A stretch of 64,000 nt of DNA from Aureliella helgolandensis. Lineage in GTDB: Bacteria > Planctomycetota > Planctomycetia > Pirellulales > Pirellulaceae. The stretch is taken from assembly GCF_007752135.1 (NCBI RefSeq), contig NZ_CP036298.1, positions 5,516,859 through 5,580,858 of the forward strand, in the 5' to 3' direction. The position numbers and the translations under genes were made by a program. Position 1 is the first letter of the stretch; the number at the start of each line of letters is the position of its first letter. A model generated the notes under the pieces. The model was not told where the DNA came from and made no database searches. It was given only the letters and a program-made list of their open reading frames with translations. Below are positions 1 to 64,000 of this stretch, piece by piece.

Positions 1-267
1 CCTCCTTTCCAATGAAGAGTAAACTTGGATGCGATCTATCGATTAGGTAATCCGGCACATCTTCCCATCGCAAGCCTTTGACTGATGCAATCGCTTCTAT
101 AGCTTCCGGTATTTCTGTTTCCAAAGAAATTTCATTCAAATTCTTTGTAATTTCAGAAGGGCAGTAGTTACTGTGAAGGCGATCATAAATAAATGCGATT
201 AGTTGAAGATATGTCTGCAGTTCGGTCTCGAATGAATGAGAATTGCTGTCGTCGGGTTCAAGCATTT
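1..267 (-). CDS. Partial hypothetical protein (runs off the window edge). It lies immediately downstream of RHS toxin cassette 1, so it is a candidate cognate immunity protein.
   Basis: Open minus-strand frame from ATG at 267 to the window edge (MLEPDDSNSHSFETELQTYLQLIAFIYDRL...), positioned as in toxin-immunity pairs. Confidence 0.3.
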
Positions 268-404
268 GGATGAGCCTTCGCGCAGGCGGTACATTTTCGA
301 GAACCTTTTTGCGCGTCAAATTCCTGATCTTTATGGGTTTGCCAGGAGGAATGAGATCGATTGAAGCATTTATTGGAAAAACTCCTTCGTCGATTTACGC
401 ACGT

Positions 405-1262
405 CTACGAAATTGCAGACGGTGCGAGCATTTGCTCCGGTGTTAGACTCCAGTCACATCGACCGCTTCTCCCCCGCAGCTTGCAACTCCTTGGTTGGTC
501 ACAGACTGCATGTACTAGTGCACTCTGACCAAGTTTGTAGGCATCCGAGCACTTTGGCTTGGGGCAACGTCGTTTTTTGGGAATCCTTGGTGGCTTGAAC
601 CATGGAGCCACTGCAACAGCGACTCTGCGTCCGAGAATCAAACCACACCCACCGCAAGCGCCAGAGCAAGCCCATTTGTGCCATCGTGGCATCAGTTGCC
701 ATGTCAGCTTCCAGCAATCAGCGTCCGTACCACAGTAGTAAACTGCAGGCCCTAAGCAAGCTGCACAGCCACCGCATGTCCCAACCGCCCAGGCCAAGAG
801 ACCAAGAGGATCACTATTGGTTGCGGGGTTAGCGTTCCCGTATTCATAGTATAGATCTTCTTCGAGATAGTACCCGATAGGATCTTTGGAGCAAGTGACC
901 AATCGAGCGCTACCAGCATAGACTGATTTGCGTAAGTCGCTGCAATATGTTGAGTTAGCTCGCAGAGATGGTTGGCCAGTGTAACTACGATCCTGCCCAC
1001 GCGCGTAAGGCGAGGTTTTGAAGTGGGTTTCAGTGCTGTGAGCGAAGGCGACCATGCCTGCTATTGTAAGGCTTCGCCATGACCGCTCGCTATAGTTCAA
1101 CTGACGGATTCTTCGGAACTCCAGAGCCGCTTGCTGAGGCGAGGTTTTCGCAACCATGCGTTCCAGCGAACTTAGCATCCAGCCGCCGCGGCCCTCAATC
1201 CGGCGATCATCCATGCTCGCCGTCTCGCTCCGCGTTTCCTTGATCTTTCTTAGGAGCATCAT
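405..1262 (-). CDS. Orphan RHS/YD-repeat C-terminal toxin cassette 1: RHS core end followed by a Cys-rich variable tip.
   Basis: Protein contains ...CSKDPIGYYLEEDLYYEYGNANPATNSDPLGL, matching the RHS core terminus (DPIGxxGGxNLYAYxxNPxxxxDPxGL), then a Cys-rich C-terminal domain. The N-terminal MVAFAHSTE...YARGQDR segment is shared with cassette 2. Confidence 0.6.
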   Translation of the reverse strand: MMLLRKIKETRSETASMDDRRIEGRGGWMLSSLERMVAKTSPQQAALEFRRIRQLNYSERSWRSLTIAGMVAFAHSTETHFKTSPYARGQDRSYTGQPSLRANSTYCSDLRKSVYAGSARLVTCSKDPIGYYLEEDLYYEYGNANPATNSDPLGLLAWAVGTCGGCAACLGPAVYYCGTDADCWKLTWQLMPRWHKWACSGACGGCGLILGRRVAVAVAPWFKPPRIPKKRRCPKPKCSDAYKLGQSALVHAVCDQPRSCKLRGRSGRCDWSLTPEQMLAPSAIS

Positions 1263-1405
1263 GACCAGAATGCAATCGACACTCTCCCTCTCGCATCACT
1301 CCGCTAACATCAGCGCACGCGCGGCAGGTGTGGCGGATTCAATTTGCTAAATCATCAACTCGCCTGCCTGCCTTGCCTAAAAGGCATCTTTAATTGTATT
1401 CGACA

Positions 1406-1801
1406 TCAACCAGTGCCTAAGTCACGTTCTTTTTGATCAAGCAGGCTTAACGCAAACTCTGCATGTTGCCGAACTTCCAAATTTTCGCACTTGCGGTGAC
1501 GCTCTATTACTTGCGCCGCAGGTCCACAGAGTTTGTGGTATGGCGTGCTGGAAGTCTGGCAAATAACATGCGCGAGTGAAGTCGTAGCTCGCGCTATTGC
1601 AAACGTCTCAAAAATTCCCGCGTTCGCTGAAATCTGAGGAGATTGTTGGAGAAATTTTATCAATGCTAATGCAACATCTCCTCGTGGATCTATACACGAA
1701 CCGGCGAACGTTGTAGCCCAACACCTGTCCCGAGCGTCAGGTGATACTAACTTTCTTAAAACATCTTTGATTTGATTCGCGGACATATTCACACCTTGCA
1801 A
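1406..1801 (-). CDS. Hypothetical protein, candidate immunity protein for RHS cassette 2 (start abuts the toxin stop).
   Basis: ATG at 1801 lies directly after the cassette-2 stop (1802), the usual toxin-immunity coupling. No recognisable domain. Confidence 0.45.
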   Translation of the reverse strand: MQGVNMSANQIKDVLRKLVSPDARDRCWATTFAGSCIDPRGDVALALIKFLQQSPQISANAGIFETFAIARATTSLAHVICQTSSTPYHKLCGPAAQVIERHRKCENLEVRQHAEFALSLLDQKERDLGTG

Positions 1802-2680
1802 TCAGGGCGGTGGAAATCTTTCGTCTGGCATTGGCGGTTTACCAGGAGGTTGATTCGGTGGGACGCAAGCAGAGAATGGAAAGTCCGCCCAGCACTCTGC
1901 AGGATCCTTGCACTCGCAACTTGTATCGATAATCGACCCTATGTTTTGCTGATTCCCTGTCTGAATTTCGCAGCACAAACATTGACCACCTGGGCATGTG
2001 GGCCATTTAGGACGTGGAGTTGGCGGGGCAATATCGATTGGGATTACATCGATATCCACTCTGGGCAAAGTGGACGCAATTACGGCTACGCCAATTACCG
2101 TAGCCGCAGTACATGCCTTTATGGCTCCACCTGGTCCCGGCAACGATGGATTACATGCAAAAGTTGTCGCAGTTACCCCGAGACACGGCGAGCATCGTGA
2201 AGATCTCGTTGTTGTTGTTCGATAAACTTGGTATCCAACAAATCCATCGATTCCCATTTCCAAACAAGTCGAAAGTGGATTATTACCACCGGTAAGTGGA
2301 GCGCGAATCCTGCGTCTTGACGTGCCCCACCACCAACCTGGCATATCGAACTGACATGTGACGCTATACGTAACCGATGTTGAACTTTCTGTAAGACAAC
2401 TTCCACTAAGCATTGTGGAGGACAGGCCCGATGGATCGCCGTATGTCATCGGGCGTCCGCCAACTAAAACGTAGAGCCCCAAGAAACCGCCTTCGAACCG
2501 GATCGGATCTTTGGAGCAAGACTCCAATCGAACGTTCCGGCCAGGGCTCGAACGGCGCAAGAGGGGACGTGTGCTCGACTTGGAACGCCGCGAAGCACAG
2601 ATGGTGCGCGTACGATCCTGCCCGCGCGCGCGAGGTGCGGTTCTGACAGAGAATTCAGCGGTTGGAGCGAAGGCGACCAT
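1802..2680 (-). CDS. Orphan RHS C-terminal toxin cassette 2 (RHS core end plus Cys/Pro-rich variable tip).
   Basis: CSKDPIRFEGGFLGLYVLVGGRPMTYGDPSGL motif, then a divergent Cys-rich tail. Begins with MVAFAPTAEF...RARGQDR like cassette 1. Confidence 0.6.
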   Translation of the reverse strand: MVAFAPTAEFSVRTAPRARGQDRTRTICASRRSKSSTRPLLRRSSPGRNVRLESCSKDPIRFEGGFLGLYVLVGGRPMTYGDPSGLSSTMLSGSCLTESSTSVTYSVTCQFDMPGWWWGTSRRRIRAPLTGGNNPLSTCLEMGIDGFVGYQVYRTTTTRSSRCSPCLGVTATTFACNPSLPGPGGAIKACTAATVIGVAVIASTLPRVDIDVIPIDIAPPTPRPKWPTCPGGQCLCCEIQTGNQQNIGSIIDTSCECKDPAECWADFPFSACVPPNQPPGKPPMPDERFPPP

Positions 2681-2788
2681 GCCACCAATTGTAAATGATC
2701 AGCGTAGTCGCAACTGAGCCAGCGCGCGGTCGTGTAGAGTCCGCCAACTCCTGAAAACAGGGTTTGCCCCAACGAAGTCCGCATTTTT

Positions 2789-3163
2789 TTAGGTTTCTTC
2801 GTGCTCCAGACCTGTTCGTACAAGATCATCGACCGGTATAGCCGCAGCGTCGATTTCGCCAACGGCTAGGTCCGCACCAGGTGGGACGAACTCTATCCAA
2901 TATTCGTTTGGTTCCTGGTTGCTCAAATTACTGGGCCAATTCGAGACAACACCCGATTTCCCTCGCAGCTCTACCAGGAAATGCGAACTCGAAACTGTTA
3001 CTCGATCACCATATCTCAACATGCTCTTTACCACATTCGCCCCGGACTTCCTGTGGGAGGTAACGGAATGGAAGGGCGTTCGGGTTCCGGCGTTACGGGT
3101 ACGACCGGAGCGGGGACCGCACCACAACCACCAAAACGACGATAGGGTCCGAAACATACGCAT
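2789..3163 (-). CDS. Hypothetical small protein, candidate immunity gene for cassette 3. The true start is probably the internal Met near 3022.
   Basis: ORF just downstream of the cassette-3 tail. The N-terminal part overlaps another frame; the internal start MLRYGDRVTV... is more plausible. Confidence 0.3.
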   Translation of the reverse strand: MRMFRTLSSFWWLWCGPRSGRTRNAGTRTPFHSVTSHRKSGANVVKSMLRYGDRVTVSSSHFLVELRGKSGVVSNWPSNLSNQEPNEYWIEFVPPGADLAVGEIDAAAIPVDDLVRTGLEHEET

Positions 3164-3184
3164 GTCGCTGGGTTCTGATTATAA

Positions 3185-3640
3185 TCATAATAGTGCCAAT
3201 GAGTCATGCTTCCCGTCCTGGCCAAGCAACCACCATGATCGTGGGTAGTATCGGTCACGGGGGGGCGGCGGAGTCGGGCAAGGAGGACAATTACTTGGCG
3301 GTTGATCCGAATCCCACATCCAATAGCACACTTTCGTGAGCACGGGCTTGGTACATTTCTGCCCAATTTGGTGGAAGACATAAGTGCAGACCAATATCGC
3401 AGCTACCTGTGGTGGCTTCGGACCTGCTCCGACACCAGGAGGAGGTCTGACAGGAATTCGCTCTAGCAAGCCGTCGGGATCCAAGCTTACCAAAGGGCGG
3501 TTAGTAACGTATGCAAAGAGATTCCAAGCCCCCCCTTCATACCCGATAGGATCCTTGGAGCGGAGTGCGACATCCTGCCTTAACAGCCTTTATCGGCATC
3601 CTGCCTCGGTTCGCAGGGTTGTTTCTCTGAAGCGAACTCC
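3185..3640 (-). CDS. Orphan RHS C-terminal toxin cassette 3 with no start codon (silent, recombination-substrate cassette).
   Basis: In-frame translation gives ...RSKDPIGYEGGAWNLFAYVTNRPLVSLDPDGLLERIP..., a textbook RHS core terminus. The frame is closed by TAA about 30 codons upstream of the motif, and the only Met is MVSL at 3493, inside the DPxGL motif. Confidence 0.5.
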
Positions 3641-3888
3641 GTACGCCCTGAACGGTTTCGACCTTGCCACCGAATTAGCAGGTTTGCACCGTTACCCGCG
3701 AGAGTACCGATGATGAGTCCTATGCCCGTAAATGTCAGCACAGTCCAGTGAAAACTCATCCCTTGGTTCTGATCCGCCTCCATAACGTAGCTCTCGAATG
3801 GGAGAGCGAGACGCGTGGAAATCAACCCGGTAAGGGCCCCGCTAACTATTCCAACAGCTACGATCGACTTTTGATTGATTAGAGCCAT
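3580..3888 (-). CDS. Small two-transmembrane-helix protein, candidate immunity protein for cassette 4.
   Basis: Hydrophobic helices (IVAVGIVSGALTGLISTRLAL; LTFTGIGLIIGTLAG); located directly downstream of the toxin stop at 3934. Confidence 0.4.
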   Translation of the reverse strand: MALINQKSIVAVGIVSGALTGLISTRLALPFESYVMEADQNQGMSFHWTVLTFTGIGLIIGTLAGNGANLLIRWQGRNRSGRTEFASEKQPCEPRQDADKGC

Positions 3889-3933
3889 ACATGTCTTTCC
3901 ACATTCAACCGAGAGACCAAGCCAGACCGACCG

Positions 3934-4557
3934 CTATCTCGTTCCAACGTAGACGTGGCAACTGCTAAACAGACCGTTCCACCACCAAGTCGAGCCGTGA
4001 TCGTAAAACAGATCTTCATACATATCATTATCTTGTTCCGGAGTTTGCGGATACGTCTCTGTGACATTTCCTGCAAACATCAAACTGCTGACAGTTTGGC
4101 ACTTGATTTTCTTTGGTTTGACCCACACACCTAAGCAGGCCGCAATTTCTGTGCAGAGATCGACTCCCCCGCCACTTCCATCGCCACTGCTACAAGATCC
4201 TTGATTAGCGGGGCCGGCTACTTCGCAGCAGTAGTAACCGCCGCAAGGCTTATCGACACAAATCTTCGAATGGTCACCAGGACTCGAACCGCCAAGCCAA
4301 TAGCTGCCTGTTCCCTCTGGATCAATTCTTTTCGATGGCTGGCTTCGCTCGAACTCATAAAGATTTTCACCATCCGCATACCCAATCGGATCCCTGGAGC
4401 AGAATCTCACTAAATTGGCGTCGTAAAGTCCAGCTCTGCAATAGTACAGCTTCGGCGTGTCGTCCCATTCGCGGTCTGTGTAAGTGTAACGATTACTGTG
4501 CGAAGAGCTACTGCGAGGGTGCCCTATGCATCGGTACTCCACAAGCGATGTAGGCAT
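3934..4557 (-). CDS. Orphan RHS C-terminal toxin cassette 4 (last YD repeat, core end, then Cys/Gly-rich tip).
   Basis: YYCRAGLYDANLVRFCSRDPIGYADGENLYEFERSQPSKRIDPEGT matches the RHS terminus RYYDPxxGRFxSxDPIG...DPxG. The variable tail follows. Confidence 0.6.
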   Translation of the reverse strand: MPTSLVEYRCIGHPRSSSSHSNRYTYTDREWDDTPKLYYCRAGLYDANLVRFCSRDPIGYADGENLYEFERSQPSKRIDPEGTGSYWLGGSSPGDHSKICVDKPCGGYYCCEVAGPANQGSCSSGDGSGGGVDLCTEIAACLGVWVKPKKIKCQTVSSLMFAGNVTETYPQTPEQDNDMYEDLFYDHGSTWWWNGLFSSCHVYVGTR

Positions 4558-4729
4558 TATGCGCTACAGTACTTGCCGCTGAACTGGTCAGTGCCGTTAC
4601 ACTGTATTGTTGATTTCAGTGGCAGCAGACACCCACACTCCCCGTCGGTCGATATTGATCTCGTAAGACTGGCTCGTTGGAAAGCGGCAAGCACCCCATT
4701 CACCGAACTCGCGAGCTACGACACCATTC

Positions 4730-5782
4730 CTACCGCCCCCAGAACCTACGCTGATTGGCCCTCCAGCGTTCAACGTCGATGTACGGCTTGCGCTGTGGAT
4801 CGGGAGCCGGTTTTGGCTTGACCGGTACCTTGCGGCGTTCTTCTTCAACCAGCCGGACTCCGCAGTAGTGCCCAGCAGCACAGGCATTGTACAGTGCATC
4901 GAACCAGTGGTTTTGCTTCCGCTTGCGGTCCCACTTGGTCACCATGCCCTTGCCTGAGATGAACTCCTCGGTCTTGACTTCAGCGGTCAGGTGCTTGGCG
5001 AAGGACAGGTGTTCCGTTGCACTGGCTTGGAAGAGTGTAATGGCTCCCACTCGGCTCGTGGGCGTGCTGAGACGTTGGTGTACCCAGGTCTTCCAGTGAT
5101 CCGCATCGACCTCCGCTAGGTAGACATTTGCATTGGGCAGCCAGTTGATATGGAAGCCTTCCCCCAGGTGCTGAACGACAGAGCCAGTTTGCGTCTCACG
5201 ATTCTGCCACTGCTGATGTTGCTGCGAGGCGCCACGCCCCACCGAGGGAATAAAGCGATTGCCCGACTCTCGATTGAATGCATACACCACGTCGGTCATG
5301 TAGCCAGCGTCGATGAAGCATAACTGGGGTATTAGTGTCTCACCTCCCACGACGCCAATGGGCCAGCCTGCGAGCACCATGGCTCGGAACTGTCGTAGGG
5401 CTACCATCGTTGCCTGCTCAACGCCCAGGTCGTCCGAGGCCACTTCAATGCGTCCGTAGTCCACAACGTGTCCATAGGGGCCTGCCGACCACGCTACCAC
5501 AACCCAATGATTGAGGTACTTGCCCAGATCCATCGCGATGGTGAGCGTGACCGTCAACCAACTTCGCATTAAGTATGCGGACGTATTTGGTGAGGGGACC
5601 AACGGTCGGAACAAAGTCTGGTTGCTCAAACGGATTGCTTGGCGAATGCAGGCCAACGAGGAAGGTGATCTTTCCGAACGGGCTCGTAAACGGGCCATTG
5701 AAATTGCGAACGATGCAGACCTACGGATGCTGCCGCCACGACGACCCAAGCTATCGGCCGACTCCTCCGAGCGGACCGTCAC
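4730..5782 (-). pseudogene. Phage terminase large subunit (GpA-like) C-terminal fragment. The N-terminal ATPase region is absent.
   Basis: C-terminus ...KWDRKRKQNHWFDALYNACAAGHYCGVRL resembles the GpA terminase nuclease tail (NHxLDxxVYAxAAA). Only about 350 aa are present, and the 5' end overlaps the DUF2924 gene. Confidence 0.45.
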
Positions 5783-6002
5783 GAAGAAAATCGGGATTGC
5801 TCAATCCAACGAGCTTCTTCCCGGTACCAAACTTCAGCGGGTCTACAAGGGAGAAACGTTCTCGGTCACGGTGCTGGAAAGTGGATTTGAGTTCCAAGGT
5901 GAACGCTTCAAATCACTGACTGCGGTTGCCAAGGCTGTCACCGGGAAGCACTGGAACGGCTTTCACTTCTTCGGCCTGCGTCAACCAAGGAGTGCCAAAT
6001 GA
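5511..6002 (+). CDS. DUF2924-family protein, the usual partner of large serine recombinases in integrative elements.
   Basis: Motifs RIAWRMQA, LSERARKRAIEIAN and GxxLxRxYKGETxxVTVLESGFEFxGERFKSLTAVAKAVTGxHWNGFxFFGL typify DUF2924. The stop overlaps the recombinase start. Confidence 0.6.
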   Translation: MRYLPRSIAMVSVTVNQLRIKYADVFGEGTNGRNKVWLLKRIAWRMQANEEGDLSERARKRAIEIANDADLRMLPPRRPKLSADSSERTVTKKIGIAQSNELLPGTKLQRVYKGETFSVTVLESGFEFQGERFKSLTAVAKAVTGKHWNGFHFFGLRQPRSAK

Positions 6003-7558
6003 GCGGTCGAACAAAAGAGAAGCCGCCTGCTAGAGACGTCGTGCGGTGTGCAATTTACACACGCAAGTCGACGGAGGAGGGACTTGAGCAGGAGTTCAAT
6101 TCCCTCGATGCCCAGCGCGAGGCAGGGGAAGCGTACATCAAGAGCCAGCAGCATGAGGGCTGGGTGTGCGTGCCGGATGCGTACGATGACGGTGGATTCA
6201 CCGGCGCCAATATGGAACGTCCAGCTCTGCGACGACTGCTCTGCAACATCGAAGAGGGGAAGGTAGACTGCGTCGTCGTTTACAAGGTCGATCGACTGTC
6301 TCGCAACCTGATGGACTTCGGACGCATCATCGAAATACTCGACAGGCACAATGTGGCGTTCGTATCGGTAACTCAATCATTTAACACTTCGACATCGATG
6401 GGGCGACTGATCCTGAACGTGCTCCTGTCCTTCGCCCAGTTCGAACGGGAAATGATTAGCGAGCGCACCAGGGATAAAATTGCAGCCGCGCGACGCAAGG
6501 GCAAATGGTCTGGAGGCATGCCTGTCCTGGGCTACGATGTGGTCAATACAAAACTGGTGGTAGACGAATGCGAAGCAGGGCGGGTGCGAGAGATCTTTCG
6601 GCTGTACCTCGATCAACAATCCCTGTTGGACGTTGCCAAGGAAATCAACGCGCGGGGCTGGCGCACCAAGCGTTGGGTCACCAAGAAGTCCGAGGTGCGC
6701 GGTGGAAAGCTCTTCGACAAGGGTTCGCTGCATCGACTGCTAACCAACGTTGTCTACATCGGCAAGCTCACTTATAAGACTGAAGTCCATGAGGGCGAGC
6801 ATGAAGCCATCGTGGACCTTGATGCGTTCAACCAGGCTCAGGCGCTGCTTGAGCGGAATGGGAGAAGTGGTGGGCGAGAAGTCCGGAACAAGCACAATGC
6901 TCTATTGCGGGGCTTGATGCACTGCGGGGCCTGCGACTGCGGCATGAGCCATTCGTATTCCAAGAAGGGTAGCAAGCTCTACAGATACTACGTCTGCCAC
7001 AGGGCGCAAAAGCGGGGCTGGGAGGAGTGCCCTGCGCCATCACTCCCGGCGGGGGAGATTGAGCGATTCGTAATTGACCAGATTAAACGCATTGGCCGAG
7101 ATCCGGCCCTGATTCGCACCACGTTGGCGCAGGTGCAACGACAATCGGACGAGGAACTCCAACGCCTAGCGGCTGAGAAAACGGCACTGGGCCGCGATGT
7201 GCGGCAAGACTACGTCGAGGTTGGCAGATTGGCGGGTACCGCAATGGCTGGCGATCCAAGACTGTTGGAGGTTCAAACTCGAATCCGGGATGCTGAACGT
7301 CGGATGACCGTCATCGGAGAAGAGCTGGCATCGCTGAAATCGCAGGTGATTGATGAAAAGGACGTAGTAGCCTCCCTGGGGGAATTCGACAGCACCTGGG
7401 AAGCACTCGCACCACGGGAACAGGCCCGCGTACTGGAGTTGCTCATTGAACGAGTTACCTACGATGCCGACACCAGCACGCTGTCGATCACTTATCGACC
7501 AACCGGTATCAAGTCGCTGGCCAAGAAGGGTATTGATCGAATTGAGGAAGCAGCATGA
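5999..7558 (+). CDS. Large serine recombinase (resolvase/invertase N-domain, recombinase domain, zinc ribbon).
   Basis: N-terminal CAIYTRKSTEEG...SLDAQRE...VVVYKVDRLSRNLMDF catalytic-serine motif; central recombinase domain; Cys cluster CGACDCG...C...C. Confidence 0.9.
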   Translation: MSGRTKEKPPARDVVRCAIYTRKSTEEGLEQEFNSLDAQREAGEAYIKSQQHEGWVCVPDAYDDGGFTGANMERPALRRLLCNIEEGKVDCVVVYKVDRLSRNLMDFGRIIEILDRHNVAFVSVTQSFNTSTSMGRLILNVLLSFAQFEREMISERTRDKIAAARRKGKWSGGMPVLGYDVVNTKLVVDECEAGRVREIFRLYLDQQSLLDVAKEINARGWRTKRWVTKKSEVRGGKLFDKGSLHRLLTNVVYIGKLTYKTEVHEGEHEAIVDLDAFNQAQALLERNGRSGGREVRNKHNALLRGLMHCGACDCGMSHSYSKKGSKLYRYYVCHRAQKRGWEECPAPSLPAGEIERFVIDQIKRIGRDPALIRTTLAQVQRQSDEELQRLAAEKTALGRDVRQDYVEVGRLAGTAMAGDPRLLEVQTRIRDAERRMTVIGEELASLKSQVIDEKDVVASLGEFDSTWEALAPREQARVLELLIERVTYDADTSTLSITYRPTGIKSLAKKGIDRIEEAA

Positions 7559-7941
7559 TTCAGACTCAACACAAGATTCATTTCAAATCGGGAAGGCGCT
7601 CGCGTAAGGAACTGTCGGATGGGGTCGCCGTAGCTCAGCCAAAGGGTCGGCTGCCTCGCATTACCAAGTTGATGGCTCTGGCGATTCGTCTTGACCATCT
7701 CATCAAGACTGGGCAAGTAACCGATCAAGCAGAGCTGGCACGCGTGGGGCATGTATCGCGGGCGCGGCTCACTCAAATTATGAATCTGCTCTATCTGGCG
7801 CCGGACATCCAAGAGGAGCTACTGCACCTGCCAGTCACGGTGAACGGACAAGATGCAATGATTGAACGGGACCTGAGGGCGATTGCGGGGATGGCGAGTT
7901 GGAAGAAGCAGCGGTTAAAGTGGAAACGGATTCACTCGTAG
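7555..7941 (+). CDS. Small hypothetical HTH-like protein translationally coupled to the recombinase. It has a paralogue at 12401-12778.
   Basis: ATGA overlap with the recombinase stop. Shares ITKLxALAIxxDHLIxxGxVxxQAELARxGxVSRxRLxQIxNLLxLAPxIQ with ORF 12401-12778. Confidence 0.5.
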   Translation: MIQTQHKIHFKSGRRSRKELSDGVAVAQPKGRLPRITKLMALAIRLDHLIKTGQVTDQAELARVGHVSRARLTQIMNLLYLAPDIQEELLHLPVTVNGQDAMIERDLRAIAGMASWKKQRLKWKRIHS

Positions 7942-8139
7942 CAAAGTTTCAAGTTCCACTTGTGGATCTGCAGACTTACCGACTGTCGATCGGTGACCTC
8001 ATTTAGGCTATTTTTGGTGGGAGTTACAGCAGGCTTCCTACAACTATGATGAAGAGATGCAAACTGAACGGCAATCGGATTGCGGTTTTGCGTCTCGCTG
8101 GGGCCCACGGAGGTCGAGTTGCTAGGCCAAGGAGCAACG

Positions 8140-9057
8140 CTAGGTCAATCTTGCTGAAGGATCGCCAGGCTCGTTCTCTGGTAATGCCCCCGCTTCGACT
8201 ATCTCCTGTAGCTGCTCCAGAACGTCAGGATAGCCCTTCGATAAAAAACGGACAATTCTCGCGTTGTCGAGGAGCTTACGAAGGTAGCCTGTAATAATCA
8301 CCAAGTGAAGAACATTTTTGCCATGGGATCCCTCGATTGCCTTCAGCTCGCGAACTAGTACCCGAGACTCCTGCTCGATTCGGGCTAAATCGTCATTTGA
8401 CATAATCTCCGGTCCACTGTCTCGGACCGCATCAATTTGCAATTCAGCTGGAGTTGCAAAGACAAGGCATTTCATGTACCCAATCGAATAGTTGTGTGAG
8501 GCTGTCATTAGTTGGGCAATTTCTATTTGCCTGATCGGACGGACCTTTCGTAATTCTCTGATCGCTACTGCAGATGTGCGCTTACCGCGCAGTATATGAA
8601 TAGCTTCTTTACAGATGCCGTCGAGCAGGTCCCGCTTCTGACGGATTGAAGCAGGGTCAACATTGAGCGCCCTCGCGATTCGCTCCTCCGAGACGCCGTT
8701 CTTAATCGCCTTTAGTATCATGAAGTGCTCTTGGATCGCCGTTAGGCGATTAATTTTATGATTGAAAGTGAAGCCTTCGTCGTCGGTGGCTATGAGACAC
8801 TTGGCCTCTTTCGCCCCTAAATCAGAAAGAATCGCGTGCCGTATGTGCCCGTCCAATATCATGAACTGGCCCTCTAGCTGAGCCTGTGGGAAAACCACGA
8901 GTGGCTCAATAAGCCCAAGTTCCCTTATGGAAGCTTCAATACAGGAATACTTTGGTGTTTTGAGTAAGCCGGCCGACAAGATGCGGACTGGCAATAGGCT
9001 CGCAAGCGGCACGATGACGACTTCTGATTTACAAGCCAATTGGACTTTTTGATTCAT
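8140..9057 (-). CDS. ParB/Srx-fold (ParB N-terminal domain) protein with HTH, copy 2 of a tandem pair.
   Basis: VVIVPLASLLP...ELGLIEPLVV...FMILDGHIRHAI matches the ParB N-terminal nuclease/CTPase-like domain. HTH-like segment VSEERIARALNVDPASIRQ. Start overlaps the upstream ParB-like stop (ATGA). Confidence 0.7.
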   Translation of the reverse strand: MNQKVQLACKSEVVIVPLASLLPVRILSAGLLKTPKYSCIEASIRELGLIEPLVVFPQAQLEGQFMILDGHIRHAILSDLGAKEAKCLIATDDEGFTFNHKINRLTAIQEHFMILKAIKNGVSEERIARALNVDPASIRQKRDLLDGICKEAIHILRGKRTSAVAIRELRKVRPIRQIEIAQLMTASHNYSIGYMKCLVFATPAELQIDAVRDSGPEIMSNDDLARIEQESRVLVRELKAIEGSHGKNVLHLVIITGYLRKLLDNARIVRFLSKGYPDVLEQLQEIVEAGALPENEPGDPSARLT

Positions 9058-9950
9058 TTGTCTGTTCCGTCCTGACGAATGCGCTCGGCAAGCAACTGCG
9101 GCATTGAATCGAGTTGCTCCGCTTTCAAGAGCGTTTGGAACTGATCGTCCTTGTATAATTCGGTGAATGCTGAGATCGCCATTAGCAGTCGACTTTCGCA
9201 GGCCTTCGTCTTGCGGATCAGCATTTTTTGCCTGAGAGTTTCATCCTGATAGGTCTGCACCAACGACTTGCTTGTCACTCCATCTGCCGGTGTCTTTCTC
9301 ACCGACGATCTTGGGCGTTTCCCGCCATTTTGGCGCTGTTCAATGATGCGCTTAGCGCGCACAAGCGCGTCGCCCCGCAGTACGTTATTTTCATATGCTT
9401 CCTGGAGTGCAATCTGGACCCCCTTGTCGTCCGACGTTGCGATCACCACCGCGACACTCACAGCCAGAACCCCCTTTTCGATCGCAAGCAACAGACGCTC
9501 TTCTCCTTTCTCCAGGAGTTTCAGGAGTCCACGAATGTAGGTGACGTCAAGATCAGTCTTTTTCGCTATTTCACCCGCCGTGTATCCCCGTTCCTTGAGC
9601 ACACCGAGTTCGCGCACTAGTTCCACACCGGAATGTTTTCGTCGTGCCAAATTTTCAGCAAGACTCATCAGCATTAAATCTTCTTTTGCCCCTTCAGCAA
9701 TAATGCATGGAATTTCCTGCTGTTCGAGAGCGATATAAGCCTCGAGCCTACCCTGGCCGCAAACAAGGTTGTAAGCGAACGCATCATTCTTGATTCCTGC
9801 GGCGACTACCGTTACCGGCTTCTTTAATCCGATGGCTGCTATGTTAGATTTGATCTGGTCGAACTTCTTTCGGCCTCGCTCGCGTGGGTTCAGAACCGAG
9901 ATTTGTGCCACTGGAATCATTACAATATCGCTTCGAAACGTAACTGCCAA
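9054..9950 (-). CDS. ParB/Spo0J-like protein (ParB N-domain plus HTH), copy 1 of a tandem pair.
   Basis: IPVAQISVLNPRERGRKKFDQIKSNIAAIGLKKPVTV...GQGRLEAYIAL ParB box motifs; HTH YTAGEIAKKTDLDVTYIRGLL. No ParA-type ATPase is present nearby. Confidence 0.7.
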   Translation of the reverse strand: MAVTFRSDIVMIPVAQISVLNPRERGRKKFDQIKSNIAAIGLKKPVTVVAAGIKNDAFAYNLVCGQGRLEAYIALEQQEIPCIIAEGAKEDLMLMSLAENLARRKHSGVELVRELGVLKERGYTAGEIAKKTDLDVTYIRGLLKLLEKGEERLLLAIEKGVLAVSVAVVIATSDDKGVQIALQEAYENNVLRGDALVRAKRIIEQRQNGGKRPRSSVRKTPADGVTSKSLVQTYQDETLRQKMLIRKTKACESRLLMAISAFTELYKDDQFQTLLKAEQLDSMPQLLAERIRQDGTDK

Positions 9951-9951
9951 C

Positions 9952-11502
9952 TTACACCTCTACTTTCTCTCTGGCCGATGCGGACGCCAAGAATTCAAGA
10001 CTGTCGAACTGATACGTGTCCAGGTGGACACCATTTACTTCACAAAGCAGAAGCTTTGGCGAGTCGATATCGATGATTGGGAGCAGATAGTAATCGGCAG
10101 GCGCAGTATTCTCGATATTCATGCGGACCAGAATAGTGATATCAGGCGTTACGCCTTGATTCAGTTTTATCAACCACCGGAGGGATCCTGCCTGGGTCTG
10201 TCGGCATCGAGAGAGTACCATTGATGCGCTGTACTCTCCATTGATCAACAGAAGATCGCTCGTGGAATCTTGCGTTACAGTCGCGCCCGCGGCACCGAGC
10301 TTTGAGGTGACATCTGAGACAAGTTGTGGGTACATCTGCCGAAGATCACGATTGATTTCTACATACCGATAGTCACGGTCTGGTTGGAGACCGATCTGCT
10401 TATACGCCGCTAGTAGGCTTCCGAATCTAGATCGATAAACGCTGCTGGATGGCATCGAGTGGCACGCGTCGATGAGTTGCCCAGAGAGCCGCGAGTTCTG
10501 ATCGGCCAACTTACTTAGTTTCGCAATCAACTCGTCGTTGGTTATCTTTCGAGCTCGTTCTTGAATGATTCCTCGAGCAACAAAGAACTCTTCGAGGGAA
10601 ACCACCGGTTCGAATGCTTGCTCGTGACGAACCCACATTTCCGGAGCGTTCTCGACTCGCTTCTTCTTCAGTTTGAAGGAAGTGCGGTTGTAGACATTGT
10701 TTCCAACGTACTTTTCGTTGGTGAGCACTTGATTGACGGTTCCCCGATTCCAGGAACGTCCGAGATCGGTTGAAATGCCCTTTTCATTTAACTCGTTTGC
10801 GATCTCGGCTTCCCGCTTTCCTTCCACAGTGAACGCGGTATAAATCCAGCGAACTGTCTCAACCTCCTCGTCGGGTCCCGGAACCAAGATCACTCTGTCA
10901 GTCTGCAGGCTTTTCCGCTCACCGCGTGCCAGCGGCCCTTTCTCGACGCCAGCCTGACTGATCAGCATGCGCCGTAGACCGAAGCCTGCCGGTCCGCCTT
11001 GCCGGTATCCAAGTTCGATTAGTCGGCACTGGCCTTTGAAAACCTTGGTCGAAAGCTCACGAGAGTACTCTCCAGCCATGGCTCGCTTCACACTTTTGAT
11101 GATTGTCGATGTGGGACCACCGTCATTCTCAAATGGCTCGGCACAGTAATGGACTTCTATCCCGGCACGTTTGCACAGATATTCGTAGTAGGCGCTTTCA
11201 TCTGCGTCTTGGAACCTCCCCCAGCGGCTAATGTCGTAAACCAGAATTGCTGAGAAGTCAGCTTTCCCGCACTGCACGTCGTCGATTAGCTGTTGGAGCG
11301 AGGCGCGCCCAGCCACATTAAGTCCACTTTTTCCCTCGTCCGCATAGGTCTTTACTATTTCGAATCCGCGGCGTCGGGCGAAATCCAAAATCGTATCGTC
11401 CTGATTGGCCGTAGAATATTGCTGGTGTTCGGTTGACATTCGCACGTATTGTGCAGCCCGAGTAAGGGTTTGAGGATGCTCATCAAGAGTTCGCAAATTC
11501 AC
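9952..11502 (-). CDS. Large serine recombinase (second copy, divergent from 5999-7558).
   Basis: AAQYVRMSTEHQ...ILVYDISRWGRF catalytic region, recombinase domain and C-terminal extension. Sits directly upstream of the two ParB-like genes in the same orientation (2-nt gap). Confidence 0.9.
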   Translation of the reverse strand: MNLRTLDEHPQTLTRAAQYVRMSTEHQQYSTANQDDTILDFARRRGFEIVKTYADEGKSGLNVAGRASLQQLIDDVQCGKADFSAILVYDISRWGRFQDADESAYYEYLCKRAGIEVHYCAEPFENDGGPTSTIIKSVKRAMAGEYSRELSTKVFKGQCRLIELGYRQGGPAGFGLRRMLISQAGVEKGPLARGERKSLQTDRVILVPGPDEEVETVRWIYTAFTVEGKREAEIANELNEKGISTDLGRSWNRGTVNQVLTNEKYVGNNVYNRTSFKLKKKRVENAPEMWVRHEQAFEPVVSLEEFFVARGIIQERARKITNDELIAKLSKLADQNSRLSGQLIDACHSMPSSSVYRSRFGSLLAAYKQIGLQPDRDYRYVEINRDLRQMYPQLVSDVTSKLGAAGATVTQDSTSDLLLINGEYSASMVLSRCRQTQAGSLRWLIKLNQGVTPDITILVRMNIENTAPADYYLLPIIDIDSPKLLLCEVNGVHLDTYQFDSLEFLASASAREKVEV

Positions 11503-11624
11503 AATTGAGCCTCGTCATTAACAAAGTCGCCGAACATTTATACGCAGAACAAATGACAATTCTGACTGCTAACTGTGGCAAAATGCGGTAGGTTACTGTG
11601 TTATTTCTGTGGGAAGTTCGATGT

Positions 11625-12077
11625 CTACCGATGGCAACGAAAGGAATAATGGCAGCGCACCGAGCCATCGATGCGGTCCGCAACCGCGTTCAGGCCGGCT
11701 TTGCGCAGCTTGATTCGAAGCGTTTTGATCACGCTTCTAATCGCAGAATCAGACCGCACACCTTCCCATAGTTCTTTGAGTAGGACGTTATGCGGGACAT
11801 AGATGCCTGGAGTGCGCATCAGTCGAGCTAAAATTTTGAAGGGCAGCGTATTACCTAGAAAACAGCACTTGCCGTCGTGGTAGACGCAGAGCATCTGCTG
11901 GTCGATTCGCGGCTCACTGCTCAGGCGTGTGTCGGTAGTTTCCTGGTTTGGTGGCCTAAGTGCTGCTTCGATAGTTGCTTTCAATGTCTGGAGGATCTCA
12001 GAGTGCGACCGGTGTTCCAGGATCAGTGTGTCAATCGCATCGCGCATCAGCTTCAGGTCTTCAGCAGCAATCATCAC
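11625..12077 (-). CDS. Winged-helix DNA-binding protein (OmpR/PhoB-type C-terminal effector domain only).
   Basis: LPFKILARLMRTPGIYVPHNVLLKELWEGVRSDSAIRSVIKTLRIKLRKAGL resembles the trans_reg_C winged helix. No receiver domain. Confidence 0.45.
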   Translation of the reverse strand: MMIAAEDLKLMRDAIDTLILEHRSHSEILQTLKATIEAALRPPNQETTDTRLSSEPRIDQQMLCVYHDGKCCFLGNTLPFKILARLMRTPGIYVPHNVLLKELWEGVRSDSAIRSVIKTLRIKLRKAGLNAVADRIDGSVRCHYSFRCHR

Positions 12078-12400
12078 ATGTGCCTCGGTGGAATTGAGCC
12101 TTTTCCATTCAACTTTGGCACGGCCGGCTTCGAGAGGCTAGCCAATTCTCTGTAAGTTTGGCCCTCTGGAGAATTCAAAGACTAAGAAGGTCCATCCGTT
12201 AGGGGGGGGGGGGCCGTGATTATCACCCCATCACTTGACCTACGACGGCGACGACAGCATGCTTTCCATCGCTTTTGGTTCGAAATCAATTCACCGGCCA
12301 AGCAGACTGTGGTACGAATTGAGGAGACAGCGTGTTCCAGTCCCAGCACGGGATAAGTTTCAAATAGGGTAGGCGTTCGCGGAAAGAGCTGGCAGACGGA

Positions 12401-12778
12401 GTGGCTGTACAAGGTTGTCGGGACCGGCTGACACGCGTCACCAAACTGCTCGCCCTTGCCATCCACTTCGACCACCTCATTAACGCCGGAGCAGTCATAT
12501 CCCAAGCCGAACTCGCCCGCCTCGGCCAAGTCAGCCGCCACCGCCTACCCCAAATCGTGAACTTACTGCACCTCGCTCCCAATATCCAACACCCAATCCT
12601 GCATCTCCCCCTGCTCACATCCGGTCGCGGTCCGATCACGGAACGCGAAATTCAACGGGTGAGTTGTATTCACAACTGGGAAAAGCAGGCAAACAGGAAG
12701 CGGTGCAGCGATTTTCGGCATGACGAAAAAGCGATTCGCTGCTCGCAATCGCTGTATCCGTGGTCTATCATTTATTGA
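12401..12778 (+). CDS. Small hypothetical HTH-like protein, paralogue of 7555-7941.
   Basis: About 45% identity over the core with ORF 7555-7941 (VTKLLALAIHFDHLINAGAVISQAELARLGQVSRHRLPQIVNLLHLAPNIQ). Confidence 0.4.
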   Translation: MAVQGCRDRLTRVTKLLALAIHFDHLINAGAVISQAELARLGQVSRHRLPQIVNLLHLAPNIQHPILHLPLLTSGRGPITEREIQRVSCIHNWEKQANRKRCSDFRHDEKAIRCSQSLYPWSIIY

Positions 12779-12806
12779 TAGACTTCCCGCTTCAAAGGAA
12801 AAAGAC

Positions 12807-13067
12807 ATGCCCCACTACCATCGAGCTATCGAAATTCAACAGCGACTTGAAGCTGTTCTTGAATTGGTTGCGGCTGGACAATACTCCACGCCACAAATTG
12901 CCGATGAAGTAGATGTGTCGACGGCAACGATTTCACGTTGTATCGACGCTTTGAGAAAACAAGGACACCGCATCGAGTCCGTCAAGATCGACGGTCAATG
13001 GTGTTATCGGCTGCAAGGAAGTGGTCAAAAGGGTTCGTCCAATCTCGCAAAGGCAGGGAAGTCATGA
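12807..13067 (+). CDS. Small HTH transcriptional regulator, first gene of a three-gene operon.
   Basis: ATG at 12807 preceded by GGAAAAAG. HTH-like segment YSTPQIADEVDVSTATISRCIDALRKQGHRI. Stop overlaps the ATPase start (ATGA at 13064). Confidence 0.55.
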   Translation: MPHYHRAIEIQQRLEAVLELVAAGQYSTPQIADEVDVSTATISRCIDALRKQGHRIESVKIDGQWCYRLQGSGQKGSSNLAKAGKS

Positions 13068-14056
13068 ATGCGGAACTACTCAAACGAATCATGCGAGCCA
13101 TCGCCAATGGTTCACAAGACGACCTCGAACAGCTTGCGGCGCGAGTCATTGATCGCGAACGTCAAAGCGGACACAGTCGGCTGGCAAATCAGCTCGAAGG
13201 CATTATGAGCAAGCCGCGTCCCCAGGTCGGTCGACCGGAAGGTGGCGGTAGTTCTGATCGAAATCTGTCCCAGCTACCTGTTAGTCGCCGGCACCAAGAG
13301 TTGCTCGCGACCTTGTTGCCACGTGAAGAACTCGAGCACCACATGGTGTTGCCGCCGGAGATCGAGAAACGCTTCGCTCGTGTCGAACAAGAATTTGCCG
13401 CCCGCGAACGCCTCGGAGCTTACGGTCTGAAAAACCGTAAGACGATTCTGCTTTACGGTCCTCCCGGATGCGGAAAATCTCTCGGAGCTAAACGTTTGGC
13501 ATGGAACACTGGCCTTCCACTACTAAAAGTCCGTTTCGACGCGCTCTTGTCGTCCTATTTCGGTGAGTCTGCCAGCAATCTGCGTGCAGTGTTCGACTCT
13601 GCCAAAGCACAGCCTTGCGTTTTGCTTCTCGACGAGTGTGACTTTATCGCGAAGTCAAGATCGAACACGCACGACATTGGCGAGGCATCACGTATCGTCA
13701 ATTCCCTGCTGCAATTGATGGAAGAATACGACGCGCCAGGACTACTGGTTGCCACAACCAACCTTGAAAACTCGCTCGACGACGCCTTGTTCCGTCGTTT
13801 CGACGATGTGTTTCAGATTCCGCCTCCAGGTGAAGATGAGATCAGTGAACTTCTTCGTACTACGCTTTCAGCCGTCAAGTGCGATGATAAACTTGCTTGG
13901 AAGAAAGCGATCAAGGAACTCGTCGGATCGTCCGCCGCTATGGTGGTGAAATCAGCCCGAGACGCAGCCAAAGCAGCCGTCCTGGGAGGCAAGAAGATTG
14001 TTGACACCCAGATCTTGCTCGCTGCCATCGACGAGAACAAACGAATCAACGAGTAG
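13064..14056 (+). CDS. AAA+ ATPase (IetA-like candidate).
   Basis: Walker A LLYGPPGCGKS, Walker B VLLLDECDF, sensor/arginine-finger region ATTNLENSLDDALFRRFD. About 130 aa N-terminal region of unknown function. Confidence 0.85.
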   Translation: MNAELLKRIMRAIANGSQDDLEQLAARVIDRERQSGHSRLANQLEGIMSKPRPQVGRPEGGGSSDRNLSQLPVSRRHQELLATLLPREELEHHMVLPPEIEKRFARVEQEFAARERLGAYGLKNRKTILLYGPPGCGKSLGAKRLAWNTGLPLLKVRFDALLSSYFGESASNLRAVFDSAKAQPCVLLLDECDFIAKSRSNTHDIGEASRIVNSLLQLMEEYDAPGLLVATTNLENSLDDALFRRFDDVFQIPPPGEDEISELLRTTLSAVKCDDKLAWKKAIKELVGSSAAMVVKSARDAAKAAVLGGKKIVDTQILLAAIDENKRINE

Positions 14057-14073
14057 CGTTTACAGGTCCACGA

Positions 14074-16689
14074 ATGCCGCCACCACCGTCGGAAAAGCCC
14101 TTTGACCATTTGCCGTTGGTACTGACCGGATCGGGTGACTCTCGCCCGCGAAAGCCGGTGGTGATGGATCCGAACCCGATAACCGAAGGTAACAAGGCAA
14201 ACCGAAGCGGACACGCTTCGAGCTTGCGGACGTCGTCGTTGGCTGTCGCCGAGCGTTGGAACGAAAGTCAAGCCGAGCGGGTCGCGGCAGGACTGCCGTC
14301 ACCCGAACCCGGCATCCCACTCTTATTGCAGATTGACACAGCGTTCGACCTGGACATTCTTCGACGACAGTTCAGTTTTGAAATTGTCTCCGAACACGAT
14401 GACGGCTTCGTCATTGTCGTCTCCAAAGATTTAGATCTGAGCCTGATCCAACAGAAGTTCGATGAATTCGAGCAAGAGGTGTACGGATCGGGTAGCATCG
14501 CCCAGATTCATGAACTCGTCAACGATGAGACACAGGAAGAACGACTTCGACGCATTCTTACCGATCAGTTGCTCAGCGAGTGGCCAACGCTCGCGGATGA
14601 CGCTGAGTACGTTGTTGATGTCAGTATCGCCTGCACCGGTGATTGGCAGATTCGCAATCGGCTCAAGCGAAATCCGCGATGGAAGCCAGAAACATGGGCA
14701 AGAAAAGAAAACGACTGGTCAAACGATCGCTTAGCCGCATACGAGCGATGGGATGCACTCAAAGATTCGCGGCTAGACGATGTCGAGGCGATGCTCGCAC
14801 CGTACAACGTTCAAGTTCTCAACAATTGGGACAATTCCGATGCGAAGTCTGTCCAACTGCCTGATAGCTTTACGCTAAGAATCCGAACCAGCGGTAAAGG
14901 ACTCCGCGACTTCGTCCTCAACTACGCTTACGTTTGGGAAGTCACTGAACCGGATGAAATTGAGACACCTCAGCAAGCAGCACGCAACCTTGCTGACCTG
15001 TCGGCCGGCCTTACCTTCAATGCTCCATCGACCAATGCCCCCGTTGTTTGCATCATTGACAGCGGCATCCAAGAATCCCACCTGTATCTTGAGCCCGCCA
15101 TTCGCGATTTCGAATCAAAGTGCTTTCTCGAAGGTGCTACGCCAACTGATGTGACTGACTGCGTCAAACCGAGCGGACACGGCACGCGCGTCGCTGGCGT
15201 CGTTCTGTACGGCGAGAATGTCCCAAAGTTCGGCATCGTCGACTTAGACTGCTGGATTCAAAATGCTCGCGTACTTGATGCACACTGCAAGATGCCGCTC
15301 ACGATGCTGCCGGCTGCGGTAATCCGTGATGTCGTCTCGCATTTCAATCGCGGCAAAAATCCAACGCGAATCTTTAATCACTCGATCAACTCGGCCGTCG
15401 CTTCACGCACACTGCATATGTCGTCGTGGGCAGCGGAGATTGACCAGCTATGCCACGATCGTGACATTTTGGTGCTCCAAAGCGTTGGCAACATTCGTCA
15501 GTCCAATCCCATACCCAACCCAGGCGTCGCCGAACAACTGGCCGCTGGCAAGTCCTATCCCGACTATTTGTCCGAGCCCGCATCACGCATTGCGAATCCA
15601 GCGCAGAGCCTGCAAGCGTTGACAGTCGGATCGGTTGCCTACGATACCGTCAACGCGGGCGGATGGCAGAGCCTTGCCAAACAGGGCGGTGAACCCTCCG
15701 CGTTCAGCCGCAGCGGCCATGGCATTTGGGACACCATCAAACCAGAGGTCGTCGAGTATGGCGGCGACTATATGATCGACGGTTCAACACCGCCAAGCGT
15801 AACCTATCCTGCCGCATGTGCGTCGGCGTATCCGATTCTGATCGGGTCAACGCTCCACGGCGAACCTGCAGTCACCCAAGACGATGTTGGCACCTCCTAC
15901 TCCACGCCAAAGGTCGCCCGGATCGCGGCTCGTTTGGCGGCTGTGATGCCAACGAATTCGTGCTTGCTCTATCGCGCCCTGATCATCCAATCGGCACAGT
16001 GGCCGGCGTGGGCCGAATCCCTCCCCATGCACGAGCAGATCAACATACTACGTCGTTTGGGATACGGGATTCCCAACATGTCGCGTGCGACCGAAAACAC
16101 CCAGTATCGTGCAACATTCACCACGTCGAGCGACCAAGTTCTCGGCACCAAGCAATGCCACGTGTTTCAAATCCCGATTCCAGCAGAACTACGAACGCCC
16201 GGTGGTGAGTACGACATCCGAATTGATGTGACGCTTTCGTACTCGGCCACTCCACGTCGAACCCGTCGATCGCCCCGCGGCTACCTAGCGGTTTGGCTCG
16301 ATTGGATTGCCAGCCAGTGCGGCGAATCCGCCGGCTCATTTTTGAATCGAGCACTGGCAACCGAAGATGATCCAGTCGGCGACCGCAATGGTGAACTGCC
16401 GTGGACACTGCACCCCATGACGCAACATGGACTATCCGGCGTGCGACGCAACCGAGGGACCGTTCAAAAAGACTGGGCCATCGTCAAATCGAATGCCCTG
16501 CCAGAAGATCTCAGCATCGCCGTTCGTGGACACCAAGGCTGGAGTCATGATCCCGACGAGACGGCATCCTACGCAATCGCTGTAACTTTCGAGATCGTCG
16601 GCCAAGAGATTCCGATCTATGAGCCGCTCCGTACTGCGGTCCTGGACCTACAGTTTGTTGTCGAAGTAGAGGTGGAAGCAGAAGTTTAA
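14074..16689 (+). CDS. Subtilisin-like serine peptidase (S8 family) with long N- and C-terminal extensions (IetS-like candidate).
   Basis: Catalytic triad motifs VVCIIDSGI (Asp), SGHGTRVAGV (His) and GTSYSTPKVA (Ser). 871 aa. 17-nt gap after the ATPase. Confidence 0.85.
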   Translation: MPPPPSEKPFDHLPLVLTGSGDSRPRKPVVMDPNPITEGNKANRSGHASSLRTSSLAVAERWNESQAERVAAGLPSPEPGIPLLLQIDTAFDLDILRRQFSFEIVSEHDDGFVIVVSKDLDLSLIQQKFDEFEQEVYGSGSIAQIHELVNDETQEERLRRILTDQLLSEWPTLADDAEYVVDVSIACTGDWQIRNRLKRNPRWKPETWARKENDWSNDRLAAYERWDALKDSRLDDVEAMLAPYNVQVLNNWDNSDAKSVQLPDSFTLRIRTSGKGLRDFVLNYAYVWEVTEPDEIETPQQAARNLADLSAGLTFNAPSTNAPVVCIIDSGIQESHLYLEPAIRDFESKCFLEGATPTDVTDCVKPSGHGTRVAGVVLYGENVPKFGIVDLDCWIQNARVLDAHCKMPLTMLPAAVIRDVVSHFNRGKNPTRIFNHSINSAVASRTLHMSSWAAEIDQLCHDRDILVLQSVGNIRQSNPIPNPGVAEQLAAGKSYPDYLSEPASRIANPAQSLQALTVGSVAYDTVNAGGWQSLAKQGGEPSAFSRSGHGIWDTIKPEVVEYGGDYMIDGSTPPSVTYPAACASAYPILIGSTLHGEPAVTQDDVGTSYSTPKVARIAARLAAVMPTNSCLLYRALIIQSAQWPAWAESLPMHEQINILRRLGYGIPNMSRATENTQYRATFTTSSDQVLGTKQCHVFQIPIPAELRTPGGEYDIRIDVTLSYSATPRRTRRSPRGYLAVWLDWIASQCGESAGSFLNRALATEDDPVGDRNGELPWTLHPMTQHGLSGVRRNRGTVQKDWAIVKSNALPEDLSIAVRGHQGWSHDPDETASYAIAVTFEIVGQEIPIYEPLRTAVLDLQFVVEVEVEAEV

Positions 16690-16784
16690 CGTCAATTGGG
16701 GATGTCCCCTGCGTTAAAACTGGTGGTGGCCTCGCTGGCTAAAGGGTACTGGAAAAGGTCTTAAGTATCAAACAGGTGATGGAA

Positions 16785-17570
16785 CTAAAGTGATGGGGCC
16801 CGTGCCGTCGCCGGCTTTTTTGGTGTAGAATTGTGTTCTCTCGCCAGGGCGGCAATCAGCTCAGGAAGTTCCTTGTGGCCGCCGATTCGATGGAACCCCT
16901 TTTCGGCCTCAAGCGGTGCGTACGACAGCCAGCGAATCGCCTGATCCGTGTCGGCTCGGAATCGTGTTACACGGCCCAAGCGGCGACGCGTGTTCTGGAA
17001 GGAGTTCTCAATTGCGTTGGTACTTAGCAGTGAACGATGGAGCGTGTTTGGCACTTCGAGTCGGTGAAGGGCTAGCAGGTCCTCACCGGCTTCATGAAGG
17101 CTCTTAAACGCCTCGGCATTGAGTGCTCAAGGAATGCCTCTAGCTCGCCGACGACCTCTTGTGCGGCGGTATAGCCCTGCACGCTACGGAGTCGTCTAAA
17201 CAGTCGAGCGAGTTCACCCGTATGACGCTTCGATAGCTTGCCACGAATGTTGCGTTCCTTGTGGACCAAGCAGCGTTGGATGGCCGAGGCGGGGAAGTGC
17301 TCCTTGCCCGCTTTGCAATACACTTCGGCATTCTGCGGATAGATTTCGGAGTCGTCCGGCTTTCCAGAGTCTTTCTTCGAGAGTCGGGAGTTGGCCGGAT
17401 AGGCCAAGACAAAGGTCGTATTCTTCGTATAACCCGCAGTAAACGCGGCCACTTAAAAACCCGCTACCTAGCGAGGTACAGCGGGTCGATTTGATGAATA
17501 CTAACTCCCTTATATCATGCACTGTAAACGCCGCTGATGAACGCCGAGATTTATGAATACTACGTACCAT
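16785..17570 (-). pseudogene. IS256-family (mutator-type) transposase remnant: frameshifted and N-terminally truncated.
   Basis: Fragments carry IS256 Tnp hallmarks QRCLVHKERNIRGKLSKRH and TNAIENSFQNTRRRLGRVTRF in different frames. Only about half of a roughly 400-aa transposase remains. Confidence 0.6.
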
Positions 17571-17593
17571 TTAACGGAGGTCGGCTTTTGACA

Positions 17594-18760
17594 CTAATCT
17601 GGGCGGCCTGACTTGCCGTTTATTCTGACGGTCTGCGACGCTGTCCGAAGTTCTTCGAATTTCTCTTCAGGGATTCCGGAATGCTCAATCGAAGCCCACC
17701 GAAGTGTTTCAGATAGGCTTAGCGACTCTAGATGTTGCGTCGTCAACCAAGGAACCTGGGTGCTTAGTCCCTCGAGCCTTTCAAGTGAGAAGATTAATCT
17801 AAATACCTCCGGAGTCACTGGTGCTAAATCCTGAGCTAGTACCAGAGTCTTAGGGTTTGTTGCGTTCAGTAGGCCTGCAATATCTGATCCTGAGAAATTG
17901 TTTTTGCTAATTCTGAGCACGTCGACGTTTATCGCTGGTGCCTCAACGAAGCTGTTGTTCCTGACGAACCCAATGCCACTGAACCAAAGTTCGTTTGGAG
18001 CAACGTTGAGTATTGAAGATAGCGATTTTTCACTCAATACTTGGTCACACACGTACATCCCGTGAACATCGTGTTCCAAGTTGTCAAGCAGCCCCGCGTC
18101 TTCATCCACAAGTCCGAACAATACGAGGTCAATGACGCAGTCTTCGGGTATCTCGTTGAGCCAGGCGATGACATTCTTTGTTAGCATCTGCTTTTTGGAT
18201 GCGGAAACGCGAACGTACATAAGGTGGTCAATCGGGATGCCTGTTAAAGTATCCTCTTGGAGTTCGTTCAAATCTAAATGAAGCAATCGCAAACCCGATT
18301 GGAAAAAGCTGGAGACTCGATGGTCAAACAGCAACTCAAAACAAGCACCAAACGATTCTGCCAGCCAGCCATTCGGAGCAAGGGAGTAGTTGGAGACTCC
18401 CGGCCGGTCGAGGTTGGCAGTAATCCGCCATTTCTCGACTACATAAGTTGAAGGGAAACATATCACCGCTACGCATACGGGAACTATTAGGACCAGAGTT
18501 CGCAATTCGATTCGTCTTGACCGGAATAACCGCCAGGAAAATAGAGTAACGGCCACGGCAAGAAGTGCCGCGATGAAAATCCAAGCAGAGGCTTGTGGAA
18601 AAAGAGACAAAAGCTTCCAAAGCAGAAAGCCCCCCAAAGCTCCAGCCAGGAGCATCAGAATATGTATTCGCCGAATTGCGGCGGTAATTTCTCTTGGAAA
18701 GTTCATGACCGGTGGCAAAACCCCTTCTGTGCATACCCGCAATGCTAACCCCAAAACCAC
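17594..18760 (-). CDS. Membrane protein with N-terminal TM helices and a C-terminal leucine-rich-repeat-like region.
   Basis: Hydrophobic N-terminus (IHILMLLAGALGGFLLWKLLSLF; IFIAALLAVAVTLF). Repeated LxxLxLxxN-type segments in the C-terminal half. Confidence 0.45.
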   Translation of the reverse strand: MVLGLALRVCTEGVLPPVMNFPREITAAIRRIHILMLLAGALGGFLLWKLLSLFPQASAWIFIAALLAVAVTLFSWRLFRSRRIELRTLVLIVPVCVAVICFPSTYVVEKWRITANLDRPGVSNYSLAPNGWLAESFGACFELLFDHRVSSFFQSGLRLLHLDLNELQEDTLTGIPIDHLMYVRVSASKKQMLTKNVIAWLNEIPEDCVIDLVLFGLVDEDAGLLDNLEHDVHGMYVCDQVLSEKSLSSILNVAPNELWFSGIGFVRNNSFVEAPAINVDVLRISKNNFSGSDIAGLLNATNPKTLVLAQDLAPVTPEVFRLIFSLERLEGLSTQVPWLTTQHLESLSLSETLRWASIEHSGIPEEKFEELRTASQTVRINGKSGRPD

Positions 18761-19079
18761 AATGATGTTTCGGCAACAACGCCCGATATGTAGCGTGTGG
18801 TTTGTTTTGCTCTGTCAGGCGGCGGAGTTTCGCGGCTTCCCCTGCAAGAATTATTACGTTGCGGGGAATGGCTAGGAACTTAGTCCAGCTGGCCGACAGA
18901 GAAATGCGCAACAATCAGCGTTCCAAATCTGGCAAGCCTACTGCGTACACTATGGGGCAGCGGTACGTCTCAAGCCAACAATTGTTGACTGCTAAGCTGA
19001 CGTCGGATTTGAGCTAAAACTTGGGGAGGCTTCCACAACTTTGGAGCAAAATTGCTGCGTATTATCGATTTCACCAGGA

Positions 19080-19535
19080 TCAGCGGTTTGCAATCGAAAA
19101 ACCAACGATAAAAACAATCACCACTATCAACAACACCAGGAGCCCGGTGCTAGTGGAAATGCCGCTACCTGGAGAATTGGCGCCAGACTTTGATTTGACT
19201 CTTGTGTCTCGAATTGCCAACCCGCACAAGCTAATGATCATGCCGGCACCGAGCACGAAGAGGCTGTTGAAACGCCCGGTAGACAACTCGTTTGGTGGAA
19301 GCGATGGAATGATCCAAAATGCGACCGCACCATAAGCAAGCGTTACTATACCGATGACGAAGACTCCTGTTCCAAACTTGCGGCGCAATTGAAAGCGCGG
19401 CACGGCGTGAATAGTGTCAGCCTCTGGTGGGTGGTAGGGGTTCGTGTTCATGGTAATCGAGCCGTTGGCATGGAATGGACGGTTCCAGGTAATGTTGATA
19501 CGCGAAGGCTGCAAGTTGCCGTCGGTATTGTTCAA
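19080..19535 (-). CDS. Hypothetical membrane protein.
   Basis: Three predicted TM helices; no conserved motif recognised. Confidence 0.35.
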   Translation of the reverse strand: MNNTDGNLQPSRINITWNRPFHANGSITMNTNPYHPPEADTIHAVPRFQLRRKFGTGVFVIGIVTLAYGAVAFWIIPSLPPNELSTGRFNSLFVLGAGMIISLCGLAIRDTRVKSKSGANSPGSGISTSTGLLVLLIVVIVFIVGFSIANR

Positions 19536-20152
19536 CCGTGACGGTGGGTCCAGCGGCTAGATTTCTTCGACAGTCGTGTCAGCGCCGAACGGCTCCAAAA
19601 AACTTCTGAGCAGACTAGCACCGTAACGATCCTTTACTTTTGCCAGAGGAATCTCACAGCAGTCGCGATCCCGTAGGGTTTGCTTTGATAGTGATTCGCA
19701 TTCAGGCTTCTTTAAACCGGTGACACGGGCGAGTCGCTTGGCAAGGTCGCGCACTTCCCAACCAGTGCCCTGAGTCCAACCGTCCCCGTCTCGCCAGCCA
19801 TGAATGCGAATAGCTACCATGGTTGCGATTATAACAGCACGGCCGGCAGTTCGGGTGCCGGAAAACTAGCGCGGAAATTGATCTAGCCTTCCAGTATCTA
19901 TTGGCAGCCACGGTGCCGTCGAATTCAAGCAACACTTCTGCTAAATTGCATTGGATCGATGCCGAACCGTCCCCCATTTGCTGCCCTTAATCCTTAACCC
20001 TATAGTGTGACGCGGTGAGGAGATTCGACGTACAGTCGGTTCCCTCTTGAAGAAATTCGAGGAACCGTATTCGAGAGTAGCTGAAGCCTTGACCAGCTTC
20101 CCTTGGTCATGATCAAAACCAGGCTATCCTCAACGCTAAGAATGAGTTTCTA

Positions 20153-20830
20153 ATGGCACTCACACAAATGCAAATCATTCAATCCCTTGGCGAAGCGATG
20201 GGTTGGTTTGAACGGGAGCTTAATTGGGGAGTGCCAGCCACGGAACTTCGGCACTTGTGCGGGAGGATTGGGGAACTTTATGCAGCGCTCATCACGAATG
20301 GCCAGATGGCTACCGAAGTCAATCAGAAGGGCTACGATGTCGTCAGTTCTAATGGCGAGCGAATCTCCGTAAAAACGACGGCAATGTCCGGTACATCAGG
20401 GCATATCTCGTTTAACGCCAGAACCATTGGTGATCTTGACCGAGTCATCATATTGCGAATAAACACCGAGGAAATGCAAATCGAAACTCTCCTCGATGCA
20501 TCAGTGAGCGAAGCCATCGGACTGATGGCTGCGGAGAGAGATGGGAAACGCGACTTGGCGCTGAGCAAGCTGATCAGGCCAGCTATTAGACCTATTGAGG
20601 TTGGAACGGTGAAAGAGGTCTCTTTTGAAGGATACACGGTCCGAGAACTAGAAACGGGCACGATCCAAGTTGAACTTGCTGGAAGGCCGATTTTGCCAGT
20701 AAAGCCAGCCTTGCGGAGACTCGCAATGCACCTCAACATTGCGTTGATAAACACAAACGGAAATGCGCTCAACACCCGTTCGCTCGGTAGCCTAGTAATA
20801 AGGAGTATTACCCAACTTAATGCGACATAG
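20153..20830 (+). CDS. Hypothetical protein (no recognised domain).
   Basis: Coherent ORF with ordinary composition; the overlapping antisense ORF 20332-21090 is low-complexity. Confidence 0.4.
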   Translation: MALTQMQIIQSLGEAMGWFERELNWGVPATELRHLCGRIGELYAALITNGQMATEVNQKGYDVVSSNGERISVKTTAMSGTSGHISFNARTIGDLDRVIILRINTEEMQIETLLDASVSEAIGLMAAERDGKRDLALSKLIRPAIRPIEVGTVKEVSFEGYTVRELETGTIQVELAGRPILPVKPALRRLAMHLNIALINTNGNALNTRSLGSLVIRSITQLNAT

Positions 20831-21432
20831 GGCCTCGGGCGATGCCCTGTGCGTACACCAATAACTGAGAGTCGCCGGGAAAACCAAGCAGTTTTCCACG
20901 AAGGGTTCGTTCCGGACACCGAAGCGAACCTGCTTGTTAACCCGATTCGTCCGGGAGAGCAGAGAGCGCGAGCATTTTGGGCCAGATTGGGTCCAGCTCG
21001 ACCGATGAGCAGCGCGCTAAAACCGCAGGGACGGGTTCTCTGAATAGCAGGTTGTGAGAAAACCTTGCAAAAACCACTATAGAAATGCAAAACGCCGAGG
21101 CGAAATGCTCTCGGCGTCTTGAGTTAACTAGGTTGTCGTCGCTATTCCGCAGCGAAAACAAGCTCCTCCGGTAGGACTCGAAGGTAGCCATTCCACTTTG
21201 GACTTGCGTTGGGCAAACGCTGATTTTGTGTTGATTTCCTTGCATTTTATGCGATTTGTAGCATTTTGCTAGGGCCGTCGTATTGAGCCTGTATTGGGCT
21301 TGAATTGCCAATACTGCCCCATTTTTGCCCCACAAATCGGCGTCGTTCTGGCTGCGTACAAGCCTCCGAAGCGAAGCTTGCAATGTACGTACATATGCCG
21401 TACAATTGCTGGTAATGAAAAGGAGCAATCAT

Positions 21433-21723
21433 ATGGCAACTGCTAATACATCAACTAAGTCAGCAAGGTTGGAAACACGTGTTTCCCAGGAGCAAAAGGA
21501 CCTGATCGAGCGAGCTGCGGCTTATTCAGGGAGGACGGTATCGGACTTTGTTGTTGCGCACGTGGAGGTTGCTGCCAAAAAGGTGGTCGAAGAATACGAG
21601 CGTATACACCTGGATAAGGAGCAGAGCCGCGTCTTGGTGGATGCTCTTCTGTCGCCTAAGCGGCCAAATAAGAAGCTCCGCGGTGCATTGGCTGAGCACA
21701 GCAAGCGAGTCGAAAGCAAATGA
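21433..21723 (+). CDS. DUF1778 (RHH, TacA/KacA-like) antitoxin.
   Basis: ATG at 21433 with AAAGGAG RBS. ARLETRVSQEQKDLIERAAAYSGRTVSDFVVAHVEVAAKKV is the DUF1778 signature. Stop overlaps the GNAT toxin start. Confidence 0.7.
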   Translation: MATANTSTKSARLETRVSQEQKDLIERAAAYSGRTVSDFVVAHVEVAAKKVVEEYERIHLDKEQSRVLVDALLSPKRPNKKLRGALAEHSKRVESK

Positions 21724-22217
21724 GCGATTTCGTATGCGAGCCGCTCAGCAAGAAACATGATAAGCAAGCATTTGATTGTGGCATCGCCGTTCTCAATAAC
21801 TATCTTGCCAAAATTGCTAGTCAAGATGTCAAGCGCAAAGCGGCAGCAGTGTTCGTATTGTCGCCAAGTTCCGAACCGTCTCGTGTCGCCGGCTTTTACA
21901 CACTCTGTTCAACTTCGATAGAGCTCTCAGCGCTTCCCCAGGAACTGACCAAACGCCTGCCACGTTATCCCGAAGTATCTGCAATTCTGATTGGTCGCCT
22001 AGCACGAGATGTTGCGTTTCCGGGAACCGGTTCATTGTTGCTTGCCGACGCGTTAAATCGCTGTGTTCGCGTCTCATCCGAAATCGCGGCCAGTGTAATT
22101 GTCGTCGATTCCAAAGGCGAGGCTGCGTCCAATTTCTATTCAAAGTTCGGCTTTATATCACTTCCACGAATGCCCCATCGAATGTTCCTGCCCATGGCCA
22201 CTGCTGAAAAGCTGTAA
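21720..22217 (+). CDS. GNAT-family acetyltransferase toxin (TacT/AtaT/KacT-like).
   Basis: GNAT fold motifs (AVFVL...GFYTLCSTSIE...IGRLARDVAFPGTGSLLLADAL) directly downstream of DUF1778. Confidence 0.7.
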   Translation: MSDFVCEPLSKKHDKQAFDCGIAVLNNYLAKIASQDVKRKAAAVFVLSPSSEPSRVAGFYTLCSTSIELSALPQELTKRLPRYPEVSAILIGRLARDVAFPGTGSLLLADALNRCVRVSSEIAASVIVVDSKGEAASNFYSKFGFISLPRMPHRMFLPMATAEKL

Positions 22218-22586
22218 GTTCATCACTCTGTTTACCCGGACACGCCGTTTGTGTTTCCGGCTTGCTCCTAAACTAAGCAAGTTACTAAATGAAAGGTAAT
22301 TTATGAGACGGAACTGGCGATACCGGCCTTCCATCCGCGAGCTAACTGCCGAAGAATTTGGCCACCTGCTGCACCTCTCGCACATTGTCGGCAGAGCAGT
22401 CCGAGCCATCCGGTTTCACGAAACGAAAATCGTGTTCCGCGTCGTTCCTGTGCGGGACCAGTACCTGAAAGCCCAAACTCCTGAGATCACTTGTTGAGTG
22501 GCGTAATCCCAAGCAGAATGAAGCTTTGGCTACTTTACCTTGGCGGTGCTATAATGACTACAGCGTTACTACGCAGGAGGTAACCC

Positions 22587-22838
22587 ATGAATCTAGTACT
22601 CAATCTTCCGGCTGACCTGGAAGCGATAATCAAAAAACGCGCCGAACAGGCTGGGCTGGACATTCCCACCTACGTTTTGCAGACTCTTCGTGTTTCAGAC
22701 CTCGAATTAGCAGGCGAGCCGTCGATTTCCAACGAGCAATTTGAAGCGAGCCTTAATCGACTCCGGGAGCTCCACTCTAAAGTTCCAGCCACTTTTGATG
22801 ATAGCCGCGAATCTATTTACGAAGGTAGGGGCGAGTGA
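22587..22838 (+). CDS. Small antitoxin-like protein (VapB-type position) coupled to the PIN toxin.
   Basis: AGGAGG RBS before ATG 22587; stop overlaps the PIN gene start. Confidence 0.5.
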   Translation: MNLVLNLPADLEAIIKKRAEQAGLDIPTYVLQTLRVSDLELAGEPSISNEQFEASLNRLRELHSKVPATFDDSRESIYEGRGE

Positions 22839-23278
22839 AGGTACTGCTCGACACCAATGTCTTGCTTCGACTCGCAGTAGCGTCGCATCCCACACACCCC
22901 GATGCAGTCTCAGCAGTCCTCGAAATTCGCCATCGCGGTGATCAACCTGCAATCGTTCCCCAAGTGCTCTATGAGTATTGGGTAGTTGCTACGCGTCCAA
23001 CTGCGCAGAACGGCCTTGGCCTTACACCTGCCGAAGCCCGGCAGGCAATCGACGAGTTTCTGAAGTCAATTGCCTTACTTAGAGATGAGCGGGGGATCTT
23101 TGCCAATTGGCTCGCGGATGTGACCGACCTCGCCATTTGTGGCAAACGTGCCCACGATGCGCGCTTGGTTGCAGCGATGCAACGACACGGACTACACCAG
23201 ATTGTCACCTTCAATAAGTCGGATTTTGCCGGTTTTCCAAACATCACAGTCTTCGCACCCGACGAAGTGTGTCCGTAG
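22835..23278 (+). CDS. vapC: PIN-domain ribonuclease toxin (VapC family).
   Basis: N-terminal MKVLLDTNVLL plus conserved acidic residues of the PIN fold. Confidence 0.8.
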   Translation: MKVLLDTNVLLRLAVASHPTHPDAVSAVLEIRHRGDQPAIVPQVLYEYWVVATRPTAQNGLGLTPAEARQAIDEFLKSIALLRDERGIFANWLADVTDLAICGKRAHDARLVAAMQRHGLHQIVTFNKSDFAGFPNITVFAPDEVCP

Positions 23279-23388
23279 TACGCCACCGCCCCCACTGCTA
23301 TTGGTAGTAGGAGTTGACCGCGGGCTGCTTGGTGTAGTAGAGAACGCCCGCGAGCTGAATCATCAACTCGCGGGCGTCTGTATTTGGG

Positions 23389-24570
23389 CTAGGCGGTTAT
23401 TTTGGTAACGACGCCGGAGCCTACTGTCTTGCCGCCTTCGCGGATGGCGAAGTGGTCGCCGGTGCTTAGGGCGATGGGTTGTAGCAAGTTGACTTGCAAC
23501 TGCACGCCGTCGCCGGGCATGGCCATTTGGACGTCGCCGATGACGTGGGTCTTGCCGGTGACGTTCGTGGTGCGGAAGAAGAATTGCGGCGTGTAGCCGT
23601 CGAAGAACGGAGTGTGACGTCCGCCTTCTTCCTTCTTGAGCACGTAGACTTCCGCTTCGAACTGGCGACGAGGTGTTACTGAGCCACGTGCGGCGAGCAC
23701 TTGGCCTTTGTGGACTTCGTCGTGAGCAGTCTTGCGAAGCAAACAACCAACGTTATCACCTGCTCGACCGGACTCGAGGATTTCGGCGAACGATTCGACT
23801 TGAGTGACGACGTCACTGACTGTCTGATCGGTCAAGCCGATGATCTCGATGGCGTCGCCGGAACGGACAATGCCTTGCTCGATCTTGCCCGTCACAACAG
23901 TACCGCGGCCGGCGATCGAAAACACGTTCTCAATAGGCATGAGAAAGGGCTTGTCGATCTGTCGCACCGGATCGGCAATCGTCGTATCTAGTGCCTGTAG
24001 CAGCTCGTTGATACAGGCGATCGAGTCCGCGTCGGTCGGGTTGTCGTGAGCCAACTTGGCTGAGCCGCGGATCACAGGCACTTCCGCGCCAGCGTAACCG
24101 TACTGCGTGAGCATTTCTCGCAAGTCGAGTTCAACTAGCTCCAGCAGCTCAGGGTCTTCGACCAAGTCGCACTTGTTCATGAACACGACCAAGTAGGGCA
24201 CGCCAACTTGACGCGCCAACAGGATGTGTTCGCGAGTCTGCGGCATCGGTCCATCAGCGGCCGAGACCAAGAGCACCGCGCCGTCCATCTGAGCCGCGCC
24301 GGTAATCATGTTCTTGATATAGTCGGCGTGACCAGGACAGTCGATGTGCGCGTACATTCGGCTCTCGGTTTCGTACTTGACGTGCGAAGCCAGGATCGTA
24401 ACAGTCTTGTTCTTGTCGCGAACAATGCCTCCCTTGGCGATGTCTTGATACGACTTCACCTTGGCCAAGCCCTTGGCTGCCTGGACGCGCAGCAATGCTG
24501 CCGTAAGTGTCGTTTTACCGTGGTCGATGTGACCGATGGTTCCGACGTTGACGTTCATTTTAGTAACCAT
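23389..24570 (-). CDS. tuf: Elongation factor Tu.
   Basis: [26 protein letters not shown]...[26 protein letters not shown]...NKCDLV and the rest are unmistakably EF-Tu. AAGGAGG RBS upstream of ATG at 24570. ORF-track Met at 24615 is an upstream in-frame extension. Confidence 0.95.
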
Positions 24571-24703
24571 AGCTCTAAACCTCCTTTGTCGAGGAAATAC
24601 ACACCCGCTGGCCAATCGCGAAGGTGAGCAGCCTCCGCAACCTTTTTGTGCACTCGCAGCGCCAGAGCAGCCGGCATGTCAAACGGAAAGGAACAAGTGG
24701 ATC

Positions 24704-24742
24704 AACGAAAAAAGCCCGCCTAATCAGGTGACCAGGCGGGCT
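24704..24742 (-). terminator. Rho-independent terminator-like hairpin (GC stem plus U6) about 135 nt upstream of the tuf start, minus strand.
   Basis: AGCCCGCCT-12 nt loop-AGGCGGGCT. On the minus strand it is followed by TTTTTTCG. Confidence 0.4.
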
Positions 24743-25398
24743 TGGGTAATCTGTTTTGTACTGCAACAACATCCCCCCACCGCCTCACCAGTCGTCTGAT
24801 GAGTCGTTTGAGTTTGATTGGCTGTTGTTGAAATGATTCATGCCTTTGCATTCTCCTGTAGGACTCAATAGACAAGTCGCAGATGCATCGGTTCGCGCTG
24901 AGATTTCGAGATTGGAGGGAAATCGGTCTCGCCGACACAAGATCTTGCCACAACCTTGTCAGCCAATTCATTGCCTTCGACAGAATAACAGAATATTTCT
25001 GACGATCTCCAGCCCCCGTGACCTAATGTGTCACGCGAAGGTGAAATGCTAGCGAAACCGATTGGCTGTGATTCGATTTGGAAGGAGTCGCGGGGAGGGA
25101 GTCCATAGGACGGATTCGCTAAGGAGGCGTTTAGGTAGCTCGACTTGCGATCGGCCGAGACGGGAAGTCCCTTAGAAAGCTTCAGGAGATAGCGTTGGAG
25201 GCGGATTGGAGAGTTCAACGGAAGCTGTGGCATACCGTTAGCCGAAACCATGTTCAACGCCGCTAGGAAAGACGTTTGCACTTAACTTGCGATTTTCGAG
25301 GGTCTGAAAGAAATCCGGCATCGACTGTTATAAACTCGCCTTCCTGTACGTCATTATTGTTGGAGCACACGTGACAGCGCGATACTTGGAGCTTTTCG

Positions 25399-25902
25399 AT
25401 GCACGACTGGGATGAGATTCGAAGAAATCACGGTCCAATGGTCTGGAACGCCATTGGCAGGATTCTTCGGAATTCCGAGGATATCACGGACTGCTACCAA
25501 GATGTTTTCCTTGAGGCCTTTCAACGATCTCTTACGCGTAGCATCAATAACATGCCGGGGCTATTGCGGTGGCTAGCAGTCCATCGCGCTTTGGATTCAT
25601 TGCGAAAGTTGAAAGCTCTGCCGAAGATCGCCGCAAACCGAAATGTTGACGGAATCACATGCGACAGTGCTCGCGATACGCAACGACTAAATGAACTTTT
25701 GGAGACTGTCCGATGTGAGCTTTCTTCGCTTTCTGTGGAGCAGGCGGAATGCTTCTGGCTCTGCTGCGTAGAGGGACTGAAGTATCGTGAAGCAGCCGAA
25801 GTAATGGGGCTTGAGACTCAGCACGTCGGAATGTTAGTTCATCGAGCTCGCAAGCACTTAAGCCAAGCTCTCATCGATTGGCATGATGGTCGCAACGTCT
25901 GA
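25399..25902 (+). CDS. ECF-type RNA polymerase sigma-70 factor.
   Basis: Region 2 (DITDCYQDVFLEAFQ) and region 4 HTH (YREAAEVMGLETQHVGMLVHRARKHL). Confidence 0.8.
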   Translation: MHDWDEIRRNHGPMVWNAIGRILRNSEDITDCYQDVFLEAFQRSLTRSINNMPGLLRWLAVHRALDSLRKLKALPKIAANRNVDGITCDSARDTQRLNELLETVRCELSSLSVEQAECFWLCCVEGLKYREAAEVMGLETQHVGMLVHRARKHLSQALIDWHDGRNV

Positions 25903-25938
25903 CAATTTTTAATCTTTTAACGCAGGGGGCTGCCAACA

Positions 25939-27279
25939 ATGGTCCGTCAAGAATTCAATCAAGGCGATGAAATACTCGAAATGGCTGTTCAGCAATTTAA
26001 GCAGCAGTCTATCCCAGAATTCACAAACCCAAGCGTTGCCTTTCCCGTTGAGAGTGCAAGTCGACAGCACATCGGGTTGGCATCGAATTTTTTGAAACGA
26101 AGGAGTAGTACGTTTTCTAACCGCCGCTTGGTTCTAGCGGTCGGGGTGGTGTTCGCAATTGTTATTGGAGGGTTCTCAGTGCTTCCTTGGGAGAGCACAA
26201 GTCAAAGGGCTTTTGCACAAATGCAAGAAGCGATTCGCGACCTGAACTCATTAGTGTTTGAGATGAAGTCGTATTCCGGCGAAGAAGTAACGGGAAAATA
26301 CCACATTTCGTACGCACAGGCAGGCGACGTTCGAATGGATAGCGGGCTTGTCTCCCATATCCTCAACGTGGCTAAAGAAGAATATATGATAGTGGATGAT
26401 GCGAATCGGGCTGTTACGATTCAACCTGTTTATGATATGGCTGCGATACAGGAGAAACTTGCCGGAGTGTTCGGCGCATTGCTAAATCTGGAACCATTGC
26501 CTTCTACCACTATGCGCACGGTGTCAAACGACGGCAAACCTGCAAAAGAGTTCAAGACTGTTTGGGATGGAAGTGTTGCAACTGTTATAGTTGACGCTAA
26601 AACGAACTTGCCTATGAAGATCGAGTTGGATCGTGGCAAGAGTCAACACGATAAACCGATTCGTGAAGTAGCAACGAACTTTCAGTTCAACGTCAGCTTA
26701 CCTGATTCCAGCTTTGCAATACTTCCTCCGAACGGATATGGCGTCGAACGAATTGAGAGACATGACCCAATCGTATCATCAGACAGTCTAATTTTGACTA
26801 TTGGCAAAGGGGTCGGTCCAGTTCGTTTCGGGATGAGTCTACAGGAGGTGCGAAATCAACTCGGGGATCCTGACTCATTTGAATCAAAACCTACTTTGGT
26901 CGCAGAGCTTGATGAGAAAGGACAACTTAAGCTGCCAATGCAACTCGTACCGGCCGATCCACCGCAGATAGTTGGCGTTATGCAATATCGGTCGTTAGGA
27001 TTGCAAATAGACGTCTCATCAATCGAGGGAGTCGAGTGGATTAGATGTTATGAAAAGCGGTTGACATGGAATCGATTCGGTGGAATGACGTCCCACGGAA
27101 TCAAGATCGGAATGTCTAAGAACGAAGTCAAGTCCGTGCTCGAAAAAGACGAATCGGCTAGTAGAAACTGGAAGCAAGCCGACGACCGATGGCTCTTGAG
27201 TGGAATGGACGTAGTCTTCGAAAACGACAAGTGTGTAAACATCACGCTAGGCAAGCCGAATATCGCTAAGCAACAGTAA
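25939..27279 (+). CDS. Membrane-anchored protein downstream of the ECF sigma (anti-sigma factor candidate).
   Basis: Single TM helix (LVLAVGVVFAIVIGGFSVL) after a cytoplasmic N-terminal segment, then a large extracytoplasmic domain. Gene order is typical of sigma/anti-sigma pairs. Confidence 0.5.
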   Translation: MVRQEFNQGDEILEMAVQQFKQQSIPEFTNPSVAFPVESASRQHIGLASNFLKRRSSTFSNRRLVLAVGVVFAIVIGGFSVLPWESTSQRAFAQMQEAIRDLNSLVFEMKSYSGEEVTGKYHISYAQAGDVRMDSGLVSHILNVAKEEYMIVDDANRAVTIQPVYDMAAIQEKLAGVFGALLNLEPLPSTTMRTVSNDGKPAKEFKTVWDGSVATVIVDAKTNLPMKIELDRGKSQHDKPIREVATNFQFNVSLPDSSFAILPPNGYGVERIERHDPIVSSDSLILTIGKGVGPVRFGMSLQEVRNQLGDPDSFESKPTLVAELDEKGQLKLPMQLVPADPPQIVGVMQYRSLGLQIDVSSIEGVEWIRCYEKRLTWNRFGGMTSHGIKIGMSKNEVKSVLEKDESASRNWKQADDRWLLSGMDVVFENDKCVNITLGKPNIAKQQ

Positions 27280-27302
27280 GCAATAGCATTCGATCGCGAT
27301 CG

Positions 27303-27340
27303 ATAAAACACCCGCGAGTCGAGAATGCGACCCGCGGGGG
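27303..27340 (-). terminator. Rho-independent terminator for rsr (also sits between convergent genes).
   Basis: CCCGCGAGTCG-6 nt-CGACCCGCGGG hairpin. On the minus strand it is followed by TGTTTTAT. Confidence 0.45.
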
Positions 27341-27384
27341 TTGAGTTCAATTATACAGCGGTTGAACCGGGGTCTAACTCGCGA

Positions 27385-29070
27385 TTATAGCTCGATCGCT
27401 TCAACTTCGGCGACGAAACGCTGGTTGTTGTCAGCGAGGAACGCACTGATGACGTTGAACACGGCGTCACTGAAGCCACCGATGTTCATGATGTCAGCTC
27501 GCTCGCAAGCTTGCGTTGTTTGATACGGCTGGATGTCGATGCAAACAAGCTTTGTGTTCGCGTCGCGGCCGGCCAACTTGCGTTGGTTGGCTACGAAGGC
27601 TTCCCACGCCGTCATTACACCAGTCGATCCGTGACGGCCCGTTCCAACCCAACTCTCGTTGTCGCTGACCAGTACAACTCCCGCAAACTTGCGTTCGCGG
27701 TGCAGCACATTGGCAGCTTCTAAAGGTAGAGCACAGTTGGTTCCACCGCCTCCGTACTTGCTCAGTCGCTCGGCGATGCTGAGGATCGAATCGCTTGGAG
27801 CGATGCGCACATCGTAAGCTTGAGTGTCGAACGGAATGACAACGCTGTCCGGGTTGCGACGCAGGATGGCTGCGGCGAACAAGGCGGCGACGTCGACGCA
27901 GCGCATCTTCGAAGTAGCTCCACGGCCACGGTTACCCGTAACGGCGCATCCCATCGAACCTGACGTATCCAGACCGATTAGGACCGGACCAGGTAATTCA
28001 GGCACGTTTCCGCACGCGATCTCGGCTGCCTTGTGCAAAGCGGCCTTGATCTTGGCTGGCATCTGGTCGTCAGTGTTCACATACGCAGCAAAGTACTGGT
28101 ATGGGAACTGACGTGAGCGAGCCACTTCAGCAGCGTCGGCGATGCGATCGGCAACATAGTCGACCATATTGTGGCACGGCGGTCCCCCGCCGTGATCTTC
28201 GGTGGGGACCACCGAGCTACGTTCAAACACATCGTGACGTAGCAGAGTGTTCAAGTTCATGCGTAGTGCCTGCGGTCCCATCTTACGAGCGATCGCAGCC
28301 CACACGCTCGGCCCCTTGGCAGCATCGGCGAGCAAGTCCCAGCGGACACCCGCTAGTTCCCCCATAACGAGCAACTGAGTCGCTTCGTCTGTGGCTGCGC
28401 GGTAGGCTGCTATTGCTTGCACCTCGGCTGGCAAGTTGGCCTCGCCGGCAGGAGTCCACTTTTCGATGGCCTTATCCGTCAACCAACCGAACAGCGCTCG
28501 ACGCTCGTCGTCCTTCGGAGTCGGACGAGCCATACGCAGGATATCGCGCAGGCTCGGCTCGTTGCCGATAGACGCCGACAGTAACTTTGCGACTGAGGCT
28601 TCGTTCAACCATCGCTGGAAGGCACGCTGCACGGAGCTCGAAAGTCCCGTTCGCGCAATTCCAGCTCGGTTCTTGAACTGGCCAGAGCGGATCATCTGGA
28701 ACGTGGTTCGCAGCACGCGTCCGTTGTCGACTACGCGATCGAACACTCGATGCATCAGTTCTGTGTTGCGGACCGAAAGGGCGACCAGCAACGCGGCTGG
28801 CATGTCCTTCATGGCTGCCTTCTGCCGAGCGTACACAGCCAGCTTGGCCAGGTACTGGTCGTCGTCGATGGTATCGATCAACTTCAGCACTTCTCCGAGC
28901 TGCGTTCCCGCAGTTGAGTAGTAGGCATCGCCAAACGTACCGGTTGCGGCAACTTGGGCCAGCGCCTGCTTCGGTTCGAGCGTGTAGGCTCGACCACCTG
29001 CTTCGTTGACAGTGTCGGCGCGTGGCAGCCGCGAAGACTTGCTTGAGAATAGTGACATGTTAGCCATGGA
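27385..29070 (-). CDS. rsr: Ro60-like ribonucleoprotein Rsr (TROVE domain plus C-terminal vWA with MIDAS).
   Basis: TROVE helical repeats, then vWA with MIDAS-like [10 protein letters not shown]...SDNESW. The start is probably the Met of [12 protein letters not shown] at 29070 or 29061 (ORF-track start 29208 is less likely). Confidence 0.75.
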
Positions 29071-29459
29071 TTCGTCCAGACTGAGCGGCAATGCGCTAGC
29101 GGCCGGTTCTGGCAATACAACGCCTGAAGAACCGACGGCTAGCGCCTCGTCGCTCAAAAAACTGTTCGACGAAGGGTAGTTGAGAAAGGCTTTCGCCATC
29201 TTAAGCAAAGATGTAATCCCAACTGGCAGTCGAACGAGAATCGCAAAGTAGATCGAAGCACTACGCTTCGTCCGCTTCCCCTATTTCATTTGTTTGTATC
29301 TATGCGAATAGAGACTCGCTTTCATCATCAAGGTTCACAGAAAAGCGACTGACGAAGTGTGACCAGAGCGCCATGACGACGTGCGTCAATTGATAGCTCC
29401 CGCTATCGCGGCTAAAGGGTGGGGATGTACTCCGAGTCGGCAGTCAGTCGTGGACGATT

Positions 29460-29825
29460 CTATTTGCGTTTCGACTTCAGCATCTTTCGCATTCGTTTCC
29501 ACACGCTGCGACCACTTTCGGGGTCCAACCGGACAAGCTGCTGCCGTCGCGTGTCGATGGTGTGTAGCTTGCCAGGTGGACGCTTGGCGTATACGAAGGG
29601 CAAGCAAACTGCGATGACCTTAAATGGTTGACCTGCCTCACGCGCCATATATCGCGAGCGTACTGGTTCATCCGGCGGTAATGTAGAGCTGGAACAGCAC
29701 CACAGGAACGACGGCAATTCGAAGACTTCATTCAACACAGTGACGTAGTCGCCGCGTTTAATGTCTTCTCCCGCGATCCGTGCTGCGACGGTGGTGTGCG
29801 ATTTGGGTTGCGTTTTTGTTTTCAT
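29460..29825 (-). CDS. Hypothetical basic protein.
   Basis: ORF only; Lys/Arg-rich termini. Confidence 0.3.
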   Translation of the reverse strand: MKTKTQPKSHTTVAARIAGEDIKRGDYVTVLNEVFELPSFLWCCSSSTLPPDEPVRSRYMAREAGQPFKVIAVCLPFVYAKRPPGKLHTIDTRRQQLVRLDPESGRSVWKRMRKMLKSKRK

Positions 29826-30701
29826 GGTTTTACATAGCTGTTTGAGAGAGTGGATTTGTACGTGTGCAGGTTCTTCGTCCGACGCTCGATTACTCGGCGC
29901 CGGTTGGCATAATCACGAAGAATCTGAATTGCACACGCATGGTTCACTCTTTGACAGTAATGTGGAAAACGAATGATGGTTTGAAAGCTAGCCAGACGGT
30001 GAGCTAATCGAAGTTCGCAGTGGGAAGATTCAATCCAGCTCCCTAAAAGTACTCGTCGCGATTGGAGCCATCAAAAACGGCCCGATCGCAGACAGCAGTT
30101 CTTGAAGCGTTGTCTGCTGCCACACGGGCATGGATCGTTGCGGCCTAGTTTTTCCTCGAGTAGCTTGTCGCCGTGGACAATCTGCACGCCGCGTTTGACG
30201 TTCGTCTCCGAAGGGTAGCCGCGTCGGCGTTTACTCATCGGTTCGAAAAAAGGAATCTTGAAGGTTGTTGTCGCGAATGATAGAGCTCCTAGTGAACACT
30301 GAGCGGTACGGCGCTAGCCGCCGGTTCTAGTAAGATCAGAAGAATCGAGATCAGAAGAACCGAGGGCTAGCGCCCAATCGCTCACAATAGAAAGAAAATG
30401 ACTCGCCACGACAGTTGCCTATCGCGGCGAGTCGTAACAATGCAAATGAACGAAGTGGTTTGTTCAGATACTTTTGGTGTTGGTTAATGTAATCCGAACA
30501 GGCAGTTCAAATGCCAGAGCCGACGACTGGATTCGCACCAGCATTGATCTGTTTACAAGACAGATGCCTTTCTCAGTCGAGCCACGTCGGCAAGAGCAGT
30601 CTATAGGTGTTGGCCTGTAGACTGAAGTATGAGAGACCTAAAGACGATTCGGGGTTCACGCTCGCATGTAAAGAATTCAACTTATTTGAACCATTGGTCG
30701 C

Positions 30702-31382
30702 TCAGTCTAATTTTGCCACAACCAAATATTTTTCGGTACGCGTGCTCGGTAATGCATTTGTTGCTTGCATCATCCCTGCGTGTGTTACCGTGAACCCGGC
30801 GATCTCTAGCAAGTAGGGCACTGTTGCCAGCGATTGGATGGCAGCCAGTGGCAAACAGTCAGCGAAGTCAGTGGCAAGGCTGGACCAAGCACTCCGACTG
30901 TAAAATCCATCGATGAGTAGCACGGTTCCCTGGGGCTTCAACCAATATCGCCAATTCACCATGGCCGAAAGCGGGTCGTAGAGCCCATTCGCTAATTGCC
31001 GCGAGATAATCACGTCAAAGGAGGCCGGCGGAAAAAGCGACATTTCGTCCGGCGAGTCGCAGAATCCTTGGCAGATGCGCACCGAACTCAACTCTGGCTT
31101 GCTACCCAATTTCTGTAGCATCAAAGTCGAAGGTTCAAGCGCCGTCAGTTCGAGACCGCCAATTCGAATGAGCATGCGGCACATTGCTCCGGTTCCTGCG
31201 CCCGCGTCCAGCACCGACATACCGGTCTCCAGTGCAAACACTTGGGCAATGTCGGCTAGACAGGCAAGTTCATCAACTTCGCCAATTTGCTGCGTCCAGG
31301 CTTCATATTGCTCGACGGCCGCAGCATCGTAGCTGGAAAGATGCTTGGCTCGGAATTCAGATTGAGATAAACGGTAGGTCAT
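30702..31382 (-). CDS. Class I SAM-dependent methyltransferase.
   Basis: Motif I VLDAGAGTGAMCRML; post-I acidic residue; motif II/III-like segments. Confidence 0.7.
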   Translation of the reverse strand: MTYRLSQSEFRAKHLSSYDAAAVEQYEAWTQQIGEVDELACLADIAQVFALETGMSVLDAGAGTGAMCRMLIRIGGLELTALEPSTLMLQKLGSKPELSSVRICQGFCDSPDEMSLFPPASFDVIISRQLANGLYDPLSAMVNWRYWLKPQGTVLLIDGFYSRSAWSSLATDFADCLPLAAIQSLATVPYLLEIAGFTVTHAGMMQATNALPSTRTEKYLVVAKLD

Positions 31383-31450
31383 ATCGTTCGTATTTGGAAA
31401 ACAAAAAGATGGCGTCCGCCGGTTGGGAAATAACCGACAGACGCCTTAGT

Positions 31451-32596
31451 TTACAGCAAGTTCATAACGCGATCGGTCAATCCCTTTTCGCCGAGTACGA
31501 TATTCATCTTGCCCGCCGTTGCGATCTTCTCGAGAACTTCCAGTTCTCGGAGTCGCATCAGCGTTGGGTTGTCGGCCAACAGCTTGGCGGTGTTGGCCTG
31601 GCTACGCATGGCAGCGGTTTCCTCGCGGCGTGCGATCAAGTTGGCTTCGGCCGCCTTCTTGGCTTCCGTTACCTTGTTCATCAGGTCCCTCATGTCGCCT
31701 GGCAGAATCACGTCCTTGATACCTACTGAGCTGACTTCCAGACCCAACACACTCGCCTGCTCGCGCACTTGCTGCTCAAGCTCCTGAGCCACATCGTCCT
31801 TGCCGGTCAAAAAGCTATCGAGTTCACGTCCGCCGATCACCGCTCGCAGCGCCAACTGCACCTCGCGGTACAACGACTGTCGAACATCGCTCGAAGCGCT
31901 CACGGCGCGACGAGCGTCCTTGATCGCGTAGGTTACGATCGCGTTCATGCGGAGCGTCACCTTGTCAAGCGTCATGATCTCCTGACCACTGACGTCAATT
32001 TGTGACTCTCGCATATCGAGCTCAACAACGCGCGAGTCGGCTGCATCCTTCCAGTATGCGTACAGACCCGGTTCGAGCTGAGCTACGAAGCGACCGTCGA
32101 TGAACAGCACACCCACGTGATCTCGTTCGACCTTGCAGATGTCCAGCAATCGAGCAGCTTCCGCGGCACGCACGATCGACTTCAAATCTTTGTGCTCGAA
32201 TCGTACGTCTCGCGAATCGACAATTTCCACTCGCACATCACGAACACCAGTCCAGTACACGTACAGTCCGGCGCCGAGAATTCGAGCGAATCGTCCATCG
32301 ATCCACACGAGCGCTCGCTGGTAGTCCTTCAAATCCAGCACTTCAGCCTTACCGGCCAATGCGCCGGACTTGACGATAACGTCCAGTTGATCGTCAGCCA
32401 GCCATGGATCTCGCTTTGAGACTACGCGAACGCGAATCTTGTTCAGAGGATCAATGATCCAGTGTGTACCAGCGTCGACCAGCCCCTTGAATTCGCCTTC
32501 GCGGAACTTCAGGCCAACTTCGTAGCTGCGAATCACAATTCTCTTTAACATGAAGCCGCCTCCTTTCACGAAAGCGAGTAACAAAATGCCGATCAA
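31451..32596 (-). CDS. SPFH/band-7 (stomatin/prohibitin-like) protein with coiled-coil C-terminus.
   Basis: N-terminal TM then SPFH core. Ala/Glu-rich heptad C-terminus (EAKKAAEANLIARREETAAMRSQANTAKLLA). Confidence 0.7.
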   Translation of the reverse strand: MIGILLLAFVKGGGFMLKRIVIRSYEVGLKFREGEFKGLVDAGTHWIIDPLNKIRVRVVSKRDPWLADDQLDVIVKSGALAGKAEVLDLKDYQRALVWIDGRFARILGAGLYVYWTGVRDVRVEIVDSRDVRFEHKDLKSIVRAAEAARLLDICKVERDHVGVLFIDGRFVAQLEPGLYAYWKDAADSRVVELDMRESQIDVSGQEIMTLDKVTLRMNAIVTYAIKDARRAVSASSDVRQSLYREVQLALRAVIGGRELDSFLTGKDDVAQELEQQVREQASVLGLEVSSVGIKDVILPGDMRDLMNKVTEAKKAAEANLIARREETAAMRSQANTAKLLADNPTLMRLRELEVLEKIATAGKMNIVLGEKGLTDRVMNLL

Positions 32597-32995
32597 TATC
32601 AGCGTAAGGTGTTTGAAGCAGAAAGAGGCCTTGAGGCACCGAATTGTTCGTCAATCACACGCGACTGCTACGGAGGAAGGCTTTGACAGAGCTCTGTCGA
32701 TAAGATTGGATCGAACTCTGGTGACAGACGCGGTAGGAACAATGCCCTACAGCCTCAGCACTTTCATTGCGATCCGCCTCTATCAACGTTGCAATGCTTC
32801 GGCAAACCTACAAGGTGAAGTCATGTGCTGCTGCGGCCAGTTTGTCGTCTACCTTCCGATTCACGCAGCGGCTTTCACCGATTCGTTAATGTTCCAGTCT
32901 ACAACTCACCAACTCGCAGCCGATCGAGCGAAACAATCGTTGCCCGCCAGCTTCTGTGGTGGACGCTTTCGCGCCCGGGTTGGTTTTCAGCCAAC

Positions 32996-33075
32996 TTGGT
33001 GCATCGACGGGAGTCGAACCCGTGACCGTCAGGTTATTAGCCTGATGCTCTACCCGCTGAGCTACTTCAATCGGT
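32996..33075 (-). tRNA. tRNA-like unit, anticodon loop reads AAU. Acceptor stem does not pair canonically (pseudo-tRNA?).
   Basis: T-arm ACGGG-AGTCGAA-CCCGT (RC), anticodon arm TCAGG-TTATTAG-CCTGA, D-arm present; 5' and 3' acceptor halves are non-complementary. Confidence 0.3.
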
Positions 33076-33318
33076 GTTGCTTTTAGAACCCGTTCACGGA
33101 ACACAGTACGCCAACTGCCGAAAGGCAGGGCAGTCTGCGCCGCCGGAACAACATCGACCAAATGCTTACTTACAAGCAGGAATGCAGTGGTTCGAACACT
33201 GTCCATCGGTTTTGGAGGCCGAGTCCGCTCCCAGGCGAACATTCCTGTATTGTGAACGGTTCGGCGCTAGCCGCCGGTATCGAAACCGAAGGCTAACGCC
33301 TATTCGCTCAGTCACAAA

Positions 33319-33984
33319 CTATGTTTCCAATTCAACGTTCCAGTACGCTTCGCTGATAAACTTGTTCCAGCTCTGGATGCGATTCATGCGCTGGGCATAG
33401 ATCGGCTTCCAATTCGGACGGACCGGTTGCTTGCGAAGCTTCATGCGAGCTTCGGCCGGCGTGCGATCTGCCTTGCGAGAATTGCAATCAACGCAAGCTA
33501 GAACGCAGTTGGTCCAGCTTGACTGGCCACCTTGAGCACGAGGAACAACGTGGTCGATCGTCAGCTCTTCGCCACCAGGCTGCTTGCTACAGTACTGGCA
33601 GGTCAGCTTGTCGCGCTTGAACACGTTGCGACGGCTGAACGTTACCGACTGCGTCGGCAATTGGTCGAACTTAGTAAGGGCGATCACTTCAGGCACGCGA
33701 AACTTCTGACGCACTGACTGAATGAACGGTTGGTCGCGATCTGGCACCAACTGGCTCCAATCGCTCCAGTCAAATAACTGGTAGTCCACCGGATCGACTA
33801 CCTTGGCGGAGTCGTTCCACAGCAGGATCAGCGCACGAGCGACCGTGGCCACATTGATCGGCTGCCAGTTGCGGTTTAGTACCAGCGTCGGAAGCTGGAG
33901 CGTCGGGCTCAAGCCCATGAAGTTCGTCTGTCGATCCAGATTTGCAGTGTTCACGTCAATTAGTCCATGTGATTTGAAGTCCAA
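33319..33984 (-). CDS. HNH endonuclease-domain protein.
   Basis: CQYCSKQPGGEELTIDHVVPRAQGG...NCVLACVDCNSRK has the HNH zinc-finger/His-Asn-His pattern. Confidence 0.7.
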   Translation of the reverse strand: MDFKSHGLIDVNTANLDRQTNFMGLSPTLQLPTLVLNRNWQPINVATVARALILLWNDSAKVVDPVDYQLFDWSDWSQLVPDRDQPFIQSVRQKFRVPEVIALTKFDQLPTQSVTFSRRNVFKRDKLTCQYCSKQPGGEELTIDHVVPRAQGGQSSWTNCVLACVDCNSRKADRTPAEARMKLRKQPVRPNWKPIYAQRMNRIQSWNKFISEAYWNVELET

Positions 33985-34097
33985 AGTGTTGAGTAAACTG
34001 TGTAAAAGGGACTCGCGTTAATAGGTGATTGTTCACGAAAATAATGCATGGAAAAACACTCAACGAAGTAATGGTCAGAGGTTAGCCCGTCCGAAAA

Positions 34098-34450
34098 TGA
34101 GCAAGCGGACGGAGCGGGGTTTGAACCCGCTCAATCTTGCGATTGACTTCCATGTACTCCGAGCCGTCAGTTGAGCATATATTGGTTCACTTGACGAAGT
34201 TGTGGACAGAGATCCGGCCCGTATATCAGTACGAGCGGGCCGGGCGAGATTCGAACCTGCTAAACCATGTACTCCGAACCGGCAGTCAAGTGAGTGTATG
34301 TTTTATGATCGACGAAGTGATGTGTCAGAGGGTTTACGGCGCTCTACCACTGAGCTACGGCGCAATGTTTCAAAACAAAGTCGCGCCGGTGGGACTCGAA
34401 CCCACGACATCCGGCTTATAATGCTGTACTCCAACTCGGCAGTCGATCAA
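34098..34450 (-). other. Three tRNA-like fragment units (T-arm plus hairpin, or D-arm half) that cannot be folded into canonical cloverleaves. Each carries the motif TGTACTCCGA-YCGGCAGTC.
   Basis: Good T-arms (GCGGG-GTTTGAA-CCCGC; GTGGG-ACTCGAA-CCCAC) and a perfect 5' half GCGCCGTAGCTCAGTGGTAGAGC, but no matching acceptor partners. Includes a GNRA-capped hairpin TCAATC-GCAA-GATTGA. Confidence 0.5.
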
Positions 34451-34451
34451 G

Positions 34452-34523
34452 TAGCCCGACCAGGAATCGAACCTGGGACTTCTCGTTAGAAGCGAGAAAT
34501 GATGTCCGTTTCACCACCGAGCT
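34452..34523 (-). tRNA. tRNA-Arg (anticodon UCU).
   Basis: Acceptor AGCUCGG/UCGGGCU (two G-U), T-arm CCAGG-UUCGAUU-CCUGG, anticodon loop CUUCUAA, discriminator A. Confidence 0.55.
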
Positions 34524-34696
34524 ATCAACAAGCGGAAGGCAAGGGAGTCGAACCCTCATCTCTAAACGAGAACCGCGTTAGCAGTGCGGCCCAGCAAACC
34601 GTATCTGGCTACCTTCCAAAACAGGCTTGAGACTGGAGACCGGAGGCTGTAGTAAAATCCCTACAGCCTCTCGCCTCAAGCCTCCCGCCTACTAAG

Positions 34697-34767
34697 AGGT
34701 TCGTTCGAGAATCGAACTCGATCTTCGTTCTTACCAAGAACGCGTGCTCCCGGAACACTTACAAACC
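34697..34767 (-). tRNA. tRNA-Thr (anticodon GGU).
   Basis: Acceptor GGUUUGU pairs ACGAACC, D-arm GUGU/GCAC, anticodon loop UUGGUAA, T-loop UUCGAUU. Confidence 0.65.
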
Positions 34768-34850
34768 CCAAAGTAATGGGCACACTCCGCTGTGCCGTGA
34801 CCTACAAAACCAGCGGACGGCAGAACGGAGTCTGCCTGCTACTATGTGAT
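34768..34850. repeat. Copy 1 of an 85-nt structured spacer element containing an imperfect inverted pair of hairpins (GGCACACTCCGCTGTGCC ... GGCAGAACGGAGTCTGCC).
   Basis: About 80% identical to 35612-35697; the two hairpins are reverse complements of each other. Confidence 0.6.
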
Positions 34851-34919
34851 CGCGGATGGAATCGAACCATCGGTCTCCTGCGTGTCATGCAGGCGTCTTA
34901 GCCGCTGGACCACGCGATC
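34847..34919 (-). tRNA. tRNA-Val (anticodon GAC).
   Basis: Perfect acceptor GAUCGCG/CGCGAUC, U8, D-arm, anticodon loop AUGACAC, T-arm GAUGG-UUCGAUU-CCAUC. Confidence 0.65.
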
Positions 34920-34929
34920 GTTTACTCAG

Positions 34930-35004
34930 TAGTCGAGACAGGAATCGAACCTGCAGAATCACCTGGCCCTCGACCAGATCGCTTTACCTGTTTGCGTACT
35001 CGAC
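34930..35004 (-). tRNA. tRNA-like unit with non-canonical anticodon loop (UCGAGGG, would read GAG); possibly pseudo.
   Basis: Acceptor and T-arm pair; C33 instead of U33 in the anticodon loop. Confidence 0.3.
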
Positions 35005-35085
35005 CGTCAGTAAGTGGCGGGTCCAGGAATCGCACCTGGCAGTCCAAGCTTATGAGGCTCGGATGAACACTAGCCCACCCGCGAG

Positions 35086-35153
35086 TTGCAAGCCCCGGAA
35101 TCGAACCAGGCGACCGACCGTATGAAAGTCGACTCAGTACCAACTAGCCTGCA
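35086..35153 (-). tRNA. tRNA-Met-like (anticodon CAU) with shortened D-arm.
   Basis: Acceptor UGCAGGC/GCUUGCA pairs, anticodon loop UUCAUAC, T-loop UUCGAUU; only about 14 nt between U8 and the anticodon stem. Confidence 0.4.
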
Positions 35154-35165
35154 GACTTTACGAAG

Positions 35166-35248
35166 TCACGAAGAGGAGATTCGAACTCCTACGCCTTGAT
35201 GGCACGACGTTCTGAGCGTCGCATGTCTACCAGTTCCATCACTTCGTG
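35166..35248 (-). tRNA. tRNA-Leu (anticodon CAG), class II with long variable arm.
   Basis: Acceptor CACGAAG, D-arm GAUGGAACUGGUAGACAU (Leu-like), anticodon loop CUCAGAA, 14-nt variable hairpin, T-loop UUCGAAU. Confidence 0.65.
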
Positions 35249-35255
35249 TTGTTAG

Positions 35256-35330
35256 TGACTCGGACCGGAATTGAACCGGCGTCGACCAGCTTGAGAGGCT
35301 AGTTGCAAGTACCAAACATCGCACCGAGCC
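35256..35330 (-). tRNA. tRNA-Glu (anticodon CUC).
   Basis: Acceptor and T-arm (UUCAAUU loop) pair; anticodon loop CUCUCAA. Confidence 0.5.
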
Positions 35331-35345
35331 ATATTGTTCGTTCAG

Positions 35346-35426
35346 TGAGCCGGGAAGGAATCGAACCTTCCGCGCCGCGAGGCAACTGTGTTACAGACAG
35401 CCTGGACTACCAAGTCCAACCGACTC
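35346..35426 (-). tRNA. tRNA-Tyr (anticodon GUA), class II.
   Basis: Acceptor GAGUCGG, D-arm GGAC-UUGGUA-GUCC, anticodon loop CUGUAAC, 14-nt variable arm, discriminator A. Confidence 0.65.
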
Positions 35427-35438
35427 GTTTCAACCAAG

Positions 35439-35512
35439 TGACGCAGGCGGGATTCGAACCCGCAATCGCGAAGGTTTAAGCTTCGCCGCTGTACCTGTTC
35501 GCGTACCGCGTC
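35439..35512 (-). tRNA. Class I (5-nt variable region) tRNA with anticodon UAA (Leu-type codon UUA).
   Basis: Acceptor GACGCGG/CUGCGUC (one G-U), anticodon arm CGAAG-CUUAAAC-CUUCG, T-arm GCGGG-UUCGAAU-CCCGC, discriminator A. Confidence 0.55.
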
Positions 35513-35535
35513 AATTAAAAACCTGTCAACTGTAG

Positions 35536-35609
35536 TGGTGAGGGTGGGACTCGAACCCACAAACACTGAGGTTTGAGCTCAGCCGCTATGCCAATTAGCG
35601 CACCGCACC
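35536..35609 (-). tRNA. Class I tRNA with anticodon CAA (Leu-type codon UUG).
   Basis: Acceptor GGUGCGG/CCUCACC (6/7), U8, D-arm CGCU/AGCG, anticodon loop CUCAAAC, 5-nt variable region, T-loop UUCGAGU. Confidence 0.55.
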
Positions 35610-35611
35610 AT

Positions 35612-35697
35612 AAAAAGTAGTAGGCACACTCCGCTGTGCCGCAACTCGTCACACTTGCGAACGGCAGAGCGGAGTCAGCCTGCCACTATTGAGTAGC
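35612..35697. repeat. Copy 2 of the 85-nt structured spacer element (see 34768-34850).
   Basis: Shares GGCACACTCCGCTGTGCCG ... ACGGCAGAGCGGAGTCAGCCTGC with copy 1. Confidence 0.6.
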
Positions 35698-35775
35698 TCG
35701 CCAAGGAATCGAACCTTGTCTAACAGTTTCGAAGACTGTCGTGCGAATCCATCACACTCGCAAGCCGTGTATCTT
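35695..35775 (-). tRNA. tRNA-Arg-like (anticodon UCG); acceptor register uncertain.
   Basis: T-arm CAAGG-UUCGAUU-CCUUG, anticodon arm ACAGU-CUUCGAA-ACUGU. Confidence 0.4.
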
Positions 35776-35794
35776 CATCTCGCATTTGTAAAAG

Positions 35795-35867
35795 TGTCCA
35801 TGTCAGGAATCGAACCTGATCTTCGACCTTCGCAGGGTCGCGTGCGCATCCACTACACTTCACAGAC
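35795..35867 (-). tRNA. tRNA-Arg (anticodon GCG).
   Basis: Acceptor GUCUGUG/CAUGGAC (two G-U), anticodon loop CUGCGAA, T-loop UUCGAUU. Confidence 0.6.
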
Positions 35868-35874
35868 ATATCAG

Positions 35875-35947
35875 TGGTGCGGGTGAGATTCGAACTCACA
35901 GACACTTGTTCCTAAGACAAGCCGCTCAGCCGTTGGCGTACCACACC
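35875..35947 (-). tRNA. Class I tRNA with anticodon UAG (Leu-type codon CUA).
   Basis: Acceptor GGUGUGG/CCGCACC, U8, anticodon arm CUUGU-CUUAGGA-ACAAG, 5-nt variable region, discriminator A. Confidence 0.55.
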
Positions 35948-35956
35948 GAATTGAAG

Positions 35957-36028
35957 AGGCGCTACCGAGATTCGAACTCGTTGTCAGCGTGTTTTGCAGA
36001 CACACCCCGCACCAAGCGGATTAGCGCC
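35957..36028 (-). tRNA. tRNA-Cys (anticodon GCA).
   Basis: Perfect acceptor GGCGCUA/UAGCGCC, discriminator U (as in Cys), anticodon loop CUGCAAA. Confidence 0.6.
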
Positions 36029-36036
36029 ACTTTCAG

Positions 36037-36109
36037 TAGTCCTGGACGGACTCGAACCGTCGATCGTCTGTTTGTAAAACAGAAGCCTTCGCCGCTAGGC
36101 CACAGGACT
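36037..36109 (-). tRNA. tRNA-Val (anticodon UAC).
   Basis: Perfect acceptor AGUCCUG/CAGGACU, U8, D-arm GCCU/AGGC, anticodon loop UUUACAA. Confidence 0.65.
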
Positions 36110-36126
36110 ATGTATTTCAAATAAGG

Positions 36127-36210
36127 CGGAAGACCAGGGACTCGAACCCCGAAGCGGTATCAGCGCCAGCCGTTTTCAAGACGGTTTCCTCATCCAGCCG
36201 GATGTCTTCC
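36127..36210 (-). tRNA. tRNA-Ser (anticodon UGA), class II.
   Basis: Perfect acceptor GGAAGAC/GUCUUCC, discriminator G, anticodon loop CUUGAAA, long variable arm. Confidence 0.6.
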
Positions 36211-36222
36211 AATAATGCAAAG

Positions 36223-36295
36223 CGCCCTTAACGAGGATCGAACTCGCCGCGAACTGATCGACAATCAGCCTCCACCACCAGATGGACTCAAGGGC
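36223..36295 (-). tRNA. tRNA-Asp (anticodon GUC).
   Basis: Acceptor GCCCUUG/UAAGGGC, discriminator G, D-arm UGGA/UCCA, anticodon loop UUGUCGA. Confidence 0.6.
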
Positions 36296-36309
36296 ATACA
36301 GTTAAACAG

Positions 36310-36383
36310 GGTGACCGATCGGAATTGAACCGACATGGACTTGGTTCACAGCCAAGTTCCTGAACCAATACAGGACGACCACC
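36310..36383 (-). tRNA. tRNA-His (anticodon GUG) with encoded G-1.
   Basis: Anticodon loop CUGUGAA; extra 5' G opposite discriminator C, the His-specific G-1:C73 pair. Confidence 0.65.
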
Positions 36384-36398
36384 ATCTTCAAAGTGCAG

Positions 36399-36472
36399 CA
36401 GCGGGGACAGGAATCGAACCTGCGACCTTCTGGTTCAGAGCCAGATGCGACTACCAACAGTTGCTACCCCGG
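36399..36472 (-). tRNA. tRNA-Gln-like (anticodon CUG); 5' acceptor strand not confidently placed.
   Basis: T-arm and anticodon arm UCUGG-CUCUGAA-CCAGA clear; discriminator G. Confidence 0.4.
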
Positions 36473-36493
36473 AATGTGAATTAAAATATAGAG

Positions 36494-36565
36494 CACGGGT
36501 GATAGGAATCGAACCTACATACCACTGCTTCAAAGGCAGCTGACTTGCCGTTAGTCGACACCCGA
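36494..36565 (-). tRNA. tRNA-Gln (anticodon UUG).
   Basis: Acceptor pairs (CACCCGA partner), U8, anticodon loop CUUUGAA, discriminator G. Confidence 0.55.
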
Positions 36566-36741
36566 ATGTTGATTTGGAGCTAAGAGTGCCATGTCGGAGT
36601 CGAACCGACCTGACCGGATTGGAAGTCTTTTTCACGTTGCTTCAGACTGGTTAAGGTTGGGGAGAGAAGCGTTCCCCAAAATCAAACTTCCCAGCGACGC
36701 GTAAAAGCCTTTGCCGCTCGGTCAATGGCACATTCATGAAG

Positions 36742-36816
36742 CTCCGGAGGCAGGAATCGAACCTGCGGCTAAGCGATTAACAGTCGCCCTCCCGTACCAG
36801 CACAGGACCCACCGGA
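36742..36816 (-). tRNA. tRNA-Asn (anticodon GUU).
   Basis: T-arm GCAGG-UUCGAUU-CCUGC, anticodon loop CUGUUAA, discriminator G, acceptor 6/7. Confidence 0.6.
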
Positions 36817-36832
36817 ATGTTTTTCACAAGAG

Positions 36833-36907
36833 TCAGGATGGTCGGATTTGAACCGACGGTCTCGTGCTCCCGAAGCACGCGGAGTAGCCAGACTTTCCCA
36901 CACCCTG
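36833..36907 (-). tRNA. tRNA-Pro (anticodon CGG).
   Basis: Acceptor CAGGGUG/CAUCCUG, U8, anticodon loop UUCGGGA, T-loop UUCAAAU. Confidence 0.6.
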
Positions 36908-36918
36908 AGTTACATTAG

Positions 36919-36992
36919 TAGCGGGAGACGGACTCGAACCATCGACCTCCAGGGTATGAACCTGGCGAGCTGACCAACTGCTCCATCCCGCG
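36919..36992 (-). tRNA. Initiator-type tRNA-fMet (anticodon CAU).
   Basis: 5' CGCGGGA with unpaired C1 opposite U72 (the initiator hallmark), anticodon arm CCAGG-UUCAUAC-CCUGG, D-arm GAGC/GCUC, discriminator A. Confidence 0.55.
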
Positions 36993-36993
36993 A

Positions 36994-37064
36994 AGCGCCT
37001 AGTGAGAATTGAACTCACGTTTTCTGCATGGCAAGCAGATGGGTTACCACTACACCATAGGCGC
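36994..37064 (-). tRNA. tRNA-Gly (anticodon GCC).
   Basis: Perfect acceptor GCGCCUA/UAGGCGC, discriminator U, anticodon loop UUGCCAU. Confidence 0.6.
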
Positions 37065-37133
37065 GATTATTTCGGATCTACCAAATTGTCAAAGATCAGT
37101 TTGTGTTCACGGAATTGTCAATTCAATGAACAG

Positions 37134-37204
37134 AGCACCGAGTGAGAATCGAACTCACGCCGCCGCTTTACGAAAGCGGTGTCATTCCACTAGACTATCA
37201 GTGC
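37134..37204 (-). tRNA. tRNA-Thr (anticodon CGU).
   Basis: Acceptor GCACUGA/UCGGUGC (one G-U), anticodon arm CCGCU-UUCGUAA-AGCGG. Confidence 0.55.
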
Positions 37205-37226
37205 TTGTGTGTTTCAGTTTTCGCAG

Positions 37227-37298
37227 TGGGACCGGTGGGAATTGAACCCACATCGTTCGGTTTAAGAGACCGATGCATTACCTTGTCTGCCACAATCC
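37227..37298 (-). tRNA. tRNA-Lys (anticodon CUU).
   Basis: Acceptor GGGAUUG/CGGUCCC (two G-U), U8, anticodon loop CUCUUAA. Confidence 0.55.
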
Positions 37299-37310
37299 CG
37301 TTTGTTTCAG

Positions 37311-37384
37311 TCGGCGTGGAGGGAATTGAACCCTCGACCTTCGTCTTATAAGGACGGTGCTCGGACCATCGAGCTGCACGCCGC
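37311..37384 (-). tRNA. tRNA-like with anticodon UAU (Ile/AUA-type). The anticodon stem has one A-C mismatch.
   Basis: Perfect acceptor CGGCGUG/CACGCCG, D-arm GCUC/GAGC, anticodon loop CUUAUAA. Confidence 0.4.
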
Positions 37385-37395
37385 TTGCTTAAGAG

Positions 37396-37467
37396 TGAGG
37401 CCGGAGAGATTCGAACTCTCACCTGGCGGATTAAAAGTCCGCAGTGCTGCCGTTACACCACAACCTC
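37396..37467 (-). tRNA. tRNA-Lys (anticodon UUU).
   Basis: Anticodon arm GCGGA-CUUUUAA-UCCGC, T-loop UUCGAAU, acceptor with G-U pairs. Confidence 0.5.
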
Positions 37468-37541
37468 GGGTTGGCTATGGCTATGCGTTTCAAACGAATT
37501 GGCAATTGCATCACGATCTCCTTAGTTGTTTGTCGTTTCAG

Positions 37542-37613
37542 TGGTAGCCCTGAGAATCGAACTCAGCGCCACTCGGTTATCAGCCGGGTATGAGCAACCA
37601 GCTCTCGACTACC
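37542..37613 (-). tRNA. tRNA-Ile (anticodon GAU).
   Basis: Anticodon loop CUGAUAA, T-arm CUGAG-UUCGAUU-CUCAG, acceptor 6/7. Confidence 0.5.
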
Positions 37614-37624
37614 ATTTCATGAAG

Positions 37625-37696
37625 TCGGGTGTGTCGGAATCGAACCGCTCTCGATCGTCCCAAACGATCTGTGCTAGCCATTACACTTCACGCCCG
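37625..37696 (-). tRNA. tRNA-Pro-like (anticodon UGG) with weak T-stem (3 bp).
   Basis: Anticodon arm GAUCG-UUUGGGA-CGAUC; acceptor 6/7. Confidence 0.4.
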
Positions 37697-37712
37697 ATAG
37701 TTGTTATGTCAG

Positions 37713-37785
37713 TGGACCTGCAGGGAGTTGAACCCTGAAGCCTTGAGTGCAAGTCAAAGCGCCGACCCGTCGGCAAGCCCATCCT
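37713..37785 (-). tRNA. tRNA-Ala-like (anticodon UGC); acceptor poorly paired and lacks G3-U70.
   Basis: T-arm CAGGG-UUCAACU-CCCUG, anticodon loop CUUGCAC. Confidence 0.35.
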
Positions 37786-37796
37786 TAGTTGCAAAG

Positions 37797-37869
37797 CGAC
37801 TCGTGTGGGATTCGAACCCAACCTGACTGGCTTGAAAGACCAGTGACCTCACCAGAAGTCGAACGAGCC
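37797..37869 (-). tRNA. tRNA-Glu (anticodon UUC).
   Basis: Acceptor GGCUCGU/ACGAGUC, discriminator G, anticodon loop CUUUCAA. Confidence 0.5.
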
Positions 37870-37971
37870 ATGTTGTTTTCTCAGTTCTGTCAGCGCGTAC
37901 CTTCCACGCAGTTGTTCATCAGGAGTTTTTGCCTAAGCCGTTTGCGACTGCTTCCTATGCATCACAGTGAG

Positions 37972-38043
37972 TGGACTGGGAGGTGCTCGAACCCTCCTCT
38001 GCGGTTCTTCAGACCGCCGCTATACCGTCTCAGCTACCAGTCC
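37972..38043 (-). tRNA. tRNA-Phe (anticodon GAA); last unit of the array.
   Basis: Perfect acceptor GGACUGG/CCAGUCC, anticodon arm GCGGU-CUGAAGA-ACCGC, T-loop UUCGAGC. Confidence 0.5.
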
Positions 38044-38440
38044 ATCTGCTTGTTACGTTGGAAATAGGCACGAAAAAACCCGGTGTTGCTCAAGGCGACA
38101 CCGGGTTAACCAACGTTGTCCGAAGACTTCAATCGGCCGAGTGTCACCTACGTTTAGGTTGCCCTAAATCAAAATTGCACGTGGACATATTCGCGTTTTG
38201 CAACACGATGCCTCTCCTGCAATTTTGATAACGTTCGGTACTCAGCCGTATTGAAGTCATTTGTCCAGTTCCGATACTTGATTTAGTTTTAGATTCCATC
38301 GCACGCTTCATTCCCGCGTGCTCACAGATATAGACGCTAAGCTGGTGCATTGGTTCGCAATAAAGTTCGCTTTTACGAAAATTGAGACACCACAATAGAC
38401 CGCTCTATTCCATTGAACGCACAAAAAACAGGAAAGTACC

Positions 38441-40154
38441 TCCCCGTAACGAACCCTCTTCATAACCATTCTCTGTTTCGGAAATGACGCAAACACAATG
38501 AGCACAAGGGGTTAGCGATTCCGAGTCCCGTTCGATCCCCTGGAGCGGACGCAACCGTTTACTGAAAACCGAACACAGAAGTGGGGGGTAGAGAAGTTCT
38601 CACAATGGAGCTTGAGCATGGGCTGACGGCGTCTCTGTCGGACGATGGAGCAGGCTAGTGACGGGCAGCCTACTCACGGAGTGCATGCTGACACCAGCCC
38701 CGCTCGAACGAACTGCTTCTGCTTGGCGCCAACGATGTTGACGATTCTCACGTCCGTCACAGCACTACTCTGGCGCCACCCTCGTCGCCCCGTTGCAGTC
38801 GCATTGCGAACTCCAATGGCCCACGTATGCTCTTCGGCTTAGCGGGGTACAAAAACCTCGCCACTTCGATTATTCCAAGATTTGCAAGGGACCAGCAGAC
38901 CAAGATGGCAGCCATCATTCATCCGCTTCTCGCACTCCTGGCCTCCCTCTCTCGACAGGAACTTGCTCGACAAGTTACCTATCTTAAAACTGAAAACCGA
39001 ATCCTGAGAAGTAAATTACCTCACAGGATTAGCCTCAGCAATCAGGAGCGTCGTACATTGGTCAAACACGGAAGGCAGTTAGGCGCTCGGATTAAGGAGT
39101 TGATCTCAATCGTCAGCTATTCCTCGTTTCGTCGATGGGTCCGTGAGCTGGAAGATGCTCCAAGTAAGCGGCCAGCGAGGAAAGACGGCAAGTGCGGACG
39201 CCCTCGTGTGGAGGAAAGTCTTAGTGATGCGATTCTTCGAGTTCGGAAGGAGACAGGCTGGGGTACACGAAGATTGTCCAGGCGATGCGGAGACTTGGGC
39301 ATAATGTCTCTCGACAGACTGTCAAGAATGTGATTGTCCAAGCAGGCCTAGGGCCGCAACCCCATGATTATCCCGATACTTGGACTGACTTTCTAAAACG
39401 ACACGCCGCCACGCTGTGGCAATGCGACTTTGCCTGCAAGAAGAAATGGACAGTGAAGGGACTTGTGGACGTCTACTTCCTCGTATTTATTCATATAGGA
39501 ACACGCCGCGTTTGGATTTCTCCTTGCACCGAGCATCCCACGGGCGAATGGAGTGCGCAGCAGGCGCGCAACTTCCTGATGCACATCCAGGACGAAGACC
39601 TTCCATGCACCCACCTGTGCCGTGACAACGACACGAAATACGTAACGGCCTTTGATTCAGTGTTTGAAGCAACCGGCTGCAAAGTCAAACGAACGACTCC
39701 CATGTCCCCCAACCTTCAGGCCCACGTCGAACGTGTAATTCAAACCATCAAGCATGAAGTGCTAAACGCCTTTTGTATTGTGAGCGACAGTCATTTGAAC
39801 CATCTGCTTCGTGTAACTCAAGATTGGTACAACTTCCGACGTGGTCACAGTGCGCGCGATCACTTGCCACCCATCCGCGACAGCGACACACCAGCGACCA
39901 TCGACTTGACGAAGCACAAGCTCATTTGTGTCGAGGAGCTCGGCGGGCATCTGAAATCCTATCGCACTGCTGCGTAGCGGAGGAAGGTGCAGCCCACACT
40001 GCTTTGTTCTATTGGATGTGAGCGAGACAGTGCTCAAGCAAAATTCTGAGCTTCTCCCTGGCTGCTCATAGCACCGCGGTCCGATACCACCAACTCTCGT
40101 CCAAGTGCAAAAATTGACGCTTGAGGCCTGTGGTGAGATTCGTGTACCGCGCGG
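38441..40154 (+). mobile_element. IS481-family insertion sequence, copy A. The transposase is frameshifted.
   Basis: About 97% identical to 44470-46188. The transposase reading frame (38905-39977) is split into ORFs 38827-39333 and 39285-39977 by loss of one G in the run GGCTGGGG(G)TACACG near 39262. Confidence 0.7.
38905..39977 (+). pseudogene. IS481-family DDE transposase (HTH plus rve integrase core), inactivated by a -1 frameshift.
   Basis: See copy B (44940-46013) for the intact 357-aa protein. Here two overlapping ORFs encode the N- and C-terminal halves. Confidence 0.7.
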
Positions 40155-40367
40155 TGATGCTCATTTTCGCGTTTCAATTGAGTGCATTCACGAAGGCGTA
40201 ACGACTAAGTTCACCGGGCACGCGGCCCAATGCGAGAAAACGTTGAACAACAAACAAGCGTAAACGAAGGTGAAGACGTTGAAAAGCCGAAAGACGAGCG
40301 TGCTCCGGTGCCACGCCTTGTTATCCGACAATTTCGATTTAGTTTGGCGCTACGCCATCATCGAAAA

Positions 40368-40832
40368 TTATTCGGGGCGGATCCTGATCAAACCAACAGT
40401 TGCTGCGCGATCATCCGTTGCCAACGAATCAATCAACGAGGAACCAACCCAAGAATTTAGGTTTTCTACGCTTTCGGCGCATTTAAGTCTTGCGACATGA
40501 ACGTCAACACTTGGATCAGTGTTGATCCAAAAGCTGATGCAGCCCAAGTCTGGATGCGATTCAACCGACACGGCACGATTATTGCCAATTAATGTTCGAT
40601 AGAATTTCGAAAGCTCGGATTCCCACCTACGGAAGGTTGGGAAAGCGAGCGTTGAAGCAAAGACAATCGCATTTGTCGCTTCGGCCCATTCATATTCCAG
40701 CGGCCTAACATCAAACGCATCTTGCGGCAAGTATTTCTTGATCTCGCTTGTCGCAGCGTATTTCATGGGTCTAGTCGGATAACGCCATTTGGTACAGTGT
40801 TTCGGTTGGCGAACAAGACTGACAGTATACAC
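40368..40832 (-). CDS. Hypothetical protein (duplicated at 60887-61435).
   Basis: Part of segmental duplication R2. Confidence 0.35.
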   Translation of the reverse strand: MYTVSLVRQPKHCTKWRYPTRPMKYAATSEIKKYLPQDAFDVRPLEYEWAEATNAIVFASTLAFPTFRRWESELSKFYRTLIGNNRAVSVESHPDLGCISFWINTDPSVDVHVARLKCAESVENLNSWVGSSLIDSLATDDRAATVGLIRIRPE

Positions 40833-41284
40833 AGTATGATGACACCAAGCGGGCCAAGCAACAGTCCAATCGTGTACGACACACTAAGTGCCGTGAAAAT
40901 ACGACGTCGCTTGTGTTTTATGGATCTACCGGACTTGTAGCCCAGCGCCACGTTCGCGCCTGCAAATATGACTGCGATTGCAACGAATACCGGACCCGTT
41001 GAGAGCCAGTTCGGCACGGCAAGCGATCCAGCGATGAGCGTGCAGACGGTGATAAGCGTCCATCGACGCATTTGGTCAAGGCTGGACGCCCAAACGACGC
41101 CAGCGAGAAAGCACGGAAGTGCAAAGGCTATCGCCAGAATGTTTGAGAAGATGTCCGCCGGTGTTGCAAGCATGGCGCCAAGTATTGCGGTAGGCAACCA
41201 GACCCAAATGTAAAGCAATCGATTCGTTTGGGTCGGCGATTTAGTGGCGTATTCATTGCGTGGCGGTGCGTACGGGTTCGTCAA
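40763..41284 (-). CDS. Hypothetical polytopic membrane protein (duplicated at 61381-61887).
   Basis: Five hydrophobic helices; part of duplication R2. Confidence 0.35.
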   Translation of the reverse strand: MTNPYAPPRNEYATKSPTQTNRLLYIWVWLPTAILGAMLATPADIFSNILAIAFALPCFLAGVVWASSLDQMRRWTLITVCTLIAGSLAVPNWLSTGPVFVAIAVIFAGANVALGYKSGRSIKHKRRRIFTALSVSYTIGLLLGPLGVIILCILSVLFANRNTVPNGVIRLDP

Positions 41285-41399
41285 TCGATTACGGTCTCTT
41301 CAGTCGGGTAACGGCGGCCATAACCCAGTCGCCGAAGTTGATTTTGATGTAACTAAACACAAGACCGGCGACTTGGGGTGAGTAGAGCGAGCTCTCTCT

Positions 41400-42100
41400 T
41401 TCAAGTTTAACATAAAGCTTGGACTTGATCGATTGAGCGTCGCCCCCTCCCAGAACCGGACGTGCGCCGTTAACGCATCCGGCTCCCCACGTTGGCCTTC
41501 CCGAAACGACAAGACGTTTCGATCTGCTATAAGGAATCAGTTGCATTGCTATCTGGCTCTGTGTCCAGACAATGCTGACGCCTTATCGCCGCCATCCGCT
41601 TGGCCGCCTTCCCTCCACCAGAGTTACCCGGCTTCAACGGTACTATGCAGCCTTCCGACTTCCTTTGCTCGTTTCCAAGCCTCTCCTTTTCAGATTGGTG
41701 ATGAATACTTGAACGAGCACAACTGCACGTGCAAGAAGCAAAGGATCTCACTGGTTGCCTTGAAAACATAATGTGTAACGCGACTGGGCCTTCGACCCCG
41801 GGTCTCTGAATATCGCTTGCCAAAACGCGATAGTCAGTATTGCCTTCCAGTATGAACAAACCTTGGGCAGGAGCCAACAGTCACCAAATTTCGGAGCTCA
41901 ATCTCGTTCAGGGCGGGACGGCCAGTCCCTACCTTTCATCCTCGCTAACTTTCTTGACTACACATCAACCGACGACTTCGGCACAGTGTCTTATACCTCG
42001 GTGCAAGCCTAGATACTGAGCCTGTGGCTAACAGCTGCTCAGTCGGGAGTTACACTCGCTAGTCATTCAAACATCTCCAGTTCGATTCGTTCATGCGATG
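41400..42100 (-). mobile_element. Degenerate, ORF-less group II intron derivative with internal deletion: retains the 5' domain I end, the RT N-terminal stub, and domains V/VI.
   Basis: Domain V GAGCCGGATGCGTTAACGGCGCACGTCCGGTTCT (41450-41490, minus strand). The 5' region is about 80% identical to the 5' region of the intact intron at 57580-57822. ORF 41527-41877 matches only the first roughly 110 aa of the RT. Confidence 0.55.
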
Positions 42101-42108
42101 GTTCGCTG

Positions 42109-42789
42109 TCATGTATCGCCAGCTGAGACGGGAGATTCTGGTTGCTGTATAGGCACCCACAGTACAAGCGAACTCAAGTATGGGAACGTATACGGAAGCA
42201 ATTCGATCATGAACGGCAGGCGATGACTATGGGCATCTTCCAACCGGATATCAAGCAGCTCATGCGCTTCACAATAGCGGGCAACAAGCTTCATGTAGCG
42301 ACGCAGTAGCAGAACCGACGGAAAGGCGTTTTTGAATTGGCACCACTCAAGCAGATCACGGTCCCGTTTGGAACTGTTACAGGATTTGCATGCCCAGACG
42401 AGATTGTCGGAGTAGTCCTCACCGCCCTTTATCCTCGGAATCAAATGATCGATGCTTAAAGAGGTTGTTGCTCCACAATAACAGCACGCTTGGGGGTAGT
42501 TGAGCTTGACTTTTTCATCGTCATAAAGCGTGCGCATCTGCATCGTGCTTGAGGTGAGCCCCTTGAAGAGCTTCGCGCGGATCATGTGATGCGTACGCGC
42601 ATATTTGATTGCACCTGCGTCGAGCGCAGCATGTGCACGAGCGAGGTTTGCATACGCCCACGCGATGTGTTGCCTTACGGTGTCGATCACTGGTGTTGGC
42701 ATAAGAAGTACGGTTCGGCTGATAGCGAACGAATAAGGTAAACGCGTCGAGGGGCTTGAGTTGGAAGTGCAAAGTGAATGACGTACCAC
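42109..42789 (-). CDS. HNH endonuclease-domain protein.
   Basis: CCYCGATTSLSIDHLIPRIKGGEDYSDNLVWACKSCNSSKRD HNH motif. Confidence 0.7.
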   Translation of the reverse strand: MVRHSLCTSNSSPSTRLPYSFAISRTVLLMPTPVIDTVRQHIAWAYANLARAHAALDAGAIKYARTHHMIRAKLFKGLTSSTMQMRTLYDDEKVKLNYPQACCYCGATTSLSIDHLIPRIKGGEDYSDNLVWACKSCNSSKRDRDLLEWCQFKNAFPSVLLLRRYMKLVARYCEAHELLDIRLEDAHSHRLPFMIELLPYTFPYLSSLVLWVPIQQPESPVSAGDT

Positions 42790-42837
42790 GACTGCGATTC
42801 ACCGCCATGGTTCGTCAGAATTTCGTCGTACTGGGGA

Positions 42838-43383
42838 TTACATGGAATTGTACGACAGGTACATCACACCAGATTTGAAATATACTCGAAGCTGTTTTCC
42901 ATTGTCAGCCATACTAGTTTCGAACGCCGCTATTGGTGAGTCAAAGCCCATAGCTTCTTCATCGTGCGTTAGCAGGTCACTTGATCCGGGGGTTAATCCC
43001 CAAGGATGGGTCGTTGCCCACGCATTGAATTGCGGTAGTGTCATTCGATAGGTTGCATAGAGTCGTGCAAAATCTGGAGAGTAGGTTACGCATCCACTAC
43101 GTGGGACAAATCGATTCTGCGCCTGGTGCCAAGCGGCGAAAACTCGGTGATGGAATGCGCCATTGAGCAATATCCCTGCAAATGGAGCGATAAAGAAAGC
43201 AACCAAGCATACGTTTCCCCAAGTCAGTTTTAGACGCTGCCTGAGTACTCCGAGAAGAACTAAAGTTGTGATCACCGGCGCCGCAAGGAGCACAAGAAAG
43301 GTCTTGAAGTAGATGTCACCTAAGTTCATGGGGTTCTTCGACGAACGACCGCAATAACCGAGTCGCGGGAGTTGATTGTCCAT
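42838..43383 (-). CDS. Hypothetical membrane protein.
   Basis: Three TM helices; no motif. Confidence 0.35.
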   Translation of the reverse strand: MDNQLPRLGYCGRSSKNPMNLGDIYFKTFLVLLAAPVITTLVLLGVLRQRLKLTWGNVCLVAFFIAPFAGILLNGAFHHRVFAAWHQAQNRFVPRSGCVTYSPDFARLYATYRMTLPQFNAWATTHPWGLTPGSSDLLTHDEEAMGFDSPIAAFETSMADNGKQLRVYFKSGVMYLSYNSM

Positions 43384-43458
43384 TGCGAAATCGCCCGGCT
43401 CCGCGACTTCGGTTGATCGCTTGGTTCGTCCGTTGCCTTTCTGGCAATCCGCTATGCA

Positions 43459-44470
43459 TTAATGTTTGACTGACAGCATGTCGGGCTCATATGTCGTTTC
43501 CGGACCAAGTTGAATGTTGACGTCGTTGTCGACAAACTTCGGCTTGAACCTACCCAAATACCAGAATCGCATTCCATCAGGATCTGGCTTGTAAAGCTTG
43601 ATCCAGTCGGTACCCGCAGGGAATTCGAGCGTGAAGGAACCAGCGTCGGAAGTGGTGGTTTTGGGCGAATTGCCATCGTTAGCCGATACGATGATTCCTG
43701 ATGCGTCTTTGCCTCTAGATAGTGTTACGCGACCGTTAAGCACTTGCGTGCCGTTCTGTTGCGTATCCCCACTTCCATTTTCGATGGCAGTTATTGGAAG
43801 CACGAAATCGTCGATCGATTTTTCGATAAACAGCTTAATTGACTTCTCCGTCCACAATAGCGTATCAATCTTGCCAGCATCCAAATCGAATCGATTAGAC
43901 GCAATTCGTATTTCATAGACCTCAGGCGGGAGGCCTTCGATACGAAAGGAGCCATCGCTTGAAACTGGCACTCTAATCAGATCCCAAGCAGGGGCCCGCC
44001 CGAGAGAAAGGACTAAATCCCCAAGCGACTGTTGATCGCTCGTCTCCAGTCGGCCGCTAAGCGAAACCGGGGCAACTGTGGTCAAGTCGCCGATGTGCAG
44101 TGTCCTGCCATTCGGCGGCGTAACGAACTTTTGAGTCATGATAATTTCATCGGAGTCTGATCGGTCCCCTTCGCCAACAACGGTATAGACGCAGTACTCT
44201 TGTTCTGCAAATAGATTTTTGAATTCGAATCTTCCTTCAGTGTCGGCAGTCATTGGTACTGCTGTCCGAAAAAGCTTTTCGCCTTTGTAAGAATGGTCAG
44301 TCTGCGCCACGAAGACGGTCATTCCCTGAACGGCCTGACCGTTGCTTGTGACGCGCCCGGTAATGTGAGCGCCTTCCAAAAGTTCGAAAGATTTTCGATC
44401 CGAGTCGGAATTGAGGTCGATGAATCTCCTGCTCGACAATCCCTCCGCTGATATCTCTACATCGACGCCA
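43459..44470 (-). pseudogene. 3' fragment of a paralogue of the secreted protein gene 62028-63629, truncated by the IS481-like insertion at 44470.
   Basis: About 99% identical to 62028-63040. Upstream of 44470 the sequence switches to the IS left end; the annotated N-terminus MLIVFASFPKQRMVMKRVRYGEV is read from IS sequence. Confidence 0.6.
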
Positions 44471-46188
44471 AACACCTCCCCGTAACGAACCCTCTTCATA
44501 ACCATTCTCTGTTTCGGAAATGACGCAAACACAATGAGCACAAGGGGTTAGCGATTCCGAGTCCCGTTCGGTCCCCCAGAGCGGACGCTACCGTTTACTG
44601 AAAACCGGACACAGAAGTGGGGGTTTGAGAAGTTCTCACTTTGACGCTCGAGCATCGGATGACGGCGTCTCTGTCGGACGGTGGAGCAGGCTAATGACGG
44701 GCTGCCTACTCACTGAGGAATGCTGACACCAGTCCCGCTCGAACGAACTGCTTCTGCTTGGCGCCAACGATGTTGACGATTCTCACGTCCGTCACAGCAC
44801 TACTCTGGCGCCACCCTCGTCGCCCCGTTGCAGTCGCATTGCGAACTCCAATGGCCCACGTATGCTCTTCGGCTTAGCGGGGTACAAAAACCTCGCCACT
44901 TCGATTATTCCAAGATTTGCAAGGGACTAGCTGACCAAGATGGCAGCCATCATTCATCCGCTTCTCGCACTCCTGGCCTCCCTCTCTCGACAGGAACTTG
45001 CTCGACAAGTTACCTATCTTAAAACTGAAAACCGAATCCTGAGAAGTAAATTACCTCACAGGATTAGCCTCAGCAATCAGGAGCGTCGTACATTGGTCAA
45101 ACACGGAAGGCAGTTAGGCGCTCGGATTAAGGAGTTGATCTCAATCGTCAGCTATTCCTCGTTTCGTCGATGGGTCCGTGAGCTGGAAGATGCTCCAAGT
45201 AAGCGGCCAGCGAGGAAAGACGGCAAGGGCGGACGCCCTCGTGTGGAGGAAAGTCTTAGTGATGCGATTCTTCGAGTTCGGAAGGAGACAGGCTGGGGGT
45301 ACACGAAGATTGTCCAGGCGATGCGGAGACTTGGGCATAATGTCTCTCGACAGACTGTCAAGAATGTGATTGTCCAAGCAGGCCTAGGGCCGCAACCCCA
45401 TGATTATCCCGATACTTGGACTGACTTTCTAAAACGACACGCCGCCACGCTGTGGCAATGCGACTTTGCCTGCAAGAAGAAATGGACAGTGAAGGGACTT
45501 GTGGACGTCTACTTCCTCGTATTTATTCATATAGGAACACGCCGCGTTTGGATTTCTCCTTGCACCGAGCATCCCACGGGCGAATGGAGTGCGCAGCAGG
45601 CGCGCAACTTCCTGATGCACATCCAGGACGAAGACGTCCCATGCACCCACCTGTGCCGTGACAACGACACGAAATACGTAACGGCCTTTGATTCAGTGTT
45701 TGAAGCAACCGGCTGCAAAGTCAAACGAACGACTCCCATGTCCCCCAACCTTCAGGCCCACGTCGAACGTGTAATTCAAACCATCAAGCATGAAGTGCTA
45801 AACGCCTTTTGTATTGTGAGCGACAGTCATTTGAACCATCTGCTTCGTGTAACTCAAGATTGGTACAACTTCCGACGTGGTCACAGTGCGCGCGATCATT
45901 TGCCACCTATCCGCGACAGCGACACACCAGCGACCATCGACTTGACGAAGCACAAGCTCATTTGTGTCGAGGAGCTCGGCGGGCATCTGAAGTCTTATCG
46001 CTCTGCTGCGTAGCGGAGGAAGGTGCAGCCCACACTGCTTTGTTCTATTGGATGCGAGCGAGACAGCGCTCAAGCAAAACTCTGAGCTTCTCCCTGGCTG
46101 CTCAAAGCACCGCAGTCCGATACCACCAACTCTCGTCCAAGTGCAACAATTGCCGACTGAGCCATGTGGTCAGATTCGTGTACCGCGC
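44470..46188 (+). mobile_element. IS481-family insertion sequence, copy B (intact transposase).
   Basis: Same 1.7-kb unit as 38441-40154; imperfect terminal repeats CCCCGTAACGAACCCTC / GTGAGATTCGTGTACCG. Confidence 0.7.
44940..46013 (+). CDS. IS481-family DDE transposase (N-terminal HTH, rve integrase catalytic core).
   Basis: 357 aa single ORF. rve-core features (CDFACKKKW...DVYFLVFIHIGTRRVW...LCRDNDTKY...ERVIQTIKHE). Confidence 0.8.
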   Translation: MAAIIHPLLALLASLSRQELARQVTYLKTENRILRSKLPHRISLSNQERRTLVKHGRQLGARIKELISIVSYSSFRRWVRELEDAPSKRPARKDGKGGRPRVEESLSDAILRVRKETGWGYTKIVQAMRRLGHNVSRQTVKNVIVQAGLGPQPHDYPDTWTDFLKRHAATLWQCDFACKKKWTVKGLVDVYFLVFIHIGTRRVWISPCTEHPTGEWSAQQARNFLMHIQDEDVPCTHLCRDNDTKYVTAFDSVFEATGCKVKRTTPMSPNLQAHVERVIQTIKHEVLNAFCIVSDSHLNHLLRVTQDWYNFRRGHSARDHLPPIRDSDTPATIDLTKHKLICVEELGGHLKSYRSAA

Positions 46189-46407
46189 GCAGGCGACTGT
46201 AGCCGGTGCAGAGCCATCGCAATGCAAAGCACCGCACCAGCAATAGGCGAGAAGTAGCTCGCGTGAGATACGCAGAAGAAGTCTGCTTAGAGTTACGAGA
46301 AAATTGAAAGTGAAGCGGTTTAGTTCAACGAATAGGATCACCTCGTTCCGGCGATCGATGAATTAGTACAGCGGACTGGCCACCGGAACTGTGGTGCATA
46401 CGCGTTG

Positions 46408-46956
46408 TTATCCGTCAGTCCCCGCCATTAGGAACCGGAGTGCTGGTTTCGCCAAGCGGCTGTCAGGATACAGCTCTAGGCACTGCTGGTAGAGTTGGAT
46501 GGCCCGTTCTCGGTCTCCGGCCAAAGCCATGTTTGTAGCCATGTTTGCCAGCATAATCTCACGCCAGTCCATTCCGGAGTAGTCCAGCATGCTGATTGCT
46601 CGGTACCGATCCGCCCACCGGCGATCGGAAAAATACTGGTAACCAGCTTCAAACATTGCAGCTGCCTCGCGGTATCGCTCTTCCGCCATGAGCCTCAGTC
46701 CTGCCTTCTGGAAGGACTTCGCTCGTCGCTGCAAAAGCACCTTCAGGACGAAGTACATCATGGTCGCGGCAACCAGTCCGGGAAGACCGGCGAAATACGC
46801 ACCGGCTCCCTGCAGCGAAAATAAAACTGCCAGAACGCTACAGAGACGCCACCAAGACGAAGTCCGAGCTACAAGCGGTTTCGTCAATGAATAGTCACTT
46901 TCGTTTTGAGACGGACAACGATCCGCGTCACCGGGGCCCGTGTGTTGAGTATCCAT
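46408..46956 (-). CDS. Membrane-anchored TPR-like repeat protein (identical paralogue at 57837-58418).
   Basis: Two TM helices then TPR-like helices (EERYREAAAMFEAGYQYF...AIQLYQQCLELYPD). Confidence 0.45.
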   Translation of the reverse strand: MDTQHTGPGDADRCPSQNESDYSLTKPLVARTSSWWRLCSVLAVLFSLQGAGAYFAGLPGLVAATMMYFVLKVLLQRRAKSFQKAGLRLMAEERYREAAAMFEAGYQYFSDRRWADRYRAISMLDYSGMDWREIMLANMATNMALAGDRERAIQLYQQCLELYPDSRLAKPALRFLMAGTDG

Positions 46957-47010
46957 TCGTAAAACCGAACCAACGGGCCTCCGCGTGCACGCGACGGTTA
47001 GACCAATCGG

Positions 47011-47439
47011 TTAGGGGAGAGTATCGGCATCGGATTCCATGATCCTTGGCCGGAATACAATCGCTAAATCATCACCCATTTTTTGAACACAACGCATTCC
47101 CGGCCTAAGGAGAAATTGGCGTTGTTCTGAATAGGATTCCGTTACGAGGCTGCCAAAAGACTGCTTTGTGGATTCGTATTCGAGAGATATCTGAATAGTA
47201 TCGTCTAGTTGCGTAGTAGCCGTGATTGATAAGGACTGTCCGTCATTGAGTTCAATATTCCTTAGAAATCCGGAAACGAATTCAATTTCACCAAGGATTT
47301 CGATTGGCATATCAGATGGAATTGACGAGAAATCTTGGCGAATTGTCGCCTCCTCCGCGCTCATCTTCGAACATCCGGAAATCAATAGCGGCGCGAAGAT
47401 GAGAAATTGGCCAAAGATGAGGAGTCGTGTGGTTTGCAT
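47011..47439 (-). CDS. Putative lipoprotein.
   Basis: Signal peptide plus lipobox-like LISGCS. Confidence 0.4.
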   Translation of the reverse strand: MQTTRLLIFGQFLIFAPLLISGCSKMSAEEATIRQDFSSIPSDMPIEILGEIEFVSGFLRNIELNDGQSLSITATTQLDDTIQISLEYESTKQSFGSLVTESYSEQRQFLLRPGMRCVQKMGDDLAIVFRPRIMESDADTLP

Positions 47440-47604
47440 AGTTTTCAGGGTCTAACGGTGCAATTCACGGGGTGGCGGGAGTTGACGTTGTTTAATACAA
47501 CGCCGGCCACCGCCGCTCCCGTGCTATTCTCTGGTTCGCCTCGGCTCGTGGCCAGGTTTGAGGTGAGCAATGAATATTTGTGGAGGTCGCTCCATCTGGC
47601 GCTA

Positions 47605-48456
47605 TCACTTGTTCTGTAGTAAGGACTTCAAGATATCCGGGACGTTCAGTCGGTTATCGGCTGCGGCAATCCTGCCTTGCTCATCGACGATGAAAACAGT
47701 GGGAAGTGATCCAACGTGGTACGTTCGGAGGAGTTCAGGCCCCGCCCATAGGACGGTCATACCCGACCACTTCTTCTCCTTCGCGATTCGGATTGCGTCT
47801 TCTTTCTCTCCATCCACGCTGACGGCGAGCAGTTCAACTTTTCCCTCCCACTCAGGATGCTCTCCGATGATCGTTTGCAATTCGTCGAGAGTCGTGATGC
47901 AGGGCCCGCACCAGCTCGCCCAGAAGTCGATAACAAGGACCCGCCCCGCCAAGTCCACCAACTCTGATTCGCTTGCATCTGATAATCTTTGGAACCGGAA
48001 ATTTGGTGCGACTGAATCAGTGGGAAGCAGGCGACCATCGACGAACATGTCCAGTTCGCTAAAGGTGCCGCGTCTGAGGCTTACGACCCGAGCATTTTGC
48101 GCTGACTCTCCAGCCGAGATGATGGTCAGTCGGACCAGCGACCCTTCGGGACCTCGGATCAATCCGACAGCGGCTTTCATCTTCATTCCGGCCAATTCGA
48201 CTGGCTTCCCGTCTCCTTCGGCAACTGCCACGATGCGGTCGCTTGGCTTTAGCAACCCATTCCGATCCGCTGGGGTATCAGGCACGATCTTGAAGATGGT
48301 GAAAGTCTCGTCTTCGATCGCCAATGCTACGCCTATTCCAGCTTGCTTCGGGTTTTCCTCTGCCGAATCGGTCGAGTGTTCGTCAGCAACTCCGAGAGAT
48401 ACACAAAAAGCCATTGCCACGAATGTCGACGCTTGTACGGTATGAGATCTGGTCAT
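47605..48456 (-). CDS. Secreted PDZ-domain plus TlpA/ResA-like thiol-disulfide oxidoreductase.
   Basis: Signal peptide, PDZ-like segment, thioredoxin motif FWASWCGPC. Confidence 0.7.
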   Translation of the reverse strand: MTRSHTVQASTFVAMAFCVSLGVADEHSTDSAEENPKQAGIGVALAIEDETFTIFKIVPDTPADRNGLLKPSDRIVAVAEGDGKPVELAGMKMKAAVGLIRGPEGSLVRLTIISAGESAQNARVVSLRRGTFSELDMFVDGRLLPTDSVAPNFRFQRLSDASESELVDLAGRVLVIDFWASWCGPCITTLDELQTIIGEHPEWEGKVELLAVSVDGEKEDAIRIAKEKKWSGMTVLWAGPELLRTYHVGSLPTVFIVDEQGRIAAADNRLNVPDILKSLLQNK

Positions 48457-48559
48457 TGGATTGTGCTCTGATGAGTACCTAATTTGGCGAACGAATTGCG
48501 ATTACTAGGTTGCGGCAGTTGATTTACCATTTGAGAACGCGAGGCCGGCCACTCCGCGT

Positions 48560-49147
48560 TCATCGCTTTACTACCTGGCTCATCAGGGATGTTGAGTCGT
48601 TGATTCGTCGAAGAATGTATTGGTCGTTGGACGTTCCTTCCGGTGAGAAGGATTTTGGCGGATGCTGGGAAGGACGGCCAACACCGCCATTCGTGCCACC
48701 GAGCGGATCGGTCACATTTGCCCCACCGCCGTCCGGATCGGATTCGTAATTACCAACCGCCCCAGACGTTGAGCCCAATCCGGTCGCGTCCATTGGGGTG
48801 GTCGTGTACATCAGATGGTCATCATATAGCTTCACGATGGCGTGACCAACAGTATGCGGAGCTTTGCCCTTACGGCGAACGAACGATACGGGGCTAGTCT
48901 GTTTGTTGTATTCAACGTTTTCGACAGTGCCCTGAATCAGCCTTCCATCCTTGAACAACGCCCACGTATTGTCCAAGATTACGAGCTGTATTGCTGATGA
49001 CTCATCGTATGTGGTGATACGATCCGCCTCGATTGCCGCCACATATTCCCATGTGCCGTTGAGTTGAGTAGCCGGATCACCAGCGCAACTCGGCGTACCA
49101 GCAAGGGCAACCAATGAGAGGCATACGCTTAGAATCATCTTTCGCAT
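48560..49147 (-). CDS. Putative lipoprotein, hypothetical.
   Basis: MRKMILSVCLSLVALAGTPSCAG lipoprotein signal. Confidence 0.4.
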   Translation of the reverse strand: MRKMILSVCLSLVALAGTPSCAGDPATQLNGTWEYVAAIEADRITTYDESSAIQLVILDNTWALFKDGRLIQGTVENVEYNKQTSPVSFVRRKGKAPHTVGHAIVKLYDDHLMYTTTPMDATGLGSTSGAVGNYESDPDGGGANVTDPLGGTNGGVGRPSQHPPKSFSPEGTSNDQYILRRINDSTSLMSQVVKR

Positions 49148-49380
49148 TTGAATTCTCCGTGCCAGATAACGTATTGCAATCTATCCGTCGGGATGACTTC
49201 AAGGTGCGCTTGGAAGTGAATGGAAGCTAAGTCGTCGTGATGAATAGGTGTAAGAACTGGCCGCGAACCGGCTTAGTGCAACGACCGCCGTAACCGGGCG
49301 GCGACGAAAGGTTGTCCATTTCAAGTCCGGCCGACTTCGCCGCTCCGGTTCACGGCTTGGTTCTGCCCGCTGTATCCGAT

Positions 49381-50535
49381 TTAATCGTCACTGAAAATCG
49401 GTTTCAGCGCTTCCTCAATTTCATCCGCGATGCTATCCAACCTGAGGTTCGATGAGTTGTCGAGTACTACCAGACAAGAGCGAGTCTTCGGGTATCGAAC
49501 GATGTACGTGTTCGCACCGAGCCACGCCCCGTTATGCCACTGTCGTTTTCGCTCCACGACCCATCCAAATCCATAGTCTGATCGACTTCCATCTTTCAAT
49601 TTTGGACGGTCAAACGCTTGCTCAAGCAGAGTATTGGAAACGCGTGAGTTGCCGTACCAAAACCGATCCCAAATAACGAAATCATTCAAGCTGCTGAAAA
49701 CAGCTCCATCTCCGGCTACACCGTCCAGCCATGTTGGTTCGATTGGCGTTCGGTCATCGTCAATCTGATCAAAGTCAGATGCCTGATTGGGCGAGCGTTG
49801 ATCCGACAGCAAATTCCAAACGCGTGTGTCATTCATGCCAAGCGGCTGAAACAATTCCTCAGACATGAACCTCTCAAAACTCATTCCGGAAACAGCCTCG
49901 ATGACTCCCGCAAGCAATACGTAGTTGGTATTGCTGTATTCCGTAGCGTCGCCGGGCGCGTAATCTGACTTTGAGTGCCACATCACCAATTCTACGGCCG
50001 TTGAAATCGTTAGGATGTCTCCCGCAGTTTCGCGATGCTCCTCAGCAAGGCTCATGTATTCGTCCGGAATACCGGACGTTTGGTTGAGCAGGTGACGAAC
50101 GCTCACATTCTCAAAAGAGAAATTCTCAAGATGCTCGGCAACCGAATCATCAAGGTCCAGTAGACCCATTTCGGCGAGCCTAAGCACGCCAGCGGCAGTG
50201 AACTGCTTTGAAACGGACGCCAATCGAAACGCCGTGTGGTCGTCAATTCGATGCGTTTTAGTATTGTCAGTGTACCCGCACGCTTTAGAAAGCAGGACTC
50301 TTCCATCTCGAATGATGAGAACGCCACCGTTAAACCTATGCTTCTCGAACTGGTCATCAAGCCATCCTGCGACCGCAGCTATCCGATCAGTTTCACTCGC
50401 GTCCGAAGCAACGACAATGGGGTCAACGTGCAGCAATGTGTAGATGTAGTAGCCTGCGCCGCCAGCAATAGCCAACAAGCCAAAACAGATAGAGGCTGTA
50501 ACGAGCATGACGATCCGAAGAGTCTTCTTTCGCAT
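49381..50535 (-). CDS. Beta-lactamase-fold serine hydrolase (class C/PBP-like family), membrane-anchored.
   Basis: N-terminal TM; SxxK active-site motif ASVSKQF; YxN-like motif. Confidence 0.7.
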   Translation of the reverse strand: MRKKTLRIVMLVTASICFGLLAIAGGAGYYIYTLLHVDPIVVASDASETDRIAAVAGWLDDQFEKHRFNGGVLIIRDGRVLLSKACGYTDNTKTHRIDDHTAFRLASVSKQFTAAGVLRLAEMGLLDLDDSVAEHLENFSFENVSVRHLLNQTSGIPDEYMSLAEEHRETAGDILTISTAVELVMWHSKSDYAPGDATEYSNTNYVLLAGVIEAVSGMSFERFMSEELFQPLGMNDTRVWNLLSDQRSPNQASDFDQIDDDRTPIEPTWLDGVAGDGAVFSSLNDFVIWDRFWYGNSRVSNTLLEQAFDRPKLKDGSRSDYGFGWVVERKRQWHNGAWLGANTYIVRYPKTRSCLVVLDNSSNLRLDSIADEIEEALKPIFSDD

Positions 50536-50716
50536 CTCAAACCAAATGAGCTAGGCCGAGGTGGTATCCGTGAGCGGCAGAACGGTTAAATTCACGGGGA
50601 ACGCGCGGGAGAATTTCCACCGCCCAAATAGCGGATCGCGTTCTCCCGTGCAATTTTTGGTTCTGCCAAATTTGGTGAGGCAGGTTTCGTACTTGGGCCA
50701 GAATGAATTTCTGTCG

Positions 50717-51184
50717 CTAAACTGCAACGACGCGTTGGCGCTCTCGTATTGGATCATGTGGCCAGCATGCGACGTAGCACATACTCATGCCGATCCGGCC
50801 ACCTTGCGCAATTGAAATCGCGATCCCGCATGTATACTTTTCAGCGCCATTCGGAAAGCGTCCGTCCAGGAAGAACGAAAGACGGCCTTCAATTGCGTCT
50901 AGGTCGAATTTCACAAGTTTGTCAGTGACAATTTTGGATTCGGAGAGCTCACAACTGTAGATCCGAATCAGCTGTCCAGGAACAATTCGAAAACTCATTC
51001 GAGGTCGATGGTCACGTCGAGACGCCGCGCAAAGCATGCCCATTCCCCAATACCCCGCAATATCATTGTTCCGCGAGCAGAGGTATTCGCATAGCGAACG
51101 AGCAAGCGAATTCATTTGGCGTCGTTTCATAGTCGCATGGCAGAACGAATAGCAATCTATCCCAACTGGGAGCGCAGCGAGCAC
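50717..51184 (-). CDS. Hypothetical protein.
   Basis: ORF only. Confidence 0.25.
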   Translation of the reverse strand: MLAALPVGIDCYSFCHATMKRRQMNSLARSLCEYLCSRNNDIAGYWGMGMLCAASRRDHRPRMSFRIVPGQLIRIYSCELSESKIVTDKLVKFDLDAIEGRLSFFLDGRFPNGAEKYTCGIAISIAQGGRIGMSMCYVACWPHDPIRERQRVVAV

Positions 51185-51289
51185 GGGGGGATAGATTGTC
51201 CGTTGAGCTGAGACGCTTCGCTCGACAGGTCCTATGCGGATAGTATTGAGCTGGCGTCAGATGCGAGTCAGTTTAGCCTAGTCAGAGAT

Positions 51290-51690
51290 GGCTTGGCAAG
51301 CAGTTTGTTGAACAGAATGGAAACGCATCGAGAGGCGGATAGGTATCAGGAGGCCTTGCAGTTGAACCGCCCAGCCCGGAGAAAGGGTTCTCGACGCTCC
51401 CATGACGCGATTCTCAATTTGCCTTCCAGCATGCACAAACCTTGGGCAGGAGCCGACAGCAACCGAATTTCGGGGCTCAATACCGTTCAGGGCAGGGTAG
51501 CTAACCCATGCCTTTCATCCTCGCTTCCTTTCTTGGCTACACATCAACCGACGATTTCGGCACGGTGCCTTGTACCTCGGTTGCAAGCCTAGATACTGAG
51601 CCTGTGGCTAACAGCTACTCAGGCGGGAGTTACACCCGCTAGTCATTCAAACATCTCCAGTTCGATTCGTGCATCGTCTGGTTCGCCGCT
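51290..51690 (-). mobile_element. 5'-terminal fragment (domain I region) of a group II intron, no ORF.
   Basis: About 85% identity to the 5' regions of the other two intron copies (CCTTCCAGCATGCACAAACCTTGGGCAGG...GGGAGTTACACCC...). Confidence 0.45.
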
Positions 51691-51699
51691 GTGTCCGCT

Positions 51700-53622
51700 T
51701 CAATCAGCTTTGGTCTTGAGCGCTTCATCGATCACACGGCTGAACATGACCACCTGCAACCGCGTCATCCTCTCCATGACTTCTTCTTCGGAAGCGTCTT
51801 TGTCAATCGGCCAAGGAAGTCCGGCAGATTTTGCAAGCGTTTCCATTTCATGCATGAAGAGGGCCCGATCTGTTGGGAAGTCACCACTGTTGAACGCGAC
51901 CGTTCCGTTACGATTTACGACAACAACGCTTGGATAACCTTGAATCGCATAGCGTTGAACGGTTTCGCCAGTCACGATCTCGTCCCCGGCATCCAAACCC
52001 ACGATGGTTTCCCATTCCTGTTGTTTTAGCAGTCGCTTCACAAGGGTCATGTCAGTTCCGGCGGTGTGTATCCCCAAGAACACAACATCGCCGTACTTAT
52101 AACGATCATGCAATTCCTTCATGGCGGGAATGGCATGGATACATGGGCCGCACCAAACACCCCAGAAATCCAGCACAACAACCTTGCCACGAAAATCTGA
52201 GAGTTTTCGATCCTTGCCGTCCGACCATTTCATGATCGTCCATTCGGGAGCGGCAGTCCCGGCCGCAAGGGCCGGTTTTCGCTCTGGCTGATTCGCGGAC
52301 GGGGCGGATGTGTCGCGTAGTTTCAGAATGACCAGTTCGTTCTCGCCCGTATCAAGTGGGACCTTTGTCGAAGTGCTGAGAGTGCCAAATTGTGCCGAGA
52401 TTCGCATCAGACCGGAAGCGAGATCGGTCAAGAGGCATTCACCATCGGGACCCGTACGAGCGATACGCGTGCGTGAGGCTTGGTCGTTAAGCGGTTCAAC
52501 GACGGCACCGTGAAGTGGTGTACCGCCTGGCCCAACGACGCGGACGCGAACTGAACAGCCGGGCTTCAAGGTGATAGGATCAACCTGTGCGATGCCATTC
52601 GCCCCAACCGTTACGAGAGTCGGTTTCGTGTCCATGCCGCCGAATCCCTCGCGAGTAATAATTAGTCCAACCTTTTGATCTGCACTTAGCTTGGGGGCGT
52701 CCACCGAGAACTGACCATTGCTGTCCGTCGTTGCTTTAATATTAATATTCCTGCTCCCGCTTCCGCCTTCCGAATAAAACCCCACCGTGACAGTTGCGCC
52801 TTGAATAGGGTCAGTATTTGCGGCGACGACCCGTCCGTGAAGTTGCGGCGACTCGTCGTCCGACCTAGCGGCATCAACGTTGATCACGACAATTAATTGC
52901 CCGTCGCGTACCAACGCTGCACAGTTTTTCAACGTGGCCGTACGGCTGCTGGAATCTTGCACAACAACGGTCCCGTCATCTTGGCGTTTGCCCTCCGACA
53001 CGACGTTGCGGGGATCAAACCCTTCCTCGAACTCGGCCACCATTCCGTCAGGTACAACGAGTTTCCGTTTTTCGTCTCCACAATGCACATTGAACTTTCC
53101 CGTAAGCTGTAGCATCGTGACAGTGCCGGTGCCTTTTTCGTTGAGTTCGCAGTAGCCGCTTATGTATTCATTGCCCTTCTGTTGTCCGAGCGAAACGAAT
53201 GTCTTTGGCACAGCCGATAGTGTGTCGGGATACCGAACGATGAACTCGATAGGTGAGCCTTTGCGGACTTGGTAGTTCTTCGTAAAGACGGGACGAACAT
53301 CAGTTGTCGCGAAAACTTGTGTCGCATTGGTTTCCACAGAGCAATAACCCGGAGGGGGCACCAGTTGCCACGCCCAGCCGTGGCCTGCGGGTACTTCAAT
53401 GGAGTAACGACCAGCATCGTCCGTTGATGATTTGCGAATCCGTTGCGAGGGTTCCGATTCGGACGTGATCAGAACTTGGACGGTCGTGTTCGCCACAGGC
53501 TTCTGGGTGTCCGCATCGGTGACAACGCCATCCATGCGATAATGCGACTGTGCCCAAGCTGGGACGTTGGAAACCAGCATGCAAATCGACATCGTGAGTA
53601 GCAGGCAACCATACCGTCGCAT
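51700..53622 (-). CDS. Secreted multidomain protein: repeated carboxypeptidase-regulatory/Ig-like beta domains plus C-terminal TlpA-like thioredoxin domain.
   Basis: Signal peptide MRRYGCLLLTMSICMLVSNVPAWAQ; C-terminal FWGVWCGPC thioredoxin motif. Confidence 0.6.
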   Translation of the reverse strand: MRRYGCLLLTMSICMLVSNVPAWAQSHYRMDGVVTDADTQKPVANTTVQVLITSESEPSQRIRKSSTDDAGRYSIEVPAGHGWAWQLVPPPGYCSVETNATQVFATTDVRPVFTKNYQVRKGSPIEFIVRYPDTLSAVPKTFVSLGQQKGNEYISGYCELNEKGTGTVTMLQLTGKFNVHCGDEKRKLVVPDGMVAEFEEGFDPRNVVSEGKRQDDGTVVVQDSSSRTATLKNCAALVRDGQLIVVINVDAARSDDESPQLHGRVVAANTDPIQGATVTVGFYSEGGSGSRNINIKATTDSNGQFSVDAPKLSADQKVGLIITREGFGGMDTKPTLVTVGANGIAQVDPITLKPGCSVRVRVVGPGGTPLHGAVVEPLNDQASRTRIARTGPDGECLLTDLASGLMRISAQFGTLSTSTKVPLDTGENELVILKLRDTSAPSANQPERKPALAAGTAAPEWTIMKWSDGKDRKLSDFRGKVVVLDFWGVWCGPCIHAIPAMKELHDRYKYGDVVFLGIHTAGTDMTLVKRLLKQQEWETIVGLDAGDEIVTGETVQRYAIQGYPSVVVVNRNGTVAFNSGDFPTDRALFMHEMETLAKSAGLPWPIDKDASEEEVMERMTRLQVVMFSRVIDEALKTKAD

Positions 53623-53759
53623 GACGAGGTCTCCGTTGGAAAAACTAGAAGGTTGCGTGAGCGGCGAACGGCGGTGTTCACGCCGTTCCGGGACATGACA
53701 TTTTGTGCAAAGTAAAGCGGCCTCCGGAACTGGCGTGCAATGCGTGGTTCGTCCGTCTC

Positions 53760-54167
53760 TTAACGTCGATCAGTTGCCGCGCTGCCGCTGGCCGACAGAT
53801 TTTTCGGCTTATTTCGACGGTCCCAAAATTTTGTCATAAGCAAGGATATGATTGTTTGCAGTGCTAAGGCGAAAACCACAATAGAAACGATTACGTACGC
53901 AGCTGAAAATTCGCGCAAACTCAGGAATGCACAATAGAACAAGCTAAGCGTTAGTGGAACGCCGAGCAAGAGGTACGGCAACCGTTTCGAGGTTTGAATC
54001 TCAAAAACACTTCCGAAGTAGGATTGAATCATACCGAATGAAAACAGAGTACCGCCCAATGCAAACAATAATCCCAAACGATCCAAATACAGTCCGAGAC
54101 CGCTAAGCAGGCAACCAGTCCAAATTACTGACTGACCGATTGCAGAGTTCTTCGTCATTGCGGGCAT
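53760..54167 (-). CDS. Hypothetical membrane protein.
   Basis: Four TM helices. Confidence 0.35.
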   Translation of the reverse strand: MPAMTKNSAIGQSVIWTGCLLSGLGLYLDRLGLLFALGGTLFSFGMIQSYFGSVFEIQTSKRLPYLLLGVPLTLSLFYCAFLSLREFSAAYVIVSIVVFALALQTIISLLMTKFWDRRNKPKNLSASGSAATDRR

Positions 54168-54298
54168 GTGAATATCTTCAAAGGACGAACGGCACGCATC
54201 ACGGGGTGGCGGAAGTTGATGTTGATTTCAAAACCGACTGGCCACCGCCACTCCCGTGCATGCGTTGGTTCCGTCGGCTTTTGTGTCCAGATTTGACG

Positions 54299-55645
54299 TT
54301 AACGAATGCGTTCCAGAGCAAGGTCAACGTCCTCTTTAAGTGTATCCGATATGCTCGGATCTTTTGCAAGCAATTCGAGAGCCCGGACAGCCGCAGTCGC
54401 ATCGGAACCGAGTTTCGCAAGAGCATGTACGGCCGAACTCGCAGGTTGATCAAAAATTCCATCGTGTTTTTCAAGTGCACGAATATACGCAGCGATCACT
54501 CGCGGTTCGGATATACCACGTGAACTGAATTTCTTAATGACGGTCTCGACGACCAATTCGTCCTCATCTTCCATCAAAGGAATGGAACGTGACACTGCGG
54601 TATCGGGGGCAATCGCAAAGAAGGCATCTACCAGTTCCCAACGTATCTGTGCAGAAGCGTGTTTTTTCGCACGTTCGAGTGAATCAAGAAGTCCACGAGC
54701 AGGAGGACCAAGTTGCGCAATTGCCTCTGGGGCATCATTTTGGACGAATTCGCGATCCATGTCGTCGAGCAAAAGCTGCCCCAACAAGTCCATCGCTTCC
54801 GGCGGGGGAGATTCCGATATCTTGCAAATAGCAGTGGCTGACCAAATCCGCACGTTTTTATTGTGATCTGGCCCGATTAGAGTTTTCAATTTCGGTATTG
54901 CGTCCGAGGCATCCGGACCGGTTTTTGCCAGAAGGCGAGCCGCGCGCCCTCGTAACTTCTCGGGCAACATGAAATCTCGTGAGACCGCGATGTAGACATC
55001 AGAATCATCGTCGAGCAGTTTGATGACTTCGGGTATGACAGGGTCAATGAGTTTAGACCGTTTGTCCAGTGCGTCCAGAACAGTCCATTTTACCATTGGA
55101 TCTGGGTCCAGTAGTAGTTTTCCAAACTTGAGCACGGATTCTTCGGTGTGATCTGCCACGGCGTCCAATGCCGAAATCGCTCGCGAACGCAGGTACACAT
55201 CGTCGCTGGTACAGAATGGCAGGATCATTTCGTATGCACGACGATCCGGTTTGCCAATTCGAGAGACAGCTTCGAGTGCTTTTGCTCGCGTACGGTCTGT
55301 CTCTAGCTTGGGCAACTCCTTCAAAATCGACGTGGCTGCCGCTGGAGGTAAGTCGAGCAATTTGAACCAAGCTCGTTCACTCACCGTTTCGCGACCAATG
55401 ATGTGTTCGACCACAGTTCGCTCATCATTCAAGAGGAGCGTGAGTTGCCGTGCAATCTCTGACTGGGCAAGTGTGTCGTTGGGTAATGACGATATTGCGG
55501 TGGCGATATCTTGTGCACTGCCGGACTTCAGCGAAGCAAGCGGATTCCCCGTTTCCGTTTCCTGTGCGGTAACGTGGTCACACAACAACAAGCCGATCGT
55601 GAGCAGGACTGTCGGGGCGTATGCGTGCATGTTGGTCAAGACCAT
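54299..55645 (-). CDS. Secreted HEAT/PBS-lyase-type repeat protein.
   Basis: Signal peptide, then repeated about 30-aa alpha-helical units with conserved LxxLLxDxDxxVR pattern. Confidence 0.55.
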   Translation of the reverse strand: MVLTNMHAYAPTVLLTIGLLLCDHVTAQETETGNPLASLKSGSAQDIATAISSLPNDTLAQSEIARQLTLLLNDERTVVEHIIGRETVSERAWFKLLDLPPAAATSILKELPKLETDRTRAKALEAVSRIGKPDRRAYEMILPFCTSDDVYLRSRAISALDAVADHTEESVLKFGKLLLDPDPMVKWTVLDALDKRSKLIDPVIPEVIKLLDDDSDVYIAVSRDFMLPEKLRGRAARLLAKTGPDASDAIPKLKTLIGPDHNKNVRIWSATAICKISESPPPEAMDLLGQLLLDDMDREFVQNDAPEAIAQLGPPARGLLDSLERAKKHASAQIRWELVDAFFAIAPDTAVSRSIPLMEDEDELVVETVIKKFSSRGISEPRVIAAYIRALEKHDGIFDQPASSAVHALAKLGSDATAAVRALELLAKDPSISDTLKEDVDLALERIR

Positions 55646-55814
55646 TTGGACGAATGCTTGGATGCCCGGCGTGACGCTTTGCCGACGGAACGGTGAGGAT
55701 CACGTTGTTCCGGGGCGTGAGGTATTAGCAAACTAAGCTCGCACCGGAACTGGCGGCGAGTAGTTTGGAATCTCTCAAGTTTAGGTCGAGGTTTGTGTTC
55801 GCTGTTTCCACGAG

Positions 55815-57822
55815 TTTCCTCCACGTGGTGCCACAATATTACGACCGTGCTTAATTGATGATCCGCACCCTCTCAGAACCGGACGTGCGCAGTTAACGCA
55901 TCCGGCTCCCAGCTATCACTTGTCTACCGATTCATTGTAGCAGCTAGTTGACGTCCACGGGCAATCAAATCCGTTAACCGTCGAGGTTCCGCCAGTGGAT
56001 TGCGAGCCAAGTACTGTGCAAACGTTTTACGACTGATGCGGCCTTTCTGACTGCGTCGGCAGATCCAGCGGTAGGCGAATCGCTTGGCCGCTTGGCGGTA
56101 CTTTACCAGGTACGGCCAATTGTCATTGATCCCGTAGTATTGGTAATGACCGCAGAGCTTGCGGTTGAGCGTCCGCCAGACCTCGGTGATCGGCTGAGTC
56201 AGATTGTGGCGTAGCCAGTCTTTGAGCGCTAGGTACTTAGCCCGTAGTTTCTTGGTGGCGGTTTTCCTCTTGAGTTTGAATTTGCCCGAGCGACTGTGGC
56301 CGCAGTAATGAGTGAAGCCGAGAAAGTCGAAGACCCCAGGTCGCCCACCGTTGCCGTAGCGCTTACTGTCGCGCTCGGCGAAGCGGCCAAACCTGATCAA
56401 TTGCGACTTGTCCTCAGCTAACTCTAACGAGAATCGAGCCAAACGTTTCTTGAGCACCTCTAGGAATCGGCGTGCATCGTCCTCACGCTCAAACCAGCAG
56501 ATAAAATCATCAGCATATCGCACAATGTGCGATTCGCCGCTGAGACGTGGTTGCACATCGCGGACGAACCATTGGTCCAATACGTAATGTAGATACACGT
56601 TAGCCAGTAAGGGACTGAGAACTGAGCCTTGCGCGACTCCGTCGTCTGTGTCATGACGCCGGTTGTCGATCATCACACCCGCCTTGAGAAAGCGTTGGAT
56701 TAGCCACAACATGCGAGGATCGGAGACACGCTGCTGAACTAACTCGATGAGTTGCTCATGACAGACGTTGTCGAAGAACCCTTTAATGTCCGCGTCAGAA
56801 ATCCAGTTCACTTTCTTAGTGGCGATGTCTGTGCCAAGCACACTCAATGCATCGTGGCACGACTTGCCCGGACGGAATCCGAACGAGAAGGCATAGAAAT
56901 CCTTCTCGTATATCCGTTCCAGGATCATCACGACGGCTCGTTGGACGAGTTTGTCTTCCACGCATGCGATACCCAGCGGTCGCGTTTTGCCATTCCCTTT
57001 CGGGATCTCTCTACGCAGACTTGGGTGGGGACGATAGCTTTGACGGTGAAGCCGGGTTGCGAGATCCTCAAGATTGCTCTCCAGGTTGGCCTCGTATTGC
57101 TCCCATGTCTGACCATCGACTCCCGGTGCTTTGCCTCGTTCGAGTTTGTGGAACGCGTGTCGAAGTAAGGTCACGTCGAGCATCGAGAAAAGGTTGTTAA
57201 ATGCCTCTTCAGGATGGCGTTCCGCTCGTTCGGAGATGCGAATCAGTCGACTTATCACATCGGTTCCCGCTCTGAGTTGGGGATGTGTTCGACTGGGATC
57301 GCGTGATAGCTTAGCCGCCTTCCCTCCACTGGCATTACCCAGCTTCGTTTCACGCACTCGGTCTGTGCGCTGCTGTGGTACTATTCGGCTATCCGACTTC
57401 CCAGCGTCATTTGCAAGCCTCTCCTCTTCGGATTGGGGATGCATACTCGCAGCGGCGTGATTGGTCTTCACGTCAAACAAGAACAGTTGGGATCTCACTG
57501 GTTGCTTTGATGACATAATGTGAAACGCGAATGGGCGTTCGACCCCGGGTCTCCAAACAACGCTCGCCATGACGCGGTGTTCGGTATTGCCTTCCAGTAT
57601 GCACACACCTTGGGCAGAATCCGACAGTTACAATAATTTCGGGGCTCAGTACCATTCAGGGCTGGATAGCTAGTCCATACCTTTCATCCTCGCTTCCTTT
57701 CTGTGTACGCTTCAACTTGCCTGTTACCAGACAACCTGCAACACTCGATACTGGGCTCGTGGCTAGCGGCTACCCAGGTGGGAGTTACACCCACTTGTCG
57801 TCAACTCATTTCCAGTACGCAC
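55815..57822 (-). mobile_element. Apparently intact bacterial group II intron (about 2.0 kb) with intron-encoded protein.
   Basis: 5' end GUGCG at 57822 (minus strand); domain V GAGCCGGATGCGTTAACTGCGCACGTCCGGTTCT at 55867-55900; putative domain VI at 55830-55860. The 5' exon junction coincides exactly with the start of repeat R4. Confidence 0.75.
55924..57606 (-). CDS. Group II intron reverse transcriptase/maturase.
   Basis: RT motifs including YADDFICWF (RT5, YADD), maturase X domain and C-terminal DNA-binding region. Confidence 0.85.
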   Translation of the reverse strand: MCILEGNTEHRVMASVVWRPGVERPFAFHIMSSKQPVRSQLFLFDVKTNHAAASMHPQSEEERLANDAGKSDSRIVPQQRTDRVRETKLGNASGGKAAKLSRDPSRTHPQLRAGTDVISRLIRISERAERHPEEAFNNLFSMLDVTLLRHAFHKLERGKAPGVDGQTWEQYEANLESNLEDLATRLHRQSYRPHPSLRREIPKGNGKTRPLGIACVEDKLVQRAVVMILERIYEKDFYAFSFGFRPGKSCHDALSVLGTDIATKKVNWISDADIKGFFDNVCHEQLIELVQQRVSDPRMLWLIQRFLKAGVMIDNRRHDTDDGVAQGSVLSPLLANVYLHYVLDQWFVRDVQPRLSGESHIVRYADDFICWFEREDDARRFLEVLKKRLARFSLELAEDKSQLIRFGRFAERDSKRYGNGGRPGVFDFLGFTHYCGHSRSGKFKLKRKTATKKLRAKYLALKDWLRHNLTQPITEVWRTLNRKLCGHYQYYGINDNWPYLVKYRQAAKRFAYRWICRRSQKGRISRKTFAQYLARNPLAEPRRLTDLIARGRQLAATMNR

Positions 57823-57836
57823 GTGCATACGCGTTG

Positions 57837-58418
57837 TTATCCGTCAGTCCCCGCCATTAGGAACCGGAGTGCTGGTTTCGCCAAGCGGCTGTCAGGATAC
57901 AGCTCTAGGCACTGCTGGTAGAGTTGGATGGCCCGTTCTCGGTCTCCGGCCAAAGCCATGTTTGTAGCCATGTTTGCCAGCATAATCTCACGCCAGTCCA
58001 TTCCGGAGTAGTCCAGCATGCTGATTGCTCGGTACCGATCCGCCCACCGGCGATCGGAAAAATACTGGTAACCAGCTTCAAACATTGCAGCTGCCTCGCG
58101 GTATCGCTCTTCCGCCATGAGCCTCAGTCCTGCCTTCTGGAAGGACTTCGCTCGTCGCTGCAAAAGCACCTTCAGGACGAAGTACATCATGGTCGCGGCA
58201 ACCAGTCCGGGAAGACCGGCGAAATACGCACCGGCTCCCTGCAGCGAAAATAAAACTGCCAGAACGCTACAGAGACGCCACCAAGACGAAGTCCGAGCTA
58301 CAAGCGGTTTCGTCAATGAATAGTCACTTTCGTTTTGAGACGGACAACGCCCCGCGTCACCGGGGCCCGTGAGTTTAGCATCCATTCGTGAAACCGACCA
58401 ACGGGCCTCCGCGTGCAC
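57837..58418 (-). CDS. Membrane-anchored TPR-like protein (paralogue of 46408-46956).
   Basis: Identical over 182 aa to the 46408 copy; the longer N-terminus is read from intron-flanking sequence. Confidence 0.45.
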   Translation of the reverse strand: MHAEARWSVSRMDAKLTGPGDAGRCPSQNESDYSLTKPLVARTSSWWRLCSVLAVLFSLQGAGAYFAGLPGLVAATMMYFVLKVLLQRRAKSFQKAGLRLMAEERYREAAAMFEAGYQYFSDRRWADRYRAISMLDYSGMDWREIMLANMATNMALAGDRERAIQLYQQCLELYPDSRLAKPALRFLMAGTDG

Positions 58419-58463
58419 GCGATGGTTATCCGCATTTTGCGTTCAATTTCGAGTACCCGTTCG

Positions 58464-58823
58464 TCAAGATTGCGGCGTGGGCCACCGCCCTTTGACTGCA
58501 ATGTAGGCGGACGCAATGCACATAGCGACGTAGTAGCAGCGTGCCTTGTTGCCGATATTGTCATTCGGGTTCACATAAGTGGCAATAAGCACCCATGTCA
58601 TTGCTATGAACGTAAGCACGCCCAGCAGTCTAATTGCTACGGTCCGAAGAGGAGGGTCAAGACACGCAACACCAACGAGCGCGGGATACACTGCGGTAGC
58701 GGCAAGGACCAACCATTGCCGCAATGGTCCACCAGAGTAGGCGAGATACGTTGCCAAAATCAATAGCATGGTGGCAAAGCACTCAGACACCACTCCAGCG
58801 ATCAACGCTAATGACCGTCTCAA
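58464..58823 (-). CDS. Hypothetical small membrane protein.
   Basis: Three TM helices. Confidence 0.3.
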   Translation of the reverse strand: MRRSLALIAGVVSECFATMLLILATYLAYSGGPLRQWLVLAATAVYPALVGVACLDPPLRTVAIRLLGVLTFIAMTWVLIATYVNPNDNIGNKARCYYVAMCIASAYIAVKGRWPTPQS

Positions 58824-58963
58824 AACATCAACCTAAAGAACGAATGAAATCATCGTATCGGATAACGACCAAATTCATCGAGTGCGAGGAGGTGACTCAA
58901 CGCGAGTTAAAACGTCTGCCCGAGCACTTCGATGCAATTTCCTGTTCTGCGCTTCTTTTCATT

Positions 58964-59440
58964 TTACTTTGCAGCGAGCAAGTCAAGAATCATCATAAAG
59001 CCGAAAAATAGTATCGGTGAAATGACGCTCGCGATCAAGCCCGTTGTAGTTGCTCGACGCCACCGCAACGCAGTTTTCGGAACCAGAAAGCGAGCTATCA
59101 AGAACAAAATGGTACTTATTGGAAAAAGCCAGAATAGCAACCAAGCTATCGTTACGAGAAATTTCTGCACGAACCCCACTCGGATTCGGAATTCTTTTGT
59201 TATCGCGTCGGCCGACAAAAGTTGTAACTCGTCAACACCGGCTTGTGTCGTAAATATTGTCCCACAACCCGGGCATTTAACGACGGTCTCCTGTGTTACC
59301 CATACTGGAATAAGACCGTAAAGCTTGTCCACAGTCCTCACGCGCAAAGCATCGGTCTGATTTGTCGATTGACAATGCGAACATTGAAGCGCTATCTCTG
59401 CGGTGTCGATCACCTCGCGACTCTGAACGATTGATACCAT
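58964..59440 (-). CDS. Hypothetical membrane protein with N-terminal zinc-ribbon-like CxxC...CxxC.
   Basis: CSHCQ...CPGCG then two TM helices. Confidence 0.3.
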   Translation of the reverse strand: MVSIVQSREVIDTAEIALQCSHCQSTNQTDALRVRTVDKLYGLIPVWVTQETVVKCPGCGTIFTTQAGVDELQLLSADAITKEFRIRVGFVQKFLVTIAWLLFWLFPISTILFLIARFLVPKTALRWRRATTTGLIASVISPILFFGFMMILDLLAAK

Positions 59441-59578
59441 GGGAGGGTGTAGTCCGATCGGGGATTTTCAACGATTTCAAAGCAGAACGTTTGGCATAAC
59501 CGGGCCGCCGCAGTTGATGCTCCATTTGAAAACGCGCGATCGGCGACTCCGCGTTCATGCCATGGTTACGCCGTTGTC

Positions 59579-60079
59579 TCAATTGGCTGACCAACGAGGT
59601 TGATCGGTAAGTTTCCAAGTATACCCAACGAACAAGATCAAGTGCGCCCGCCCACCGTATCCCACGGTATCCGTCATCCATGCGTAGTCGAACACGCAAA
59701 CGAGCGGACATGGGACGGAAGGTTGCCCGACATAGCACCAGGGCGAATTGAGTTGTTCGGGGCGGTTGAGCGCAACTGGGTCAATTGAGAGTTGTCGCAC
59801 CGCTCCTTCGGATTCCGAAAGCGATGTGGTCATTCGTGTGAGCGTGGCTTCAGAGACATTTCGAGAATGAGCGAATGTGGTTGCCCATACGAGTGCGTAA
59901 CCAAACGCGCAAGCGATTGCTGTCGTCCTGCGATTCTCGAGCAAACGATAGCACGATGCAATGACAGAAAGATTGATTAACGCGTAGACCAGCCCAAAGA
60001 ATCCAGCGGAAGCTACGGCCGCGAGCACAGCCGCGATGCAAAACGTCGAAAGGAGAAGCGTTCGCAGGGTGATGCTCAT
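59579..60079 (-). CDS. Hypothetical membrane protein.
   Basis: Three TM helices. Confidence 0.3.
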   Translation of the reverse strand: MSITLRTLLLSTFCIAAVLAAVASAGFFGLVYALINLSVIASCYRLLENRRTTAIACAFGYALVWATTFAHSRNVSEATLTRMTTSLSESEGAVRQLSIDPVALNRPEQLNSPWCYVGQPSVPCPLVCVFDYAWMTDTVGYGGRAHLILFVGYTWKLTDQPRWSAN

Positions 60080-60378
60080 TTTCGCGTTTCAATTGAGTGC
60101 ATTCACGAAGGCGTAACGGTCGGATTAACGCGGTTCCGTCACATGACATTGAACCGCAAAGTGTACGAGCCAACGGAAAAAGTGTACGAGCCAACGGAAC
60201 TCGCGTTCAATCCTTGGTTCGTCAGGCTTTCTGGTAGCGGCGAGCTTGCACCGAAGGAAGTGATGTTCCAAGTGAGTTTATCAGCTATCGAAGTTCACGG
60301 CAACAGATTTGTAAACGCATAGTAGCACCGACTTGCTCGATCATGTCCATGGCATGCCTTCGTTTTGATACGTTGAAG

Positions 60379-60687
60379 TTATCGAGTCGCCATCGTATAC
60401 AACATATGTAATAGCACGAACGCCCAAAATAGACCCACGGTCAATCCGCAATATCCCCACAGCCGAAGAACGAACGCAACGGACCGATTGTTTTCTATTT
60501 CCAATTGCGTTCCATTCTGCTTGCAAGTGAAGATCGCTGTGAACATCACCAACAACGGCATCACAAACGCCAGTCCGTGCAGAACTACGAAACAAAAGTA
60601 GGGTCCGCTATATGGGATCATCGCAATCGCGAAAACGAAGCCCACAAAAGTGGTCAACTCGAGCACAGCTTGCACAGAAAATCGCAT
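60379..60687 (-). CDS. Hypothetical membrane protein.
   Basis: Three TM helices. Confidence 0.3.
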   Translation of the reverse strand: MRFSVQAVLELTTFVGFVFAIAMIPYSGPYFCFVVLHGLAFVMPLLVMFTAIFTCKQNGTQLEIENNRSVAFVLRLWGYCGLTVGLFWAFVLLHMLYTMATR

Positions 60688-60886
60688 GTTGCCTTCGATG
60701 AGCTGTTCCTGCCTGACGAACGACTAAGTTCACCGGGCACGCGGCCCAATGCGAGAAAACGTTGAACAACAAACAAGCGTAAACGAAGGTGAAGACGTTG
60801 AAAAGCCGAAAGACGAGCGTGCTCCGGCGCCACGCCTTGTTATCCGACAATTTCGATTTAGTTTGGCGCTACGCCATCATCGAAAA

Positions 60887-61435
60887 TTATTCGGGGCGGA
60901 TCCTGATCAAACCAACAGTTGCTGCGCGCTCATCCGTTGCCAACGAATCAATCAACGAGGAACCAACCCAAGAATTTAGGTTTTCTACGCTTTCGGCGCA
61001 TTTAAGTCTTGCGACATGAACGTCAACACTTGGATCAGTGTTGATCCAAAAGCTGATGCAGCCCAAGTCTGGATGCGATTCAACCGACACGGCACGATTA
61101 TTGCCAATTAATGTTCGATAGAATTTCGAAAGCTCGGATTCCCATCTACGGAAGATTGGGAAATCGAGCGTTGAAGCAAAGACAATCGCATTTGTCGCTT
61201 CGGCCCATTCATATTCCAACGGCCTAACATCAAACGCATCTTGCGGCAAGTATTTCTTGATCTCGCTTGTCGCAGCGTATTTCATGGGTCTAGTCGGATA
61301 ACGCCACGCGTCACCCGGTACGCGCGAGAGATTTACAGATGCAAGACCGCCCGACTCGCGTACTCGGGTGCACGCGCTTGCTACACGCCATTTGGTACAG
61401 TGTTTCGGTTGGCGAACAAGACTGACAGTATACAC
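60887..61435 (-). CDS. Hypothetical protein, copy 2 of 40368-40832, carrying an in-frame 84-bp insertion.
   Basis: Identical to copy 1 except for a 28-aa insertion (VASACTRVRESGGLASVNLSRVPGDAWR). Confidence 0.35.
   Translation of the reverse strand: MYTVSLVRQPKHCTKWRVASACTRVRESGGLASVNLSRVPGDAWRYPTRPMKYAATSEIKKYLPQDAFDVRPLEYEWAEATNAIVFASTLDFPIFRRWESELSKFYRTLIGNNRAVSVESHPDLGCISFWINTDPSVDVHVARLKCAESVENLNSWVGSSLIDSLATDERAATVGLIRIRPE
61301..61384. mobile_element. 78-bp MITE-like insertion with about 22-bp terminal inverted repeats and a 6-bp target-site duplication (ACGCCA), in frame inside gene 60887-61435.
   Basis: Absent from the otherwise identical copy at 40780-40800. TIRs CGCGTCACCCGGTACGCGCGAG / CTCGCGTACTCGGGTGCACGCG; direct repeat ACGCCA on both sides. 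Confidence 0.55.
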
Positions 61436-61887
61436 AGTATGATGACACCAAGCGGGCCAAGCAACAGTCCAATCGTGTACGACACACTAAGTGCCGTGAA
61501 AATACGACGTCGCTTGTGTTTTATGGATCTACCGGACTTGTAGCCCAGCGCCACGTTCGCGCCTGCAAATATGACTGCGATTGCAACGAATACCGGACCC
61601 GTTGAGAGCCAGTTCGGCACGGCAAGCGATCCAGCGATGAGCGTGCAGACGGTGATAAGCGTCCATCGACGCATTTGGTCAAGGCTGGACGTCCAAACGA
61701 CGCCAGCGAGAAAGCACGGAAGTGCAAAGGCTATCGCCAGAATGTTTGAGAAGATGTCCGCCGGTGTTGCAAGCATGGCGCCAAGTATTGCGGTAGGCAA
61801 CCAGACCCAAATGTAAAGCAATCGATTCGTTTGGGTCGGCGATTTAGTGGCGTATTCATTGCGTGGCGGTGCATACGGGTTCGTCAA
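61381..61887 (-). CDS. Hypothetical polytopic membrane protein (copy 2 of 40763-41284).
   Basis: Near-identical paralogue. Confidence 0.35.
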   Translation of the reverse strand: MTNPYAPPRNEYATKSPTQTNRLLYIWVWLPTAILGAMLATPADIFSNILAIAFALPCFLAGVVWTSSLDQMRRWTLITVCTLIAGSLAVPNWLSTGPVFVAIAVIFAGANVALGYKSGRSIKHKRRRIFTALSVSYTIGLLLGPLGVIILCILSVLFANRNTVPNGV

Positions 61888-62027
61888 TCGATTACGGTCT
61901 CTTCAGTCGGGTAACGGCGGCGATAACCGAGTCGCGGGAGTTGATTGTCCATTGCGAAATCGCCCGGCTCCGCGACTTCGGTTGATCGCTTGGTTCGTCC
62001 GTTGCCTTTCTGGCAATCCGCTATGCA

Positions 62028-63629
62028 TTAATGTTTGACTGACAGCATGTCGGGCTCATATGTCGTTTCCGGACCAAGTTGAATGTTGACGTCGTTGTCG
62101 ACAAACTTCGGCTTGAACCTACCCAAATACCAGAATCGCATTCCATCAGGATCTGGCTTGTAAAGCTTGATCCAGTCGGTACCCGCAGGGAATTCGAGCG
62201 TGAAGGAACCAGCGTCGGAAGTGGTGGTTTTGGGCGAATTGCCATCGTTAGCCGATACGATGATTCCTGATGCGTCTTTGCCTCTAGATAGTGTTACGCG
62301 ACCGTTAAGCACTTGCGTGCCGTTCTGTTGCGTATCCCCACTTCCATTTTCGATGGCAGTTATTGGAAGCACGAAATCGTCGATCGATTTTTCGATAAAC
62401 AGCTTAATTGACTTCTCCGTCCACAATAGCGTATCAATCTTGCCAGCATCCAAATCGAATCGATTAGACGCAATTCGTATTTCATAGACCTCAGGCGGGA
62501 GGCCTTCGATACGAAAGGAGCCATCGCTTGAAACTGGCACTCTAATCAGATCCCAAGCAGGGGCCCGCCCGAGAGAAAGGACTAAATCCCCAAGCGACTG
62601 TTGATCGCTCGTCTCCAGTCGGCCGCTAAGCGAAACCGGGGCAACTGTGGTCAAGTCGCCGATGTGCAGTGTCCTGCCATTCGGCGGCGTAACGAACTTT
62701 TGAGTCATGATAATTTCATCGGAGTCTGATCGGTCCCCTTCGCCAACAACGGTATAGACGCAGTACTCTTGTTCTGCAAATAGATTTTTGAATTCGAATC
62801 TTCCTTCAGTGTCGGCAGTCATTGGTACTGCTGTCCGAAAAAGCTTTTCGCCTTTGTAAGAATGGTCAATCTGCGCCACGAAGACGGTCATTCCCTGAAC
62901 GGCCTGACCGTTGCTTGTGACGCGCCCGGTAATGTGAGCGCCTTCCAAAAGTTCGAAAGATTTTCGATCCGAGTCGGAATTGAGATCGATGAATCTCCTG
63001 CTCGACAATCCCTCCGCTGATATCTCTACATCGACGCCAAACACACCATCGACGAGGTCAATCTCGAAGTATCCATTCACGTCGGTTATGGCCGGACCGC
63101 CCCCTTTCGAAGAGGATGATCGAAGACCTTGCTTGTCAATCGTGTTTGCAGGAGTCACAAGAGCACCCTGGATAGGAATTCCAGTTTCATTCTCGACCGT
63201 TCCAGAAACGACTCGTTGAGGGTCCACGGTGGCGGGCCGTTCTCGCAGAGTCAAATCGTGATTTGTTCCTCGGGGTGCAATGAGTTCCGTTTGTGCGGTC
63301 TTGTACCCAGCGGCTGAAACGACGATCCGAAACTCAAGCCTAGGATCAAGATCAGCGATTTTGAATTGTCCTGCCTCGTTGGTCGTCGTCCACTTTTGGC
63401 AATCCAGATAACAACTTGGGCAAAAGATTGCTGGCCCCGATATTGGGGCGGCCGTGGAGATGTCGACTCGGGCGTTAGGGATCGGCTCTCCTTTTTCGTT
63501 CGATACAGTGCCTTGAATCACATTCAGGACATTTCCCTGGCCTAACGCGGTGCAAGAGCAAAATGCGGTCATCAGGCATGCTAAGGCCAAACGGGCAGAC
63601 CAGACTTTCGACAAGGCTAAATCGGGCAT
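62028..63629 (-). CDS. Secreted protein with tandem carboxypeptidase-regulatory/Ig-like beta-sandwich domains.
   Basis: Signal peptide MPDLALSKVWSARLALACLMTAFCSCTALGQ; repeated GxVxxxxGxPIxxAxV-type CarboPepD_reg-like segments. Confidence 0.55.
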   Translation of the reverse strand: MPDLALSKVWSARLALACLMTAFCSCTALGQGNVLNVIQGTVSNEKGEPIPNARVDISTAAPISGPAIFCPSCYLDCQKWTTTNEAGQFKIADLDPRLEFRIVVSAAGYKTAQTELIAPRGTNHDLTLRERPATVDPQRVVSGTVENETGIPIQGALVTPANTIDKQGLRSSSSKGGGPAITDVNGYFEIDLVDGVFGVDVEISAEGLSSRRFIDLNSDSDRKSFELLEGAHITGRVTSNGQAVQGMTVFVAQIDHSYKGEKLFRTAVPMTADTEGRFEFKNLFAEQEYCVYTVVGEGDRSDSDEIIMTQKFVTPPNGRTLHIGDLTTVAPVSLSGRLETSDQQSLGDLVLSLGRAPAWDLIRVPVSSDGSFRIEGLPPEVYEIRIASNRFDLDAGKIDTLLWTEKSIKLFIEKSIDDFVLPITAIENGSGDTQQNGTQVLNGRVTLSRGKDASGIIVSANDGNSPKTTTSDAGSFTLEFPAGTDWIKLYKPDPDGMRFWYLGRFKPKFVDNDVNIQLGPETTYEPDMLSVKH

Positions 63630-63895
63630 TGCAATGAGGCTTTGAATTCAAGGCGGAACGCGCGTTTGCGTGCGACGCTGATCATCTACGGACGAACGGC
63701 GGCGGTAACGGGGCCGCCGCCAATAAACTTTGATTTCAAAATTCGCGTCATCGGCGGCTCCCGTTCACCGATGTCGATGAAAGAGTTGTATTTGAAAAAA
63801 CGGTTCTCCGAGACAGTGGGAGCCGAGCAATCGTCTCTCGCTTACGCGAGAATTGACACTCAAATTAAACTACGTCCCTCTCGGAGAACCTCGCC

Positions 63896-64000
63896 ATGTT
63901 ATACCTGGGAATTGACCAGCACGCAAAGCAACTTACTGTTTCCCTGCGAAATGAGGCCGGAGACATTATCCTCCGTCGGCAGGTCTCGACGGAACCCGAA
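63896..64000 (+). CDS. N-terminal part (runs off the window) of an IS110-family (DEDD) transposase-like protein.
   Basis: MLYLGIDQHAKQLTVSLRNEAGDIIL resembles IS110 Tnp N-termini (xxGIDVSKxxL). Perfect 12-bp inverted repeat GGTTCTCCGAGA/TCTCGGAGAACC just upstream (63803-63889). Confidence 0.45.
   Translation, partial: MLYLGIDQHAKQLTVSLRNEAGDIILRRQVSTEPE

Follow-up and report, generated by a model that had tools for sequence, protein, structure and literature searches.

In full-length Rhs and TcC proteins, the (R/K)DPIGY...DPxGL motif is an aspartyl self-cleavage site that frees the toxin, and in the cocoon structures of TccC3, YenC2, Tse15 and RhsA it lies inside a toxin-encapsulating YD-repeat shell of about 1000 residues. 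Smaller relatives of such genes are the orphan rhs-CT/rhsI modules of Enterobacteria, for example of Salmonella Typhimurium LT2 (Koskiniemi et al. 2014, PMC3967940). Standalone toxin cassettes are also known from polymorphic toxin loci, and Planctomycetes are among the listed carriers of RHS-linked toxins (Zhang et al. [quoted passage not shown]

The locus analysed here, from the planctomycete Aureliella helgolandensis (Pirellulaceae), holds four tandem Rhs-derived tip genes at positions 405-4615 of the window, by which the whole analysed stretch of 64,000 nucleotides is meant (Table 1). All four cassettes, c1 to c4, are co-oriented on the minus strand, and in each the DPIGY...DPxGL end is followed by an unrelated Cys-rich tip and then by a small ORF. 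With the orphan rhs-CT/rhsI modules (PMC3967940) the array shares co-oriented pairs of tip and probable immunity gene in cassettes far smaller than rhs genes, a piece of Rhs core ending in DPxGL ahead of each tip, a member that lacks translation initiation signals (c3; c1, c2 and c4 open with ATG) and a bona fide rhs 3′ fragment (c4). In contrast to these modules, it has no main rhs gene upstream within the 64-kb window, a 41-aa leader with a conserved start codon opens c1 and c2 and is found truncated in c3, and the Rhs-core homology of c1-c3 extends over only about 46 aa. On balance, the locus is probably a tandem Rhs-derived toxin/immunity array built by mobile-element traffic and recombination, and not the tail of a resident rhs gene.

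Table 1 Features of the cassette array and its neighbours, in window coordinates.
Feature	Position	Strand	Description	Core-end motif
imm1, c1 immunity candidate	1-330	-	open frame; exits window at left end	
c1	405-1055 (ORF 405-1262)	-	leader 795-1055 from MVAFA at 1055, 129-aa tip	798-884
Possible remnant of another leader	1119-1157	-	internal deletions (MVAKTSPQQAALE); read from sequence	
imm2, c2 immunity candidate	1406-1801	-	126-131 aa, probably all-alpha; position only	
c2	1802-2680	-	292-aa ORF from MVAFA: leader 2420-2680, 204-aa Cys-rich tip	2423-2509
imm3, c3 immunity candidate	2789-3163	-	124-aa ORF; position only	
c3	3185-3589	-	start-less, 5′-truncated leader-type cassette, 92-aa tip; frame read from sequence	SKDPIGYEGGAWNLFAYVTNRPLVSLDPDGL, 3467-3553
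imm4, probable c4 immunity gene	3580-3888	-	102 aa, two hydrophobic segments (two-TM)	
c4	3934-4557	-	207-aa ORF, ATG start; core domain residues 8-82 (about 4312-4536), 124-aa Cys-rich tip	SRDPIGYADGENLYEFERSQPSKRIDPEGT, 4309-4392
Frameshifted 5′ continuation of c4 rhs-derived sequence	4532-4615	-	NQQYSVTALTSSAASTVAHNAYIACGVP; tblastn, frame differs from c4 ORF	
Terminase large-subunit fragment	4730 to about 5500	-	GpA endonuclease domain only; PF20454, E=1.4e-12, positions 78-290/294	
DUF2924 gene and large serine recombinase	5511-7558	+	PF11149, E=4e-40; Resolvase, Recombinase and Zn_ribbon_recom domains	

Searching the six-frame translation of the window with a regular expression for the paired motif gave four matches against none in 200 shuffles, which bears out the claim of an earlier sequence-only reading that four cassettes combine an Rhs core terminus with unrelated Cys-rich tips. 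The further claim that the diagnostic motif is present in every cassette holds for c1, c3 and c4, while the motif of c2 is degenerate (SKDPIRF...GDPSGL). As that reading had also stated, there is no full-length rhs gene in the 64-kb window, where neither YD repeats nor a fifth core end are found, the longest ORF has 871 aa at most, and no delivery gene is present. The (R/K)DPIG...DPxGL pieces align with the solved core ends of the Rhs and TcC autoproteases, but unlike in those cocoons the shell is absent here. The piece of rhs core 5′ of DPxGL amounts to about 100 aa in c4, the frameshifted part included, and to about 46 aa in c1-c3. Scored against TIGR03696 (Rhs_assc_core; 76 positions, curated cutoff 32.5 bits), c4 alone lies above the cutoff, whereas c3 (25 bits), c2 (15.3 bits) and c1 (13.4 bits) remain below it and match model positions 46/47-76 only. 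The share of Cys in the tips is 10% in c1, 7.4% in c2, 5.4% in c3 and 7.3% in c4. Promoter and RBS scans of the cassettes were uninformative, and the array may extend past the left end of the window.

The c4 cassette reads as what is left of the 3′ end of a genuine rhs gene after decay and a frameshift. First, its Rhs-associated core domain is complete (TIGR03696, 55 bits, model positions 1-75), its profile matches the core ends of the solved proteins Tse15, TccC3 and YenC2, and a database protein of Aureliella helgolandensis with the annotation RHS repeat-associated core domain-containing matches it at 100% identity. Next, the homology to RHS proteins runs beyond the extent first assigned to the cassette, to the 5′ side of its ATG and in another frame (4615-4532), where tblastn aligns it with residues 44-71 of P0002 (50% identity, E=8e-4) and with residues 61-86 of P0004. 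It is not a member of the family to which the other cassettes belong. [quoted passage not shown]

There is good evidence from sequence comparison that the c4 tip and the ORF downstream of it form a cognate pair, because both recur together in two other loci. The homologous tips are 68% and 45% identical to that of c4, and the ORFs that follow them are 67% (L001) and 36% (L002) identical to imm4. Counting c4, three loci thus conserve the tip together with the TM ORF, and the 5′ module in front of them varies, being a true Rhs core in P0002 and an MVAFA leader in P0003. The codon-usage score of imm4 is 0.146 in frame against -0.445 and -0.231 off frame.

The remaining cassettes, c1, c2 and the truncated c3, fall into a separate family, apparently undescribed before and spread across the Pirellulaceae, of short genes composed of a leader, an Rhs end and a variable tip. 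A search of 1.84 billion representatives with the leader profile at E<=1e-3 returned 545 cluster representatives, so that the family spans no fewer than 545 clusters at 50% identity; the 150 top-scoring ones were inspected. Since c1 and c2 helped to build the profile, their own matches (P0125, 157 bits, and P0126, 152 bits, respectively) are given by construction; independent members match at E values of 1e-30 to 1e-10. The architecture consists of an N-terminal MVAxA...RARxQ...CSKS leader of 41 aa, an Rhs core end of 46 aa and a variable tip, which together make up an ORF of about 150-400 aa; the median is 259 aa, and the best 150 of 545 range from 71 to 548 aa. The leader begins at residues 1-10 in 91 of the 109 members whose match opens at profile position 1-3. 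Homology to the Rhs core is confined to leader positions 42-87 (hhalign, 98.4% probability), and among the 150 best-scoring of the 545 matches the first 41 residues (MVAFA...RARGQDR) are never found on a long Rhs protein, for which reason the leader is, as judged from these matches, not a local fragment of the rhs core. The MVAFA...YARGQDR segment is indeed common to c1 and c2, as the sequence-only reading had noticed (84 nt at 77% and 38 nt at 84% identity, with an identical spacing of 1625 nt), yet instead of a recombination handle it represents the conserved N-terminus of this short-ORF family.

These properties of the leader bear on whether the locus could be a classical orphan rhs-CT/rhsI array, in which successive C-terminal replacement has pushed the tips off a full-length rhs gene and the MVAFA segment supplies homology for recombining back. 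The co-oriented toxin-then-immunity layout, the missing start codon of c3, the true rhs 3′ fragment in c4 and the stretches of 22-38 nt at 82-95% identity that all four cassettes share around the DPIGY codons would suit such an array, which also matches the orphan definition in PMC3967940. We nonetheless regard it as unlikely: within 64 kb no rhs gene or YD repeat is present and the 5′ position is occupied by a terminase fragment, in the 150 best-scoring of the 545 matches the leader stands only at the N-terminus of short ORFs and never on a long Rhs, its first 41 residues lack Rhs homology, and the homologues of the c4 tip are short throughout. The notions of orphan rhs tips and of a displaced main gene fit c4, with its complete core domain and frameshifted 5′ continuation, but are not supported for c1-c3, which belong to the leader family and have no known partner gene. 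The terminase fragment that the sequence-only reading saw upstream is real and comprises the GpA nuclease domain only; its N-terminal ATPase half is missing throughout the window, and the fragment appears to be an incidental neighbour outside the cassette system. A mobile element with the DUF2924 and serine recombinase genes abuts it.

The leader looks translated, as judged from its pattern of conservation. Its ATG is conserved family-wide, the start Met and the leader being kept across more than 100 clusters, and the C, S, D, P, D and G of the motif, among them the catalytic Asp, Pro and Gly, are near-invariant across 150 divergent members. Between the Aureliella and other copies, pS is 0.43-0.60 against a pN of 0.18-0.28; one copy differs by a single-codon deletion, and the frame opens just 5′ of the ATG. 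That the leader DNA is instead a non-coding RNA or regulatory element, open by chance, is highly improbable. The block GCG CGT GGG CAG GAT CGT is fixed in seven codon-aligned copies, save for a synonymous CGT/CGC change in c2, which might speak for such an element, but the synonymous excess elsewhere in the leader and the in-frame indel oppose it, more distant family members carry amino acid changes in the block (RARAQNR, RAHGQER), the leader DNA has no Rfam match, and its consensus fold reaches only -13 kcal/mol with no covariation support. TACAAT is conserved 7 nt upstream of the leader ATG, and neither a canonical -35 element nor a ribosome-binding site is present there.

The tips of the family are Cys-rich (median 6% Cys) and include phospholipase A2, Ntox16, DUF6973, metallopeptidase and Hint domains; the six phospholipase A2 matches, whose members may overlap, are three to PLA2G12, two to Phospholip_A2_3 and one to Phospholip_A2_1. 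In its toxin-immunity arrays, its hypervariable C-terminal domains and its Ntox16, phospholipase and Hint members the family resembles the standalone cassettes of PMC3482391, although in that framework the cassettes are expected to be recombined onto a constant 5′ body with trafficking domains, of which none is known for the leader family. No leader cassettes were found in IMG/VR.

Within the array, the ORFs of c1 and c2 are intact, and neither shows a recognisable export signal. The frame of c1 is open upstream to 1262, and the database gene call (P0125) starts at 1214; the leader and upstream region of c1 recur with another tip elsewhere in Aureliella (P0127, Q31a_13840). In the region upstream of the c1 leader, the ATGGTTGC and AAAACCTCGCC blocks of the possible leader remnant are identical to leader copies, as read from the sequence. 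The frame of c2 opens six codons ahead of its ATG, and its sequence is identical to the cluster representative P0126. The tips of c1 and c3 have no homologues among the best 150 leader-family members, and that of c2 matches only a single 289-aa protein there; the first half of the c2 tip is 40% identical to P0174. The frame of c3 opens after the TAA at 3590-3592 and closes at 3185, and upstream of its motif it contains no ATG, GTG or TTG in frame, the first such codon being a TTG at 3493 within the motif. Its homology to the leader, at leader positions of about 33-88, extends to 3631 across the TAA stop. By these features c3 is a truncated, presumably dead copy of a leader-type cassette; its description as a silent displaced tip was right as regards the absent start codon. 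The G7/C7 run at 3529-3535 noted earlier is present inside c3, where it codes for E-G-G within the motif; the reading frame is kept on either flank of the tract, with no sign of phase variation.

The ORFs that follow c1-c3 are immunity candidates by position alone, so that of the cognate immunity genes first proposed, imm4 is backed by co-conservation, imm1 and imm3 are positional, and imm2 is positional and lacks co-conservation. The start of imm2 overlaps or abuts the c2 stop codon, and imm2 is not conserved beside P0174, the homologue of the c2 tip, where the downstream gene is unrelated; its frame discrimination is -0.03 against -0.27 and -0.31. The codon-usage score of imm1 is 0.21 in frame against -0.24 and -0.38 off frame. 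For imm3 a shorter form of 77 aa from the ATG at 3022 is possible, with a score of 0.20 in frame against -0.27 and -0.37, and searches of Pfam and NCBIfam gave nothing significant, the sole match being a sub-threshold one to the Pfam SSB family (E=0.096, 13.2 bits against a cutoff of 26). Overall, imm1, imm3 and imm4 have a host-like codon usage that is specific to their frame, and the c1 and c2 tips show neither property.

In related Pirellulaceae loci, leader cassettes follow immediately on the 3′ side of a XerD-like integrase, stand at the end of small primase-helicase-integrase elements or neighbour PDDEXK_2 (Rpn-like) nuclease genes. An integrase or element context is found in L005, L006, L007, L008 and L009, in all of which the integrase stop codon lies 22-53 nt ahead of the leader (two copies in L008), integrase 3′ remnants precede the leaders in L002 and L003, and PDDEXK_2 genes adjoin cassettes in L001, L004, L008 and L010. 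The cassettes there are often tandem and often broken, with frameshifts or stop codons in three of the five full-length leader copies of the MAG loci L003 and L004 and also in L007, and several of the downstream ORFs encode membrane proteins. For the array itself we infer a mobile-element origin from cassette homology alone, because the window is without integrase (tblastn, with the integrases from L005, L006 and L008), primase, helicase or PDDEXK_2 homologues.

In their XerD-like tyrosine recombinase, followed by co-oriented short polymorphic-toxin genes and a repeated junction sequence, these related loci resemble rAID-1, and here too retained immunity genes probably give a defensive benefit. 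Unlike rAID-1, which has skewed GC and consists of orphan immunity genes without tips, the present arrays couple toxin and immunity genes and show no GC skew; the window has no recombinase, and the likeness of the recombinases in the related loci holds at the level of the XerD-like catalytic domain only. It is quite doubtful that a XerD-like recombinase inserts the cassettes at the leader start, in an rAID-1- or integron-like manner, and that the present array has lost or become separated from it. The distance of 22-53 nt between integrase stop and leader in L005-L009 would agree with such insertion, as would the traits by which rAID-1 is recognised, namely a XerD-like recombinase at the 5′ end, short genes in one orientation and conserved repeats between them. 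Moreover, homology between cassettes of different context often starts at an imperfect inverted repeat around TTACAAT (GCTGAGCC-ATTACAAT-GGTCAGC in the MAG copies), which together with the leader recurs at the 5′ end of c1, c2 and cassettes elsewhere. However, the 5′ limits of homology differ among copies (about -90, about -35 or at the repeat), and these limits, with integrase remnants of varied extent (P0130, P0184, L007), fit decay by deletion in tandem elements better than precise site-specific exchange. The register of the repeat also differs between lineages with no convincing covariation, no leader-like site is found at the other element junctions of L008, and the window holds no tyrosine recombinase.

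The features of the leader family further suggest that the cassettes might act as autonomous toxins without a shell, in which the Rhs-derived aspartyl motif would cut off the 41+46-residue leader and the tip would be exported, comparable to a bacteriocin precursor that is paired with an immunity protein in the membrane. We hold this to be a real but lesser possibility. The conserved start Met and leader, the excess of pS over pN, the nearly invariant motif residues and the intact ORFs of c1 and c2 agree with it, action outside the cytoplasm is suggested by the Cys-rich tips and the phospholipase A2 domains, the membrane proteins encoded downstream would suit the proposed immunity, and TACAAT 7 nt ahead of the ATG would fit a leaderless mRNA. 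On the other hand, neither a signal peptide nor another known export signal is present in the leader, which is unstructured in the AlphaFold model of c1 (pLDDT 51), many copies are broken, codon usage of the tips is not adapted, and a canonical -35 element and ribosome-binding site are missing. We also know of no demonstration of self-cleavage outside the Rhs shell, which counts against it.

In the favoured reading, that of an array assembled by mobile-element traffic and recombination, each cassette retains the end of an Rhs core, followed by an unrelated Cys-rich tip and a small gene most likely for the matching immunity protein, and in the family of c1, c2 and the truncated c3 a specific 41-residue leader substitutes for the whole Rhs shell. 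If c1 or c2 are translated, the retained motif would sever the leader from the tip. The immunity genes would be the parts kept working, protecting against the corresponding toxins, and the toxin parts at this locus would mostly form a non-deliverable store, c3 being dead and c4 a fragment. Across the family, conservation of the Met, purifying selection in the leader and the near invariance of the catalytic residues fit expressed proteins better than a passive store. A broader model, which we consider rather unlikely, is that the leader cassettes are self-contained polymorphic toxins of Pirellulaceae carried on integrase elements, self-cleaving and disulfide-rich, with membrane immunity, and swapped at a recombinase site at the leader start; the short precursors would have shed the Rhs shell and kept the aspartyl self-cleavage motif that removes the 41-residue leader. 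To our knowledge, Rhs delivery in the planctomycetes is not understood, and such a self-contained system, if true, would mean a new delivery and processing logic for Rhs-derived toxins.

The locus is best read, on comparison of sequences, as an accumulated array of two kinds of Rhs-derived toxin-immunity cassettes amid dense mobile DNA. First, an Rhs core terminus is present in all four cassettes, as (S)(K/R)DPIGY, 18-19 residues and DPxG(L/T) in cassettes 1, 3 and 4 and in the degenerate form DPIRF...DPSGL in cassette 2; when the window is translated in all six frames, a regular expression for the double motif finds four matches, against none in 200 shuffles. The tips that follow are mutually unrelated and contain 5-10% Cys, as the sequence-only reading had described them. 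Its claim that the window holds no full-length rhs gene also stands, since there are no YD repeats and no ORF longer than 871 aa within the 64 kb; a fifth Rhs core end is likewise absent from the window. The array may extend past the left window end.

Features of the array, listed 5' to 3' on the minus strand from the terminase fragment onwards, of the adjoining mobile DNA, and of PDDEXK_2 genes in comparison loci on four other contigs
Feature	Position	Strand	Remarks
Terminase large-subunit fragment	4730 to ~5500	-	GpA endonuclease domain only, E=1.4e-12
Cassette 4 ORF	4557-3934	-	
102-aa ORF, 3' of cassette 4	3888-3580	-	two hydrophobic segments
Cassette 3, open frame	3589 to 3185	-	
124-aa ORF, 3' of cassette 3	3163-2789	-	
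Cassette 2	2680-1802	-	
131-aa ORF, 3' of cassette 2	1801-1406	-	
Cassette 1	leader ATG 1055, stop 405	-	frame open up to 1262
ORF 3' of cassette 1	about 330 to 1	-	leaves window at left end
DUF2924 + large serine recombinase	5511-7558	+	adjoins array
Two RepB/ParB-like genes	8140-9950	-	
Second large serine recombinase	9952-11502	-	HNH-associated repeat
PDDEXK_2 gene	L001 1812-2903		
PDDEXK_2 gene	L004 3145-3960		
PDDEXK_2 gene	L008 11708-13705		
PDDEXK_2 gene	L010 7448-8563		

The terminase fragment named in the sequence-only reading is confirmed 5' of the array, and the mobile block at 5511-11502 appears to have truncated the terminase gene. A phage origin was considered and rejected for want of support, as neither the leader pattern nor a relative was found in IMG/VR, and the missing half of the terminase is absent from the window. 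Elsewhere in the window, 35 minus-strand tRNA genes that cover most anticodons are densely arrayed at 34451-38043; the array, with two further tRNAs nearby (30517-30591 and 33176-33246), resembles a 'tRNA array unit' in surroundings rich in mobile elements. There are also two group II introns, one at 55924-57787 with Rfam D1-D4 at 57533-57787 (126 bits) and a 560-aa ORF (55924-57606) assumed to be a putative reverse transcriptase, the other at 41377-42052 with D1-D4 at 41786-42052 and domain V/VI at 41377-41487. A 607-aa protein (27385-29208, minus strand) with TROVE and Ro60-type vWA domains is bacterial Ro60/Rsr-like, and an AAA ATPase (372 aa) adjacent to a subtilase (871 aa) at 12938-16689 on the plus strand is possibly a defence-type pair.

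Cassette 4 represents the first kind. It is 100% identical to a protein of the source species, A. helgolandensis (family Pirellulaceae), annotated 'RHS repeat-associated core domain-containing protein' and is the sole cassette above the cutoff of TIGR03696 (Rhs_assc_core; 55 bits against 32.5, model positions 1-75), and a profile made from it and its relatives aligns with the core ends of the solved Rhs/TcC proteins Tse15, TcdB2-TccC3 and YenC2, at the toxin cleavage position. RHS-coding homology extends 5' of its ATG in another frame (window 4615-4532, NQQYSVTALTSSAASTVAHNAYIACGVP), matching residues 44-71 of the homologous protein P0002 (E=8e-4) and residues 61-86 of P0004, so that cassette 4 can be recognized as a frameshifted 3' piece of an rhs gene, about 110 residues in length, which almost abuts the terminase stop codon. 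As such a true rhs 3' fragment it fits the classical orphan model as defined in PMC3967940, and the proposal that the main rhs gene may have been displaced or lost suits it; for cassettes 1-3 the model lacks a partner gene in the window. Among 5.8 billion clustered proteins the tip of cassette 4 finds only four homologues, which are 207-291 aa long. In both of the two loci compared, the tip homologue has a relative of the 102-aa membrane ORF directly after it (identities of 68% and 45% for the tip, 67% and 36% for the ORF). This co-conservation is good evidence, of a comparative kind, that tip and ORF are cognate as toxin and immunity protein. In P0002 this type of tip follows a genuine piece of Rhs core, whereas in the homologous protein P0003 it follows an MVAFA leader; its occurrence behind two different 5' modules is the modular shuffling expected of polymorphic toxins.

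The other three cassettes belong to a different class. Cassettes 1 and 2 do share about 200 nt of DNA homology with identical spacing and a sharp onset at TTACAAT, 7 or 8 bases 5' of the ATG, but the shared MVAFA segment, which had been taken for a recombination handle, is instead the N-terminal leader of a large family. A profile of the 87-residue module from cassettes 1 and 2 and P0003, searched against 1.84 billion cluster representatives, finds 545 proteins at E<=1e-3, of which 108 reach E<=1e-10, a family of at least 545 clusters at 50% identity. The best 150 of the 545 are all short (71-548 aa, median 259) and include no full-length Rhs protein, the one 548-aa match being similar through the motif only; in 91 of the 109 among them whose match begins at profile positions 1-3, the module starts within the first ten residues. 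The family consensus reads MVAla...e....t.pRARaQ.rr....asrCsKS...a.LR..tY.ec.RLeSCSRDPIGYeGg.wNLYeYV.s.Pl...DPsGl. Profile-profile comparison establishes homology of leader positions 42-87 to the Rhs core end (98.4% probability over 44 columns). The idea that the leader is a degenerate Rhs core throughout was rejected for positions 1-41, which fall outside the local alignment and align globally with near-zero confidence. At the DNA level, further leader copies occur in the Logan contig L002, in the metagenome contigs L005 and L006, in a Pirellulaceae MAG that has several of them (loci L003 and L004), and elsewhere. A scan of genome contigs with the leader DNA pattern yields matches from one Pirellulaceae MAG only, A. 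helgolandensis itself not being among them, and a word-indexed protein search with a 94-aa leader segment gives no match. Cassette 3 is a 5'-truncated member of the family, similar to leader positions 33-88; the similarity extends beyond a TAA stop as far as window position 3631, inside the 3' end of the ORF before it. ATG, GTG and TTG are all absent 5' of the motif, in agreement with the earlier description of cassette 3 as start-less. Upstream of cassette 1, window 1157-1119 (MVAKTSPQQAALE) may be a remnant of another leader, and the composite region there recurs with a different tip in a second Aureliella gene, Q31a_13840.

The leader looks translated, since between Aureliella and other copies pS (0.43-0.60) exceeds pN (0.18-0.28), a deletion in one copy removes exactly one codon, and in cassette 2 and the MAG copies the frame opens just 6 or 7 codons 5' of the ATG. 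The possibility of an RNA element was rejected given the synonymous excess, the lack of an Rfam match and a consensus fold of -13 kcal/mol without covariation. Directly 5' of the leader ATG, an imperfect inverted repeat surrounds the conserved TTACAAT (window 1058-1075 and 2683-2700); it is also found in L002, L003, L005, L006 and the Pirellulaceae MAG contig L007, in a register that varies between lineages, and reads GCTGAGCC-ATTACAAT-GGTCAGC in the MAG copies. The repeat could be a -10 element of a leaderless mRNA, a tyrosine-recombinase site or an operator site. A scan for sigma-70 promoters and terminators finds sites no more numerous than in shuffles.

Pfam and NCBIfam give no match to any of the four tips, and a Pfam search with the four cassettes and three downstream ORFs gives nothing significant, with a sub-threshold SSB match on the ORF after cassette 3 only. 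AlphaFold2 models of cassette 4 (3-sequence alignment, pLDDT 34) and cassette 1 (150-sequence alignment, pLDDT 51, leader as coil) are too poor for a fold search. Among the 150 family members scanned, there are six phospholipase A2 family matches (PLA2G12 three, Phospholip_A2_3 two, Phospholip_A2_1 one; the members matched may overlap) and one match each to Ntox16, DUF6973, peptidase M76 and Hint, and two members carry a Phage_integrase domain fused via read-through; we infer toxin function from this minority of recognisable domains, the Rhs motif and the layout. The family tips have a median of 6% Cys (at least 4% in 78%) and the ORFs downstream are frequently membrane proteins, which suggests that the tips act outside the cytoplasm. 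The view that each tip and its downstream ORF form a cognate pair is well supported for cassette 4; for cassette 2, the candidate ORF is not co-conserved with the tip homologue P0174 (40% identity), which has an unrelated downstream gene. The ORFs after cassettes 4, 3 and 1 have host-like, frame-specific codon usage (by a simple score, 0.15 to 0.21 bits per codon in the correct frame and -0.23 to -0.45 in the other frames), whereas that of the cassette 1 and 2 tips is neither host-like nor frame-discriminating, a weak indication that the putative immunity genes may be better maintained than the toxin parts.

In L005 and L006, both found by the leader DNA pattern alone, the leader cassette begins 53 and 22 nt past the stop codon of a XerD-like tyrosine recombinase. 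In the comparison locus L008, two tandem copies of a unit comprising a Toprim primase, a P-loop helicase (PF27228), a XerD-like integrase, a leader cassette and a small ORF precede a pair of PDDEXK_2 genes, another cassette and an IS110 transposase; L009 is arranged similarly. On the 173-kb contig L007, a PKS/NRPS cluster adjoins what is left of a helicase (its C-terminal part), a C-terminal piece of an integrase, a leader cassette with a frameshift and a membrane ORF. Integrase 3'-end remnants of variable extent lie upstream of the leader in the MAG and L002 copies, and in the proteins P0130 and P0184 the leader is joined directly to a fragment of the integrase. PDDEXK_2 genes (Rpn/YhgA-like recombination-promoting nucleases) stand immediately upstream of Rhs-end cassettes on four unrelated contigs. 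Homologues of the integrase, primase, helicase and PDDEXK_2 genes are all absent from the window. At the L008 junctions, a conserved segment of about 100 nt after each toxin-immunity pair (5734-5830, 5955-6060 and 11462-11545) may delimit the element or represent a small regulatory gene, and a search there for att-like direct repeats gave no leader-like site. Several family copies are broken by frameshifts or stop codons, and a frameshift splits both integrase copies in L008. The homologues listed for the XerD-like C-terminal 90 aa are all short PF00589 fragments (62-158 aa), some of which lie on long contigs while others come from records of E. coli, Xenorhabdus and Photorhabdus with the label 'XerD, partial'; these and the split L008 copies may reflect decay, assembly error or the candidate selection of the search. 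Repeated tandem integration with later decay by deletion accounts for the variable 5' limits of homology and for the differing integrase remnants better than precise site-specific cassette exchange does.

On the reading preferred here, the downstream ORFs would confer immunity and be the maintained parts, while the toxin parts in the window would mostly form a non-deliverable store; should cassette 1 or 2 be translated, the aspartyl motif that they keep would cut the leader off the tip. Less likely readings are that the cassettes encode toxin precursors which are shell-less, cleave themselves and are carried by integrase elements, or that they form a recombinase-associated system comparable to rAID-1 of Bacteroidales. 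Orphan Rhs cassettes are familiar in Proteobacteria, where they are understood as spares for the tip of a resident Rhs protein that is secreted, whereas here the spare-tip logic comes without a visible partner. What emerges is a family of at least 545 clusters of short genes in which a leader of their own is followed by no more of Rhs than its self-cleavage end and then by a hypervariable, Cys-rich tip; in related loci they travel beside a XerD-like integrase. If expressed, they would imply that the Rhs cleavage module is reusable without the cocoon and hint at an unknown export route in Planctomycetes; if not, they would be a clear example of mobile elements seeding arrays in which the immunity genes are of lasting value, a parallel to the rAID systems of gut Bacteroidales. 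Either way, many uncharacterised toxin and immunity domains could be catalogued by way of the family.

Follow-up and report, generated by a model that had tools for sequence, protein, structure and literature searches.

The window, a 64-kb stretch of Aureliella helgolandensis DNA, holds three co-oriented genes, ietR (a name proposed here), ietA and ietS (Table 1). The stop codon of ietR and the start codon of ietA share the ATGA at 13064-13067, and the TAG stop of ietA is separated from the ATG of ietS by a 17-nt gap, CGTTTACAGGTCCACGA. Positions, overlap and gap all agreed exactly with an earlier note on this DNA, which had described three coupled genes. Pfam matches were far above chance for each product (HTH_11, 5.4e-8, for ietR; AAA, 5.9e-31, for ietA; Peptidase_S8, 2.3e-30, for ietS), in keeping with the HTH protein, the ATPase and the protease named in that note. 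The terminator-like hairpin downstream of ietS is weak evidence, since such scan matches are no more numerous in the region than in shuffled sequence. We conclude that ietR-ietA-ietS is a genuine three-gene operon of the known IetAS toxin-antitoxin/anti-phage family.

Table 1. Features of the ietR-ietA-ietS locus (positions in the window)
Feature	Position	Strand	Remarks
Large serine recombinase	5999-7558	+	Upstream of operon
Large serine recombinase	9952-11502	-	Upstream of operon
Palindrome TCTATC-ATTTATT-GATAGA	12764-12782		Perfect; predicted operator of ietR; ends 25 nt before ietR start codon
ietR	12807-13067	+	86-aa winged-HTH protein; HTH core aa 26-53 (12882-12965)
ietA	13064-14056	+	330-aa classical-clade AAA+ ATPase; predicted antitoxin/controller
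IetA Walker A	13457-13480	+	GPPGCGKS, includes K138
IetA pore loop-1	13556-13564	+	YFG
IetA Walker B	13619-13636	+	VLLLDE, includes D190/E191
IetA sensor-1	13760-13762	+	N233
IetA Arg fingers	13793-13798	+	R244-R245
ietS	14074-16689	+	871-aa intracellular S8 subtilase; predicted toxic effector
IetS N-terminal region	14074-15021	+	aa 1-316
IetS N-terminal motif			aa 1-26; conserved but disordered; F10/L13/L15/G21/R24
IetS long helix			aa 35-71, within N-terminal region
IetS ferredoxin-like domains			Two beta-alpha-beta-beta-alpha-beta domains, ~aa 81-148 and 178-291; 40-residue helix in second
IetS catalytic Asp	15058-15060	+	D329
IetS catalytic His	15178-15180	+	H369
IetS oxyanion Asn	15376-15378	+	N435
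IetS catalytic Ser	15895-15897	+	S608
IetS C-terminal domain	16069-16617	+	aa 666-848; beta-rich
IetS C-terminal tail	16618-16686	+	...LQFVVEVEVEAEV; alternating Glu/hydrophobic repeat
IS256-type transposase remnants	16785-17452		Downstream of operon
Terminator-like hairpin and T run	16790-16811	+	100 nt past ietS stop; consensus scan only
TacA-like antitoxin pair (TacA-type TA pair)	21325-22217		Downstream, 4.6 kb from operon

IetAS of the Agrobacterium Ti plasmid pTiC58 was reportedly described by Yamamoto et al. in 2009, and it is also the IetAS defence system of PADLOC/DefenseFinder (Gao et al. 2020). The likeness to ietAS that had been claimed for our ATPase and protease is supported by PADLOC models for IetA (PDLC02196, 8.9e-73, residues 5-326, with three other IetA models matching too) and IetS (PDLC02198, 4.1e-60, residues 250-839), and the motifs of both proteins are intact. 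The best NCBIfam families were IteA_antiphage (NF042959) and IteS_antiphage (NF042956), with scores of 213.8 bits against an equivalog cut-off of 510 and 104.1 bits against 900, respectively; because these scores are under the curated cut-offs, the two proteins are not equivalogs of the NCBI exemplars. As at pTiC58, an AAA+ gene lies directly upstream of a gene for an S8 subtilase of about 800 aa in mobile DNA, the ATPases are homologous over their full length (34% identity over 327 aa, E 1e-51), and the proteases are homologous in their catalytic and C-terminal domains (25% identity over aa 317-857). However, the locus here is chromosomal, in a planctomycete, and belongs to a separate clade whose IetS can be aligned only weakly with canonical IetS over its first 316 aa. 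Whether the locus encodes an orthologue, a variant or a new system had been left open; sequence comparison now places it as a variant with a predicted regulator of its own, within a divergent IetAS clade. The IetAS family itself is already known, and the locus reveals no new kind of system.

The approximately 870-aa IetS proteins of this clade share 48-91% identity across several phyla, and 375 genome loci were found. Neighbourhood counts rest on 80 related genome loci that were fetched. Upstream sequence was available for 76 related loci, and in every one of them the gene immediately before ietS encodes an IetA homologue; the plasmid loci compared (pTi, E. coli and eight others) share this arrangement. 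Among the 80 loci, nothing recurs but the ATPase, the HTH protein and the protease, the next largest neighbour cluster comprising 6 loci. Moreover, closely related loci in R. bahusiensis and R. baltica have the same three genes in different surroundings.

The Asp-His-Ser triad of IetS, whose absence would have spoken against the earlier reading, is complete (D329/H369/S608), and the best structural match of the catalytic fold is the subtilase KP-43. According to the structural model, the two N-terminal domains are prodomain-like; their ferredoxin-like fold is generic, with ribosomal S6 scoring as high as subtilisin prodomains. The N-terminal region is co-linear with canonical IetS N-termini, and this alignment is weak (hhalign probability 54%, E 1.3e-4). 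The protease extensions had been called unusually long, and this does not hold: nine IetS proteins of other clades are 762-851 aa in length, with the catalytic Asp at 257-296 vs 329 here. At the other end, almost all intact IetS proteins in the clade finish with an (E-hydrophobic)n tail of about 16-24 residues, and E866, E868 and E870 are conserved in at least 90% of its members, with low pLDDT at the extreme end. Similar tails are present in pTi and E. coli IetS (PEVAPEILIET and VENMVENPVEIMG). Such a tail may be a handle for engagement by IetA, or a pseudo-substrate. The closest solved structures to IetA are p97/Cdc48 D2 domains (5e-49), and IetA has no DNA-binding domain.

The extra HTH gene remarked on in the earlier note proved to be a conserved third gene with its own predicted operator. 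Of the 80 fetched loci, 38 have an ietR homologue immediately before ietA, which is about half of the clade, and further homologues occupy this position at loci L081, L082 and L107. Searches of Pfam, PADLOC and NCBIfam matched the ietR product to HTH families only, without a ligase domain, and its PADLOC and NCBIfam matches to CasR, Csa3 and WYL regulators do not extend past their HTH part (PADLOC CasR 1.4e-6; WYL 3.1e-5, aligned over profile positions 5-58 of 229 only). An Aureliella helgolandensis protein with 100% identity to it carries the annotation 'Bifunctional ligase/repressor BirA', a label which is a database misannotation for an 86-aa HTH protein. We place the ietR start at 12807 rather than at the ATG at 12720 because all 38 homologues begin at an equivalent M-x-Y, and because the longer reading would contain the conserved operator.

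This operator is predicted from a palindrome, TCTATC-N7-GATAGA, with a single match in the window against 0.01 expected by chance. All 36 HTH-bearing loci with enough upstream sequence carry it at -37 to -63 from the HTH start with no more than 2 mismatches (27 are perfect), whereas random windows typically gave 4-6 mismatches. Each of 29 HTH-bearing loci has a single copy of it, and the loci lacking the HTH gene have none. Across HTH-bearing loci the arms of the 19-bp element are kept, the 7-nt spacer is variable and the flanks are unalignable. A TTGACA -35 box is located 2 nt upstream of the palindrome in many clade loci, and no such box was found at the ietR promoter in the window; planctomycete promoters are poorly defined. 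Because the palindrome is conserved upstream of the HTH start, we suggest that ietR is probably an autorepressor of its own operon.

The type of regulator follows the IetS tree, with the HTH gene in 36 typed loci and 20 clade loci without a recognisable regulator. Proteobacterial sub-branches have unrelated XRE regulators instead, either MqsA-like, which are commoner, or HigA-like. The loci with MqsA-like XRE genes have their own palindrome, TAGCAC-N3-GTGCTA, overlapping a TATAA -10 element, and by its position this palindrome is predicted to follow the same regulatory logic as the ietR operator. At L108 and L109 the HTH gene remains beside ietA although ietS has been replaced. What is new here is the HTH gene in about half of the clade, the palindrome upstream of it, and the different XRE regulators in proteobacterial sub-branches.

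A small separate repressor is familiar from other toxin-antitoxin operons. In omega-epsilon-zeta of pSM19035 and in paaR-paaA-parE, the genes are ordered regulator, antitoxin, toxin, the antitoxin has no DNA-binding domain, and the repressor autoregulates through an operator in the promoter. Our operon recalls the omega-epsilon-zeta type in having its putative regulator gene first, translational coupling and a conserved palindrome at the expected place; however, the proteins are unrelated to those of both systems, the predicted antitoxin here being an ATP-driven machine and the predicted toxin a protease. The ietR product also recalls the defence-associated regulators CapW/BrxR in its HTH_11-type winged helix, its gene position upstream of a defence operon and its palindromic, here predicted, operator. 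Unlike those wHTH-WYL-WCX proteins, it has neither a WYL nor a WCX domain, and hence no obvious ligand- or damage-sensing part.

Within the IetAS family, the wHTH gene and its operator are absent from the pTi, E. coli plasmid and eight other plasmid loci. SgiAT of Salmonella Genomic Island 1 (SGI1) and TA132/133 of Mycoplasma mycoides share the order of ATPase-antitoxin followed by subtilase-toxin, in integrated mobile elements or the chromosome, but are two-gene systems for which no dedicated repressor has been described. The SGI1 authors inferred that the native promoter of SgiAT needs activation (PMC5006074), which is opposite to the autorepression that we propose. In ietHAS (Liu-DS4; NAR 2026, PMC13069673), also called a variant, an essential or regulatory third gene has been added to the IetAS core; its product is a large SNF2 helicase with antitoxin-like behaviour, whereas our accessory is an 86-aa protein predicted to bind DNA at an operator of its own.

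Published genetics of other IetAS systems supply the steps of neutralisation, toxicity and release on infection in our model. IetS acts as the toxin and IetA as the antitoxin, the system depends on protease activity, and both mechanism and control of the family are described as unknown (PMC13069673). SgiAT (PMC5006074) and the Mycoplasma pair (PMC8562856) likewise act as toxin-antitoxin pairs, and ietA mutants could not be constructed while ietS was present (PMC13069673, PMC8562856, PMC5006074). E. coli and B. cereus homologues confer phage resistance by abortive infection (PMC13069673; bioRxiv 10.1101/2022.08.27.505566), and a phage protein is able to trigger IetAS (bioRxiv 10.1101/2022.08.27.505566).

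On this basis, we favour, with a probability of roughly 0.7, a self-contained, horizontally mobile toxin-antitoxin and abortive-infection module. A winged-HTH dimer of IetR would bind TCTATC-N7-GATAGA, a site that in many homologous loci lies between the TTGACA -35 and the -10 region, and repress the operon's own promoter, such that expression would stay low and stoichiometric. In ordinary type II systems the antitoxin itself takes care of autoregulation; since IetA lacks a DNA-binding domain, this task would fall to IetR. IetA, presumed to be a hexameric AAA+ unfoldase whose YFG pore loop is intact, would keep IetS neutralised at all times, in all likelihood by gripping one of its disordered conserved ends, either the motif at the N-terminus or the tail of Glu and hydrophobic residues at the C-terminus. 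The toxic effector would be IetS, a subtilase of the cytoplasm with a pair of prodomain-like domains in its N-terminal region. Once an infecting phage, or the loss of the element, interrupts the activity or supply of IetA, freed IetS would cleave cellular or phage proteins and lead to growth arrest.

Different readings of the same locus can be weighed against this module. A reading in which the HTH gene, BirA-like or otherwise, has nothing to do with ietAS and the palindrome regulates something else is hardly credible: the BirA annotation and the 20 loci without a recognisable regulator would agree with it, but the protein consists of an HTH_11 domain only, its gene overlaps ietA, it accompanies ietAS in 38 loci whose surroundings are otherwise unrelated, its palindrome is confined to HTH-bearing loci and always precedes the HTH start by 37-63 nt, and it stays with ietA where ietS was replaced. 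Co-occurrence data thus effectively refute this reading. Quite unlikely, too, is an ATP-dependent protease machine of the PAN-proteasome or ClpXP kind, in which IetA unfolds selected substrates and feeds them to IetS, so that the two would serve regulated degradation and IetS would not be a restrained toxin. The strict adjacency of the two genes, and an intact pore loop in a classical-clade unfoldase closest to p97/Cdc48 and proteasomal ATPases, are in its favour; however, published genetics show toxicity of IetS on its own and its neutralisation by IetA (PMC13069673, PMC8562856, PMC5006074), and subtilases are monomeric open-cleft enzymes without self-compartmentalised rings, the best match KP-43 being of this monomer type.

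A stronger contender, which we nevertheless place below the combined module, is that the operon serves mainly as an addiction system stabilising its mobile element by post-segregational killing, with residual IetS killing or arresting cells that have lost the element and with it their supply of IetA, rather than as phage defence. Addiction is the original function described for pTiC58 IetAS and SGI1 SgiAT (PMC13069673, PMC5006074), and most plasmid matches, 340 of 483, are on conjugative plasmids. The operon adjoins a serine recombinase-ParB-ParB operon on its upstream side, and a second recombinase, IS256 remnants and the TacA-type pair are nearby. The operon had been placed between two serine recombinases; both lie upstream of it, so the island is not recombinase-bounded, and no att-like flanking repeats were found around the operon, leaving element boundaries undefinable, which speaks against a stabilising role. 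The proposed defence-island context proved weak, since none of ten neighbouring proteins matched a PADLOC model, a result in favour of addiction; with no recognised defence system nearby, a defence role in the planctomycete host is extrapolated only. On the other hand, IetAS homologues give phage protection by abortive infection (PMC13069673; bioRxiv 10.1101/2022.08.27.505566), members of the clade are found on 10 viral contigs of IMG/VR and, in other places, among defence genes, and the two roles are not mutually exclusive. Downstream of the operon, besides the IS256 remnants and the TacA-like pair, there are unknown ORFs.

IetAS is a widespread toxin-antitoxin/anti-phage system, and our results indicate that in a large, phylum-spanning clade of it the pair is accompanied, in about half of the loci, by a predicted dedicated regulator and a 19-bp predicted operator. 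The ietR-operator pair offers a concrete, testable entry into how the expression of a lethal intracellular protease is restrained. An extension of the module, which we consider unlikely, is that the pair serves as an arming switch, in which infection or loss of the element would strip IetR, possibly as a substrate of IetA or IetS, from the palindrome and so set off defence by a burst of transcription; IetA would restrain IetS by constantly threading its Glu-hydrophobic tail. If true, it would be the first mechanistic handle on the control of any IetAS, and it would explain the repeated recruitment of non-homologous regulators (wHTH, MqsA-like XRE and HigA-like XRE) at one position. In addition, conserved terminal motifs of IetS have been defined, which could be contact points for the ATPase.

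Profile searches and comparisons with known systems showed that the locus is a true member of the IetAS family, in a divergent clade whose regulator and operator are conserved. It represents a variant of an already known IetAS kind, and we know of no earlier description of a clade with such a conserved regulator and operator. Three co-oriented ORFs encode a small HTH protein (proposed name IetR), an AAA+ ATPase (IetA) and an S8 subtilase (IetS), and their spacing is exactly as the earlier note gave it, with an ATGA at 13064-13067 common to ietR and ietA and a gap of 17 nt between ietA and ietS. The same note's assignment as ietAS-like was borne out by PADLOC, which identified the ATPase as IetA (PDLC02196, 8.9e-73, spanning residues 5-326 of its 330 aa) and the protease as IetS (PDLC02198, 4.1e-60, residues 250-839), and by homology to the proteins of pTi1D1487, a 214,233-bp Ti plasmid of Agrobacterium fabrum that we take to be of the pTiC58 type. 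Identities to that plasmid were 34% over the full length of IetA and 25% across aa 317-857 of IetS. The top NCBIfam families were IteA_antiphage for the ATPase and IteS_antiphage for the protease, with scores short of the equivalog cut-offs (213.8 vs 510 and 104.1 vs 900, respectively). In addition, Pfam PF27160 is precomputed for some homologues.

The catalytic apparatus of both proteins is, as judged from sequence, complete. IetA carries Walker A GPPGCGKS (K138), pore loop-1 Y165-F166-G167, Walker B D190/E191, sensor N233 and R244/R245, and its closest solved relatives are p97/Cdc48 D2 unfoldase domains (5e-49). For the protease, checks of the family models and of the triad gave a match and a complete D329/H369/S608, which together with N435 are invariant across 60 homologues; no solved relative of IetS was detectable by sequence search. 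The "unusually long" protease extensions noted earlier turned out to be normal IetS architecture, as nine IetS proteins from other clades have 762-851 aa. In a profile-profile comparison, the N-terminus aligned co-linearly with those of these nine proteins, but only weakly (54% probability; E 1.3e-4). The N-terminus contains a conserved disordered motif (F10, L13, L15, G21 and R24), and throughout the clade the C-terminal tail is disordered with alternating Glu and hydrophobic residues, a pattern echoed in the pTi and E. coli IetS. These two disordered segments may be where the ATPase contacts IetS.

Positions of features in the window and in related loci (L numbers, own coordinates)
Feature	Position	Strand	Remarks
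HTH gene (ietR)	12807-13067	+	86 aa; Pfam HTH_11 5.4e-8
AAA+ gene (ietA)	13064-14056	+	330 aa; Pfam AAA 5.9e-31
S8 gene (ietS)	14074-16689	+	871 aa; Pfam Peptidase_S8 2.3e-30, aa 322-665
Perfect palindrome TCTATC-ATTTATT-GATAGA	12764-12782		25 nt before HTH start codon
gpA terminase nuclease-like gene	4730-5782
Large serine recombinase	5999-7558	+	upstream of operon
Two ParB/RepB-like genes	9054-9950, 8140-9057	-	stop/start codons overlap
Large serine recombinase	9952-11502	-	upstream of operon
EF-Tu gene	23389-24615		within 10 kb of tRNA array
Ro60/TROVE-vWA gene	27385-29208		within 10 kb of tRNA array
HNH endonuclease gene	33319-33984		flanks tRNA array
Two rve-type integrase genes	39285-39977, 44940-46013
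Second group II intron	41377-42052	-	RNA-domain matches only
Group II intron	55924-57787	-	intact reverse transcriptase ORF 55924-57606; D1-D4 match 126 bits
Palindrome TAGCAC-N3-GTGCTA	~60-80 nt upstream of XRE gene		L037, L040, L041, L046, L048, L054, L057, L061, L069
Three overlapping genes in place of ietS	L108, L109 7441-9694		273, 201, 277 aa

The IetS family is conserved over its full length (48-91% identity, mean column identity ~69%), the nearest cluster representative being that of Rhodopirellula bahusiensis with 91% identity. A scan of species-representative genomes gave 375 family loci in Planctomycetota, Acidobacteriota, Beta-, Alpha- and Deltaproteobacteria, Nitrospirota and others, and the family also occurs on 10 IMG/VR viral contigs. 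Among 80 fetched loci, 76 had upstream sequence, and in every one of these IetS was directly preceded by an IetA homologue; neighbour families beyond ATPase, protease and HTH were each found in at most 6 loci. Since only these three families recur, what is conserved and moves as a unit is (HTH)-ietA-ietS. In R. bahusiensis and R. baltica, close relatives have the same three genes in differing surroundings.

In 38 of the 80 fetched loci, a homologue of the 86-aa HTH protein came immediately before ietA; among the 70 loci whose upstream sequence was long enough for typing, 36 had the gene. The palindrome preceding ietR is the sole match in the 64-kb window (chance expectation 0.01). Across loci, TCTATC-N7-GATAGA occurred exactly once in each of 29 HTH-bearing loci and in 0 HTH-lacking loci; the ten plasmid loci searched did not have it either. 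When up to 2 mismatches were allowed, it was found in 36/36 HTH-bearing loci with enough upstream sequence (27 perfect), always 37-63 nt before the start codon; random windows typically had 4-6 mismatches. Its arms are invariant, its spacer is variable and its flanks are unalignable, which argues for selection on a protein-binding site and not for shared ancestry. Moreover, many loci have a consensus TTGACA 2 nt ahead of the palindrome, which puts the palindrome between -35 and -10 there. From this distribution, position and arm conservation we infer that IetR is a predicted autorepressor of the operon. A promoter and terminator consensus scan gave nothing above shuffled background, and Rfam found no RNA element within or near the operon.

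Directly upstream of ietR is a 125-aa ORF (12401-12778, plus strand) with weak ParB-type HTH resemblance and no Pfam match; its stop codon falls within the operator's right arm, and close relatives (L108 5582-6004; L081) also have a conserved copy ahead of ietR. A G12 homopolymer (12202-12213) occupies the intergenic region between a Trans_reg_C gene (150 aa, 11625-12077, minus strand) and this ORF. The GenBank/UniRef name of a protein 100% identical to IetR in Aureliella helgolandensis, "Bifunctional ligase/repressor BirA", is a misannotation because the protein has 86 aa and HTH_11 as its sole domain. This identity, together with the 91% match of IetS in R. bahusiensis, places the window on a planctomycete chromosome.

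Regulator type follows the IetS tree. The wHTH type dominates the planctomycete and acidobacterial part, and two proteobacterial sub-branches have XRE regulators unrelated to it, of an MqsA-like type (10 loci) or a HigA-like type (4 loci). In Betaproteobacterial and Komagataeibacter clade members, the MqsA-like gene lies ~125 nt upstream of ietA and is preceded by its own conserved palindrome, which overlaps a TATAA -10. The regulatory layout is that of the wHTH loci, built on a regulator that is not homologous. The XRE genes were also considered as antitoxins of adjacent toxin-antitoxin pairs, but no conserved toxin gene precedes them, and they are therefore read as alternative ietAS regulators. 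Such regulators are lacking in pTi, the E. coli plasmid and seven further plasmid loci, all outside the clade, whereas a Burkholderia plantarii plasmid locus inside the clade has an XRE-type regulator.

Two marine metagenome contigs (L108/L109) retain ietR (87% identical) and an almost identical ietA, whose reading frame gains 34 aa at its junction with three overlapping genes that replace ietS. Pairing of IetA with alternative effectors was considered for this arrangement and rejected, because the trio occurs without any ATPase in three Planctomycetes loci (L110, L111 and L112, ~5001-7260). Hence, an independent cassette replaced ietS and left an orphan ietR-ietA. The trio proteins had no Pfam, PADLOC or NCBIfam match; their neighbours elsewhere include an MmeI-type restriction enzyme, a DUF4145 gene and gpA-nuclease fragments, and the trio is a candidate for an uncharacterised defence cassette.

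In other IetAS systems, IetS is a toxin and IetA its antitoxin, and defence needs protease activity by a mechanism given as unknown (PMC13069673). The same toxin-antitoxin behaviour was found for SgiAT of SGI1 (PMC5006074) and for a Mycoplasma pair (PMC8562856), and IetAS defence is abortive and can be set off by a phage protein (bioRxiv 10.1101/2022.08.27.505566). Taken together with the anatomy of the locus, this published behaviour makes an autorepressed three-gene module the best model. According to this model, IetR would keep expression low, IetA would act as a pore-loop-competent unfoldase that continuously neutralises IetS, and failure of IetA activity or supply would release IetS. A primary role in stabilising a mobile element, not in defence, is compatible as well, and the genomic context fits such a role.

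That context differs from the one in the earlier note, in which the operon sat between two serine recombinases in a defence island. Both recombinases are upstream, and the operon has no direct or inverted repeats on its flanks that would define an element, so that a recombinase-bounded island is rejected; a defence-island context is likewise rejected, as PADLOC gave 0 matches for ten neighbouring proteins. A TacA-type pair lies 4.6 kb downstream of the operon, on the same side as IS256-type transposase remnants and unknown ORFs. The minus-strand recombinase forms one operon with the ParB/RepB genes, and the recombinases, the ParB/RepB genes and the gpA-like gene may be what is left of an integrated element resembling a plasmid or phage.

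Elsewhere in the window, a 22-nt motif repeated four times and an 84-nt repeat at 1625-nt spacing (400-4600) mark tandem paralogous unknown genes at 405-1262, 1802-2680 and 3934-4557, which had no Pfam or PADLOC match. A dense 3.6-kb array (34451-38043, minus strand) holds 35 tRNA genes for nearly all amino acids; further tRNAs lie at 30517-30591 and 33176-33246, and an ECF sigma factor gene lies within 10 kb of the array. The region resembles an island of translation-related genes, possibly a mobile one.

Follow-up and report, generated by a model that had tools for sequence, protein, structure and literature searches.

Bacterial Y RNAs lie within about 4 kb of rsr and on the same strand, and each species carries at least two of them, of which one mimics a tRNA and another is a simple hairpin (Chen et al., 2014; PMC4201824). 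As a class they are RNAs of 80–150 nt whose ends join in a long stem with the Ro60 site, and which Rsr binds and stabilizes in vivo (Chen et al., 2014). YrlA occurs in Salmonella, M. smegmatis, and >250 species, and in M. smegmatis YrlA and YrlB are cut from one precursor upstream of rsr; the same study cautions that Infernal searches may take tandem tRNAs for YrlA (Chen et al., 2014; PMC4201824). Long tRNA arrays of the L type, described in Anabaena (trn operon) with induction under translational stress and a neighboring homing endonuclease, are found in several phyla that include Planctomycetes (Santamaria-Gomez et al., 2021; PMC8421152). In the literature that we searched, no paper treated Y RNAs or Ro60 in Planctomycetes (the supplement of Chen et al., 2014 may list some YrlA copies), none linked Y RNAs or Ro60 with tRNA arrays, and no report of a tRNA-array/Y RNA/rsr linkage was found.

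We analyzed a 64,000-nt stretch of the Aureliella helgolandensis genome (hereafter, the window) that contains an rsr gene and a long tRNA array upstream of it. Our main reading, to which we assign a probability of roughly 0.85, is that five paralogous Y RNAs of the bacterial class are encoded on the rsr strand of the window and that they are all built on one platform predicted to bind the Ro60 homolog. This reading follows the published pattern of same-strand genes, several per species, one of them tRNA-like, with a common precursor that lies upstream of rsr (Chen et al., 2014; PMC4201824). The partnership of Ro60 with Y RNAs is thus known in kind; the planctomycete family is unannotated and unusually diversified.

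A Repeated Motif Encloses Five Modules on the rsr Strand

The 20-mer TGTACTCCGAGTCGGCAGTC (29426–29445, plus-strand letters) has copies with at most three mismatches at only three other sites in the 64-kb window (Table 1), where the number of matches expected by chance is 0 (100 dinucleotide shuffles). All copies share one orientation, that of the minus strand, and as RNA the motif reads GACUGCCG....GGAGUACA. An earlier note on this DNA, made from the letters alone, had reported this recurrence in three units of the tRNA array, and it is confirmed here with 3, 2, and 2 mismatches (the copy placed there at 34151 is that at 34153). A fifth copy, with an indel, is found in module E (GACUGCCAGUUGGGAUUACA, 29212–29231). 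In all five units a second conserved block (CUCUG..CA..CUUC-GUC) follows 50–130 nt downstream of the 5′ motif, and each unit is enclosed by a perfect closing stem of 7–9 bp whose sequence differs between units. A relaxed structural scan of both strands returned exactly five such units (modules A–E), all on the minus strand: D and E 97–383 nt upstream of rsr, and A–C about 5 kb upstream on the same strand. Their common 5′ and 3′ motifs unite the element upstream of rsr and the three array units as one family, as the earlier note had supposed.

TABLE 1. Features of the window around rsr and the tRNA array. "Ro-site helix" denotes the bulged terminal helix predicted to hold the Ro60 site; closing stems are given as 5′ strand / 3′ strand.
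Feature	Position	Strand	Closing stem	Description
rsr (Ro60 homolog)	27385–29067	−		560 aa, MANMSLF...; assigned by Pfam, 2NVO alignment, and conserved start
Extra leader segment	29068–29163	−		~96 nt, long hairpin; between module E and the rsr ATG
Module E	29164–29235	−	GUUCGAC / GUCGAAC	72 nt, minimal; in the rsr leader; overlaps the start of the mechanical ORF
Module D	29346–29450	−	CGACUGAC / GUCAGUCG	105 nt; Ro-site helix, inner domain, two hairpins, no tRNA-like arm
121-aa ORF	29460–29825	−		Conserved; ends 9 nt before module D; basic C-terminal tail
55-aa ORF	30071–30238	−		SEC-C/SWIM motif; in at least 15 rsr loci
Further tRNAs downstream of the array	30517–30591, 33176–33246, 33006–33065 (partial)			
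HNH endonuclease	33319–33984	−		Directly after modules A–C; in at least 15 rsr loci
Module C	34057–34177	−	UGCUCAAC / GUUGAGUG	121 nt; Ro-site helix, small hairpin, T-arm, 8-bp hairpin
20-mer copy	34153–34172			3 mismatches
Module B	34187–34293	−	UCACUUGAC / GUCAAGUGA	107 nt; Ro-site helix, T-arm-like hairpin, 8-bp GC hairpin, no D arm
20-mer copy	34268–34287			2 mismatches
Module A	34306–34449	−	UGAUCGAC / GUCGAUCA	144 nt, YrlA-type; V, T, AS (7 bp), and D arms on the Ro-site helix
20-mer copy	34425–34444			2 mismatches
34-tRNA array	34451–38043	−		Directly upstream of modules A–C

From the ends inward, the platform consists of the closing stem, an asymmetric loop or bulge (5′ UGCC opposite 3′ CA..CUUC), and an upper stem of 7–9 bp in which 5′ G....GGAG pairs with 3′ CUCUG..C. 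Both stems are predicted in all five units (72–144 nt), and it is this platform, not the interiors, that the paralogs have in common. When each sequence is folded singly, A, B, and D reach only modest z-scores (−1.0 to −1.9); the values are −2.85 for C and −2.9 for E. Only module A, which starts 1 nt after tRNA-Arg(tct), combines T arm, AS stem, and D arm in a permuted tRNA-like domain; B and C lack the D arm and keep a T arm beside an AS-like hairpin, and D and E have none of these. The most diverged motif copy belongs to module C. Module D combines the 5′ motif GACUGCCGACUCGGAGUACA (the 20-mer of the earlier note) and the 3′ motif CUCUGGUCACACUUC with an inner domain, UCCCCACC, and two hairpins closed by GCC/GGC, and its interior includes a UCCACC stretch. 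Module E reads GUUCGAC-UGCC-AGUUGGGA-UUACA...UCUCAACU-ACCCUUC-GUCGAAC, followed by AGUUUUUU, the motif pair within it being GACUGCCAGUUGGGAUUACA ... UCUCAACUACCCUUC.

None of the units A–E is called as a tRNA by ARAGORN, and Rfam tRNA gives only sub-threshold fragments (15–21 bits) that span unit boundaries; the three array units (34057–34449), each with a T-arm-like hairpin, are therefore not canonical tRNAs, as had been proposed. The 20-mer itself was read as tRNA-like in the earlier note, and this does not hold: it is the 5′ strand of the bulged terminal helix, the strand of the putative Ro60 site. Likewise, the T-loop-like GUUCGACUGCC placed at 29236–29254 is not a T-loop; it lies at 29225–29235 and forms the first 11 bases of module E, that is, the closing-stem strand and the beginning of the fifth motif copy. 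The interval 29209–29459, taken there for a tRNA mimic of the Y RNA class, comprises one complete Y RNA (D) and the 5′ part of another (E). The class was right and the mimicry was not, since unit D has neither T- nor D-arm and no Rfam YrlA or tRNA match at E ≤ 10.

Module A Is a Divergent Relative of YrlA

A search with the Rfam YrlA model (RF02553), which the earlier note had proposed as a check, gave a local match on unit A (34335–34413; model positions 23–87, which span the T, AS, and D arms; 42.2 bits, the threshold being 69) and nothing for 29100–29470, the region of D and E, where Rfam at E ≤ 10 returned only noise (ZNFX1-AS1_3 and sroD). A YrlA-like tRNA mimic is therefore present nearby, as unit A, and covariance models do not confine the motif to ordinary tRNA pseudogenes. 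With sister units elsewhere, the YrlA model aligns end to end and reaches up to 60.6 bits. The Rfam alignment places YrlA CGAAUGC on the planctomycete (C/U)GACUGC, AcUuGuc on CUUCGUC, and the upper-stem strands on each other. In place of the published GNCGAAN0-1G (or the metazoan GGUCCGA), the sequences here run NNCGACUG / NNUGACUG and then CCG(A/G), with ..CGACUG / ..UGACUG; six of seven positions of the YrlA motif match, the motif's second A being a C here. By sequence, the planctomycete RNAs appear as divergent relatives of YrlA with the same layout that score below the curated threshold.

The Platform Is Conserved and Covaries across Planctomycete rsr Loci

The comparison set comprised 80 loci retrieved with the Rsr protein, all of them from Planctomycetota, mostly Pirellulaceae, at 64–91% identity. 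The 5′ motif occurs about 199 times in these loci, nearly always upstream of rsr and on its strand, and 162 of the copies also have the 3′ block and a closing stem of 5–16 bp, which bears out the tie between Y-RNA-type genes and rsr that the earlier note had drawn. Units were collected on condition of at least five closing pairs, a choice that partly favors pairing at the inner five positions of the closing stem; the three outermost pairs, free of this selection, are formed in 81, 94, and 98% of units. Across 133 distinct units, 96.6% of the cells of an 8-bp closing stem are paired (75.7% in shuffles), double changes occur at seven of the eight pairs with up to six pair types per position, and the covariation score (0.64 vs. 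0.23) collapses when the partner strand is slid by 1–3 columns.

An ungapped register search for the upper stem was messy owing to its bulges, and alignments of single subtypes were used instead. Among 23 A-type orthologs, compensatory changes are found in 21 of 36 pairs (upper stem and V, T, and AS arms). D-type orthologs, which form the rsr-proximal unit in a more distant clade, show a covarying closing stem and two covarying inner hairpins (12 of 23 pairs); only these elements were used, as the 3′ side of this subtype was out of register and RNAalifold therefore mis-paired GGA/UCC in place of the upper stem. In 28 E-type orthologs the Ro-site helix is nearly invariant while the apical hairpins vary and covary, the small apical hairpin showing UA vs. 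GC at 13:13. Each subtype retains its own closing-stem sequence across its clade.

A run of at least four U follows 91 of the 162 modules (56%, against a background of 2.3%), and many modules stand in tandem, 7–13 nt apart. Together, the tandem modules and the U-runs fit a polycistronic precursor that is processed, or leakily terminated, module by module. A scan of 28900–30700 gave no sigma-70-like promoter and a consensus terminator scan called none of the modules, both scans being uninformative for Planctomycetes.

Beyond these loci, a metagenome scan with the E-type motif gave 58 contigs: 37 with rsr downstream, six too short, one from which rsr has apparently been deleted, nine with a larger, further Y subtype, and five chance matches. 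The larger subtype (L089, L090, L098, L104, L106, L109, L123, L127, and L129) is a sixth Y-type module, with the platform GACUGCCCGUUGGGAGUACA ... CUCUCGGCAAnCCUUC, a closing stem of 7–12 bp, and a conserved interior of ~200 nt (..GGUCUUAAAGUAGCGACGCCGGGCGACCGGCUAGUGAACGG..) without Rfam match; further Y modules come after it. A scan of viral contigs with the motif gave five matches, of which three are chance matches in coding DNA, one is a Pirellula-like array fragment, and one is real. The last (L083; IMG/VR, 162 kb) carries at 3930–9102 a Y module with T and AS arms, four tRNAs, and a Ro60 homolog of 42% identity, consistent with a phage-borne set of Ro60 and Y RNA. Several metagenome-assembled genomes have two distinct rsr loci, each with its own Y modules (L001/L002, L003/L028, L010/L055, L011/L026, L012/L013, L014/L079, and L042/L051), which may be paralogous copies, a mobile island, or mixed strains.

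The rsr Gene and Its Leader

Pfam assigns vWA_Ro60 (2e-15) and TROVE (1e-7), the domain of the HEAT-repeat ring, to Rsr, and the protein aligns to D. radiodurans Rsr (PDB 2NVO) over residues 10–544. NCBIfam RNA-bind_Rsr aligns over its full length with 69 bits against a cutoff of 900, a score so far under the cutoff that we regard Rsr as a divergent homolog.

In most loci the proximal module ends 18–27 nt before the rsr ATG, and the conserved Shine–Dalgarno sequence (SD) and start follow directly. Because no room is left for a promoter between the proximal module and the ATG, rsr is probably transcribed through the Y module(s). The window departs from this spacing by an extra leader segment, whose hairpin is GCGCUAGCCGUCGGUUCU...AGAACCGGCCGCUAGCGC; it occurs only in the window and one other locus (L001), and with ~94 nt in a third (L002). 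Three further loci (L012, L013, and L034) have a different insert of similar length between the proximal module and rsr. The SD of the window rsr is weakened (GGACGAA). A hairpin after module E that would sequester the SD was considered and dropped, as the GGAG...CUCC pairing is found in some loci only.

Alternative Readings of the Modules and of the Leader

The units could be decayed tRNA genes or artefacts of tandem tRNAs, the 20-mer being a repeat left over from duplication within the array. Modules A–C do lie at the end of the array and have T-arm-like hairpins, a truncated tRNA-like sequence is present at 33006–33065, and tandem tRNAs can pass for YrlA in Infernal searches (PMC4201824). 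Yet unit A has an AS stem with 7 bp of self-complementarity, which would not be expected of adjacent tRNAs and which together with the enclosing, covarying platform excludes a tandem-tRNA artefact for that unit; the 20-mer and its 3′ partner enclose every unit with covarying stems, D and E lack any tRNA feature, the subtypes are conserved across genera at 64–91% Rsr identity, and it is the platform alone that the paralogs share and not their interiors. We therefore give almost no credence to tRNA decay. Only slightly more can be said for the notion that the modules are mere intrinsic terminators or insulators of the tRNA operon and the rsr leader, without protein binding, which we consider very unlikely. 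In its favor is the enrichment of a stem followed by a U-run (56% vs. 2.3%), but a terminator would need neither a conserved 20-nt bulged motif, nor a 3′ motif, nor a tRNA-like interior; besides, the consensus terminator scan calls none of the modules, the tandem spacing of 7–13 nt and the position before the rsr SD imply inefficient termination, and the modules are homologous to YrlA.

At the rsr leader, two readings concern module E in particular. In the first, 29164–29208 (from TTG 29208 or from ATG 29199) would encode an N-terminal extension of Rsr and module E would be a coincidence of codons. A mechanical ORF does run from 29208 in frame with rsr, but in about 55 homologous loci the gene begins with ATG-GCC-AAC-AAG (MANK) behind a GGAGG SD 6–10 nt upstream, many of them have in-frame stops 9–18 nt upstream of this ATG, the upstream stretch is conserved as RNA structure and not as protein, and the short form aligns with D. 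radiodurans Rsr from its residue 10 onward. From the start, SD, and stops in these loci we place the rsr start of the window at ATG 29067, with the extension to 29208 non-coding and module E, which runs into the stretch that the earlier note had read as rsr, in the leader; a coding extension is virtually certain to be wrong. A different case is the possibility that module E (perhaps also D) acts mainly in cis, as a putative Ro60-binding operator or attenuator of the rsr leader, with release of a free Y RNA still compatible. Ro60 on its own mRNA would then control U-tract termination, SD access, or leader stability, an autoregulation by molecular mimicry such as that of ribosomal-protein operons. 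Consistent with this, E is minimal, its Ro-site helix bearing hardly any effector domain; throughout the Pirellula clade the module next to rsr is E, which ends 18–27 nt before the AUG in the order stem, U-run, SD, AUG; its Ro-site helix is nearly invariant while its apical hairpins vary and covary; and metagenomic E-type copies have rsr 93–203 nt downstream in 37 of 58 contigs (six being too short), the sole genuine copy without rsr being the locus where rsr looks deleted. On the contrary, M. smegmatis YrlB and D. radiodurans Yrn2 are likewise short and rsr-adjacent and are bound in trans (PMC4201824), U-runs follow most modules and not E alone, every subtype keeps its closing-stem sequence across the clade so that invariance of E is not special, and literature searches not directed at autoregulation gave no paper on Ro60 autoregulation. 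A mainly cis role for E seems unlikely to us.

The preferred reading remains that of five Y RNAs. Judged by sequence, the platform would correspond to the bulged helix with which known Y RNAs bind Ro60, and it would bind the product of 29067–27385. The rsr transcript would pass through the Y modules, and these would presumably be cut from the precursor, as are YrlA and YrlB of M. smegmatis. The apical domains—a permuted tRNA-like cloverleaf in A, a T-arm and acceptor-like hairpin in B and C, UCCACC and two hairpins in D, and almost nothing in E—may, to judge from D. radiodurans and Salmonella, link Ro60 with different partners or control entry to its cavity.

The tRNA Array and Neighboring Genes

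The window has 37 tRNA genes on the minus strand between 30.5 and 38 kb, and the array and modules A–C likely form a co-transcription unit. Linkage to tRNA genes was counted in the 39 rsr loci whose upstream sequence extends over 5 kb or more. In 17 of them the Y modules are preceded by 10 or more tRNAs on the same strand, and in another 11 by 1–9. Arrays of 10–36 tRNAs are seen, besides the window, in L004, L008, L021, L022, L034, L041–L043, L049, L050, L056, L064, L074, and others; L042 is compact, with array, four Y modules, and rsr within 4.7 kb. In the Pirellula clade, a pair of tRNA-Trp(cca) and tRNA-Thr(tgt) stands before the proximal Y units. The partial tRNA at 33006–33065 (minus strand), uncalled by ARAGORN, matches Rfam tRNA at 51.5 bits (positions 7–64) with D, anticodon, and T arms and without acceptor stem, and is either a truncated tRNA gene or another tRNA-like element.

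Several protein genes accompany the linkage (Table 1). Homologs of the 121-aa ORF are present in at least 13 rsr loci, always just upstream of a Y module, and it may be a further component of the system; Pfam, NCBIfam, and PHROGs contain no family for it, and AlphaFold, run without an alignment, gave a model of no use (pLDDT 38.5). Some 3 kb beyond rsr there is a full-length EF-Tu gene (23389–24615, minus strand). Two group II intron RNA domains are found upstream of the array on the same strand (41377–42052 and 57533–57787, minus strand); they match Rfam group-II-D1D4-6 (126 and 87 bits) and also Intron_gpII.

That tRNA arrays, Y RNAs, and rsr are linked is an observation, and a conjecture can be built on it: that Y RNAs and rsr are the tail of an L-type tRNA-array transcription unit in Planctomycetota, with Ro60–Y RNPs as its quality control and module E as a site of Ro60 autoregulation. 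The tRNA-like Y RNAs might then be made and processed alongside a supernumerary tRNA set, the RNPs might serve as a dedicated quality-control or decay device for array tRNAs or for damage under translation stress, and E might let Ro60 sense its own free pool. We offer this functional coupling and autoregulation as a conjecture only, possible though on balance doubtful.

Irrespective of that conjecture, the locus, together with about 80 relatives, bears on what bacterial Ro60 and Y RNAs act on and on why one Y RNA mimics a tRNA. It reveals a phylum-wide Y RNA repertoire of at least five conserved subtypes on one putative Ro-site platform, below all Rfam gathering thresholds, and comparison of these subtypes is a natural way to assign partners to the individual apical domains. 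With a minimal module at a fixed place in its leader, rsr lends itself to a direct test of Ro60 autoregulation, and the recurrence of array, Y RNAs, and rsr side by side suggests that the system operates in tRNA metabolism or under translational stress. In the annotation, the start codon of rsr is corrected and three unfoldable tRNA-like units of the array are explained.

Comparison with Known Y RNAs and tRNA Arrays

The nearest described relative is YrlA. As with YrlA, the RNAs are encoded upstream of rsr on the same strand, have a terminal helix with a conserved 5′ motif (CGAAUGC in YrlA, CGACUGC here), and, in unit A of the window and 37 orthologs, a permuted domain of T, AS, and D arms; the AS stem of 7 bp in unit A resembles that of M. 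smegmatis YrlA, where this feature is linked to RNase P cleavage (PMC4201824). They differ in that all planctomycete copies score 31–61 bits, below the gathering threshold of 69, in the motif variant (CGAC/UGAC instead of CGAA), in a longer AS loop, and in that units D and E are wholly without the tRNA-like domain.

In layout, the shorter modules recall YrlB of S. Typhimurium and M. smegmatis and Yrn2 of D. radiodurans, for which Rfam has no model; these are likewise a second or third Y RNA beside rsr from the same precursor and combine a Ro-site helix with a simple hairpin. M. smegmatis YrlB retains a T-arm, as units B and C do, and Yrl1 and Yrl2 of Thermus phage phiLo are likewise located upstream of the Ro60 gene. 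Unlike in these systems, up to five subtypes occur here per locus, each conserved across the phylum, and in most genomes a fixed distance of 18–27 nt separates E from the start of rsr. Metazoan Y RNAs (RF00019) similarly pair their 5′ and 3′ ends in a bulged helix with the Ro60 site, end in a 3′ U-tract, and form paralogs with different loops. The hY1 strands 5′ CUGGUCCGA / 3′ CACUUGAC resemble 5′ CUG-CCGA / 3′ CACUUCGUC here. In contrast to the metazoan RNAs, those described here have no Rfam Y_RNA match, a different bulge layout, tRNA-like interiors, and presumably bacterial transcription and processing.

Among tRNA arrays, the closest parallel is the Anabaena L-array, likewise a long same-strand array (~20–37 tRNAs) with an adjacent HNH/homing endonuclease, for which a role under translational stress with RNA repair (rtcB) has been proposed (Santamaria-Gomez et al., 2021; PMC8421152). 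While Ro60 and Y RNAs are not mentioned for that system (PMC8421152), in planctomycetes the array is followed by Y RNA genes and rsr (17 of 39 loci).
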